Source: Nemertoderma westbladi (Eukaryota > Animalia > Xenacoelomorpha). Taken from it: a stretch of DNA of 64,000 bases. Positions 1 to 64,000 of the stretch are shown piece after piece. Under the pieces are notes generated by a model. That model did not search any database. It was not told the origin of the DNA and worked only from the letters and a program-made list of their open reading frames with translations. The stretch lies in contig JAUCBJ010003176.1 of assembly GCA_032718475.1 (NCBI GenBank), positions 1 through 64,000 on the forward strand, read 5' to 3'. A program made the position numbers and the translations under genes. Within the stretch, counting starts at the first letter, position 1; each line of letters begins with the position of its first letter.

Positions 1-511
1 CATAACATTTGGTCCGTCACGATTTCGCCACCGTTAACTATTATTCAATCGGGGATGCAATATAAGTTACACCGTCAGATGGGTTTGTCTTTAATCTCCT
101 AAAGAAAATTATACTTTATTTACTTTATGATAAACTTATGGTTTTTCTCATGTGTAGGTAGTCCTTAGTGTAGTCCTATTTGAGGTGTTTAAACGAGATC
201 ACACTCTTCGGGATTGCAATTTTGAAATCAATTTACTTAAAGTCTTTAATATTTGACGGTGACATTGGAAGTGTGAAGTACGGGATTTGGGCAACTTTAT
301 ATTGGTTTACTGACATATTGAATCAATAATGAATATAGATTATACAATATATATAATAAAACAATATATACCGTATACAACAAGAATGGACTTTGATTAC
401 TTTTTTGCTGGGATCCATATTTTTCGGTATCGGGTACCCATTTCATCCCTAATATACCCGCCCATGCGCAAATATCCATTACATATTGCCGCGCGTTATG
501 CCGTTCATTAG

Positions 512-706
512 ATTTCGTGCAACATATTCCGTATCCTCCCGCCCTCCGACAACCCGGACTTCGACCCCGAGGAGGACGACCCCACGTTGGAGACGTGTTG
601 GCCTCACCTCCAGATCGTCTACGAGTTGTTCCTCAGACTGCTGGAGAGTCCGGACTTCCAGCCGACCGTCGCTAAGCGATACATCGATCAACGCTTCGTA
701 TTGCAG
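512..706 (+). CDS. PPP2R5: PP2A B56 (B') regulatory subunit, exon A (first exon in window; upstream exons lie outside)
   Basis: tag|ATT...CAG|gtaaac, 195 nt. Translates [65 protein letters not shown], the hallmark B56 FDPEED.P.LE..WPHLQ segment. Confidence 0.97.
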
Positions 707-984
707 GTAAACTCTAGGCGGGATAATTCCTGTTGTAAGTGATAAAGTTAGAGGGAATAGAGTCTATTTGATAATAATTTGTTTTATTTTAGTCAAGTAA
801 GTAAAGCCCGTAAAACCCGCCCTTACCGCACCGGTAGCTGTATTTGTATTGAGTTTATACAAACTGAAACTAAATTTAATACCGTAAGAAACCTGGTCTT
901 TAGGTTTCGCTACGACCAGGTTGCTTCATCAGGAGGCCAAGCCAGAAATTCTTGCATATTTCACAATAATTATATATTTTCCAG

Positions 985-1115
985 TTACTGGAATTGTTTG
1001 ACAGTGAAGATCCCAGGGAGAGAGATTTCCTAAAGACCATCCTACACAGAATATATGGGAAATTCCTGTCATTGAGAGCCTTTATTCGCAAACACATAAA
1101 CAATATATTCCTAAG
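985..1115 (+). CDS. PPP2R5: PP2A B56 exon B
   Basis: ttttccag|TTA...CTAAG|gttggt, 131 nt. [43 protein letters not shown](R). Confidence 0.97.
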
Positions 1116-2143
1116 GTTGGTTACCATGGATACAGTGCGTGCGGGGTTACACACCCCTGCAGACGCCCTTTAGGTTTTATAACCTAAACCTATAGGTTTA
1201 GTATTATGTTTTATAAGCTGTAGTTTTTAATAATCTCTGGACCTTTTATTTTATTTTAATTTTATCGTTTGTTGATTTACTAAGAATCTTGTAGGACCAA
1301 CCAAATATCGTTTTATTTTTCTCTTTCGCCTCATATTTATATAGGAATTGTGTTTACTCTTAGTTTTTAGTTTAGTGTTTACTTTAGTTGGGGTATTTAT
1401 TATTACAAGGTGGATTGTTCCCACATGCTTCCCAAGGTAATTCCACCTCCCCCACACCCATTATCCCCCGTATTACTGTAGCTAATTGGTGGTTGATGGT
1501 GGCTGTTCTGGACTATACCATTACCTCTACTAACTCCCAAAGGGCTAATGGCTTTCTGGTTAGATCTGGTATCCAGGCTCCCAAACCTACAATATTTATG
1601 GTCAATGGTTTTTACAATCTATTTAACCCACACCCCCCCCCCCCCCCCCCCCCCCCCGTGATTAACTGCATACATTTGGTTTGTGCTGTGTAAACCAATA
1701 AATACATAAAACCAGCTAACACAAGAATAGAGGTACAAAACCACCGAGAGTATAGGTCTATCTATATGGTCGAACTAAAGTAAACAATATGTCCGCATGT
1801 GTTCGTATGGTAACCTGATTAGTATTCCGTAAATAGGTTACGATTGCTTATCGACCCCGGAATTCATTCCCGATCGTCTGTAAAGTAGTTCTGGATGGAT
1901 AGACACTCACTACGCTCATTGGGTTGAGATGCAAGTTAGATTATTTTCATTTCATCTAATTGAATTGGATTTCCGCGCTCCGCCCACTCAAATACCTTCA
2001 CGTTGCTGAAATATGTGGAATTTTCGCGAGCCAGAACCCGAGTTCACAAACTTTTAGACTGGAACGATACGATATCTATGTAGCAACATGGCCAGCAACA
2101 TGAGTTACCAGTATACTGAACTAACACAGTTTTTTTTTCTTAG

Positions 2144-2203
2144 ATTTATATTCGAATCTGAAAAATTCAATGGAATTGGCGAACTTTTGGAAATCCTTGG
2201 AAG
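2144..2203 (+). CDS. PPP2R5: PP2A B56 exon C
   Basis: tttttttttcttag|A...GGAAG|gtgaga, 60 nt. FIFESEKFNGIGELLEILG(S); phases match exons B and D. Confidence 0.96.
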
Positions 2204-2233
2204 GTGAGATTGTGTTGCGGTAGATTTCCGTAC

Positions 2234-4648
2234 TAGAGTGGTCCTTATTTTGAAAGGTTGGAATTTATCATCTCTGACCCCCTCAAATGTTTCCATTTCG
2301 TCAAAAAATACGACATGCGAAATTTTAAGCATGTACATCAAATATTAGAGGTAGTAGGTTTAATAGAGTTTGCTAATATGAAGGCTTCTGTTGGTCATAC
2401 AGAGTTAATTTTAGGCTTATTTGAACCTCAACCATCGATTTAGTGGGTGTAGATACCTTCAAAACAAGAGCTAAGCTAGTAGTTCTTGAGATATCACACA
2501 AAAGCTTAAGCCCGGCACAACTCATCAATCGATCATTCAATTGATTACGCCAAGGACATATTGAAATATTGGCATTAACATTTTGTAGGTCTACCTCCCT
2601 GCATCTTATTTCAGTTAATCTCGATTTTAGCATTGTATAACAATTCCAAGCTATGTTTAGTAAAAAAAATTCATCACAACCCCATGGGAAATGCTTGCAC
2701 AAGCATCACTAATTTGTGCCTAAGCGCCATTTGGTCGATATCAATAATTGGCCACAAAACTTAACTTTTGGTTAATTATATCTAGGAACTGTTCGTTTAA
2801 TTTGATTTTGACTGATTTTAAGTGCAGAACCCAAAAATCGCATCTGATTTGTATTTTAAAATGATATATTGCATGATATACAACAATACTATACTGTACT
2901 TCAAAGCATTTTAAGATAAGGATTGATAGATGCAGAGATATGTGAATCCAGCTACCAAAAGAGTTCTAATATATATGGGAAGAAGCTTTGCACATGTATT
3001 ATACATAATTAGGCAATGCTGATTCCAAATCTGATTTCAGATTTGCCCTACCCCATCAAGTTTTTTCACAATTGCCACTTTGAGTTCAAAAACTTATTGC
3101 AAACGACTGTGATGAGTGGCGTAGATTCAAATGAGAATCAAATATGCTCAAAATCAATCCAAAACATCGAATGGAGCTTTGTTTATATGAATTATATATT
3201 TTTAAACAATGCTGATTCCAAATCTGCTTTCATATTTGCCATACTGCCATAGGATATCAATTTTTTTTACAATTGCCAATTTAAGTTAAAATTACTTATC
3301 ACAAACAATTATTATGAGGGAAAGTAGATTCAATAAGAATAAAATACACCCCCAAATCAATCTACAACATATGCTATGGTAAATCTGATAGCAGATTCAC
3401 CATATAGATTGCATTGTTTAATATATAACTCAAATTAACAAAGCTTTTTTTCATGTTTTATATTGATTTGGAGTATATTTGATTATTATTGAATCTTCTT
3501 CACTCATCACAGTTGTTCGCGATAAGTAATTTGAACTCAAATTGGCAATTGTGAAAAAACTTGATATGCTATGGCAGCATGGCAAATCTGAAAGCAGATT
3601 TGGAATCACCATTGTTAATTATATATAATTCATATGAACAAAGCTCCATTCAATGTTGTAGATTGATTTTGAGCACATTTGATTCTCATTTGAATCTACA
3701 TCACTCATCATAGTCGTTTGCGACAAATTTTTTTAATTCAAATTGGCAATTGTGAGAAAACTTGATGGGGTAGGGCAAATCTGAAATCAGATTTGGAATC
3801 AGCATTGTCTAATCATGTATAATGCATATGTTCAAAGCTTCTTCCCATATATATTAGAACTCTTTTGGTCGCTGGATTCACATATCTCTGTATCTATCAA
3901 TCCTTTTAATATGCTTTGAAGTACAGTATAGTATTGTTGTATATCATTCTAAAATTCAAATCAGATGAGATTTTTGGATTCTGCAACTTAAAATCAGTCA
4001 AAATCAAATTAAACGAACAGTTCCTAGATATAATTAACCAAAAGTTAAGTTTTGTGGCCAATTATTGATATCGTACCAAATGGCGCTTAGGCACAAATTA
4101 GTGATGCTTGTGCAAGCATTTCCCATGGGGTTGTGATAATTTTTTTTTAACTAAACATAGCTTTGAATGGTTAGACAATGCTAAAATCGAGATTAGCTGA
4201 AATAAGATGCAGGGAGGTAGACCTACAAAATGTTAATGCCAATATTTCAATATGCCCTTGGCGCAATCAATTGAATGATCGATTGATGAGTTGTGCCGGG
4301 CTTAAGCTTTTGTGTGATATCTCAAGAACTACTAGCTTAGCACTTGTTTTGAAGGTATCTACACCCACTAAATCGATGACTGCGGTTCAAATACGCCTAA
4401 ATTAACTCTGTACAACAAATAGAAGCCTTCATATCAGCAAACTACATTATATTCTGCGCGCGCGATCAAATGGTGTCCAAACGCTCAACTTCAGGGTGTT
4501 TGAGCTACCTCTAAATATATATCATTTGTGCTCAAATTTTAGTCAACGTGTTTTTTTATCAGAAGAAATGACTTGGGGGGGGGGGGGGGGGGGTCAGAGC
4601 AGAATTTCCACAACTTTTAAATTTTACATTGAAATAAGGACCACCCTA
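2234..4648. mobile_element. Non-autonomous foldback/MITE-like DNA transposon, probably hAT superfamily
   Basis: 8-bp target duplication TTCCGTAC (2226-2233, 4649-4656). TIRs TAGAGTGGTCCTTATTT / AAATAAGGACCACCCTA. The two ~1.1-kb arms are inverted copies (ORFs 2373-2702 minus and 4178-4405 plus translate nearly identically). No transposase. Confidence 0.88.
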
Positions 4649-4934
4649 TTCCGTACGTTGTTGGTAATCTATTTTTCTTTTTAATTTTACCTATTATACT
4701 TATAGACAACTCAGCATTTGGTGAAAAATGTCACGCACAAAATGGGGAAATATCAGCCTGAATTTACTAATACCAGCCAAACGAAAGTTGCACTTTAGTA
4801 GTGAAGTAGTTTAGTGAAAATGAACCCACGATATTTATATAAATTCATTTAACAATACCATTCAGGTGTGATATTGTACATTAACTGGCAGTTATATTAC
4901 TAAAGTAATAATTTTCATTCAGTTTTATCTTCGT

Positions 4935-7900
4935 TATTTTGTATAAGATCCCATTTCCACTGTCCGAGCTCGCTCGACCTTGTACTAGTATTTTGTATAG
5001 ATCCCATTTCCACTGTCCGAGCTCGCTCGACCTAGTACTAGTATTTTGTATAGGATCCCATTTCCACTGTCCGAGCTCGCTCGACCTAGTACTAGTATTT
5101 TGTATAAGATCCCATTTCCACTGTCCGAGCTCGCTCGACCTAGTACTAGTATTTTGTATAGATCCAATTTCCACTGTCCGAGCTCGCTCGACCTAGTACT
5201 AGTATTTTGTATAGGATCCCATTTCCACTGTCCGAGCTCGCTCGACCTAGTACTAGTATTTTGTATAAGATCCCATTTCCACTGTCCGAGCTCGCTCGAC
5301 CTAGTGCTAGTATTTTGTATAGGATCCCATTTCCACTGTCCGAGCTCGCTCGACCTAGTACTAGTATTTTGTATAAGATCCCATTTCCTCTGTCCGAGCT
5401 CGCTCGACATAGTACTAGTATTTTGTATAAGATCCCATTTCCTCTGTCCGAGCTCGCTCGACATAGTACTAGTATTTTGTATAAGATCCCATTTCCACTG
5501 TCCGAGCTCGCTTGACCCAGTACTGTTAGTATTTTGTATAAGATCCCATTTCCACTGTCCGAGCTCGCTTGACCTAGTACTAGTATTTTGTATAAGATCC
5601 CATTTCCACTGCCCGAGCTCGCTTGACCCAGTACTGTTAGTATTTTGTATAAGATCCCATTTCCACTGTCCGAGCTCGCTTGACCTAGTACTAGTATTTT
5701 GTATAAGATCCCATTTCCTCTGTCCGAGCTCGCTTGACCTAGTACTAGTATTTTGTATAAGATCCCATTTGCTCTGTCCGAGCTCGCTTGACCTAGTACT
5801 AGTATTTTGTATAGATCCCATTTCCACTGTCCGAGCTCGCTCGACCTAGTACTAGTATTTTGTATAAGATCCCATTTCCACTGTCCGAGCTCGCTTGACC
5901 CAGTACTGTTAGTATTTTGTTTAAGATCCCATTTCCACTGTCCGAGCTCGCTTGACCTAGTACTAGTATTTTGTATAAGATCCCATTTCCTCTGTCCGAG
6001 CTCGCTTGACCTAGTACTAGTATTTTGTATAGATCCCATTTCCACTGTCCGAGCTCGCTCGACCTAGTACTAGTATTTTGTATAAGATCCCATTTCCACT
6101 GTCCGAGCTCGCTTGACCTAGTACTAGTATTTTGTATAAGATCCCATTTCCACTGTCCGAGCTCGCTTGACCTAGTACTAGTATTTTGTATAAGATCCCA
6201 TTTCCTCTGTCCGAGCTCGCTTGACCTAGTACTAGTATTTTGTATAAGATCCCATTTCCTCTGTCCGAGCTCGCTTGACCTAGTACTAGTATTTTGTATA
6301 GATCCCATTTCCACTGTCCGAGCTCGCTCGACCTAGTACTAGTATTTTGTATAAGATCCCATTTCCACTGTCCGAGCTCGCTTGACCCAGTACTGTTAGT
6401 ATTTTGTATAAGATCCCATTTCCACTGTCCGAGCTCGCTTGACCTAGTACTAGTATTTTGTATAAGATCCCATTTCCTCTGTCCGAGCTCGCTTGACCTA
6501 GTACTAGTATTTTGTATAAGATCCCATTTCCACTGTCCGAGCTCGCTTGACCCAGTACTGTTAGTATTTTGTATAAGATCCCATTTCCACTGTCCGAGCT
6601 CGCTTGACCTAGTACTAGTATTTTGTATAAGATCCCATTTCCACTGTCCGAGCTCGCTTGACCCAGTACTGTTAGTATTTTGTATAAGATCCCATTTCCA
6701 CTGTCCGAGTTCGCTTGACCTAGTACTAGTATTTTGTATAAGATCCCATTTCCACTGTCCGTGCTCGCTTGACCTAGTACTAGTATTTTGTATAAGATCC
6801 CATTTCCTCTGTCCGAGCTCGCTTGACCTAGTACTAGTATTTTGTATAAGATCCCATTTCCACTGTCCGAGCTCGCTTGACCCAGTACTGTTAGTATTTT
6901 GTATAAGATCCCATTTCCACTGTCCGAGCTCGCTTGACCTAGTACTAGTATTTTGTATAAGATCCCATTTCCTCTGTCCGAGCTCGCTTGACCTAGTACT
7001 AGTATTTTGTATAAGATCCCATTTCCACTGTCCGAGCTCGCTTGACCCAGTACTGTTAGTATTTTGTATAAGATCCCATTTCCACTGTCCGAGCTCGCTT
7101 GACCTAGTACTAGTATTTTGTATAAGATCCCATTTCCTCTGTCCGAGCTCGCTTGACCTAGTACTAGTATTTTGTATAAGATCCCATTTCCACTGTCCGA
7201 GCTCGCTTGACCTAGTACTAGTATTTTGTATAAGATCCCATTTCCTCTGTCCGAGCTCGCTTGACCTAGTACTAGTATTTTGTATAAGATCCCATTTCCA
7301 CTGTCCGAGTTCGCTTGACCTAGTACTAGTATTTTGTATAAGATCCCATTTCCACTGTCCGAGCTCGCTTGACCCAGTACTGTTAGTATTTTGTATAAGA
7401 TCCCATTTCCACTGTCCGAGCTCGCTTGACCTAGTACTAGTATTTTGTATAAGATCCCATTTCCACTGTCCGAGCTCGCTTGACCTAGTACTAGTATTTT
7501 GTATAAGATCCCATTTCCACTGTCCGAGCTCGCTCGACCTAGTACTAGTATTTTGTATAGGATCCCATTTCCACTGTCCGAGATCGCTCGACCTAGTACT
7601 AGTATTTGGTATAAGATCCCATTTCCTCTGTCCGAGCTCGCTCGACCTAGTACTAGTATTTTGTATAAGATCCCATTTCCTCTGTCCGAGCTCGCTCGAC
7701 CTAGTACTAGTATTTTGTATAGATCCCATTTCCACTGTCCGAGCTCGCTCGACCTAGTACTAGTATTTTGTATAAGATCCCATTTCCACTGTCCGAGCTC
7801 GCTGGACCTAGTACTAGTATTTTGTATAAGATCCCATTTCCACTGTCCGAGCTCGCTCGACCTAGTACTAGTATTTTGTATAGATCCCATTTCCACTGTC

Positions 7901-8014
7901 CGAGCTCGCTCGACCTAGTACTAGTATTTTGTATAAGATCCCATTTCCACTGTCCGAGCCTGCTGGACCTAGTACTAGTATTTTGTATAAGATCCCATTT
8001 CCACTGTCCGAGCT
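4935..8014. repeat. 54-bp satellite, left part
   Basis: Unit AGTATTTTGTATAAGATCCCATTTCCACTGTCCGAGCTCGCTCGACCTAGTACT with 53- and 57-bp variants, roughly 57 copies. Confidence 0.97.
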
Positions 8015-8564
8015 TGTTAGCTTATCCAATTCCGCTAACACAAACCCATAGAGTGAGCCATAAAGCAATATTGGGAGCACGAGGTTGATTACCAATCAAC
8101 CTCGTGTCAGCCCAGTAAACGGGGACAATAGGCCCCAAAGGAGACACACACAATAAGGGTCAGGGGTTACTCCCCTGACAAGAGAGAGAACAGCAAGGGC
8201 GAAGGGAAGCACTTCAGAGGGGGGCAAAGGGTGCCAACAGGGGTATCAACCAATCAGAGGGGGGAAAGGCATCGATTGAGTAGCAATAAGGCCACCGTGC
8301 AATATAACCAGTTACCAGTAATCATACCGGTCAGTTATTCAGTTTACTCAGTCAGATCAGTAGGGTGGAACGGGGACTTCTGTCACCGTCCGCTACCGCC
8401 ATTATATATTACCTATTGTGTCATACTATATTATATCAACTGTCAGACTATTATACCTTTATACATATTACCCAACATCAGAACTCTTTTACCTTTCACA
8501 CACGGCGGGGACGCGTGGGCAGAAAACCCAAACGGATAAACCGGGATCCGTAGATCCCGTCACA
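8015..8564 (+). repeat. 5' LTR
   Basis: TGTTAGCTTATCC...GATCCCGTCACA, direct repeat of 14783-15332. TATA-like AATATAA near 8301 followed by several TCAGT initiator-like motifs at 8331-8361. Confidence 0.96.
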
Positions 8565-8623
8565 GTGACAGAACTAGATCCGCCCAGCTGCCCTGACAGT
8601 GATAGACTGACACCAAAGGCGAG

Positions 8624-11600
8624 ATGAGCCGAGAGAAAGGAACGACACCGCCGCGGACCCCGGACGACGATCTAACGATCCGCGAGGCCACGGCGAGACG
8701 ATACGAACCCACGACGCCGGTCGATGCTACGCCGACCACGTCGACGCACGTTGACGCCACGTCGATAACGAGCAACACGGCGAACCAAGGTGTGGGGGGT
8801 CGTCTACCAGGAGAGAGCGAGTCGAGTAGAGGAGACGAGTCGGGAGGAGAAGAGAAAGACGAGTCGACGCGGAGCGAGGGTCGACGATACCGATGTCGCC
8901 GGTCCGCCACAGGCCGAGGACGACAAACGGTCCACCGGAACGGCGACGGTGGGGCCGTCGGTACGACGTCGGACCCGGAGAGACAGAGGAGAGGTCGGCG
9001 ACGAGGACGTCGGGGTTTCTGATCGACTTCGACGGGCCTACCTCGCGACCAGGGAGCAACTGAGAGAGGCCAAAGGAGGGGCGAAGATAGACGAGGTGAG
9101 ACTGAGGAGACGACTAGGTGAGTCGAACAGATACTTTGATCACCTAGTGCGTTCTGGGCAGGGAGAACTGGCCAGGGAGAGAGCGAGAGGGGTTGCCTTC
9201 GAACTGTTTGAACTATGGGAACGTAGGGGTATGGGGCCTGGTGTAGTGTACATAGGGCCATACTTAGTCGATGCCAGGGAATTTAGGTTAGTGGGTTGGA
9301 AGAGACCTGGGGAGGGCGAATCCGAGGTTAACTCCGAGGATTCGGTCTCGTCGGTCGGAGGAAGTTCCGGGAAGCGGGGGAAAGTTAGTAGGACGGAGGG
9401 GCGACGGGAGTCCGTCGCAACCGATAAGTCTGCTACATCCTCCGCAAAAGAAAGAAGGGTGCGAGAGAGTGAACGCGTGGCGTATAAATTAGAAAAGGCG
9501 GCGGCAGAGCGGAAACAGTTAGAGGGGCAATTGAGAGAGCAAACCGCATTATTAGAGTTGGTAAGGGAGGATAGAGAGAGGGCCGAGGAGCGTAGAGAGC
9601 GGGAGCATATCGCGATAATAACCGGGAGAATAGAGAGCGAGCCGGCGAGGCAGCCTGGGATGCTTGCGAGAGAGTCCCGAGAGTGCGGAGAGAGAGAGTT
9701 AAAGCAAAAGCGTGAGCGATATCTTTTGCTTGACCGACTGGCGCTGCTTGCGCAATATCGGGCCAAACTTAAACGGCGCCGACTAGAACTGGCGCGGTTG
9801 GAGATATCAGAGAGTGAGCCCCCACTTACAGGCACCGGGCGAGAGAGCCAGAACTGGTGTAGCCGTACGGGCGGGGGGGGTAGTAGTAGTACGTTAGAGA
9901 CAGTTAATATTAATAGTACCGTAGTAGATAACCCTAATCCCTTTATTACAGGAAATAATATTTTACCGGGTAGTAGTAATTTAAATTTAAATACAAATAT
10001 TCTAAATAATAATTTCAATTCAAACCCGCAAAATAATTCGAATAATAATTTAAGTTTAGAGAATAGTAGTGATCTAAGTAATTTAAATAATTTAAATAAT
10101 AATTCCGTTTCAAATTCTAATAATTTAATTGATTTAACAAATAATATTGGGAATGGTGCTATTAATATGAGCGTGTCGGACGTACATAACCCGGCAGACG
10201 GTGGCCTGGTAGGCCACGTAGTTAGTAGGCAGGAAGTGGCAGGGTTGAGCCAACCCGACGGCGGCCTGGTAGGCCACGTAGTTGGTAGGCAGGAGGTAGC
10301 GGGGTTGAGCCAACCCGAAGTAGGCCTGATGGGCCACGCAGTAGTAGAGAGAGAGGCGGGGGTGAATAGACCCAGCCGTAGTAGAGACAGTGCGTCGACT
10401 AGAGAGGGGTGTAGAGACGAAGTAAGAGATAGTGAAGTTAGATGTGGCGGGTGGGGGGGGGCTACGGGCGCCCCACCACATAAGATTAGTGGCGAGAGAG
10501 GGGGGGCAGAGAATGCCCCACAAGAGGGGTATAGAAGTGTAGTAAGAAATAGTGAAGTTAGAAGTGGCGGGTGGGGGGGGGGCTACGGGCACCCCACCGC
10601 GAGAGATTAGTAGAGAGAGAGGGGGGGCAGAGAGTGTCCCACAGCCGTCAGCGGATAATGCGCGGGCCGAATCAGGTAAACCGCAACACCCGGCGACGGA
10701 GAGTAATAGGGGGATTGCGAGTATCCCCAGCGGCGTGCGATCGAGCAGAGAGAGGCAGGTTGACGTCGCGAGAGGGCAGGCGAAGCGTCGAGCCCGATCA
10801 GAAGAGAGAAGAAGAACAGTGGAGTTTAACCGGGAGGTCGACGAGAGATCTCACGAGCCGGAATACTACACAGAAAAGAGAAGAAGAGAAGATAGTAGAA
10901 GAAGTGTCGCCACGAACGATAGCAGTGCGAGGACGGATAACGGACCGTCGATAGTAGAGATGGAGTCAGGGAGCCAGTGGGGTCGAACTTCGGGAGATTG
11001 CCGTCGCCCCGGAGAAACGCACCGCACGCCAAGAGAGGGGTACAGGACGTACCAATACGAAGACGAGAACAGGAGAGGGGATCGAAGGGAAACTTCCCGA
11101 CGGGATATAGCTGCCGATCGAGAGTGCAGTAGTCGCGGGGAGATTCGAGATTCGCGAAGAATAAACTTCGGTTCGGAAGGGCACATGCAGACTGCAGGAC
11201 ATACTGTAGGCCTTACTGCACATACTATTATAGGCCATGCTGGGAGAGATAGAGTAGGCGATGGGGTAGCGCGAACGACGGGATTAAACCCGGAAGTCGC
11301 GGAGTACATACCGGTAGGTAGGCGAGAGGTAGGTAGGCCTATATCGGTACAGCAGCATGACTATAATACACAGGGACATAACATATATCCAGGGGAGGGG
11401 GGAGTTATTGGAGATAGACGTATGGGCCCCAATGTATTAACATCAACCCCAGTACCAAACATACCGGCTGGGGGGGGACAGGGTGACATTCCCCCATCAC
11501 AATATCGACAATGTACCCCGATAGGAGCGAGAACATCGAACTCCCTGGACGAGAGCAGGTCGTGCGGACAGTCACCACCACACGCGGCCATACAGGGGAC

Positions 11601-12015
11601 TGCTAGTCCACAGTTAGCTGGTAGCAGGGCCACACCGTGGCAGGGACAGAAAGAAAATAACACCATAAATAAACACAATCCCAATATACCCAGTAGGCCG
11701 AGTCTAGACAACCAAAACATTAAATCGGTACATATAAACCTAAGCGCGATACGTGAAGGACTATACAGGAAACGCTATAATCCAGGATTCCAATGTCAAT
11801 TACATCGGGACGGAACCCATAAGACCAGGAGTTGCAAGTACTGGCAAGCGTTGCCCAAACGAGATCGTGTAGCCTACACAGACGCAAACGGACTATGTCA
11901 TCGATGTGTGGTAAAAGGACACAGATCCGGAGAGTGTTGGAAAGGGAGAGGATATGAAAGGACTAAACCAGGGGCAGAGAAGCCCATTAGAAACATAAGG
12001 GAGTCGGGAAAGTAG
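8624..12015 (+). CDS. Gag-like protein of the LTR element, split over three overlapping frames (8624-9022, 8790-10610, 10552-12015)
   Basis: Charged coiled-coil region, Asn-rich island, internal 20-aa and 40-aa repeats. C-terminal CQLHRDGTHKTRSC-x20-CHRCVVKGHRSGEC (about 11794-11937) has BEL/Pao Gag knuckle spacing. The frame changes coincide with G homopolymers. Confidence 0.75.
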
Positions 12016-12359
12016 AAGGAGGCGTGTTGCATACACACGCAGGACGGACACAGTGCGAGGGGGCATTACATGGGCAGACACCGCGTATACCGAGGGACGA
12101 GCGGGGGTCGTCGAGGGCTCTAATGCCAGCGCACATACGAAGGGGGAGGCCAGCAAAGGTAGCACCGAAGAGAGTGTGGCGAAGAGTTAGAGGACGTATA
12201 GGAGGGCAGCAGGAGAGTGCCTACTGGAAGAAGGGGCACCTGAGAGTTTTTAGTCGTCCAAAGTTTTGGACTGAGGGGGGTGGGAATGAGGGCGAGACGC
12301 CCTTCCCACGCACAAAATATAAAATAATTATTTAATTAAAATTAAGAAAATAATTAAAT

Positions 12360-14200
12360 AATAGAGTAGGTAGAAGTTAGGTAGTAAGAGTTAGTTAGTT
12401 AGTCAGTTAGTTAGTTAGTTAAAGAGGGTACGTAAGTACCGCTAGTTAGAGAGTTAGTAGGTACGTAGTACCTAATCAGAGTTAGAGTTAGTAGGTACGT
12501 AGTACCTAGAGTTAGAGAGTTAGTAGGTACGTAGTACCTAGAGTTAGTTAGAGTTAGTAGGTACGTAGTACCTAATCAGAGTTAGAGTTAGTAGGTACGT
12601 AGTACCTAGAGTTAGTTAGAGTTAGTAGGTACGTAGTACCTAATCAGAGTTAGAGTTAGTAGGTACGTAGTACCTAGAGTTAGAGAGTTAGTAGGTACGT
12701 AGTACCTAGAGTTAGTTAGAGTTAGTAGGTACGTAGTACCTAGAGTTAGTTAGAGTTAGTAGGAGGGTACGTGTAGTACCGTTAGTAGAAGAGTTAGTAG
12801 GAGGGTACGTGTAGTACCGTTAGTAGAAGAGAGTTAGAGGGTACGTAAGTACCGCTAGTTAGTTAGAGATAGAGGGTACGTAAGTACCGCTAGTTAGTTA
12901 GAGTTAGAGGGTACGTAGTACCGATAGTTAGAGAGTTAGAGGGTACGTAGTACCGTTAGAGAGTAGGAGTTAAGGGGTACGTAGTACCGTTAGAGAGTTA
13001 ATAGGAGTTAGAGGGTACGTAAGTACCGATTAGAGAGTAAGAGTTAGAGGGTACGTAGTACCGTTAGTTAGTGGAGTTAGAGTAAGAGTTAGAGGGTACG
13101 CAGTACCGTTAGAGAGTAGGAGTTAAGGGGTACGTAGTACCGTTAGAGAGTTAGTAAGAGTAAGAGGGTACGTAGTACCGCTAGCTAGTAGAGAGAGCTA
13201 GAGTAGTAAGAGGGTACGTAGTACCGCTAGTTAGGGGTGTTAGTAGTAGCAGTAGAGGGTTGTGGGCACCGTAAGCGCCACGTAGTTAGAGTTAGTAGGG
13301 AATGCGCTGAACTTAGTGGGGCACGGGCGTGATGATGTGTGTGATGTAAGAGCAGGGTATGTTAATTAGAGTTAGTGGGAGTTAGAGGTTAGTAAGAGGG
13401 TACGTAGTAGTACCGGTTGTGGTTGTGGGCACCGTTAGCGCCACGTAGATAGAGGTAGAGTTAGTAAGAGGGTACGTAGTACCGGTTGTGGTTGTGGGCA
13501 CCGTTAGCGCCACGTAGAGAGTTAGTAGAGTTAGAAGGTGCCGTGCACAAGAGGTGCCGGGCACAAAAAGAGTTAGTAGAGTTAGAAGAGAGTTAGTAGA
13601 GTCAGTAGTAGTTCACATAATTAACGTACCCACTCTGCCGGCACTCAGAGCGTCACGTGTAGGCGATGAGACGTAAAGGGGATGTAGAGGAGTAGAGACG
13701 GGCACATAGGGTGCCAGAGAGTAGAAGAGTAGAGACGGGCACATAGGGTGCCAGGTAGTAGAGTAGAGTGTTAGAGGTAGTAGAGAGGGCACATAGGGTG
13801 CCAGGTAGTAGAGTAGAGCAGAGGGGGCACATAGGGTGCCAGGTAGTAGAGCTAGAGAGGTAGTTGAGTAGTAGAAGGGCACATAGGGTGCCAGATAGTA
13901 GAGTGGTTGTGGGCACCGCAAGCGCCACGTAGTTAGTAGAGCTAGTTAGTAGAGTTAGTAGAGCTAGTTAGTAGAGTTAGCAGAGCTAGTGGAGTAGAGT
14001 TAGTAGAGCTAGTTAGCAGAGTTGGTAGACTCAGAGGAGTCAAGTAGAGTTAGTAGAAGTAGAAAGTTAGTAGAGAGTTAGAGTCAGTAGAAAGTTAGAG
14101 GCTCTCAGTTAGAGCTAGAAGTAGTAAGAGTTAGTAGTTAGTAGAGTCAGATAGTTAGAGTTAGTGAGCAGTAAGTAGATAGTATGATAGCACAGGGGTA
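12360..14200 (+). repeat. Purine-rich irregular repeat region with arrays of short hairpins inside the LTR element
   Basis: About 25 GGTAC-loop-GTACC and 5 GGCAC-ATAGG-GTGCC units separated by C-poor AGAGTTAGT linkers. Confidence 0.9.
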
Positions 14201-14782
14201 GCATTAGAGATTAAAGCCTTAGGGAGTGACAAGAGAGTGGAGAGGTGATAGTGCGGAGTGCGGAGTGAGTGGTGTAAGTACTATAGTCATACAACCTTTC
14301 TCAATTAGCTACTGGGACTGGGGGGCTAAGTGACTATGGCACTAGGGGCAAGACGCCAGACGATTTCACATTTCCTGAGTGCGACGGCACGGAGGGGGGG
14401 TGAGATTCGTCAGAAGGGATAAGGTAGTCAAGGAGGGATGGAGTAATAGTGCGGAGTGCGAAGAGAGCGTGGGCGCAATTCAAGTGTGGGGGAGGAGAAG
14501 TGAGAGGAAGAGTGTGGGACGAGGAGGTCCGGGAGTATGCGAGAGTTGGAGTAGAGTGGTGAGAGTGTTGGGGAAACAAAAATTGTGTGAGAGAAGCGCA
14601 CGATCGGCCCGACACGAGACGCCAGAGGGTAGTGACATCATACCCATAGGGAGCGGCCTGGAAAGCCGACTCCGAAAAAAATATACCCACCCCACACCCG
14701 ATAATAGATCGGGATCCAGCGGAATTGTAGCGCACTTTAGTTGGATGCTATCTTCTTACCGGGAAGATAGCATGGGGGGGAG

Positions 14783-15332
14783 TGTTAGCTTATCCAATTC
14801 CGCTAACACAAACCCATAGAGTGAGCCATAAAGCAATATTGGGAGCACGAGGTTGATTACCAATCAACCTCGTGTCAGCCCAGTAAACGGGGACAATAGG
14901 CCCCAAAGGAGACACACACAATAAGGGTCAGGGGTTACTCCCCTGACAAGAGAGAGAACAGCAAGGGCGAAGGGAAGCACTTCAGAGGGGGGCAAAGGGT
15001 GCCAACAGGGGTATCAACCAATCAGAGGGGGGAAAGGCATCGATTGAGTAGCAATAAGGCCACCGTGCAATATAACCAGTTACCAGTAATCATACCGGTC
15101 AGTTATTCAGTTTACTCAGTCAGATCAGTAGGGTGGAACGGGGACTTCTGTCACCGTCCGCTACCGCCATTATATATTACCTATTGTGTCATACTATATT
15201 ATATCAACTGTCAGACTATTATACCTTTATACATATTACCCAACATCAGAACTCTTTTACCTTTCACACACGGCGGGGACGCGTGGGCAGAAAACCCAAA
15301 CGGATAAACCGGGATCCGTAGATCCCGTCACA
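14783..15332 (+). repeat. 3' LTR
   Basis: Direct repeat of 8015-8564, preceded by a polypurine tract at 14774-14782 and followed by TSD GAGCT. Confidence 0.96.
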
Positions 15333-16832
15333 GAGCTCGCTCGACCTAGTACTAGTATTTTGTATAGGATCCCATTTCCACTATCCGAGCGCGCTGGACC
15401 TAGTACTAGTATTTTGTATAAGATCCCATTTCCTCTGTCCGAGCTCGCTCGACATAGTACTAGTATTTTGTATAAGATCCCATTTCCTCTGTCCGAGCTC
15501 GCTCGACCTAGTACTAGTATTTTGTATAAGATCCCATTTCCTCTGTCCGAGCTCGCTCGACATAGTACTAGTATTTTGTATAAGATCCCATTTCCTCTGT
15601 CCGAGCTCGCTCGACCTAGTACTAGTATTTTGTATAAGATCCCATTTCCTCTGTCCGAGCTCGCTCGACATAGTACTAGTATTTTGTATAAGATCCCATT
15701 TCCACTGTCCGAGCTCGCTGGACCTAGTACTAGTATTTTGTATAAGATCCCATTTCCACTGTCCGAGCTCGCTCGACCTAGTACTAGTATTTTGTATAGA
15801 TCCCATTTCCACTGTCCGAGCTCGCTCGACCTAGTACTAGTATTTTGTATAAGATCCCATTTCCACTGTCCGAGCTCGCTGGACCTAGTACTAGTATTTT
15901 GTATAAGATCCCATTTCCACTGTCCGAGCTCGCTCGACATAGTACTAGTATTTTGTATAAGATCCCATTTCCTCTGTCCGAGCTCGCTCGACCTAGTACT
16001 AGTATTTTGTATAAGATCCCATTTCCACTGTCCGAGCTCGCTTGACCTAGTACTAGTATTTTGTATAAGATCCCATTTCCTCTGTCCGAGCTCGCTCGAC
16101 ATAGTACTAGTATTTTGTATAAGATCCCATTTCCTCTGTCCGAGCTCGCTCGACATAGTACTAGTATTTTGTATAAGATCCCATTTCCTCTGTCCGAGCT
16201 CGCTCGACCTAGTACTAGTATTTTGTATAAGATCCCATTTCCACTGTCCGAGCTCGCTCGACCCAGTACTGTTAGTATTTTGTATAAGATCCCATTTCCA
16301 CTGTCCGAGCTCGCTCGACCCAGTACTGTTAGTATTTTGTATAAGATCCCATTTCCACTGTCCGAGCTCGCTCGACCCAGTACTGTTAGTATTTTGTATA
16401 AGATTCCATTTCCTCTGTCCGAGCTCGCTGGACCTAGTACTAGTATTTTGTATAAGATCCCATTTCCACTGTCCGAGCTCGCTCGACATAGTACTAGTAT
16501 TTTGTATAAGATCCCATTTCCTCTGTCCGAGCTCGCTCGACCTAGTACTAGTATTTTGTATAAGATCCCATTTCCACTGTCCGAGCTCGCTTGACCTAGT
16601 ACTAGTATTTTGTATAAGATCCCATTTCCTCTGTCCGAGCTCGCTCGACATAGTACTAGTATTTTGTATAAGATCCCATTTCCTCTGTCCGAGCTCGCTC
16701 GACATAGTACTAGTATTTTGTATAAGATCCCATTTCCACTGTCCGAGCTCGCTCGACCTAGTACTAGTATTTTGTATAGATCCCATTTCCACTGTCCGAG
16801 CTCGCTCGACCTAGTACTAGTATTTTGTATAG
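15333..16832. repeat. 54-bp satellite, right part
   Basis: Same unit as 4935-8014, resuming in register after the TSD. Confidence 0.97.
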
Positions 16833-16867
16833 AAATCTCACCTCTACATCGGTTTACCGAGATTAAC

Positions 16868-17340
16868 AAGAGGACCATTACCCGAAATCTATTTTTTATT
16901 TATTTTTAAAACTACTTTTCTGAAACTTTAACTCAATGATCTGTGATCTTTTTTTATGAAAAACTAAGTATGGATGGCTTCGTAAACCATTATGTTCGAA
17001 AAATATAATACACCTTTTGTGCAGGTCGGTTCTTTTCTAAAATTGAATGCATTTTTATGTTATTTTTATAAAATATTTCATGTTAATATTAAGGATCTGT
17101 AATACCTCCTGCGTTGAAGTTATCGGTCCAAGACTTTGGCAAAATGGACCTACAGTAGATAAATGTAGGCAATCTGATGTGAAAATTTCAGTAAAAAATT
17201 ATAGTTATGGAAATATTTATGGGGGTTTTAGTATGTTCGCGTTCGGGCTATGTTTTGGGGATCATATGTTTTGAGTAGACAAAGAGTAGCAGGTGAAATA
17301 TCGTAAATTATCGAAAATTTAACTTAAATGTAATAGAAAC
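16868..17340 (+). mobile_element. Old dispersed DNA-transposon/MITE fragment, copy 1
   Basis: Diverged reverse-complement match to about 36400-36836 (e.g. CAATGATCTGTGATCTTTTTTT, GCTTCGTAAACCATT). Boundaries approximate. Confidence 0.6.
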
Positions 17341-17496
17341 AGACACGCACGTACAGTATCCCCCAAAATAAATTTCTAACTTCATTTATACTTAGGCAAA
17401 AAATAGAAAATACATATATGTGGTTCTACAGTACATTACATGAATAATATAGTATACTGTGTATATTATATCGAATGAAAGTTATTTCCTATGATA

Positions 17497-20400
17497 ATGA
17501 TAAACTGGCAGTTATATTGGAAATATGTGGTTCCATGATAAACTGGCAGTTATATTGGAAATATGTGGTTCTATGATAAACTGGCAGTTATATTGGAAAT
17601 ATGTGGTTCTATGATAAACTGGCAGTTATATTGGAAATATGTGGTTCCATGATAAACTGGCAGTTATATTGGAAATATGTGGTTCTATGATAAACTGGCA
17701 GTTATATTGGAAATATGTGGTTCTATGATAAACTGGCAGTTATATTGGAAATATGTGGTTCTATGATAAACTGGCAGTTATATTGGAAATATGTGGTTCC
17801 ATGATAAACTGGCAGTTATATTGGAAATATGTGGTTCTATGATAAACTGGCAGTTATATTGGAAATATGTGGTTCTATGATAAACTGGCAGTTATATTGG
17901 AAATATGTGGTTCTATGATAAACTGGCAGTTATATTGGAAATATGTGGTTCTATGATAAACTGGCAGTTATATTGGAAATATGTGGTTCTATGATAAACT
18001 GGCAGTTATATTGGAAATATGTGGTTCTATGATAAACTGGCAGTTATATTGGAAATATGTGGTTCTATGATAAACTGGCAGTTATATTGGAAATATGTGG
18101 TTCTATGATAAACTGGCAGTTATATTGGAAATATGTGGTTCCATGATAAACTGGCAGTTATATTGGAAATATGTGGTTCTATGATAAACTGGCAGTTATA
18201 TTGGAAATATGTGGTTCTATGATAAACTGGCAGTTATATTGGAAATATGTGGTTCTATGATAAACTGGCAGTTATATTGGAAATATGTGGTTCTATGATA
18301 AACTGGCAGTTATATTGGAAATATGTGGTTCCATGATAAACTGGCAGTTATATTGGAAATATGTGGTTCTATGATAAACTGGCAGTTATATTGGAAATAT
18401 GTGGTTCTATGATAAACTGGCAGTTATATTGGAAATATGTGGTTCTATGATAAACTGGCAGTTATATTGGAAATATGTGGTTCTATGATAAACTGGCAGT
18501 TATATTGGAAATATGTGGTTCTATGATAAACTGGCAGTTATATTGGAAATATGTGGTTCTATGATAAACTGGCAGTTATATTGGAAATATGTGGTTCTAT
18601 GATAAACTGGCAGTTATATTGGAAATATGTGGTTCTATGATAAACTGGCAGTTATATTGGAAATATGTGGTTCTATGATAAACTGGCAGTTATATTGGAA
18701 ATATGTGGTTCTATGATAAACTGGCAGTTATATTGGAAATATGTGGTTCTATGATAAACTGGCAGTTATATTGGAAATATGTGGTTCTATGATAAACTGG
18801 CAGTTATATTGGAAATATGTGGTTCTATGATAAACTGGCAGTTATATTGGAAATATGTGGTTCTATGATAAACTGGCAGTTATATTGGAAATATGTGGTT
18901 CTATGATAAACTGGCAGTTATATTGGAAATATGTGGTTCTATGATAAACTGGCAGTTATATTGGAAATATGTGGTTCTATGATAAACTGGCAGTTATATT
19001 GGAAATATGTGGTTCTATGATAAACTGGCAGTTATATTGGAAATATGTGGTTCCATGATAAACTGGCAGTTATATTGGAAATATGTGGTTCTATGATAAA
19101 CTGGCAGTTATATTGGAAATATGTGGTTCTATGATAAACTGGCAGTTATATTGGAAATATGTGGTTCTATGATAAACTGGCAGTTATATTGGAAATATGT
19201 GGTTCTATGATAAACTGGCAGTTATATTGGAAATATGTGGTTCTATGATAAACTGGCAGTTATATTGGAAATATGTGGTTCTATGATAAACTGGCAGTTA
19301 TATTGGAAATATGTGGTTCTATGATAAACTGGCAGTTATATTGGAAATATGTGGTTCTATGATAAACTGGCAGTTATATTGGAAATATGTGGTTCTATGA
19401 TAAACTGGCAGTTATATTGGAAATATGTGGTTCTATGATAAACTGGCAGTTATTTTGGAAATATGTGGTTCCATGATAAACTGGCAGTTATATTGGAAAT
19501 ATGTGGTTCCATGATAAACTGGCAGTTATATTGGAAATATGTGGTTCTATGATAAACTGGCAGTTATATTGGAAATATGTGGTTCTATGATAAACTGGCA
19601 GTTATATTGGAAATATGTGGTTCTATGATAAACTGGCAGTTATATTGGAAATATGTGGTTCTATGATAAACTGGCAGTTATATTGGAAATATGTGGTTCT
19701 ATGATAAACTGGCAGTTATATTGGAAATATGTGGTTCTATGATAAACTGGCAGTTATATTGGAAATATGTGGTTCCATGATAAACTGGCAGTTATATTGG
19801 AAATATGTGGTTCTATGATAAACTGGCAGTTATATTGGAAATATGTGGTTCTATGATAAACTGGCAGTTATATTGGAAATATGTGGTTCTATGATAAACT
19901 GGCAGTTATATTGGAAATATGTGGTTCTATGATAAACTGGCAGTTATATTGGAAATATGTGGTTCCATGATAAACTGGCAGTTATATTGGAAATATGTGG
20001 TTCTATGATAAACTGGCAGTTATATTGGAAATATGTGGTTCTATGATAAACTGGCAGTTATATTGGAAATATGTGGTTCTATGATAAACTGGCAGTTATA
20101 TTGGAAATATGTGGTTCTATGATAAACTGGCAGTTATATTGGAAATATGTGGTTCTATGATAAACTGGCAGTTATATTGGAAATATGTGGTTCCATGATA
20201 AACTGGCAGTTATATTGGAAATATGTGGTTCTATGATAAACTGGCAGTTATATTGGAAATATGTGGTTCTATGATAAACTGGCAGTTATATTGGAAATAT
20301 GTGGTTCTATGATAAACTGGCAGTTATATTGGAAATATGTGGTTCTATGATAAACTGGCAGTTATATTGGAAATATGTGGTTCTATGATAAACTGGCAGT

Positions 20401-21238
20401 TATATTGGAAATATGTGGTTCTATGATAAACTGGCAGTTATATTGGAAATATGTGGTTCTATGATAAACTGGCAGTTATATTGGAAATATGTGGTTCTAT
20501 GATAAACTGGCAGTTATATTGGAAATATGTGGTTCTATGATAAACTGGCAGTTATATTGGAAATATGTGGTTCTATGATAAACTGGCAGTTATATTGGAA
20601 ATATGTGGTTCCATGATAAACTGGCAGTTATATTGGAAATATGTGGTTCTATGATAAACTGGCAGTTATATTGGAAATATGTGGTTCTATGATAAACTGG
20701 CAGTTATATTGGAAATATGTGGTTCCATGATAAACTGGCAGTTATATTGGAAATATGTGGTTCTATGATAAACTGGCAGTTATATTGGAAATATGTGGTT
20801 CTATGATAAACTGGCAGTTATTTTGGAAATATGTGGTTCCATGATAAACTGGCAGTTATATTGGAAATATGTGGTTCTATGATAAACTGGCAGTTATATT
20901 GGAAATATGTGGTTCTATGATAAACTGGCAGTTATATTGGAAATATGTGGTTCTATGATAAACTGGCAGTTATATTGGAAATATGTGGTTCTATGATAAA
21001 CTGGCAGTTATATTGGAAATATGTGGTTCCATGATAAACTGGCAGTTATATTGGAAATATGTGGTTCTATGATAAACTGGCAGTTATATTGGAAATATGT
21101 GGTTCTATGATAAACTGGCAGTTATATTGGAAATATGTGGTTCTATGATAAACTGGCAGTTATATTGGAAATATGTGGTTCTATGATAAACTGGCAGTTA
21201 TTTTGGAAATATGTGGTTCTATGGTAAATTGGCAGTTA
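17497..21238. repeat. 38-bp satellite, highly homogeneous
   Basis: Unit ATGATAAACTGGCAGTTATATTGGAAATATGTGGTTCT, roughly 98 copies, mainly one T/C variant. Confidence 0.98.
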
Positions 21239-21585
21239 GGGTAAATCTGTGGTTCAATTTTAACTGGCAGTTATTTTGTAAACTGGAGTTATATTTTACA
21301 TATGCAATTTAACAGTAAACGGCCATATTATCATTTCGATAAAACCGGGAGTTTAATTATTTTGTTTCGAAAAACCCCCACTTTTTTTATCTATAATTTT
21401 AAATTATTTTGTATCTTTTTAAAACCCCCGGTTTAAAAATTAACCACCATTTCAAAATTATAACATGGGTTTAAAAAACAGGACCCGGGGTTTTTTAAAG
21501 AACCCGGGTTGTGTTTTTTCAGTGTAGCTATTAATGTCTCTGTTTTTCTCGTATAACGTCGGATATTATATGTATTATTTTCTAG

Positions 21586-21748
21586 TATTATCAATGGGTT
21601 TGCCTTACCGTTGAAACAGGAACACAAAGTGTTTCTAACAAAGGTGCTACTACCGTTACATACACCACGATGTTTGGGACTCTATCACGCGCAACTGGCT
21701 TACTGTATGGTTCAGTTTATCGAGAAAGACGCCTCTCTTACAGAGCCG
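21586..21748 (+). CDS. PPP2R5: PP2A B56 exon D
   Basis: ttttctag|T...CCG|gtaagt, 163 nt. [54 protein letters not shown]. Confidence 0.97.
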
Positions 21749-22244
21749 GTAAGTCAGTCTTTTGTATATTAATTCATAGTTTATTAAATAAATATTAAGT
21801 AGTTTCAACGAAATGAAATCACCGACCACGAAACCCCGACCGGAAGATTATATTTATGTAATATCCATGCATCATCGTTAATTGAAAGACAAACGGACAG
21901 ACCGACAAATAGACGGACAGGCAGAGGGTGTCTATTCAATAAAATGTTAAAACTGACACTGGAAATGAAATCACCGACCAAGAACACCTGCAAATTGAAT
22001 AATCTAGACAATCTAGGTAATATGTATCCATATTTTTTGGCACAAACAAACAGACCGACCAACACGCGCATACAGACATACAACGTCTATATTCCATCAA
22101 AAGTTAAAACTGAGATCGAGAATGAATTTATCGACCACGGACGCAACATTTAGCAGCGTGTTTCTTTATTTTATGGAGAAATTTGAATAATCCCTCATTT
22201 TCTATAGAAAATAACGGTAAAGTTTGAAAATATTTTGCGAGCTT

Positions 22245-23369
22245 CAGCGTGGTACACTTTTTGTCAGCTTGGACGGGAAACCGTTAACACACTGCGTGGT
22301 ACACTTATTGTCAGCTTGGACGGGAAACGGTTAACACTCAGCGTGGTACACTTATTGTCAGCTTGGAGGGAAACGGTTAACACTCAGCGTGGTACACTTA
22401 TTGTCAGCTTGGACGGGAAACGGTTAACACTCTGCGTGGTACACTTATTGTCAGCTTGGACGGGAAACGGTTAACACTCAGCGTGGTACACGTATTGTCA
22501 GCTTGGACGGGAAACGGTTAACACTCAGCGTGGTACACTTATTGTCAGCTTGGAGGGAAACGGTTAACACTCAACGTGGTACACTTATTGTCAGCTTGGA
22601 TGGGCAACGGTTAACACTCAGCGTGGTACACTTATTGTCAGCTTGGTTGGGAAACGGTTAACACTCAGCGTGGTACACTTATTGTCAGCTTGGACGGGAA
22701 ACGGTTAACACTCAACGTGGTACACTTATTGTCAGCTTGGATGGGCAACGGTTAACACTCAGCGTGGTACACTTATTGTCAGCTTGGACGGGAAACGGTT
22801 AACACTCAGCGTGGTACACTTATTGTCAGCTTGGAGGGAAACGGTTAACACTCAGCGTGGTACACTTATTGTCAGCTTGGACGGGAAACGGTTAACACTC
22901 AGCGTGGTACACTTATTGTCAGCTTGGTTGGGAAACGGTTAACACTCAGCGTGGTACACTTATTGTCAGCTTGGACGGGAAACGGTTAACACTCAACGTG
23001 GTACACTTATTGTCAGCTTGGATGGGCAACGGTTAACACTCAGCGTGGTACACTTATTGTCAGCTTGGTTGGGAAACGGTTAACACTCAGCGTGGTACAC
23101 TTATTGTCAGCTTGGACGGGAAACGGTTAACACTCAACGTGGTACACTTATTGTCAGCTTGGATGGGCAACGGTTAACACTCAGCGTGGTACACTTATTG
23201 TCAGCTTGGACGGGAAACGGTTAACACTCAGCGTGGTACACTTATTGTCAGCTTGGACGGGAAACGGTTAACACTCAGCGTGGTACACTTATTGTCAGCT
23301 TGGACGGGAAACGGTTAACACTTAGCGTGGTACACTTATTGTCAGCTTGGACGGGAAACGGTTAACACT
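22245..23369. repeat. 47-bp minisatellite
   Basis: Unit CAGCGTGGTACACTTATTGTCAGCTTGGACGGGAAACGGTTAACACT, about 24 copies. Confidence 0.97.
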
Positions 23370-23848
23370 TTTTTATAAAATTATGGATTGATTGGTTAAC
23401 GAAAATCCCTAAGTATCACTTTTGATAACAATTTTTTCACAATCTAGGACGACGGTGGATACCAATTTATTTTTCATACCATTTCAGCGCCAGATTCTCA
23501 ATAAAAAGAGCCATAACATGGTGCAATAGGCCTGGTTATAGTGACATAGTTTGTAAGAATTGATTATATTTCGACTATTTTTCTGACCACTTTGTGATTT
23601 TGAACTAAGTATTCCTGAATTCCTTCTGTATTCCTGTTTTTTTTTGGCTAGACCTAAAAATTACACAATTATTTGTCAAGTCAATGTGTTAGAAAATATA
23701 ATATTATTTATTGTATTTAGGAAATAACACAAAGAAATATTATTGTTTCTAGGTAACTTGGCAAAACAATAAACTCATTTGATTACTACAATATCGCACT
23801 ACACAATAAATCTATCGAGCAGTTACTGATATTTTCTTATTTCCCAAG

Positions 23849-24019
23849 GTGGTTTCCCGGTTACTCAAATATTGGCCTAAAACATGTAGTCAAAAAGAAA
23901 TAATGTATCTCGGTGAGATTGAGGAGATATTGGATGTGATAGACCCACAGCAGTTCCAGAGCATTATGGTTCCATTGTTCCGACAGATATCCAGATGCGT
24001 CAGCAGCTCGCATTTCCAG
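23849..24019 (+). CDS. PPP2R5: PP2A B56 exon E
   Basis: ttcccaag|GTG...CAG|gtttgt, 171 nt. [57 protein letters not shown]. Confidence 0.97.
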
Positions 24020-24025
24020 GTTTGT

Positions 24026-27000
24026 GTTCCATACAATCCCTATCGTTCCATACAATCCCTATCGTTCCATACAATCCCTGTCGTTCATACAATCCCTATC
24101 GTTCCATACAATCCCTATCGTTCCATACAATCCCTATCATTCCATACAATCCCTATCGCTTCCATACAATCCCTATCGTTCCATACAATCCCTATCGTTC
24201 CATACAATCCCTATCGTCCCATACAATCCATTGAGTTCCATACAATCCCTATTGTTCCTTACAATCCCTATCGTTCCATACAATCCATATGCGTTCCATA
24301 CAATCCCTATTGTTCCTTACAATCCCTATCGTTCCATACAATCCCTATCGTTCCATACAATCCCTATCGTTCCATACAATCCCTATCGTTCCATACAATC
24401 CCTATCGTTCCATACAATCCCTATCGTTCTCATACAATCCCTATCGTTCCATACAATCCCTATCGTTCCATACAATCCCTATCGTTCCATACAATCCCTA
24501 TCGTTCCATACAATCCCTATCGTCCCATACAATCCATTGAGTTCCATACAATCCCTATTGTTCCTTACAATCCCTATCGTTCCATACAATCCCTATCGTT
24601 CCATACAATCCCTATCGTTCCATACAATCCCTATCGTTCCATACAATCCCTATCGTTCCATACAATCCCTATCATTTCATACAATCCCTATCGTTTCATA
24701 CAATCCCTATCGTTTCATACAATCCCTATCGTTCTCATACAATCCCTATCGTTCCATACAATCCCTATCGTTCCATACAATCCCTATCATTCCATACAAT
24801 CCCTATCGTTCCATACAATCCCTATCGTTCCATACAATCCCTATCGTTCCATACAATCCCTATCGTTCCATACAATCCCTATCGTTCCATACAATCCCTA
24901 TCGTTCCATACAATCCCTATCGTTTCATACAATCCCTATCGTTCCATACAATCCCTATCGTTCCAATACAATCCCTATCGTTCCATACAATCCCTATCGT
25001 TCCATACAATCCCTATCGTTCCATACAATCCCTATCGTTCAATACAATCCCTATCGTTCCATACAATCCCTATCGTTCCATACAATCCCTATCGTTCCAT
25101 ACAATCCCTATCGTTCCATACAATCCCTATCGTTCCATACAATCCCTATCGTTCCATACAATCCCTATCGTTCAATACAATCCCTATTGTTCCATACAAT
25201 CCCTATCGTTTCATACAATCCCTATCGTTTCATACAATCCCTATCGTTCAATACAATCCCTATCGTTCCATACAATCCCTATCGTTCCATACAATCCCTA
25301 TCGTTCCATACAATCCCTATCGTTCCATACAATCCCTATCGTTTCATACAATCCCTATCGTTCCATACAATCCCTATCGTTCCAATACAATCCCTATCGT
25401 TCCATACAATCCCTATCGTTCCAATACAATCCCTATTGTTCCATACAATCCCTATCGTTCCATACAATCCCTATCGTTCCATACAATCCATATCGTTCCA
25501 TAAAATCGCTATCGTTCCATACAATCCCTATCGTTCCAATACAATCCCTATTATTCCATACAATCCCTATCGTTCCAATACAATCCCTATCGTTCCATAC
25601 AATCCCTATCGTTCAATACAATCCCTATCGTTCCATACAATCCATATCGTTCCATACAATCCGCTATCGTTCCATACAATCCCTATCGTTCCATACAATC
25701 CCTATCGTTCCATACAATCCCTATCGTTCCATATACAATCTCTATCGTTCCATACAATCCCTATCGTTCCATACAATCCCTATCGTTCCATACAATCCCT
25801 ATCGTTCCATACAATCCCTATCGTTCCATACAATCCCTATCGTTCCATACAATCCCTATCGTTCCATACAATCCCTATCGTTCCATACAATCCCTATCGT
25901 TCAATACTACCCATCCCTATCGTTCCATACAATCCCTATCGTTCCATATAATCCCTATCGTTCCATATACAATCCCTATCGTTCCATACAATCGATATCG
26001 TTCCATACAATCCCTATCGTTCCATATACAATCCCTATTGTTCCATACAATCCCTATCGTTCCATATACAATCCCTATTGTTCCATACAATCCCTATCGT
26101 TCCATATACAATCCCTATTGTTCCATACAATCCCTATCGTTCCATATACAATCCCTATCGTTCCATACAATCGATATCGTTCCATACAATCCCTATCGTT
26201 CCATATACAATCCCTATTGTTCCATACAATCCCTATCGTTCCATATACAATCCCTATTGTTCCATACAATCCCTATCGTTCAATACAATCCCTATCGTTC
26301 CATACAATCCCTATCGTTCCATATAATCCCTATCGTTCCATATACAATCCCTATTGTTCCATACAATCCCTATCGTTCCATATACAATCCCTATTGTTCC
26401 ATACAATCCCTATCGTTCAATACAATCCCTATCGTTCCATACAATCCCTATCGTTCCATACAATCCCTATCGTTCCATATACAATCCCTATCGTTCCATA
26501 CAATCCCTATCGTTCCATACAATCCCTATCGTTCCATACAATCCCTATCGTTCCATATACATTATACAATCCCTATTGTTCCATACAATCCCTATCGTTC
26601 CATATAATCCCTATCGTTCCATATAATCCCTATCGTTCCATATACATTATACAATCCCTATCGTTCCATGCAATCCCTATCGTTCCATACAATCCCTATC
26701 GTTCCATACAATCCCTATCGTTCCATATAATCCCTATCGTTCCATACAATCCCTATCGTTCCATACAATCCCTATCGTTCCATACAATCCCTATCGTTCC
26801 ATACAATCCCTATCGTTCCATACAATCCCTATCGTTCCATATACATTATACAATCCCTATCGTTCCATACAATCCCTATCGTTCCATACAATCCCTATCG
26901 TTCCATACAATCCCTATGCGTTCCATACAATCCCTATCGTTCCATACAATCCCTATCGTTCCATACAATCCCTATGTTCCATACAATCCCTATCGTTCCA

Positions 27001-30000
27001 TATCAATCCCTATCGTTCCATACAATCCCTATCGTTCCATATACAATCCCTATCGTTCCATACAATCCCTATCGTTCCATACAATCCCTATCGTTCCATA
27101 CAATCCCTATCGTTCCATACAATCCCTATCGTTCCATACAATCCCTATCGTTCCATACAATCCCTATCGTTCCATACAATCCCTATCGTTCCATATACAT
27201 TATACAATCCCTATCGTTCCATACAATCCCTATCGTTCCAATACAATCCCTATCGTTCCATACAATCCCTATCGTTCCATACAATCCCTATCGTTCCAAT
27301 ACAATCCCTATCGTTCCATACAATCCCTATCGTTCCATACAATCCCTATCGTTCCATACAATCCCTATCGTTCCATACAATCCCTATCGTTCCATACAAT
27401 CCCTATCGTTCCATACAATCCCTATCGTTCCATATACATTATACAATCCCTATCGTTCCATACAATCCCTATCGTTCCATACAATCCCTATCGTTCCAAT
27501 ACAATCCCTATCATTCCATACAATCCCTATCGTTCCATACAATCCCTATCAGTTCATACAATCCCTATCGTTCCATACAATCCCTATCGTTCCATACAAT
27601 CCCTATCGTTCCATACAATCCCTATCGTTCCATACAATCCCTATCGTTTCATACAATCCCTATCGTTTCATACAATCCCTATCGTTCAATACAATCCCTA
27701 TCGTTCCATACAATCCCTATCGTTCCATACAATCCCTATCGTTCCATACAATCCCTATCATTTCATACAATCCCTATCGTTTCATACAATCCCTATCGTT
27801 CAATACAATCCCTATCGTTTCATACTATCCCTATCGTTCCATACAATCCCTATCGTTCCATACAATCCCTATCGTTCCATACAATCCCTATCGTTCAATA
27901 CAATCCCTATCATTTCATACAATCCCTATCGTTCCATACAATCCCTATCATTTCATACAATCCCTATCGTTTCATACAATCCCTATCGTTCAATACAATC
28001 CCTATCGTTCCATACAATCCCTATCATTTCATACAATCCCTATCGTTTCATACAATCCCTATCGTTCAATACAATCCCTATCGTTTCATACTATCCCTAT
28101 CGTTCCATACAATCCCTATCGTTCCATACAATCCCTATCGTTCCATACAATCCCTATCGTTCAATACAATCCCTATTATTTCATACAATCCCTATCGTTT
28201 CATACAATCCCTATCATTTCATACAATCCCTATCGTTTCATACAATCCCTATCGTTCAATACAATCCCTATCGTTTCATACTATCCCTATCGTTCCATAC
28301 AATCCCTATCGTTCCATACAATCCGTATCGTTTCATACAATCCCTATCGTTCCATACAATCCGTATCGTTCCATACAATCCCTATCATTTCATACAATCC
28401 CTATCGTTTCATACAATCCCTATCGTTTCATACTATCCCTATCGTTCCATACAATCCCTATCGTTCCATACAATCCCTATCGTTCCATACAATCCCTATC
28501 ATTTCATACAATCCCTATCGTTTCATACAATCCCTATCGTTCAATACAATCCCTATCGTTTCATACTATCCCTATCGTTCCATACAATCCCTATCGTTCC
28601 ATACAATCCCTATCGTTCCATACAATCCCTATTGTTCCATACAATCCCTATCGTTCCATATACAATCCCTATTGTTCCATACAATCCCTATCGTTCAATA
28701 CAATCCATATCGTTCCATACAATCCCTATCGTTCCATATACAATCCCTATTGTTCCATACAATCCCTATCGTTCCATATACAATCCCTATTGTTCCATAC
28801 AATCCCTATCGTTCCATATACAATCCCTATTGTTCCATACAATCCCTATCGTTCAATACAATCCCTATCGTTCCATACAATCCCTATCGTTCCATATAAT
28901 CCCTATCGTTCCATATACAATCCCTATTGTTCCATACAATCCCTATCGTTCCATATACAATCCATATTGTTCCATACAATCCCTATCGTTCAATACAATC
29001 CATATCGTTCCATACAATCCCTATCGTTCCATACAATCCCTATCGTTCCATATAAAATCCCTATTGTTCCATACAATCCCTATCGTTCCGTACAATCCCT
29101 ATCGTTCCATACAATCCCTATCGTTCCATACAATCCCTATCGTTCCATATAATCCCTATCGTTCCATATAATCCCTATCGTTCCATATACATTATACAAT
29201 CCCTATCGTTCCATGCAATCCCTATCGTTCCATACAATCCCTATCGTTCCATATAATCCCTATCGTTCCATACAATCCCTATCGTTCCATACAATCCCTA
29301 TCGTCCCATACAATCCATTGAGTTCCATACAATCCCTATTGTTCCTTACAATCCCTATCGTTCCATACAATCCCTATCGTTCCATACAATCCCTATCGTT
29401 CCATACAATCCCTATCGTTCCATACAATCCCTATCGTTCCATACAATCCCCATCGTTCCATACAATCCCTATCGTTCCATACAATCCCTATCGTTCCATA
29501 TAATCCCTATCGTTCCATACAATCCCTATCGTTCCATACAATCCCTATCGTCCCATACAATCCATTGAGTTCCATACAATCCCTATTGTTCCTTACAATC
29601 CCTATCGTTCCATACAATCCCTATCGTTCCATACAATCCCTATCGTTCCATACAATCCCTATCGTTCCATACAATCCCTATCGTTCCATACAATCCCTAT
29701 CATTTCATACAATCCCTATCGTTTCATACAATCCCTATCGTTCAATACAATCCCTATCGTTTCATACTATCCCTATCGTTCCATACAATCCCTATCGTTC
29801 CATACAATCCCTATCGTTCCATACAATCCCTATCGTTCAATACAATCCCTATCATTTCATACAATCCCTATCGTTCCATACAATCCCTATCATTTCATAC
29901 AATCCCTATCGTTTCATACAATCCCTATCGTTCAATACAATCCCTATCGTTTCATACTATCCCTCTCGTTCCATACAATCCCTATCGTTCCATACAATCC

Positions 30001-32393
30001 CTATCATTTCATACAATCCCTATCGTTTCATACAATCCCTATCGTTCAATACAATCCCTATCGTTTCATACTATCCCTATCGTTCCATACAATCCCTATC
30101 GTTCCATACAATCCCTATCGTTCCATACAATCCCTATCGTTCAATACAATCCCTATCATTTCATACAATCCCTATCGTTCCATACAATCCCTATCATTTC
30201 ATACAATCCCTATCGTTTCATACAATCCCTATCGTTCAATACAATCCCTATCGTTCCATACAATCCCTATCATTTCATACAATCCCTATCGTTTCATACA
30301 ATCCCTATCGTTCAATACAATCCCTATCGTTTCATACTATCCCTATCGTTCCATACAATCCCTATCGTTCCATACAATCCCTATCGTTCCATACAATCCC
30401 TATCGTTCAATACAATCCCTATTATTTCATACAATCCCTATCGTTTCATACAATCCCTATCATTTCATACAATCCCTATCGTTTCATACAATCCCTATCG
30501 TTCAATACAATCCCTATCGTTTCATACTATCCCTATCGTTCCATACAATCCCTATCGTTCCATACAATCCGTATCGTTTCATACAATCCCTATCGTTCCA
30601 TACAATCCGTATCGTTCCATACAATCCCTATCATTTCATACAATCCCTATCGTTTCATACAATCCCTATCGTTTCATACTATCCCTATCGTTCCATACAA
30701 TCCCTATCGTTCCATACAATCCCTATCGTTCCATACAATCCCTATCATTTCATACAATCCCTATCGTTTCATACAATCCCTATCGTTCAATACAATCCCT
30801 ATCGTTTCATACTATCCCTATCGTTCCATACAATCCCTATCGTTCCATACAATCCCTATCGTTCCATACAATCCCTATTGTTCCATACAATCCCTATCGT
30901 TCCATATACAATCCCTATTGTTCCATACAATCCCTATCGTTCAATACAATCCATATCGTTCCATACAATCCCTATCGTTCCATATACAATCCCTATTGTT
31001 CCATACAATCCCTATCGTTCCATATACAATCCCTATTGTTCCATACAATCCCTATCGTTCCATATACAATCCCTATTGTTCCATACAATCCCTATCGTTC
31101 AATACAATCCCTATCGTTCCATACAATCCCTATCGTTCCATATAATCCCTATCGTTCCATATACAATCCCTATTGTTCCATACAATCCCTATCGTTCCAT
31201 ATACAATCCATATTGTTCCATACAATCCCTATCGTTCAATACAATCCATATCGTTCCATACAATCCCTATCGTTCCATACAATCCCTATCGTTCCATATA
31301 AAATCCCTATTGTTCCATACAATCCCTATCGTTCCGTACAATCCCTATCGTTCCATACAATCCCTATCGTTCCATACAATCCCTATCGTTCCATATAATC
31401 CCTATCGTTCCATATAATCCCTATCGTTCCATATACATTATACAATCCCTATCGTTCCATGCAATCCCTATCGTTCCATACAATCCCTATCGTTCCATAC
31501 AATCCCTTTCGTTCCATATAATCCCTATCGTTTCATATAATCCCTATCGTTCCATATACATTATACAATCCCTATCGTTCCATATAATCCCTATCGTTCC
31601 ATATAATCCCTATCGTTCCATATACATTATACAATCCCTATCGTTCCATACAATCCCTATCGTTCCATACAATCCCTATCGTTCCATACAATCCCTATCG
31701 TTCCATATAATCCCTATCGTTCCATATAATCCCTATCGTTCCATATACATTATACAATCCCTATCGTTCCATATAATCCCTATCGTTCCATATAATCCCT
31801 ATCGTTCCATATACATTATACAATCCCTATCGTTCCATACAATCCCTATCGTTCCATACAATCCCTATCGTTCCATACAATCCCTATCGTTCCATATAAT
31901 CCCTATCGTTCCATATAATCCCTATCGTTCCATATACATTATACAATCCCTATCGTTCCATACAATCCCTATCGTTCAATACAATCCATATCGTTCCATA
32001 CAATCCCTATCGTTCCATACAATCCCTATCGTTCCATATAAAATCCCTATTGTTCCATACAATCCCTATCGTTCCGTACAATCCCTATCGTTCCATACAA
32101 TCCCTATCGTTCCATACAATCCCTATCGTTCCATATAATCCCTATCGCTCCATATAATCCCTATCGTTCCATATACATTATACAATCCCTATCGTTCCAT
32201 ACAATCCCTATCGTTCCATACAATCCCTATCGTTCAATACAATCCCTATCGTTTCATACAATCCCTATCGTTCCATACAATCCCTATCATTTCATACAAT
32301 CCCTATCGTTTCATACAATCCCTATCGTTCAATACAATCCCTATCGTTTCATACTATCCCTCTCGTTCCATACAATCCCTATCGTTCCATACA
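24026..32393. repeat. 19-bp satellite (8.4 kb) filling a B56 intron
   Basis: Unit CCATACAATCCCTATCGTT with length variants, over 400 copies; starts about 6 nt after the exon E donor. Confidence 0.98.
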
Positions 32394-32571
32394 AACTACC
32401 AATAAGGTCGGTGTAGTTAGTTACACAGAATTTAAAAGTAAATAATTCAGAATAAACTGTAGTTTTTTTTGCTATAACGGATAGTAACAGATAATACGAC
32501 TACCATTAATGGAAACAAAATAAAATTGATTGGTCAGTTAATTGTTTACTTAATTGCCATGGATACCCCAG

Positions 32572-32699
32572 GTAGCGGAGCGAGCTCTGTACTATTGGAA
32601 TAACGAATACATAATGAGTCTTATAGAAGAGAACTGTTACAACATATTACCTATAATGTTTCCGTCGTTATATAAAGTATCTAAGGAACATTGGAACCA
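32572..32699 (+). CDS. PPP2R5: PP2A B56 exon F1 (candidate mutually exclusive exon)
   Basis: ccccag|GTA...AACCA|gtgagt, 128 nt. [42 protein letters not shown](Q). Confidence 0.95.
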
Positions 32700-33335
32700 G
32701 TGAGTCTGTGGTTGAGGTCCCTCCTTATTTACCTTGGTGTTATATCCTTTCTGGTTATATGTTATATACCTTTTGGTTATATGTTATATAGTATCTATGT
32801 TTATTTATATTAAGATCAAGTGATTGGTCAGTGTTATAATACCATTTCTGTCTTTCATTTTTCTCTTACGTCTTTCATATGCCTCACAGTATATTAGGAC
32901 ATAACCATACTCTTATATTCCGCCCGAATATTTATTTACTTCCCTATAATGCATTGTGGTTGTCCTTCACGTTAGAACTCATTCGATTACAGACGTAAGG
33001 TTTCTGAAGTTTGTTACCAATGTTACTGAACATACATTAGCTACCACAATAGCTACTGGACAATTCGGTTACTGCACCTATATTGGCTAGATTTATACAT
33101 CTGTTGCGTTGGAAAAATTGTATGCATTATGGTTGTCGTGGATATTTCCTCTACATTGGTCACCGTGGGTTGCTCTAGGGTTGTTTACATTAGTTGCCCT
33201 GGTTACGTTGTGTACATTAGTTGCCATAAATACATGGCTTATATTGGTTGCCATGGATATCTTATTTACATTGGTTGGCCTGGTTATTTTATTTACATTG
33301 GTTGACCTGGATACATTATTTACATTGGTTGCCAG

Positions 33336-33463
33336 GTAGCGGAACGAGCGCTCTATTACTGGAACAACGAATACATCGTACAAAACTTAGAGGAAAATGG
33401 GACAGAACTAATGCCCCTTCTGTTCCCAGCTTTGTACAAAATATCCAAGGAACATTGGAACGC
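33336..33463 (+). CDS. PPP2R5: PP2A B56 exon F2 (tandem paralog of F1, candidate mutually exclusive exon)
   Basis: ttgccag|GTA...AACGC|gtgagt, 128 nt, same phases as F1. [42 protein letters not shown](A). Confidence 0.9.
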
Positions 33464-34209
33464 GTGAGTGATAGTTGCAGATCATTAGATTCAATTAGAA
33501 TTAACATGAACTGATCAGAGTCATATAATATGACTTTAATTAACATGAACTCATCAGAGTCATATAATATGACTTTAATTAACATGAATTGGACTGTTCG
33601 TTATTTAGCTTATTGGCAGCAAAAAAACACATAATTTCGAAATGATAACACCACCAACCACTTAGTGGGTGAGCCAGAATTTTTATTTTTTGCTTTTAAT
33701 CTTTAGCTACAAGCGTTTAAAAAGTGTCTCTTTCGATATTGTACCACTCCCTCCGCAGTTATTCTTCAACCTTATAGCGAGTTGTTGGTACTGATAGACA
33801 GCCAGAGGATTCCAAGTATGTAAAAACATTTGGATTTGGTTGAAAATACCTGAGACATGGGCATTTGAAAGTTGCATGTATTTTCATCTGCACTGGGCTA
33901 TTTATTCTGTTTAATAAATTCCATTAATCTGAAATATTTTTCTAATGTTCTAGAACATGACTTATTTATTCAATAGAATAAATGGCCTTCAACGGTTGCA
34001 AATATATGCAACTTTCGAATGCTAATATCTCAGCTATTTCCAACCAAATTCAAATGTTTATATATATTTGGAATCCGTTCATGTTGTTCAGCTTTCCATT
34101 GGTATACATGGTATCACTATACACCATGTCCCAGAATATAGTGTCGTAATTCAGTGACACGGCCACCCCCCTACTTTTTTTTACAAATCGTAATGAGATT
34201 GCTTGAAAT

Positions 34210-35362
34210 AATGTAAACTCATAATGTAAACACAGAATGTAAACACAGAATGTAAACAAAGAATGTAAACAAAGAATGTAAACACACATTGTAAACAAAG
34301 AATGTAAACAAAGAATGTTAACAAAGAATGTAAACACAGAATGTAAACAAAGAATGTAAACACAGAATGTTAACAAAGAATGCAAACAAAGAATGTAAAC
34401 ACAGAATGTAAACAAAGAATTTTAACAAAGAATGTAAACACATAATGTAAACAAAGAATGTAAACACATAATGTAAACACATAAAGAATGTAAACACATA
34501 AAGAATGTAAACACATAATGTAAACTCATAATGTAAACACAGAATGTAAACAGAATGTGAACACATAATGTATACACAGAATGTGAACACTTAGTGTAAA
34601 CACAGAATGTAAACAAAGAATGTAAACACAATGTAAAGAAAGAATGTAAACACATAATGTAAACAAAGAATGTAAACACATAATGTGAACACAGATTGTG
34701 AACACATAATGTAAACACAGAATGTAAACAAAGAATGTAAACAAAGAATATTAGCAAAGAATGTAAACACAGAATGTAAACACAGAATGTTAACAAAGAA
34801 TGTAAACAAGGAATCTAAACACAGAATGTAAACAAAGAATTTTAACAAAAAATGTAAACACATAATGTAAACAAAGAATGATTACAAAGAATGTAAACAT
34901 AGAATGTAAACACAGAATGGAAACAAAGAATGTTAACAAAGAATGTAAACAAAGAATGTAAACACAGAATGTAAACAAAGAATTTGAACAAAGAATGTAA
35001 ACACATAATGTAAACACATAATGTAAACACATAATGTAAACAAAGAATGTAAACACAGAAGGTAAACAAAGAACGTTAACAAAGAATGTAAACACAGAAT
35101 GTAAACACAGAATGTAAACAAAGAATGTTAACACAGAATGTTAACAAAGAATATAAACAAAGAATGTAAACAAAGAATGTAAACAAAGAAGTTAAACACA
35201 GAGTGTAAACAAAGAATGTAAACAAAGAATGTAAACACAGAGTGTAAACAAAGAATGTAAACAAAGAATGTAAACATAGAGTGTAAACAAAGAATGTTAA
35301 CAAAGAATGTAAACAAAGAATGTAAACAAAGAATGTAAACAAAGAATGTTAACAAAGAATGT
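34210..35362. repeat. 13-bp minisatellite
   Basis: Unit AAAGAATGTAAAC / ACAGAATGTAAAC, degenerate. Confidence 0.95.
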
Positions 35363-35492
35363 GAATTGAAAAGTTACTGTTAATGCAGTCAATCAACAAT
35401 ATAACATAAACTAGACACATAAACTGTATGACGACTAACAACTTAACTGTATTATAAAACGTTACATTATTACTTACCGGTTCCGGCTCCGG

Positions 35493-35735
35493 TTTAGTTG
35501 CTATGGTTTCTCTATGGTACTACTCTTGTTTTTAGTTGCTATGGTTTCCCTATGGTACTACTCCTGTTTGTAGTTGCTATGGTTGCCCTAGGGTACTACT
35601 CCTGTTTTTAGTTGCTATGGTTTCCCCAAGTATTGCTCTTGTTTAATAGTTGCTATGGTTTCCTCGGCACTGCTCCTATTTTTAGTTGCTATGGTTTCCC
35701 CGGCACTGTTCCTGTTTTTGGTTTCTACGGTTACC
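35493..35735. repeat. Degenerate ~38-bp tandem repeat
   Basis: About 6 copies of TAGTTGCTATGGTTTCCC...CTCCTGTTTT. Confidence 0.85.
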
Positions 35736-36399
35736 CCTTGAACTGCTTCTGTTCTTGGTTGTTGCCTTGCCGCTTTTGATTTAATTGATTTCCTATGTCT
35801 GCATGTAATTAACTATTGTTGCTGTTTCTTACTCTATATTAATTAATGTTAATTAATTTAACCAATGATTCGCAATTTGTTGTTTATTTTAATTATTCTT
35901 ATTTTATAATATTTGTGGGTAATTAATAGTTTCTGTTTTCTGTGAATGAAATGTTTGTTTTTCTTTCGACATTAGTTTTTGGAGACTTTCGTTACTTTTC
36001 AAAGTTTGTTTGTTTGACTTATATTCTTAACTCACCTGATAAATAAATATATTAGTAAATCTGCCTATAATTATTTGTTGCTATTATATGTAGTTATTGG
36101 TTAATAATGTGTAACATTATTTTCACTATATCTATTTTACTGAGCGTAGCAAGATTAAGTGTAGTATTACCCTATTACCCAGGATGAGACTGATATTTTC
36201 GAAAATTTTCCAATTTGTTTAATCTATTTCTGTAGTTTGATAGAAAGGAAACATCGGTTTTCACCTTGGAGTAATTTTTATCACCACAAAAGGGCACTTC
36301 AAAATTTGAAATTTTCGACATTCTTAAAACTTTTTTTCATAAAAATGTTTTTTTTGAATATTTTAGCATTTTCAATATTTTCATAGATAAACTAGGAAA

Positions 36400-36836
36400 A
36401 TACCCCAGGGTCGAACGACGCAGTCCAAAAAGAAACATAATATTTGTGTAAAAAAATATGCATGCATTTATCTCAAAATATATGATCCCCAAAATATAGT
36501 CCGAACATACTAAAGCTCCCATAAATTTTTCAAAAACTATAATTTTATGCTGAAATTTTCATATCTAGGTGCTAAACTCGTGGACCGAGAACTTCAACCC
36601 TGGTGGTATTACTGATCCTTCTACATGGGATATTTTACATATAAAAGCCTGAAAATTAATACAATTTTTTAAAAAACGACCTGCACAGGAAGAGCCATAT
36701 GTTTCGAACAAAATGGTTTACGAAGCTGTCCAACATCAGTTTTCAAGTTAAAAAAAGATCACAGATCATTGTGTTAAAATTTCATAATAGTAGCTTTATA
36801 AATAAAATAAATAGATTTGGGGTAATGGACCCCTTA
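36400..36836 (-). mobile_element. Old dispersed DNA-transposon/MITE fragment, copy 2
   Basis: Inverted homolog of 16868-17340. Ends GGGGTAATGGACCCC-TTAA, compatible with a TTAA-targeting element. Left boundary uncertain. Confidence 0.6.
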
Positions 36837-37179
36837 AGAATCGAGAGCATAGTGAAAATATGTTTGATATTTAGCATACAATTAGAGTTAGATTGATATG
36901 CATCGTTGACAGTTGCCTGCTGTCGACTGTCTGTTGTCGGCTGTCGGTTGTCTGTTGTCGGCTGTCGGTTGTCGGTGTAGTATTTACATCCGGGAGTTGT
37001 TAGTTTACATTTGGAATGATTATTTATAAGTTCAGGATAAGAATATCTTTCGAATATGTGTTGGATACGGTTTGTTTAATAAAACAAACTTGTTTAATGC
37101 AAGTCTGCATCAATCACATACAGCGCCTGGGTCTATAGCAATAGTGTTAACCGAAATCCCGTCCATCTTCAGGATTTCA

Positions 37180-38580
37180 TCTCTGGATATGGATTGTTTT
37201 CGGCTGGAACCCAGTTCAAGAAGCGAACTGGAAAGCTATGGACTCATAGTGGACCCAGTGGTCACAAGTCCCAGATAGACCATATTCTCTTTCGTAGGAA
37301 ATACAGGAGCTCTATACGAGACTGTAATGCATTTACACTTCGACCCTTCTCCAGTGATCACCGCCTTATTGTGGCCAAGGTGAGACTTAGTCTGCGTGCT
37401 AGCAGAACAACGAAATCTGCCTTGCCGCGGCATGACTGGTCCTCTCTGTTGCAACAGCCACGCGTGAGATCCAGCTTCACACTACAGCTGAGCAACAGGA
37501 GGTATGAGGTTCTTGCCTCTGAGACAACAGTTCACTGCGAGGGCTATACTGCCTTGGAAGAAGCAGTTAACTTTGCAGCTGCAGAAACAGTTCCTGTATA
37601 CTCTCGAAACAAAGGACCCTGGACGGACCACAAAATTCGGAAGTGCCAAAATGACCTCTATAAGGCGGAGAAAGAGTCCCGACTCAAACAGACTACAGCG
37701 GCCAAGAATGCAGATAAGGCTGCATCTAGTTGCTACTCTGTTATTCTACAGGAGCTAATAAACCATCAGGGTTAAGGCAGAATCACCTTGAATCACTTTG
37801 AAAAGCTCCTCAATAATGACAGGGTATTGCCTGATAACTTTATAGAAGTAAAGGTGTCTGAGTCTGTACTCCCAGATATTCCCATTGGCGATATCTCCTT
37901 TGCAGAAGTGAAGGCTGCTGCAAAGAGCATTAAGACCAATCGTGCCAGTGGAGTAGATGGTGTTCCCTCTGAGGTCTTTAAAATACCTGAGTGTTTGAAG
38001 CTCATTTATCCCATCATAGTAGACATGTACAGAACAACAAGAGTCCCACAAGAAATGAAAACAAATAAGTTGGTGCCAGTTCCCAAGAAGGGCAACCTAA
38101 CACTCTATGGTTCTTTTCGGGGCAATCTCATTGATTTCGATTGCTGCAAAGCTATACAATATAATTGTATTAAATCGCATCAGGGATCCCATTGGGCTCC
38201 GTGGAAATCAGAATGGGTTCCGTAAAGGTCGTGGGACCATGGAGCCCATTTTGGCACTTCGAAGGATAATTGAAGAGTTATCATAAATGAAAGACTGGCA
38301 TCTGGCAGCTGGCTGTTATCTTTGCTGACTTCTTCAAGGCCTTTGATTCACTATGTTCTACGCATGTCCTTTGATCATCATAATGATGATGGGGTGATGG
38401 TAACACACCTACTGGCTCCAGAAGACGAGGAAATCATGGAGTGAATAAGCATGGTGGGCAGCCCATGACTTTCTTTGAGACGCATCTTAAAGGACACTGG
38501 CCTTGAAGATGCGGATAATCTAGCAAATGTCATGGGTGATAGGGAGTTGTGGCGGCGCACTTTTGTCGACAAGCCGGCAC
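37180..38580 (+). mobile_element. Degenerate RTE-like non-LTR retrotransposon fragment
   Basis: APE endonuclease end (SQIDHIL...SSDHRLIVAKVRL) and RT motifs (ASGVDGVPSEVFK, LVPVPKKGNL, NQNGFRKGRGT, DFFKAFDS) with frameshifts and deletions. Confidence 0.88.
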
Positions 38581-38763
38581 AGCATTCTTAATATATATGT
38601 AATATATATATATATATATAATGCAGCTGCAATGCAGCATGCCGATCGTAGTAGTAGTAGTTTAATTAAACAGTCGAATGATTTCAGGGAGTTAATAAAA
38701 CGATTGTATATTTACCATTTTTATACAATAATAAATCGGATATCTATTTATTATTCTTTCCAG

Positions 38764-38865
38764 AACTATCGTCGCTTTGGTTTACAACGTCCTTAAATCG
38801 TTTATGGAGATGAACAGTAAATTATTCGACGAACTCACATCTAATTACAAGGCTGAACGCCAAAA
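38764..38865 (+). CDS. PPP2R5: PP2A B56 exon G
   Basis: ttctttccag|A...CAAAA|gtgagt, 102 nt. [33 protein letters not shown](K); EHWN.TIVAL marks the alpha/beta/epsilon type. Confidence 0.97.
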
Positions 38866-39541
38866 GTGAGTATTTTATTGAACGGAGGGGAGGGGGGGGG
38901 GGGGGGGGTGGGGGTCATGTATAAATTTATATAATTAATTAGAGTCCGTTAAACTTAAGTTAGTCCGTTACTACATTCATCTATCAATAATATATCCGAC
39001 ATCCAATATACGTTTGTTTGGGGCCTATCCAGTTGGTTATAATACATTGTTATATTAGTTTCTAAGTAAATATAATATTCCGATCTTTGTAGTTGTAAAT
39101 CATGTATCTATTTGAACTCAGTAGAAAATAATGTGTAATGCACCATTTGTAAAGTTCACTATCACAATATTGAATATAGAGTTTACGTTGTTATATTAAA
39201 GAAAAACAATTTTTTCTATTTTGGAACTTCCAGTTGGGGAAAATCCATAATATGGGGGGGGGGGGGGAGCGTTTCACTTCAATAGTTTCAGTAATAATAA
39301 TAATGATTTTAATTATTATTCTTATATTTTTATATATAATAGGTAATAGTAAATTAGTAATATTAATATAATATATATATAAAATATATTATTATTATAT
39401 ATGTATTTTGTATGAATATTTATTTCGTTGATATATTGAAACGTGATATAAAGTTGCTTTATACTCTGTGTAGTGCGTTTTAAATTTATGATTATATACT
39501 GCTCTAGTCGTTTAATGAATTAATTAATTCTGTTTTTTAAG

Positions 39542-39665
39542 AGAAAAAAAGAAAGAGAGAGAAAGAGAGGAGCTTTGGAAGCGTTTAGAAAAACTCGAAG
39601 TGCAGCAAACTAATCAGTTAGCGAAACCGCGCCAATCAGGTTACAGAGCTATAGCCGCCCAATAG
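39542..39665 (+). CDS. PPP2R5: PP2A B56 terminal exon H
   Basis: tgttttttaag|A. EKKKEREREELWKRLEKLEVQQTNQLAKPRQSGYRAIAAQ*; AATAAA at 39667-39672. Confidence 0.92.
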
Positions 39666-40916
39666 TAATAAAGGTTATCCAGCAACCAATCAGCGGAGTG
39701 CTCCTCTCCAACTATTCGATTAGTCGAGGGTTTGCCTAACTGTTGCTCACCAGTTGTTATTGGTTGGTTCTCGGGAGGTTGCATAGCAACATATCGTTGT
39801 TATAAGGAGACCCTCCCATCGAAATATTATTAGACTATAGATAAATAGGTATTTATATGTAGGGCACTGTTAACTTGTTTGCCCTAGAAATATTTGTAGT
39901 TAACTTGCTTAACTGCAGCTTAATATGGTAGACTTTCACTAATTTGTCGAGTGTTGGTTATTTTAGATGTACAGTGAGGTTTAGTGCATTTTACTTTGTA
40001 GATTACAGAGTGAACTTTTTAAATTATCGTACATATATTTTTTATAAAGTGTGCTCATTTATATATTAATTGTATTCTCTAGGGGTCTATTTCGTGATTT
40101 TTTGAATAAGGATTTTCTGAGTTCTCATTAAGTTAACTATTACGTTTATTGTGTTGTGGTTTACATTGGTTAGCAGTTTATAAACACAACTAATTCGAAA
40201 TGATGTTATTTTAATGTAAAAGAAACTGTTAGCTTTTTAGGTAAATGTTAATATCGTCTGAATTCTTAATATTTAATAGCCTTAATCTGGCCGATGTTAG
40301 TTCGTATTGGAGTAGTTTGGATTACATTGTTGTAGTTACAGGTATTACTGCTTTAATTTAATTAGAATATTTATTATTACAGACTTACTCATTTAGTAGA
40401 AGGCGTCTTTACTAGTGCCACTAGGAATGGTACGTGTACACAGGTTATTGGCAGTCATCCGTTACCCAGGGAACATAAGTATATGGAACTGTTGCTTAGC
40501 AACACTTGTCCCGAGGTAAATTTAGTTATTCGTTTGAGCTAATATAGTATTTATTTGTACTATTTGGATAGGCATTATAATTTAGGGCTAATATTGTGAA
40601 GCAGCTTTTATTTAGTGTTAATTATTTATTAAAGTATCAAATTGTTCATTTTACTTTAACAAATTTCCTAATTATTTATTAAGTATTCCAACTGAATTGT
40701 CTTCATAATTAATTATTGTAGGATTTGTGGTTCGAAACAATCAACATTTTGTGTTTCTTAATCACCTTCTGTGACTGACGTCATAAAATATTTTGTAGGT
40801 CTATCAGCTGTTTCCCAGATATTCCAATGGGATTCCTGTAACCACTTGCCCATTTAGCCCTCCGTTTATTAAATATAATAAACAGTTGATTTTAACTTCG
40901 TACTGCAGTAGTTCAA

Positions 40917-43850
40917 CGCGTACCGCAATAGTTTTACTATCGCGTACCGCAATAGTTTTACTATCGCGTACCTCAATAGTTTTACTATCGCGTACCGCAA
41001 TAGTTTTACTATCGCATACCGCAATAGTTTTACTATCGTGTACCGCAATAGTTTTACTATCGTGTACCGCAATAGTTTTACTATCGCGTACCTCAATAGT
41101 TTTACTATCGCGTACCGCAATAGTTTTACTATCGCGTACCTCAATAGTTTTACTATCGCGTACCTCAATAGTTTTACTATCGCGTACCGCAATTGTTTTA
41201 CTATCGCGTACCGCAATAGTTTTACTATCGTGTACCTCAATAGTTTTACTATCGCATACCGCAATAGTTTTACTATCGCGTACCGCAATAGTTTTACTAT
41301 CGCGTACTTCAATAGTTTTACTATCGCGTACCGCAATAGTTTTACTATCGCATACCGCAATAGTTTTACTATCGTGTACCGCAATAGTTTTACTATCGCG
41401 TACCGCAATAGTTTTACTATCGCGTACCTCAATAGTTTTACTATCGCGTACCGCAATAGTTTTACTATCGCGTACCGCAATAGTTTTACTATCGCGTACC
41501 GCAATAGTTTTACTATCGCGTACCGCAATAGTTGTACTATCGCGTACCGCAAATAGTTTTACTATCGCGTACCGCAATAGTTTTACTATCGCGTACCGCA
41601 ATAGTTTTACTATCGCGTACCGCAATAGTTTTACTATCGCGTACCGCACTAATTTTACTATCGCGTACCGCAATAGTTTTACTATCGCGTACCGCAATAG
41701 TTTTACTATCGCGTACCGCAATAGTTTTACTATCGCGTACCGCAATAGTTTTACTATCGCGTACCGCAATAGTTTTACTATCGCGTACCGCAATAGTTTT
41801 ACTATCGCGTACCGCAATAGTTTTACTATCGCGTACCGCAATAGTTTTACTATCGCGTACCGCAATAGTTTTACTATCGCGTACCGCAATAGTTTTACTA
41901 TCGCATACCGCAATAGTTTTACTATTGCGTACCGAGCGTACCGCACTAATTTTACTATCGCGTACCGCAATAGTTTTACTATCGCGTACCGCAATAGTTT
42001 TACTATCGCGTACCGCAATAGTTTTACTATCGCGTACTTCACTAGTTTTACTATCGAGTACCGCAATAGTTTTACTATCGCGTACTTCACTAGTTTTACT
42101 ATCGCGTACCGCAATAGTTTTACTATCGTGTACCGCAATAGTTTTACTATCGCGTACCGCAATAGTTTTACTATCGCGTACCGCAATAGTTTTACTATCG
42201 CGTACCGCAATAGTTTTACTATCGCGTACCGCAATAGTTTTACTATCGCGTACCGCAATAGTTTTACTATCGCGTACCGCAATAGTTTTACTATCGCGTA
42301 CCGCAATAGTTTTACTATCGCGTACCGCAATAGTTTTACTATCGCGTACCGCAATAGTTTTACTATCGCGTACCGCAATAGTTTTACTATCGCGTACCGC
42401 ACTAATTTTACTATCGCGTACCGCAATAGTTTTACTATCGCGTACCGCAATAGTTTTACTATCGCGTACCGCAATAGTTTTACTATCGCGTACCGCAATA
42501 GTTTTACTATCGCGTACCGCAATAGTTTTACTATCGCGTACCGCAATAGTTTTACTATCGCGTACCGCAATAGTTTTACTATCGCGTACCGCAATAGTTT
42601 TACTATCGCGTACCGCAATAGTTTTACTATCGCGTACCGCAATAGTTTTACTATCGCGTACCGCAATAGTTTTACTATCGCGTACCGCAATAGTTTTACT
42701 ATCGCGTACCGCAATAGTTTTACTATCGCGTACCGCAATAGTTTTACTATCGCGTACCGCAATAGTTTTACTATCGCGTACCGCAATAGTTTTACTATCG
42801 CGTACCGCAATAGTTTTACTATCGCGTACCGCAATAGTTTTACTATCGCGTACCGCAATAGTTTTACTATCGCGTACCGCAATAGTTTTACTATCGCGTA
42901 CCGCAATAGTTTTACTATCGCGTACCGCAATAGTTTTACTATCGCGTACCGCAATAGTTTTACTATCGCGTACCGCAATAGTTTTACTATCGCGTACCGC
43001 AATAGTTTTACTATCGCGTACCGCAATAGTTTTACTATCGCGTACCGCAATAGTTTTACTATCGCGTACCGCAATAGTTTTACTATCGCGTACCGCAATA
43101 GTTTTACTATCGCGTACCGCAATAGTTTTACTAACGCGTACCGCAATAGTTTTACTAACGCGTACCGCAATAGTTTTACTATCGCGTACCGCAATAGTTT
43201 TACTATCGCGTACCGCAATAGTTTTACTATCGCGTACCGCAATAGTTTTACTATCGCGTACCGCACTAGTTTTACTATCGCGTACCGCAATAGTTTTACT
43301 ATCGCGTACCGCAATAGTTTTACTACCGCGTACCGCAATAGTTTTACTATCGCGTACCGCAATAGTTTTACTATCGCGTACCGCAATAGTTTTACTATCG
43401 CGTACCGCAATAGTTTTACTATCGCGTACCGCAATAGTTTTACTACCGCGTACCGCAATAGTTTTACTACCGCGTACCGCAATAGTTTTACTATCGCGTA
43501 CCGCAATAGTTTTACTATCGCGTACCGCAATAGTTTTACTACCGCGTACCGCAATAGTTTTACTATCGCGTACCGCAATAGTTTTACTACCGCGTACCGC
43601 AATAGTTTTACTATCGCGTACCGCAATAGTTTTACTATCGCGTACCGCAATAGTTTTACTATCGCGTACCGCAATAGTATTTCAAACGCGTACAGCAATA
43701 GTTTTACTATCGCGTACCGCAATAGTTTTACTACCGCGTACCGCAATAGTTTTACTATCGCGTACCGCAATAGAATTACAAACGCGTACCGCACTAATTT
43801 TACTATCGCGTATCGCAATAGTTTTACTATCGCGTACCGCAATAGTTTTA
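40917..43850. repeat. 24-bp satellite between the convergent B56 and LRR genes
   Basis: Unit CGCGTACCGCAATAGTTTTACTAT, about 120 copies, with internal hairpin ATAGT-TTT-ACTAT. Confidence 0.98.
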
Positions 43851-45576
43851 ATACCTTAGTGCTCAATAAACTAACTTATTGGTGCATTTATTTGTGTTGT
43901 TGGTTGTGCGATTCGTATCAATTGGTTTAGTATAGAAACCTGGATTTAATGCATCAGATAATGTCGCCCATTACTGTGCAGTTTGTGTTAGTTTTCCCCG
44001 TTGCTAGGTAACTAGGGTAACAACACTTGCTATATGTTGTCTGATACATTTTTTCACGGTTTAGTTTTTGACATTTGAGGGATATAGTTTATTTTACTGT
44101 TACTAAATTACTTATTTTTGACCTCGAATGTGATTATTTATATCAAGGTTTATTAGAAGTGGTTTGTGTATGTTGTAGTGTGGGTAGTATCGTTATAGTG
44201 TGGAAAATATCAGTGTAGTGTGAACTATATCAGTGTAGTGTGAACTATATCAGTGTAAGTAGTGCGGATATCATTGTTTATCAGTATTTTATCAGCGTTG
44301 CTATTCATCAATTTATTATTTACATTGGATTATTTGCTGTATATAATTGCTGATATACAATTAATAATATTAAACTCATTTTGTTGATAAATAATTAAGG
44401 GGCGAGGCATGGAGTTAGATATGAGCCTAGCCTAAGATCTACTTGAAAGTGGATCACTTGTATACAAACGATTTTATACGGCTGATTTAGGCCAATTTTG
44501 TTTCTTTTTCGATTTGCAAATAAGTTTAATAGCAATTCAAAGTAGCCAATCACAGCGTCAGTGTAGCTTTAAATCTTTTCTAGGATATGCAAATCGGTTT
44601 TTACAAATACGAGTGACGAATAGCTTGAAATATTTTTAAGCCAATCAAATAACTCAAGGTTGCCTCGTGCTGGTAGCGTAGTGGAGGGGAATTCAAATTT
44701 AACAATTCACTACAAACAGAACCCAAACATATTAATATTATTTTCTTATTGAAATAATAACAACTAATAAGCTACATGGATACACCACGACCCTTAATGT
44801 AGGAACGTTCTTGTAACATTTTGTTTATGTATACGCTTTGGTATTATTTTAAATGATATGTAAAAACCGATACTAATGTGAAGAATAGCTGTGATGCGAT
44901 TTCGCAAGACTTTTTTATAAAACACTTTTTAAAGGCAAAATCGAAAATTCCGGCTTCAATTCAACGGCGAATTGAACTAGTTTTGTGTTTCAAATTTCAG
45001 GCAATGTGATGAAAATTGTTTGTTTGTGTGTGTGTGGGGGGGGGGGGGGGGGGGGGGGTGGTCCGTGTCATCAGAAAATTATCTCTATTACGGGTCATGG
45101 TGTACCTATACCTACACAATTTAATTAATCATGTTAATATAATTCATTTAATCACAAATATTAATTTATGTACAGTACAAATATTGTTTTATTTGATTAA
45201 AATGACAACTAATAATAAGTTCTATCTTGTCTCAATGGTATTTGAGTTAGAAATGTTACTTTGTAAGAATTAATCTAATAGGGCGGGGCCTAAAGAGTTT
45301 ATTTAAGATAGGCAAATCAAATAAAACCAATCAAACATTAGGTAAATCACATCAATCAGCTTGTAAAAAAATGCATAAGAAGTTTGTCGACAATAAATTG
45401 AACGCTGTGGTTATAGGTATATGAATATAAGAGTGATGATATCATTGATTTTGGCTAGTCGTATAAGAAGTAAGCCCAGCTTTGTGAGTGGTCAATCTGC
45501 AGTTTGAAAATAAGAGTTACATAGTAACACAAACTTTTAGATACGTTTTTAAAATCCAATAGTGTCTACTGCACCG

Positions 45577-48216
45577 TCAAGGTCCCTGAGGTTTAGGACT
45601 TAATTCTTCATGGAACAACTCACAGTAATCCTCAGTGTCTTTGAACAGAGCCACTTGGGTGTTGGAGTTGCACGGCTGTTTCTTGAAGGAACACACGTTG
45701 AGATGGGATCCGGCGATGGCCGTATAAATATAGAAAACGTCCTGGAATTTGGGGTTCATTGTGCGGCTCTCCCATTTCGAAGAGTCGCTGTCTTCCAAAT
45801 GCAGTACGCCCTCATCGGTGTGGATGGTATACACGTCGCTGAGTCCGAAATGGGTTGGTTGCACGTCGCTGGAGGCCTCGCAATGTCTGTCGGAGTTTGG
45901 GAGACGTTTAGTGTGAGAGTTCGATATGGAGACCAGACAGGTGACCCCAGCGTCTGTTTTTATGGTAGCGCACATATCATCTTTAGCTGCTATATTGGTG
46001 GTACTAGTAGATTCAACTGTAACACAAATATGGTACTTCTGGTTTGGTTGATATTTCGCATTAAAGTCAGCGATACGATATAAATAATGGTTCCTCTTCT
46101 CCGAAGCTTCAAACTTAACAACAGTTGGTTTTTCCAGAGTAGCGAAGTGGTGCAATGTAAAACGCTTTCCTTCTAAATCTTTGTCATTATTCGCTTTGAA
46201 GCTCAGAAAGTTGCCATGGAAACTGATAACTTTAATTGGGACAAATTGTGACTCTTTAACTTGTAGGCCTAACTGTATTGTTGACTGAACGCTCGAGGAC
46301 TTAGCTCCCTTAGTAAGTCCCAGCAATGTTTCCGAATACGTAATGTTGTAGGAATACTCACCAGAATCTACTGGGAACTGCGGTTCAATATAAAGTACGT
46401 CTCGCGTTTCATTACGAACTTTAATACGTCGACGTCTCTGACTTGGGATGGATGTATCGTTTACAATGACGCCGGATGGTAAAGTGAAGTTAAACTCTTG
46501 GGGAACCGGTAATTGAGGATATCGGGTCGCTGTAATTTCCATTCGCTTAGACTTGGAGGAATCGGGTTCGATGTGATTGTGAGACGCTGTTATTTTATTA
46601 ATTTTAGGTAAAGTGCATATCGCCTCCAGACCCCGGGACTCCTTCGTCTTGAACTTGTATTTAACAAATTCGTCGATTTGATGGACGAGAATTCCTTTTA
46701 GTTCCGGGGGTTCAGAACAGCGAGCCTTCAGAGCTAAGGATTTTTTCACAAACTTTTTGTATGCCGGGTAAAAGTTGCAGTCGCAGGTCAATGCATTGTT
46801 GAATAATGTAAGAATGTAAATGTGTTTTAATACTTCTTCTGTTAAAAGTTTTTCTATGTTAACAGATGTTATTTTATTATTATTAAGATACAGCTCTGTA
46901 AGGGTTTCACCTTTAAATGCATTATCATCTATTGTGCTGATCTCATTGTGGCTGAGATCTAGGATCTTTAGGTTAGGGTAACCGTGAAACTGTTTTGGAT
47001 GTACCTTCTTTATTAAATTGTGAGCCAAATGAAGGAACCTCAGCTCGGGATACGATGACGTGGTTGGTGCGTTTAAACTGATCTTATTTTTTGTGCAGTT
47101 GAGGCTGCGGAGATTATCTAATTTAACTGAACTATCAAGATAACTCGTCAACTCGTTATTAGAGAAATCCAGAACCGTTAGTTGTGGATTAGTTTTCATA
47201 AACGCTACTGGTAGAGATTTCATACCAGCACTATTGTAACTTACAGTCCATATTTGATGGGAAGCTGTAGTCTTCAAAAAATCGCCTTCACTTTGTAAGC
47301 CGTTCAAACGATAAGTTTTAATCTGAGCGCCAAAATTTTCATTCATCTTTTCTGATACTTTATAAGCCGTCCAGGACAGATCTACAATATTGAGCTTGGG
47401 GAGATCACCCGTGGCTTTACCAATAGCTCCATGGATAACTGACGAATCTAACTTTTTATTTCCCCTTAGAACGATATCTCGAATACCTTTAGTGTAATCA
47501 TCACGTGGATCCCTCAAACAATTACTTTCCAGCTCCTCAATCTCCATAAATGGAAGATTCAATTCTATAACAGGCATCATTGAGGTCGTGTGATCCTTTG
47601 TAAGTCGTCGTTTATCTTTTGCCAATGTGTTGTAACCAGCTTTTAGAACCAATTTACCAGCGTTTCCAGATTTGTGTTTGTAGCCCTTAAATCCACGAGA
47701 TATCTGATAGAAGTCATTGATTTGGTTGTGATCTAAATACAGGATAAACAGCCTAGGGGTGGCAGGAGTGAAGGAACCCGGTTCAATAGAGTGAATGGAA
47801 TTACCTGTCAGGTGCAGAAAATATAACTTCGGCATGGAAGTAAACCAAGTCGATTTAACTTTAGAAATCGTGTTGTACGAGAGATCCAATTCTTCTAAAT
47901 TCTGTAGACTAGAAGCGGCTAAAGTGGGATTGAATTCTTTTAAAGAACTCCGAGTGATTTTGAGCACAATGAGAGTATTCTTTCCAACGGTTTCGTCGTC
48001 AGATAGATGCGTTATAACGGTGTTGGTGAGTTTGATGACTATAACAGTGTCACTTAAACCCAACGGGAACTCAGCAATATGTCTTCCCTCTTGCCCATCG
48101 CATTCAACCATATCAGTTATACAGGTGTCCTTGCAGAATCGACTTAAACAGGTGTACGTAGCATCCACAGATATAAGTAGGCAATAAGCCAGCAGTGTAT
48201 GCAGTATTTTTGACAT
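45577..48216 (-). CDS. Intronless predicted secreted leucine-rich-repeat protein (signal peptide, LRRNT, LRRs, LRRCT, Ig-like, FN3-like, Cys-containing C-terminal domain), 879 aa
   Basis: ATG at 48216: MSKILHTLLAYCLLISVDA signal peptide; LRRs such as LEELDLSYNTI and LKILDLSHNEI; LRRCT NNALTCDC...CSEPPELKG; DSGEY Ig-like motif; YQPNQKYHICV FN3-like motif; no transmembrane helix. TATAAA (minus) near 48292-48297 and AATAAA (minus) at 45298-45303. Confidence 0.9.
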   Translation of the reverse strand: MSKILHTLLAYCLLISVDATYTCLSRFCKDTCITDMVECDGQEGRHIAEFPLGLSDTVIVIKLTNTVITHLSDDETVGKNTLIVLKITRSSLKEFNPTLAASSLQNLEELDLSYNTISKVKSTWFTSMPKLYFLHLTGNSIHSIEPGSFTPATPRLFILYLDHNQINDFYQISRGFKGYKHKSGNAGKLVLKAGYNTLAKDKRRLTKDHTTSMMPVIELNLPFMEIEELESNCLRDPRDDYTKGIRDIVLRGNKKLDSSVIHGAIGKATGDLPKLNIVDLSWTAYKVSEKMNENFGAQIKTYRLNGLQSEGDFLKTTASHQIWTVSYNSAGMKSLPVAFMKTNPQLTVLDFSNNELTSYLDSSVKLDNLRSLNCTKNKISLNAPTTSSYPELRFLHLAHNLIKKVHPKQFHGYPNLKILDLSHNEISTIDDNAFKGETLTELYLNNNKITSVNIEKLLTEEVLKHIYILTLFNNALTCDCNFYPAYKKFVKKSLALKARCSEPPELKGILVHQIDEFVKYKFKTKESRGLEAICTLPKINKITASHNHIEPDSSKSKRMEITATRYPQLPVPQEFNFTLPSGVIVNDTSIPSQRRRRIKVRNETRDVLYIEPQFPVDSGEYSYNITYSETLLGLTKGAKSSSVQSTIQLGLQVKESQFVPIKVISFHGNFLSFKANNDKDLEGKRFTLHHFATLEKPTVVKFEASEKRNHYLYRIADFNAKYQPNQKYHICVTVESTSTTNIAAKDDMCATIKTDAGVTCLVSISNSHTKRLPNSDRHCEASSDVQPTHFGLSDVYTIHTDEGVLHLEDSDSSKWESRTMNPKFQDVFYIYTAIAGSHLNVCSFKKQPCNSNTQVALFKDTEDYCELFHEELSPKPQGP

Positions 48217-50099
48217 TATAAACTTCAAAGGTTATATAGGCCGACACCATATAGATAATCGAACTTTCGAAATATATTTACAGTTTAGGTATTTATAGTG
48301 GTTAGGTCCTGGCGTATTAATTAGGTCCTATCTAGCAGCTATTTTTAACATAACAATAAATGAAAATAAAAACATAAGTTATTGCAATTTAAATTTTGAT
48401 CCTGATGTCTAAGTGTAACCGTAGCGGTAATTCAACAAAATTAAATGTATCGATCCGGCCTTTAGGCTCATAATGCGCGAGGACCTAAAGCTACATTACA
48501 CTTACACCTTACATTATACATTGCCCGTAAGGGAAACAGGGACACCACTTCAAGCATTAGTATAGTCATAGTCTAGGTAGCAAATTTTTTATAATATGGT
48601 TTCTAAAGTTGTCTTTGTGTGCTTCATGTATTGTATTGTACTTTATTAAAGTTCTCGAACATTTTTCAGATATTTTTTATGGAATATCATTATATTCCAG
48701 TAGCACATCATTTATTATGTTAGATGGATGGTACTGGTCTGGTAGTACAGTACGTGTGGACTAATTCCCTTACAAATGGCTACCGGTAATAGGACAGCGG
48801 TAGGGCCAGGGGTGAAAATCCCCGAATAATCTACTGCAGCAAAGAATCTTTGTAAAACTGAATTTATCAAGAAGGACTACCGGTACAGCACTAAAATTCT
48901 AAAAGCCGAATATAAATTACGTTGAACATTATAATGCTAGAGCAACCAAAAGTCAAAAACCTAATTTATTCAATTCAAACAATGGAATGTTCATGAATGT
49001 TTATATGTGTTGTCACGGAAACGCCATGAAGCTTCTGTAGGGAATTTTTTGTGTCAGTGCATGTAAATAACTTGCTCCACGTAGAGGACCGTTTTAGCAT
49101 CGAATTTGTGGGGATGGAGGGGCTGGGCTGATAATTTATTGAGTGTAACGTAAACAATTCCAATAATTACCAGTTATGAGTAGGGCCTTAGGGCCTACTG
49201 CTTAGCATGCTTCAACGCGGTTTGGTGGTATCTGGTTCTACCAAATCTGGTACGTGAAATAACCTGGGCTATACGGGTAGCTTACATAGCTCTAGTATTC
49301 ATAAAGTGCTAAATATTCATAATCATTTAACTATATTTATTGTTACCTTATTGAGTTATTTTGCCGGTTAATTAACCCGCAGACAGGTGTTGGTGCCCGC
49401 GGGTTAAAATACCCGGGAAATGAACTCAACAATAGGCGAAGATGTTATACCGCTCCAGGGTAAAATCGACGCAAATAGGAATAGCATCTGATCACTCCCA
49501 AAAATACAACTGTAACCTGTAAAACTATTGATTTTCATTTATTACTTTGGTTAGAATAATGTGCCATTGTAACATATTAACAATAATTTAACATTGAGTC
49601 GACATATTAATTCACCGAGATGAGATCTGCGTCCAATTCCACTCCCCCACCCCCCCCCCCCCGTTTCTCTACAGGTATCGATATTTCCTGAATAATTTAT
49701 CTGGCCGTTGCGTTGGGTGGTCGAGGGTGCGTTTGGGGTGGGAGGGGGGGGGGGGGGGGGGGGACTTAAAAGTCGCGGTCCTGCTAAACTCCCCAAAGAA
49801 CCCAAAAAAACCCCAAAAACCCAAGAGAATCCAATAGTACCCAAAAATATAACCCAAAAGAACCAAATACTGTAGACGTGTATAATGCAATTGGTTATGC
49901 CAGATTTGTTCAACTCGACTGATTCAATAATCCCATAGCAACAAACCACGTGGTTTGGAGAGATATGAGATATTAATTTCAAGAAAATTACGCGATTCCT
50001 AAATTTGTACACTACCCGGTTAAAAAGTACGCATGTGATGGGATTAGTCCTACAATGGCGCCAATAAAAGATACGTTATTTTCTCTCAACATCTCAATA

Positions 50100-53000
50100 T
50101 CATAGGATAGATAACCATCAATCGTCCGTAACTAGACCTCTTTAAAAAAACATGTGACTAAAAGAACCTCTCCAAGTACTCAATATATCAGACACAATAT
50201 TAACGAAGGACCAGATAAACTTGTTAAAAAGGGGCCTAACCTTTACTCCCACACCTAGAGACAATATGATAGAAGCAAAAGCAGATATACATAGATTTGC
50301 AATGAAGTCAAATTTCCATGCTAATCTTAAAGTAAACTCTGTGAATTCCAATAATCAATCCCTCATATACGGGAAAACGAGATATTAATTATGTAACCAG
50401 GGGAAACAACTCAACATTAGACGCGTGTTGATATGCTGTCATCTATTTCACCAGATTTAAACAAAATTAAAGACTTCAATCTAAGTATAAATGAAAGGAA
50501 ATCTCTAAATGATTTGAGAATTAATGTCTAGTTTAGTTTAGTTTATTTCGCCACACATGTTAAAATACATAAATACAACAAACAATTATACCTGGCATCA
50601 ACTTATAAATACGCTACTGCGTGTTACACGGGATTGTTGCTAAATAATAATATACACGGGAAATAAAATTATTACACAATTATACAGTAGGTTTTCCACT
50701 GTTTAAAAAATTAAAATAAGTACAATTATTATTATTATTGCACTCAAAATACACCTAATGGTGTACATCATCAAAAAGATAATTAATTTCTCTTTTAGTT
50801 GAAAATATGATGAAATGAAAATTACAATTACACTCAAAATACGATATACAATAAAATCACGTAAAATAAAATAAAATAAATCAGTACTTTCAGTACTTTG
50901 TACAGTCTGACCGTGTCAGTCTGCATCTTCACTTTGTGTATTAGTACCTTGTACCAATAAACGATTTACTTGTGGTACCGTGTACCATTTATTTGTTTGA
51001 ATATTGCCCGTCTGACCGTGTCAGTCAACCTTTATTTGTGATAGCGGTACCGTGTACCGTCTGTACGGTGTACAGCTCAAGAATGGATTATTGGGGCATT
51101 TGAAATTCTGAAACACAGCGTTTGTAGGGTCCAATGAGATGAATGAATGTATGAGAACTTGGCATTCTTCCCAGCTGACAAAGGTGGTGCAATAGTAGTA
51201 ATGAATACAACCGATTATGAAAAAATGGTAGATGTTCACTAATATGATTCTAAAACTTATGATAAAATTAATACATGCAAGGATACAGCTGTTCATAAAG
51301 AAATTGGTACTCTTTGTAATAAGTATAAGGACAATTTGACTCCTACTGAATACAAACATATTACGAATGACCAGTACAAGTAAAGTCATATTTACGTTCT
51401 TCCAAAAATTCATAAATGTAGCGAATTAAAAGATAACGCTGATGAAATTAGAGATGGATACTTACATACTAAATTGTCAACAGACATTCCATCGAGACCT
51501 ATCATCTTAAGTGTAGACTCTCCCACATCCAAGTTGTCAGCTCTGATAGATGAGGTAATCAAGCCTATGGTACCTACTTTTCCTAGTTACATCAGAGACA
51601 CTAAGCATTTTTCGAACACTTTACCCCAGAGCATAGATGAAAATGAAAATTTTGTCAGTTTTGATGTAACATCTCTTTATACAAATATACCACACAATGA
51701 AGGAATCGCTGCATTAGCATATTGGCTAAACCAAAAACGTAATTTACTTCAAGAACGTTTTACCAACGATTTTATTATGGACGCCATCACCATTATACTT
51801 AAAAGTAATTATTTTGCACATATACATACAACGACTGGAAAGTATTATTTACAATTAGAAGGGACAGCCATGGGGACTAAATGCGCATCGAACTATACAA
51901 ATTCATACATGGCGCATAAAGAAGTTATTATTGCGGAAAAAATATATACGGAGAATTGGAAAGCGAAAAATTCAAAAAGAACTGGAAAATATTGTTAGAT
52001 GACTTTTTCACCAAATGGAATATAAACGGCCGATAACAGTAACAGGTCTACATGACTTAATAAACAGTATTAACCCAAATATCCAATTCACCATGGAACA
52101 AAGCCGAATGAAATTGCCATTTTTGGATGTTATGGTACATAGTCAACAACGCAAGTAGGATTGAGTGTGACATATTTCACAAACCGACTGACTCTAGGCG
52201 GTATCTTGATTACATATCTTGCCATCCTTCCCACATACTGCGTGACATTCCACCAAACCTTGCATGCAGGGTGTGTATGATTTGTAGACAACGAGAACAA
52301 AAAATTCCAAAGATTATACGAATTTAATTTTAAGATTTATAAAATTGATCTGATTCGCTGCAACGATCCCATAGGACTAATTAATAGAGCAATTGAAGAA
52401 GCCTCTAGAAGACCCAAATCTGAATTACGGGGGGGGACAAACAAAGGCATCGAAAACCCATTTTTCCTTGTGTTATCACACACAACCCCAACATAAATTG
52501 CCACATAAACATTAAATTGAAACCAATATTCAGAATAATGTCAGAAAAAACACCCAGGGGTTATAGTCTAAATGATAAACAAGTTATTATTGCCAGGAGA
52601 CAACCACCGTCGCTAAGAACTACATTAAAAAGAAAACCCAAACCACAAGGATTACCTGGATCAAAGAAATGCGAAAATAAAAAAGGAACTTGCGAAATTT
52701 GTGACGTCATAGGGGTAGTCACTGCAGTTAAATTCAAAAACTCAGAAGAACTTTTCACCATTCGGCACAGATTGAACTGCAACAGTACGAATGTAATTTA
52801 TGTAATGACGTAATGATGACGTAATGACGTGTGAAGGAAGCAAAGAGGATTATATTGGACAAACAATGAACTTTAGACATCGAACTAATCTACATAAAAA
52901 CCACATACGTGACAGGAGCCAAAAACAAATGAAATGCAGCGAGCACATTAAAAATTGTCTGAGGGGAAAATTTACCATAACGCCTTTTTTTTAAATGCCC

Positions 53001-53290
53001 ATATGATGACTTGCCATTACTACTAACGTATGAAGACCATTTCATAAACTTATTTAAGCCTTCATTGAACTGTTAAAAAAGAGGGGTAATCCCCAACCAC
53101 CACTAATCTGAACCTCAACAATAGGAGCCCTAACAATATGTTCAACAAAGACATTCGATACAATGGAACTTTAACTACTTTACATAGATATTGGAATTGG
53201 ACACTCTCATGCTATAACTGTTATACACAGTAATTTGATGCCATTTAAAATATTTTACCGCTGAAAAGCTATTAGGGCGAAATGCAATAG
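50100..53290 (+). mobile_element. Degenerate Penelope-like element (RT + GIY-YIG endonuclease)
   Basis: N-terminal VLNISDTILTKDQINLLKRGLTFTPTP, then ADKGGAIVVM, RPII, SYIRDT, SFDVTSLYTNIP, GTAMG, HKPTDS, Cys linker KKCENKKGTCEICD and GIY-YIG-type NVIYVMT...YIGQT. Many stops and frameshifts. Confidence 0.9.
50527..51165 (-). mobile_element. Insertion interrupting the Penelope-like element, possibly a LINE 3' end
   Basis: The Penelope reading frame stops near 50526 and resumes at ADKGG (about 51173). The insert ends (minus strand) in AATAAA plus a (CTAAA)n tail. Confidence 0.5.
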
Positions 53291-54933
53291 ACTACTACTT
53301 ACCCCGACCTGTTCCACTACACTACGGCTCACATAGACCTGTTCCCCTACACTATTACTTACCCCGACCTGTTCCAATATACTACTACTTACCCCGACCT
53401 GTTCCATTACACTACAACTCAACTAGACCGGTTTCACTATACAATTACTTTCCTCAACCTGTTCCACTACACTACAACTCACCAGAGCTGTTCCACTACA
53501 CTATTACTTACCCCAACCTGTTCCAATATACTACTACTTAACCCTATCTTCTGGTGAGGCACTTTTGTCTTTTGCAGTTCTCTTTCATTAATTAAGTATT
53601 AAGTTATTCATTTTTTTTTTATGTGGGATGTATATTTAAAAACATTTTTTTTGTCTAAATTATTCAGAAATACGAAAATAATTATTTTTACCATGAAATT
53701 TAAGATCTTTTAATACTGTTTTATTATTGTATGAAAATTTTTGCATTTGTATTAAACTGACATATATAAGGAGCTGAAAGAGTCCCGACTCAAACAGACT
53801 ACAGCGGCCAAGAATGCAGTTAAGGCTGCATCTAGGTCCCTGAACAGGCAGTACTCTGTTAATCTACAGGAGCTAATAAACCAACAGGTTGATGCCATCA
53901 ATGATGCCAACGACAGCAGGCAATCATCCCAGGCATGGAGATCGATCAACTTGCTTGCTGGTCAAAAAAGCCAACCAACCACCAAGGTTAAGGCTGAATC
54001 ACCAGCCGATTGCCTCAATGGTTGGAAGGCCCACTTTGAAAAGCTCCTCAATAATGACAGGGTCATGTCTGATAACTTTATAGAAGTAAAAGTGTCTGAG
54101 TCTGTACTCCCAGATATTCCCATTGGCGATATCTCCTTTGCAGAAGTGAAGGCTGCTGCAAAGAGCATTAAGACCAATCCTGCCAGTGGAGTAGATGGTG
54201 TTCCCCATGAGGTCTTTAAAAGTTCTACTACACTACAAGTCATCAGACCTGTTCCACTACACTATTGATTACCCCGACCTGTTCCAATAGACTACTACTT
54301 ACCCCGACCTGTTCCACTACACTACAATTCACCAGAGCTGTTTCACTACACTATTACTTACCCCGACCTGTTCCAATATAGTACTACTTACACCTACCTG
54401 TTCCACTACACTACAACTCACCCAGACCGGTTCAACTATACTATTACTTACCCCCGCCTGTTCCACTACACTACAACTCACCTAGACCGGTTCCACTACA
54501 CTACTACTTATCCTGAGCTGTTCCACTACACTAGGACTCACCCTTACCTGTTCAAACTACACTATTACTTACCCCGACCTGTTCCACTATACTACAACTC
54601 ACCAGACCTGTTCCACTACACTATTACTTACCCCGACCTGTTCCATTACACTACAACTCAACTAGACCGGTTTCACTATACAATTACTTTCCTCAACCTG
54701 TTCCACTACACTACAACTCACCAGACCTGTTCCACTACACTATTACTTTCCCCGACCTGTTCCACTACACTTCTACTTACCTCGACCTGTTTCGATGCAC
54801 TACAACTCACCCAGACCGGTTCCAATACACTACTACTTACCTCGACCTAGTCCACTACAGCATTACTTACCCGGACCTGTTCCACTACACTACGACTAAC
54901 ATAGACCTGTTTCACTACACTATTACTTACCCG
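53291..54933. repeat. 30-bp (60-bp dimeric) minisatellite interrupted at about 53544-54225
   Basis: Unit ACTACTACTTACCCCGACCTGTTCCACTAC alternating with an ACTACAACTCACC.AGACC variant. Confidence 0.9.
53757..54221 (+). mobile_element. Second RTE-like LINE fragment, same family as 37180-38580
   Basis: Near-identical HFEKLLNNDRV..DNFIEVKVSESVLPDIPIGDISFAEVKAAAKSIKTN.ASGVDGVP.EVFK. Confidence 0.88.
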
Positions 54934-55675
54934 ATCAGTAGATAGTATCATCTTGTTTCTTGCGTTATACGTGTTTATGAGGGTCCTGAATCCGATGGAA
55001 TTAATAAAAACAGCAATCATTCTTCTCAATCAAAATCTTGTAATTTTTGGTGATAGGTACGCAATTTGGTGCTAGTACCAAAATTTGCCATATTACGCTT
55101 GAAAATACGAGTAGCAATGATCTGGCATATTATAAATGTATTCCATTAGAATCAGCGCCCTAGAAAACCTGAAAATGTGAATTTATAGCATCGCATAAAT
55201 GAATTAAAAATTTTGTGTTCTAACTGAAAACTGCTGGTTACTTGTTTTTTTTCATTTTTTTCTACGCAGAGAGGACTAAACAGCCATTTATAGTAATAAT
55301 ATCATTTTTAAATATTTTCCAATGTATTTTGCGCCCCAGAAAATCTGTATTGATATACAGGTAGCCGAAAAATGTTACTTTCAAATTTTGTGAAAATTGT
55401 GCACTACTTGTAATTTTGGTGCTGCAATATAACCACCCCAGTGCATTTTTTCGAAATTTTTTTTTTCCGGTCGGATCCAGATTCGTGATACCTACGTACA
55501 AACAAAAAACGTTTTACGTTCACGTTTTCTTAGAAATTTGTAGGTTTTAGAGGGGGGTGGGGGGTCAATATGACCCCCCCCAGTATTTGTACAACACTTT
55601 ATAGCCCGGTACTAATAGGGGTCAAGGAATTAATTTCAAAGGGAAATAATTTTAAAAATTAATTTTTTTTACAGA

Positions 55676-55863
55676 ATGGATCTAGAACTAGAAGAATTAC
55701 ATCCCGGAAGTTTGGCAGAACTTATAAGTCGGCGAACGTTGTTAGAGGAGACTTTCGTTGAGGCCGAAATAGTCAACATTGTTAATCCATTGAAAAATGG
55801 TGCTTCTAAAAAGGGTGACTCTAAGAGAGCCAAAGTATCATACAACACTTTGGTATTCCTATT
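55676..55863 (+). CDS. Uncharacterised 305-aa protein, exon 1
   Basis: ATG 1 nt after a tttttttttacag acceptor; MDLELEELHPG...YNTLVFL; donor gtaagt at 55864, phase 2. Confidence 0.72.
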
Positions 55864-56683
55864 GTAAGTATTTAATAAATAATAGAATAGAAAAAGGTAT
55901 TCATTCCTGTTGAACGTTATTTGTAATTAAAGCAACGAGTATAATATTATTTAACAAATTAAATAAGTGAAAAATAAATAATCAATGTTGATAAGATGTA
56001 ATTGAAAAGGTTAAAGGACTACCATTTTTAATCAGGAATATATTTAATTACTAGTCACTAAGAAACTTAAGGAAAGACTACTTTAATTTCAGTGTTTGAA
56101 AATATAAAGTATGTGAATTGTTTAAGATTTTTTATACAGAAAAGCTGTTATAATTAGAAATTTTTTGCGGTGTATGATTAAACTCATGCATTTAATGTAA
56201 TGCAGAGTTTTATATAAAAGTATGTCCAACTATATCCCCGGCATCATTACTGTCTATAAGTACATCCCAATAAGTTCCAGTCCTCCTCCCTCTCCTTCAT
56301 ATACAGCATGAGTATGTCCTACTGCAACCCTCCTCACACACAGACGAGGTATGTTCTACCTCTGGTCTTGGGACGTTAGTGCCTTCGAGACATTAGTGCA
56401 TGCGGCCACTAATGTCTCTGTACCTTTAGTGCCCGCGGTCACTTAGTTGCGTTATCGTGGGCACTAATGTCCCATAGGACGTTCGAGCACGCGAGACGTT
56501 AGTGCCTGCGAGACGTTAGTGCCCGCGAGTCTTTAGTGCCTGCGAGACGTAGGCACATTAATTTGTTTAACTTTACTGGAGACAGTGTATAATAAAAAAA
56601 ACAAGGTGCAGTACTACAGTATAATCGTCCGAGGACGCACTAACTAATGTATTATATGTATATACTGTATATGTATATATGTA

Positions 56684-57925
56684 TAATGTTCTGTTGGAAC
56701 ACAATTACGTGTCTTATCGTGTCAATCATGTGATAGAACGCAATTAGGTGGGTCTGAACATAATGTTCTATTATAGAACACAATTATGTGGCTTTGAACG
56801 TAATGTTCTGTAAGAACACAGTTGTGTGGCTTTGAACATAATGTTCTTTTAGAACATAATTTTGTGGTTTTGAACATTATGTTGTTTTAGAACACAATTA
56901 CATTGATTTGAATATAATGTTCTGTTAGAACACAATTACGTTGATTTGAACATAATGTTGTGTTAGAACACAATTACGTTGATTTGAACATAATGTTGTG
57001 TTAGAAAACAATTACGTGGCTTTGAACATAATGTTCTGTTACAACACAATAAAGAGGCTTTGAACATAATGTTCTGTTAGAACACAATTACATGGCTTTG
57101 AACGTAATGTTCTGTTAGAAAACAATTACGTGACTTTGAACATAATGTTCTGTTACAACATAATTACGTGACTTTGAACATAATGTTCTGTTAGAACACA
57201 ATTACATGGCTTTGAACATAATATTGTTTTAGAACACAATTTCGAGGCTTTGAACATAATGTTCTGTTACAACATAATTACGTGGCTTTTAACATAATGT
57301 TATGTTAGAACAAAAATATGTGGCTTTGAACGTAATTTGCTGTTGGAACAAAAATACGTGGCTTTGAATATAATATTGTTTTAGAACACAATTTCGAGGC
57401 TTTGAACATAATGTTCTGTTACAACATAATTACGTGACTTTGAACATAATGTTCTGTTAGAACACAATTACATGGCTTTGAACATAATATTGTTTTAGAA
57501 CACAATTTCGAGGCTTTGAACATAATGTTCTGTTACAACATAATTACGTGGCTTTTAACATAATGTTTTGTTAGAACACAATTTCGTCGCTTTGAACATA
57601 ATGTTATATTAGAACATAATTTCGTGGCTTTGGACATTATGTTGTGTTATAACACAATTACATTGATTTGAATATAATCTACTGTTCGAAAACAATTACG
57701 TGGCTTTGAACATAATGTTCTGTTACAACACAATAAAGTGGCTTTGAACATAATGTTTTGTTAGAACACAATTACATGGCTTTGAACGTAATGTTCAGTT
57801 AGAACACGATTACGTTGATTTCAACATAATGTTATGTTAGAACATAATTACGTGGCTTTGAACATAATGTTCTGTTAGAACAAAATTACGTAGAAAAAAA
57901 TACGTGGCTTTGAACATAATGTTCT
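56684..57925. repeat. Degenerate 38-bp minisatellite in intron 1 of the uncharacterised gene
   Basis: Unit TTAGAACACAATTACGTGGCTTTGAACATAATGTTCTG with hairpin GAACAT-A-ATGTTC. Confidence 0.93.
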
Positions 57926-58064
57926 GATTTGGTTTTATATTAGACGTGTGGTGATGTTTCATGATTTTCATTTTCGGTATTGCATTGTGTACATTATCAG
58001 GGAATTATTTTATTTATATTTGAATACTATTTGTGTGTTATTATAAATATTATATTTATTGCAG

Positions 58065-58341
58065 AGACATTGTCACAGGCTCGTTGTTCTGTGTCTTTAA
58101 TAAAGGGCACAAAGAGACTCTTACTTTCTTCAATAAGAGTGTGGGGGTAGGCGATTTGGTTCGCATTATAGAACCAGCACACCGCGGGGAGTTATTTGGG
58201 GGGACTCCCATTGTCGTCATAGAAGAGTCTCCAATAAAAATTCATGTATTGAGTGTACCACGGAAACTCATCCAGATGAAGCCTATTACGGATACAATGG
58301 AGCCCTTTTCCATTGTAATGAACGACTTGCAACTTCAAGGA
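58065..58341 (+). CDS. Uncharacterised 305-aa protein, exon 2
   Basis: ttattgcag|A...GGA|gtaagt; phase matches exon 1. DIVTGSLFCVF...SVGVGDLVRIIEP...NDLQLQG. Confidence 0.75.
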
Positions 58342-59613
58342 GTAAGTTTAGACAGTTTTCTTACACTTTAAGTCTTGCTGTATAAATTAATGGTTACTAA
58401 TGTATTTTTTTAGAAAATATATATTACATAACTATGCGACGGATTCAAAGCTAAAAAAAGTTTTAATAATGATTTAGGCAATAGGTTATTTTAAATCTAC
58501 AGATAAAATTTGGTAATTAAAAATTAGACACAAAATTAAAAATGTAATTAATAATGACATATGAAAAATTACACCACTTTTCATAATATAGTTCATATTA
58601 TTAACAGAGCATTCGATTGAGGTTAAAAAGGATAGATCTGAAGGAGGAAAACCAATGTAAAATCAAAAAAGCTTATGGAAAACTTAATGAAAATGTTAAA
58701 GTAGCTGGGCAGAAGTTAAATTAATTGATGTGTGCAAACTTGGATAATTTATTGTTCGATTCCACTCACAATAAAAAATAAAACCGTCTGCGTATTGAAA
58801 TAAATATTTTCTAATTTTAAATATTTCATTGTGAAGGCGCTGCTGGCTTTTGATAAAATAGTGGCGACACAACTTCCTATCACATATTCGATTTTATAGA
58901 TCATCTGTATCTTCAGGGACAGTATTTTTTAAGTATTATGTTCCTGGACATGTATGTCAATGTACTTGACACATTGACATGATCAGAGACATGATCTGAC
59001 AGATGTTAGGACAATTGAGACCCGGACAATTGTGACTCCGAAATTTGAGACTGAGACAATTGCAACACGGTAAATTGCGAGTCATGATTTTCTAAAAAAA
59101 GGATGATTCGTAATATGGATCCTTCCCACACATTTTTCTACAAATTTTGATGAATTTGCATGGAATTTGAAACAGGGCTAGTTTCGCCTCCCCCTACCTG
59201 TGATAGATCTTTTTACAGAACACAAGCGAAAACAGTGGAATAGAAATAGCTGGTTCTCTGTTAGGAACCTTTTATGACATATAACATTAGGGATCTCTGG
59301 CCATGTGTTAACCATCTTTAACTCAGGCCAACTACTACGTTTAATTATTAGTTTTAAATTTATGCCAGGTCTGATCTGATAAGAAATGAATATTTAATAT
59401 CGCGACAATTTAATTCTATAATTACTTATAGAAATGTAATGATTGACTAATTTTATGTAGACATAGGTACTCTGTGTTATTTTTTTGTTGTCATTGTGTT
59501 TTGGACTTGAGTGTTTTATGAGGTTCTTCTGATGTGTTTGACGGTGATCGAATGTGTTCGGTCGTGTTTGTCTTTCAGTACCTTCCCTAATAATTAATTA
59601 ATTTAAATTTTAG

Positions 59614-59841
59614 ACAACCATTAAATCAACTCATCGTGGGGTTGTATGCGACGGCCTCTATGGCTATTACAACCGTTGCCCGTGCTTTTCCTCTCAAATC
59701 ACTAAGGACATTCGATGGGTAATCCAAACTGATGTGGTTCTAGAAAACGTTCCCGTCAACACCGAGGGAAAAGCAATCCGACAGGGTGTTTTTCACTCCA
59801 GTAGATTTAGCTCGCTTTTCCTGGGACAGGGAGCAATGAAC
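59614..59841 (+). CDS. Uncharacterised 305-aa protein, exon 3 (absent from ORF track)
   Basis: ttttag|ACA...AAC|gtttgt, 228 nt, open. TTIKSTHRGVVCDGLYGYYNRCPCFSSQITKDIRWVIQTDVVLENVPVNTEGKAIRQGVFHSSRFSSLFLGQGAMN. Confidence 0.72.
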
Positions 59842-60472
59842 GTTTGTTAATTATAATATTTAATTTTATTACGTAATTTAAAACCTTAAATAAAATATGA
59901 TACAATGTAATTAAACATAAACATAGATAAATAAAATAATTGTTTATTTCGTAGGTCCAAGAAAAAAATATTTTATTGGACGCACTGTAGTTTATTTTTC
60001 TTGTTATTTTAATATAAAGAGGAGAATTAAATTTTTAAATATCTTTCTTTCAATGAAATGCACACTGCAGAAATGTACATGGAATAGTTTTTAGAATCCA
60101 AGGCCCTGCCAGGCCGAGACTTACATTTCATTTTTTTTAACCTAACAGGATAAAATAAAATTTTCAAAATTCTCTGTTTTTCTTTTCTTTTATATTAACT
60201 TTTCTAGAGCATGTTATAACAGGGTTTAAATATAGACTGCTCCTGGGAGCAGTTAGGTGAAGATAATGATGTAAGGGCGGAGGTCTGTTGTCCAGTGGTT
60301 TAAGTTACAATAATATAAATTCGGCATATTGCCACCTTCATGAGTATGGTTGTAAATTATTAAGAATTAATATTGCGGCAAATTGCCACATTTTTAAGGG
60401 TTGTTACGGAAACGGTTCATATTATGTTTTTCCTTACGTGATAAATTAATTTTAATTCTTTTTTTTATTTAG

Positions 60473-60697
60473 TCAAAAACTCAGACATTAACAAATCGGC
60501 AAGTGCGGCGACATGTGAATCAGCAAATCCAACAATATAATGGTCAATGGAATGTTGTTGGATGGTCGAAATCAAGTAGTTTTGGAGCCGATGAAGAAGG
60601 GGGGACAATGTTCGACTCTTCAAAATTACATATATCATCTGTTAGACCAATTGGACCGTATGAGTTTCAGCTTCTCGAATGTAAGCTATTTAATTAA
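60473..60697 (+). CDS. Uncharacterised 305-aa protein, exon 4 (terminal)
   Basis: ttttttatttag|TCA, in frame with ORF 60503-60697. SKTQTLTNRQVRRHVNQQIQQYNGQWNVVGWSKSS...KLHISSVRPIGPYEFQLLECKLFN*. Confidence 0.72.
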   Translation, partial: SKTQTLTNRQVRRHVNQQIQQYNGQWNVVGWSKSSSFGADEEGGTMFDSSKLHISSVRPIGPYEFQLLECKLFN

Positions 60698-61850
60698 AAA
60701 TAGTTTAATAATTTCTGTTAATGATAACGATCATTAGCACTTTGAGTATCAAAAACAGTACGATGGACCAATATAAATTTGGTTATTATATTATAAACAA
60801 TCTAGTCCTATGAAAAAATTTAAAATTTATAATAAATATGTAATATATTTCGCTATTTAAGAAAGCTTTAAGTGAAAATTAAATGTAAAAGTTGAAGAGT
60901 ATCATATACTTAGTCCAATGGGAAATAATTTATTATTTTCATTAATTTTAATTAGTCAATCAAGTCCTTACTGATAGATGTGTACAGCAGTAGCGAAACT
61001 GCACCGATATATGTTTGATGCAATCAGTGATCAGTTAAAGGCAGTCAGCTGAACGGTAGGTCTCACTTCACGGTGAAAGGCATTATGAAGAGTCTAATCC
61101 TGGAAATGACCGTGAGGGTGAAGTCCGAAATGGGAGAAGGAAAGGGAGGGTTACATAATGACGATTGGTGTGTAACATTAACTAACCAATATGGGAAGCA
61201 GCAAAACAAACTTGGGAGGCGAAACCTACCAATCAGCTGACTGCCATTAGCCGATAAATGAATGCATGCAACGTCTATAAGTACAGTTGCTCTTTAGTTT
61301 GCTACTCCTGTACATACCTCTCTGTAAGGTTTTTTACTTAACTTGGTTTAGGAATTAAAATTAAACAGCATATCCTTTTAACACGTGTTAACTTCCGAAT
61401 TAGTTGTTAGGAGCTTCAGGGCTACACTGTTGGTCCAGTTCTAAAACTGACAGGACCATAGGCAGAGTTAAAAAAAAAGAGAGGGCCGGATTTCAAAATG
61501 CCCCGATCGAGATAATTTAATCCAAAAAATATCAATGTGTTTTGTGTCCCTGGTGTATAATTTTTTGAAAATTTAAAATTTTAGGATGGCTAAAAATTAA
61601 ATTACAAAAAAAAAATATACATCACTATGTATAACTGTAATATTAAAGTAATGAAAAGTAAATAACTATGCAATAGAAGTAGTAGTTTTCTTATATACAA
61701 TTGCTGCATATAAATAATAAGGGAAAGTTATATAATTTAAATTTATTATCGATGGCGATAGTAGTATGATAGACATAGAAAGTAATAATACAAAAATTAA
61801 TATTAAAATTTAACCAATTTTTATTTGTCTCATAGGTGTTGATCCTCTAG

Positions 61851-62621
61851 CCCCCCCCCGCTGGCGCCCCTGTCGGCGGCGCCCCCATCGGCGGCGCCCC
61901 CATCGGCGGTGCCCCCTTCGACGTTGCCCCTGTCGCCGCCCCCATTGGCATTGCTCCTGTCGCCGCCCCCGTCGGCGTCGTTCCCGTCGGCGTCGTCCCC
62001 GTCGGCGGTGCCCCCGTCGGTGGCGCCCCTGTCGGCGGCGCTCCTGTCGGCGTCGCCCCTGTTGCCGCCCCCGTTGGCGTCGTTCCCGTCGGCGTCGTCC
62101 CCGTCGGCGGTGCCCCCGTCGGTGGCGCCCCTGTCGGCGGCGCTCCTGTCGGCGTCGCCCCTGTTGCTGCCCCCGTCGGCGTTGCCCCTGTCGCCGGCCC
62201 CGTTGGCGTCGCCCCTGTTGCCGCTCCCATCGCTGTCGCCCCCATCGCCGCCCCCGTCGGCGTCCCCCCCGTCGCCGCCCCCGTCGGCTTCGCCCCCGTT
62301 GCCGCCCCCGTTGGCATCCCGCCCGTCGCTGTCCCCGTCGGCGTCGCCCCCATCGCCGCCCCCATTGCCGCCCCCGTTGCTGCCCCCGTCGACGCCCCCA
62401 TCGGCGCCACCCCCGTTGGCGTTGCCCCCGTCGCCGCCCCCCTAGGCGCCGCCCCCGCCGCCGCCCCCATTGGCGCCCCTTCCGCCGCCCCCGTCGGCAT
62501 TGCCCCCATCGGCATCGCCCCAATCAGCGCCCCCATCGGCGCCGCCCCCATCGGCGTTGCCCCCGTCGCCGCCCCCATCGGCGCCGCTGCCGACCGGCTG
62601 GATGTTGGACCGGAATTGTAA
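61851..62621. other. GC-rich 12/15-nt codon-periodic repeat, possibly a coding exon (strand and frame unresolved)
   Basis: Repeat units are multiples of 3. Plus frame 61851-62621 is open (PPPAGAPVGGAPIGG...AAPVGVAPV...DRLDVGPEL*); minus frame 62578-61847 is also open (GATPTGAAT repeats). Confidence 0.5.
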
Positions 62622-62985
62622 TTCTAAGAGGACTATAATTTTCTTTTTGAATCCGCCCCGTGGTGTCGTTTTGTGTCTTTGTTTCTTTGTATTATCTTTA
62701 CTATTATTGGTATTGTGGTGGTCAATTATTTTCCGAAGAATCGGCGAAAGGAGTAGAATATTTGTAATGTAAATATCTTGTGATAAAGTTATTAAGTTGT
62801 CTTAGGCATATTTGTGTATATCATGTACGTATAAGATGTTTCATCGAAATATATAACATAAATAAATTTAAGGTCGTGGTGGGGAGGGCTGCTATGTCTC
62901 ATATGATTGAATAATTAATTTAGCTGTACTTGTTCTCAAATTCTATTTATATATTTATTATTTAAATTTAACTTATTATTTTCGA

Positions 62986-64000
62986 CAGTATCTCAGTAAC
63001 TAGAAGTCGGTGTTACACATTAATTGCTATACAGTATCTCGGTAACTAGAAGTCAGTGTTACACATTAATTGCTATACAGTATCACGGTAACTAGAAGTC
63101 GGTGTTACACATTAAATGCTATACAGTATCTCGGTAACTAGAAGTCGGTGTTACACATTAATTGCTATACAGTATCTCGATAACTAGAAGTCGGTGTTAC
63201 ACATTAATTGCTATACAGTATCTCGGTAACTAGAAGTCGGTGTTACACATTAATTGCTATACAGTATCTCGGTAACTAGAAGTCGGTGTTACACATTAAT
63301 TGCTATACAGTATCTCGGTAACTAGAAGTCGGTGTTACACATTAATTGCTATACAGTATCTCGGTAACTAGAAGTCGGTGTTACACATTAATTGCTATAC
63401 AGTATCTCGGTAACTAGAAGTCGGTGTTACACATTAATTGCTATACAGTATCTCGGTAACTAGAAGTCGGTGTTACACATTAATTGCTATACAGTATCTC
63501 GGTAACTAGAAGTCGGTGTTACACATTAATTGCTATACAGTATCTCGGTAACTAGAAGTCGGTGTTACACATTAATTGCTATACAGTATCTCGGTAACTA
63601 GAAGTCGGTGTTACACATTAATTGCTATACAGTATCTCGGTAACTAGAAGTCGGTGTTACACATTAATTGCTATACAGTATCTCGGTAACTAGAAGTCGG
63701 TGTTACACATTAATTGCTATACAGTATCTCGGTAACTAGAAGTCGGTGTTACACATTAATTGCTATACAGTATCTCGGTAACTAGAAGTCGGTGTTACAC
63801 ATTAATTGCTATACAGTATCTCGGTAACTAGAAGTCGGTGTTACACATTAATTGCTATACAGTATCTCGGTAACTAGAAGTCGGTGTTACACATTAATTG
63901 CTATACAGTATCTCGGTAACTAGAAGTCGGTGTTACACATTAATTGCTATACAGTATCTCGGTAACTAGAAGTCGGTGTTACACATTAATTGCTATACAG
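62986..64000. repeat. 46-bp satellite running off the window end
   Basis: Unit ACAGTATCTCGGTAACTAGAAGTCGGTGTTACACATTAATTGCTAT, about 22 near-identical copies visible. Confidence 0.98.

Follow-up and report, generated by a model that had tools for sequence, protein, structure and literature searches.

A PP2A B56 gene of Nemertoderma westbladi carries two tandem copies, F1 and F2, of one internal exon, and we consider it probable that these copies are spliced one at a time, yielding two subunits of equal length that would share the same predicted PP2A assembly while differing in partner binding or location. The gene lies in the window, by which we mean the whole 64,000-nucleotide stretch of DNA that was analysed. 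Its exons, A to H, were mapped by homologues using tblastn and splice sites, and doubling is limited to exon F within this set. The features on which the argument depends are as follows.

512..706, plus strand: coding exon A, the first in the window (tblastn and splice sites)
985..1115, plus strand: coding exon B (homologue mapping)
2144..2203, plus strand: coding exon C (homologue mapping)
21586..21748, plus strand: coding exon D (homologue mapping)
23849..24019, plus strand: coding exon E, with a phase-0 end at the HFQ loop (homologue mapping)
24026..32394, unstranded: 19-nt satellite of about 444 copies, making up most of the E–F1 intron (repeat scan)
32572..32699, plus strand: exon F1, the canonical copy, 36 of 42 residues as in the family consensus
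33184..33333, plus strand: 27-nt repeat of about 5.6 copies, reaching into the F2 acceptor
33336..33463, plus strand: exon F2, the derived copy, 30 of 42 residues as in the consensus
38764..38865, plus strand: coding exon G, common to both forms
39542..39665, plus strand: coding exon H, the last, ending with the stop codon

With either F1 or F2, reading from exon A runs open through 357 residues until the stop at 39665. A further B56 exon, preceding exon A, likely lies close to the end of another contig (C2269, locus L012).

The initial annotation had described two 128-nt exons, entered in phase 0 and left in phase 2, with cag acceptors and GTGAGT donors, and we found both the coordinates and the signals to be exact, including the end of exon E at 24019 and the start of exon G at 38764. 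The two copies share 29 of 43 residues if the junction codon (Gln with F1, Ala with F2) is counted and 29 of 42 whole codons, as reported, and they are identical at 85 of 128 nucleotides. Because both translations match Pfam B56 positions 318–359 (E = 3e-16 for F1 and 3e-14 for F2), the pair is not a product of chance. Equal length, matching splice sites and frame, homology and a shared structural region, the properties by which homologous mutually exclusive exons are recognized in the available text of PMC3228551, are all present in the pair.

Including both copies or neither shifts the reading frame, as had been claimed, and each error leads to a premature stop. With both, translation would halt as soon as F2 begins, at its first codon, which lies 226 nt ahead of the last junction; with neither, the stop comes 69 nt ahead of it, inside exon G. 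Nonsense-mediated decay acts on stops lying more than about 50–55 nt before the last junction, and both stops lie beyond this threshold. Frame-enforced, exclusive use of F1 and F2 is thus the likely mode, judging from the DNA, as the initial annotation had argued. Messages containing both copies or neither would be removed by decay, with F1 serving as the default form and F2 as the regulated one.

Other routes to exclusivity were also considered. Steric hindrance calls for the second exon's branch point to lie no more than 50 nt from the donor of the first, and it is unlikely here because the F1–F2 intron measures 636 nt and the AG-free zone before F2 only 113 nt. A search of the introns for docking and selector duplexes, run as a test on this single assembly, returned best pairings for which 36, 12 and 12 of 40 shuffles did equally well or better. 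This would leave frameshift followed by decay among the known routes, and in human clusters lengths that shift the frame are the most frequent arrangement (377 of 629 in the part of PMC5740500 available to us). The donors of both copies are ordinary GTGAGT sites. The acceptors had been portrayed as weak in the manner of regulated exons, and their tracts are indeed poor (longest pyrimidine run 3 nt, pyrimidine fraction 0.55–0.60), but this does not mark out F1 and F2 because single-copy exons score alike: the exon A acceptor also has a longest run of 3 nt and a fraction of 0.60, and exons B and D likewise reach 0.60.

The pattern of substitution between the copies indicates that both have been maintained. 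Seven of the first 14 codons differ, every one silently, which bears out an earlier observation. Over the whole exon, silent sites are saturated (pS 0.79 vs pN 0.20; Fisher p 1.4e-8), and outside codons 15–29 the contrast is sharper still (pN 0.03 vs pS 0.72), with 13 silent and 2 conservative changes in those 27 codons. Since F1 alone might drive a pairwise ratio, we simulated a null in which F1 evolved under purifying selection and F2 drifted freely from the duplication onward (18 settings, 20,000 runs each). No setting of this null matched the real exons in more than 1 of its 20,000 runs, and tripling the silent rate on the F1 branch raised the share of matching runs to no more than 0.2%. 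We therefore conclude that F2 was retained as coding for most of its history. The proposal that both copies are under purifying selection was in this way upheld by the pS/pN contrast and by the simulation, and the two exons appear to be an old tandem duplication, both copies of which have been kept by selection.

Such divergence also bears on whether the pair could reflect alleles misplaced in tandem by the assembler, or an F2 inserted from another B56 paralogue, both of which we regard as extremely improbable. Fragmentation of the assembly into 9,163 contigs and an abundance of satellites in the introns are conditions in which an artefact might arise, but with a nucleotide identity of 66%, saturated silent sites and flanks sharing short motifs only, the copies cannot be alleles. 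As for insertion, F2 shares 69% identity with F1, compared with identities of 55%, 38% and 29% with the assembly's three paralogues.

To place each copy within its family, we assembled 135 distinct alpha/beta/epsilon-type segments from proteins and loci, a set of best matches and hence biased toward conserved ones. These homologous segments agree with the consensus at 31–41 of 42 residues, a range that contains F1 and lies just above F2. Asn17, Leu18, Gly22, Glu24 and the junction Ala43 of F2 are each absent from all 135 segments, while F1 has a single such residue (Val36) and is also unusual at positions 22–24. An Asn in F2 stands where 135 of 135 segments have Leu, Met or Phe, and this change could destabilise the fold.

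These oddities would suit a history in which F2 was long a working alternative exon and is now silent or decaying, with F1 alone in use; its consensus match is below that of every homologous segment, five of its residues are without parallel among them, and its acceptor is embedded in the 27-nt repeat. We nevertheless think this unlikely. F2 has an open frame, its exact length and intact cag and GTGAGT signals, the 27 codons that flank the middle block have gained only two changes, both conservative, and F2 carries the family majority residue at positions 32 and 36, where F1 departs from it. Neutral decay since the duplication is rejected by the simulation, and a very recent loss remains compatible with it.

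Within the exon, 11 of the 13 differences between F1 and F2 fall in codons 15–29 (p 0.00035 against a uniform spread, a value overstated in that the family itself is variable at 15–16 and 22–26). We located them on a predicted model of a homologue (P0001); the model agrees with solved B56 structures. In it, exon positions 12–20 form a short helix and positions 22–39 a long helix running to the HWN loop (pLDDT 89–94). The short helix, which corresponds to human B56alpha 374–386, and the beginning of the next helix are the parts that are altered. Both helices remain amphipathic in F2 (moments 0.52 and 0.41 vs 0.51 and 0.37 in F1), and the short helix is more polar in F2 than in F1. A likeness between the F2 middle and the exon-D repeat came to approximately zero bits, which we took as chance.

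Contacts of B56 with subunits A and C are mostly in intra-repeat loops, for example at the His of the HFQ loop, according to the portions of PMC4687035 available, and the available text of PMC6398977 has the HWN loop adjoining the catalytic domain. From the order of the helices in the model, the rewired stretch would sit at the end of the repeat that lies away from these catalytic-facing loops. Conserved exon ends would preserve the post-HFQ helix and the HWN loop toward the catalytic subunit, while F2 would reshape the short helix and the beginning of the long helix that follows.

In human B56alpha, the small helix 374–386 is required for repression of kinetochore binding (PMC6398977, sections available). 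It is equivalent to exon positions 8–20 and is overlapped by the rewired stretch, with four consecutive residues differing between F1 and F2 at exon positions 15–18 (alpha 381–384). Human alpha and gamma differ at four positions within 374–386, and just one of these also differs between F1 and F2, so that F2 does not imitate gamma. The link to localisation is thus one of position and does not hold residue by residue. Because the equivalent human helix helps to repress kinetochore binding, we would expect F2 most likely to retune docking partners, without making the subunit gamma-type.

A more specific and decidedly tentative proposal is that two PP2A-B56 holoenzymes arise from one gene through exchange of the helix that restrains human B56alpha from kinetochores, F2 lifting the brake on LxxIxE and kinetochore docking in chosen tissues such as the germline or stem cells; we think it rather doubtful as it stands. 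B56 isoforms have an identical LxxIxE pocket and different localisation, and whether a partner or a conformation represses docking in B56alpha was left open by the authors in the available part of PMC6398977. If the proposal were true, the exon pair would be a natural chimaera pointing to the partner or conformation behind isoform specificity. A helix swap selected within one gene also provides a ready sequence pair for tests in human B56alpha.

The initial annotation had instead emphasized the shugoshin-binding surface and the loop that distinguishes human paralogues. In the excerpts of PMC6398977 available, the localisation loop is defined by alpha E405, P409, V412 and A413 against gamma T, K, H and G. 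Exon F does end at this loop, and its junction residue, Gln in F1 as in 111 of the 135 segments compared, becomes in F2 an Ala that 0 of 135 have, which could suggest that the pair toggles shugoshin binding and stands in for the centromere/kinetochore split of B56 paralogues. However, three of the four positions are unaltered, and the fourth takes up a residue that neither human type has: E is present in both forms, the equivalent of 409 is Gln or Ala and not human Pro or Lys, and the V and A positions lie in shared exon G, which carries the remainder of the EPVA-equivalent loop. The Sgo2 binding region (alpha 405–453, in the available text of PMC6398977) is likewise nearly all within shared exons. 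Five Sgo1-interface residues are given in the part of PMC8256288 available, and we placed them on B56gamma Y375, H387, Y391, L394 and M398 by our own +10 shift; by this mapping the first alone lies in exon F, where it is Tyr in both F1 and F2, and the other four of the five lie in exon G. Since the Tyr is identical and the loop nearly the same in both forms, the pair does not toggle the shugoshin loop, and the claim of a loop switch failed. The assembly holds a shugoshin-like C-terminal motif just below the Pfam cut-off (C3179:71359-71427, L095; 22.8 vs 23.3 bits), which speaks for the toggle, as well as a paralogue with the TKHG-type loop (L005), which speaks against it; on balance, we judge the toggle improbable. 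The L095 motif ends a long low-complexity open frame, which is a candidate shugoshin gene.

We also considered whether F2 might act as a terminal exon, with read-through of its donor giving a truncated B56 that keeps LxxIxE binding and loses the last helices. A TGA lies in frame directly after the F2 junction codon, and several of the solved peptide-bound B56gamma chains stop near this position (the matches to 5jja and 5k6s end at exon position 38). Yet read-through from F1 meets the same stop, as the two copies share the GTGAGT donor and its phase of 2, and the donor is intact in both copies despite saturated silent sites, which makes this use of F2 very unlikely.

Exclusive splicing of F1 and F2 remains our preferred reading, and its setting depends on which B56 gene carries it. 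In a quick IQ-TREE analysis the window protein fell inside a 37-row alpha/beta/epsilon group (SH-aLRT 99), with one epsilon-like row (P0005) outside the 37, and a group comprising L005, L090 and L093 was separate at 100. Its best identity is 84% to epsilon-like proteins and 68% to L005. These comparisons place the window gene in the B56 alpha/beta/epsilon type (B56-1 subfamily). Three further B56 genes are present in the assembly, all intronless.

C1861:152824-154056: L005, of the gamma/delta type, its loop reading exactly TKHG (tblastn and tree)
C5:32045-33355: L006, a divergent B56, intronless
C7081:16943-18118: L007, a divergent B56, intronless

The N-terminus of L005 resembles that of animal B56delta by sequence comparison, and we take its C-terminus to be similar to that of B56delta as well. 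L006 and L007 are 36–38% identical to the window protein, with branches too long for placement and altered surroundings of HFQ and HWN. All three are possibly retrogenes with special roles. A processed copy carrying F2 was not found among the at least 10 family matches and at least 5 F2 matches in the assembly. It had been proposed that this animal diversifies B56 by an exon switch rather than by gene duplication; given a TKHG-type paralogue and two divergent B56 genes in the same assembly, that opposition does not hold, and the exon pair supplements gene duplication without replacing it.

Protein searches returned no F2 orthologue among the best 120 of 1,061 longer matches and all 25 short matches. 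The best match among the listed proteins agrees with F2 at 31 of 42 residues, and of the 11 middle residues specific to F2 no listed protein has more than 3. Two candidates were set aside: P0121 owes its high score to a doubled short N-terminal piece, and a variant in a bivalve protein (P0013) is carried by both isoforms of its gene and so is no isoform switch. A second copy of exon F was likewise absent from the best 80 of 465 metagenome loci, a weak survey in that most of the loci fuse exon F with exon G and few are genomic with sufficient flank; 51 of the 80 appear to be genomic DNA, flanks of 800 nt or more on either side are present in 21, and an intron following exon F is shared by only 3. 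Additional tblastn matches (L042 and L050) proved to be noise and not second exon copies. One 58-residue ENA record (P0266) is an exon-sized B56 fragment with F-like borders and a rewired middle; by its end motif its nearest kin are the canonical fragments P0253, P0259 and P0261, and it could represent, in some other animal, either a second copy of independent origin or a paralogue.

Exon pairs of this kind are well known, and human PKM is a close parallel, with two homologous internal exons of 167 nt and phase 0–2 (available part of PMC5740500) that are likewise equal in length and phase, not divisible by three and swap a structured part of the protein. The gene family differs, however, and exclusive use in the window gene is predicted from DNA alone. 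What appears new is the occurrence of this splicing type in the conserved B56 core. PPP2R5 had no entry in the accessible supplements of two human catalogues (PMC8373072 and PMC5740500), in which the controls PKM and CACNA1C were present, and the literature searched, which comprised titles and abstract openings and excluded subscription journals, invertebrate catalogues of mutually exclusive exons and bioRxiv supplements, contained no published exon pair of the PPP2R5 type.

Splicing is already recognized as a source of B56 diversity, through an alternative first exon in B56delta/gamma and the gamma1/2/3 tails, but the variants in the available text of PMC2257934 alter the variable termini, whereas F1 and F2 alter the conserved core. 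Human B56alpha and epsilon (PPP2R5A/E; PDB 6NTS, 8UWB) belong to the same subfamily and have the same fold as the window gene; F1 has the canonical sequence for exon F, and exon F covers the small helix 374–386 and E405 of the localisation loop. Between human alpha/epsilon and gamma/delta this region varies from gene to gene (PMC6398977, available part), in contrast to the window gene, where it varies within one gene. F2 is not gamma-like, as it retains KEHWN and the EE with which the short helix closes.

Related precedents may exist among epsilon-like RefSeq isoform pairs of oyster-type animals and Lingula (P0227/P0230, P0020/P0233 and P0057/P0084), in which only a short internal core block differs, the pattern expected of alternative internal exons, and lengths are equal or near-equal. 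Unlike F1 and F2, these blocks are equivalent to exons D and A and contain only 3–8 changed columns, and they may have arisen by exon duplication. Three identical changes occur in both oyster-type pairs, which suggests that the exon-D region has an alternative exon that is conserved, and the pairs together suggest that core exon swaps may recur in invertebrate B56 genes. The F1/F2 case comes so far from one assembly; it implies that the conserved core of B56, besides its termini, is open to diversification by splicing.

Several other features of the window deserve mention. The B56 introns consist mostly of satellites with units of 13–54 nt (4935-8014, 15333-16831, 17497-21282, 22244-23369, 24026-32394 and 34206-35362); the 19-nt array begins 6 nt past the exon E donor, and a 54-nt unit is present twice inside one intron. 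The core of the 27-nt repeat at 33184..33333 is similar to the 17 nt directly upstream of the F1 acceptor (32550-32566). The 12-mer TTRCCATGGATA has three exact copies in the window, all near B56 exon borders (after exon B at 1121, before F1 at 32554 and before F2 at 33248), with a total count not above chance; at one mismatch the shared acceptor motif has 5 matches against 2.1 expected, a number reached in 6 of 100 shuffles and hence not significant. A 113-nt inverted repeat at 33807-34076, 81% complementary with a 44-nt spacer, lies 340 nt past F2 and is probably the relic of a small transposon.

Beyond the B56 gene and convergent to it, an 884-codon open frame with leucine-rich repeats occupies 45577-48231 on the minus strand (Pfam LRR_8, E = 4e-36), and its predicted product is likely an extracellular LRR protein. 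The open frames at 51384-51998 and 53756-54268, for which Pfam gave no convincing match, contain motifs that by eye we take to resemble fragments of a retroelement reverse transcriptase. Finally, a GC-rich repeat of 12–15 nt at 61810-62640 leaves open frames of 200–274 codons in all six frames, and its putative plus-strand products are rich in Pro, Ala and Val.
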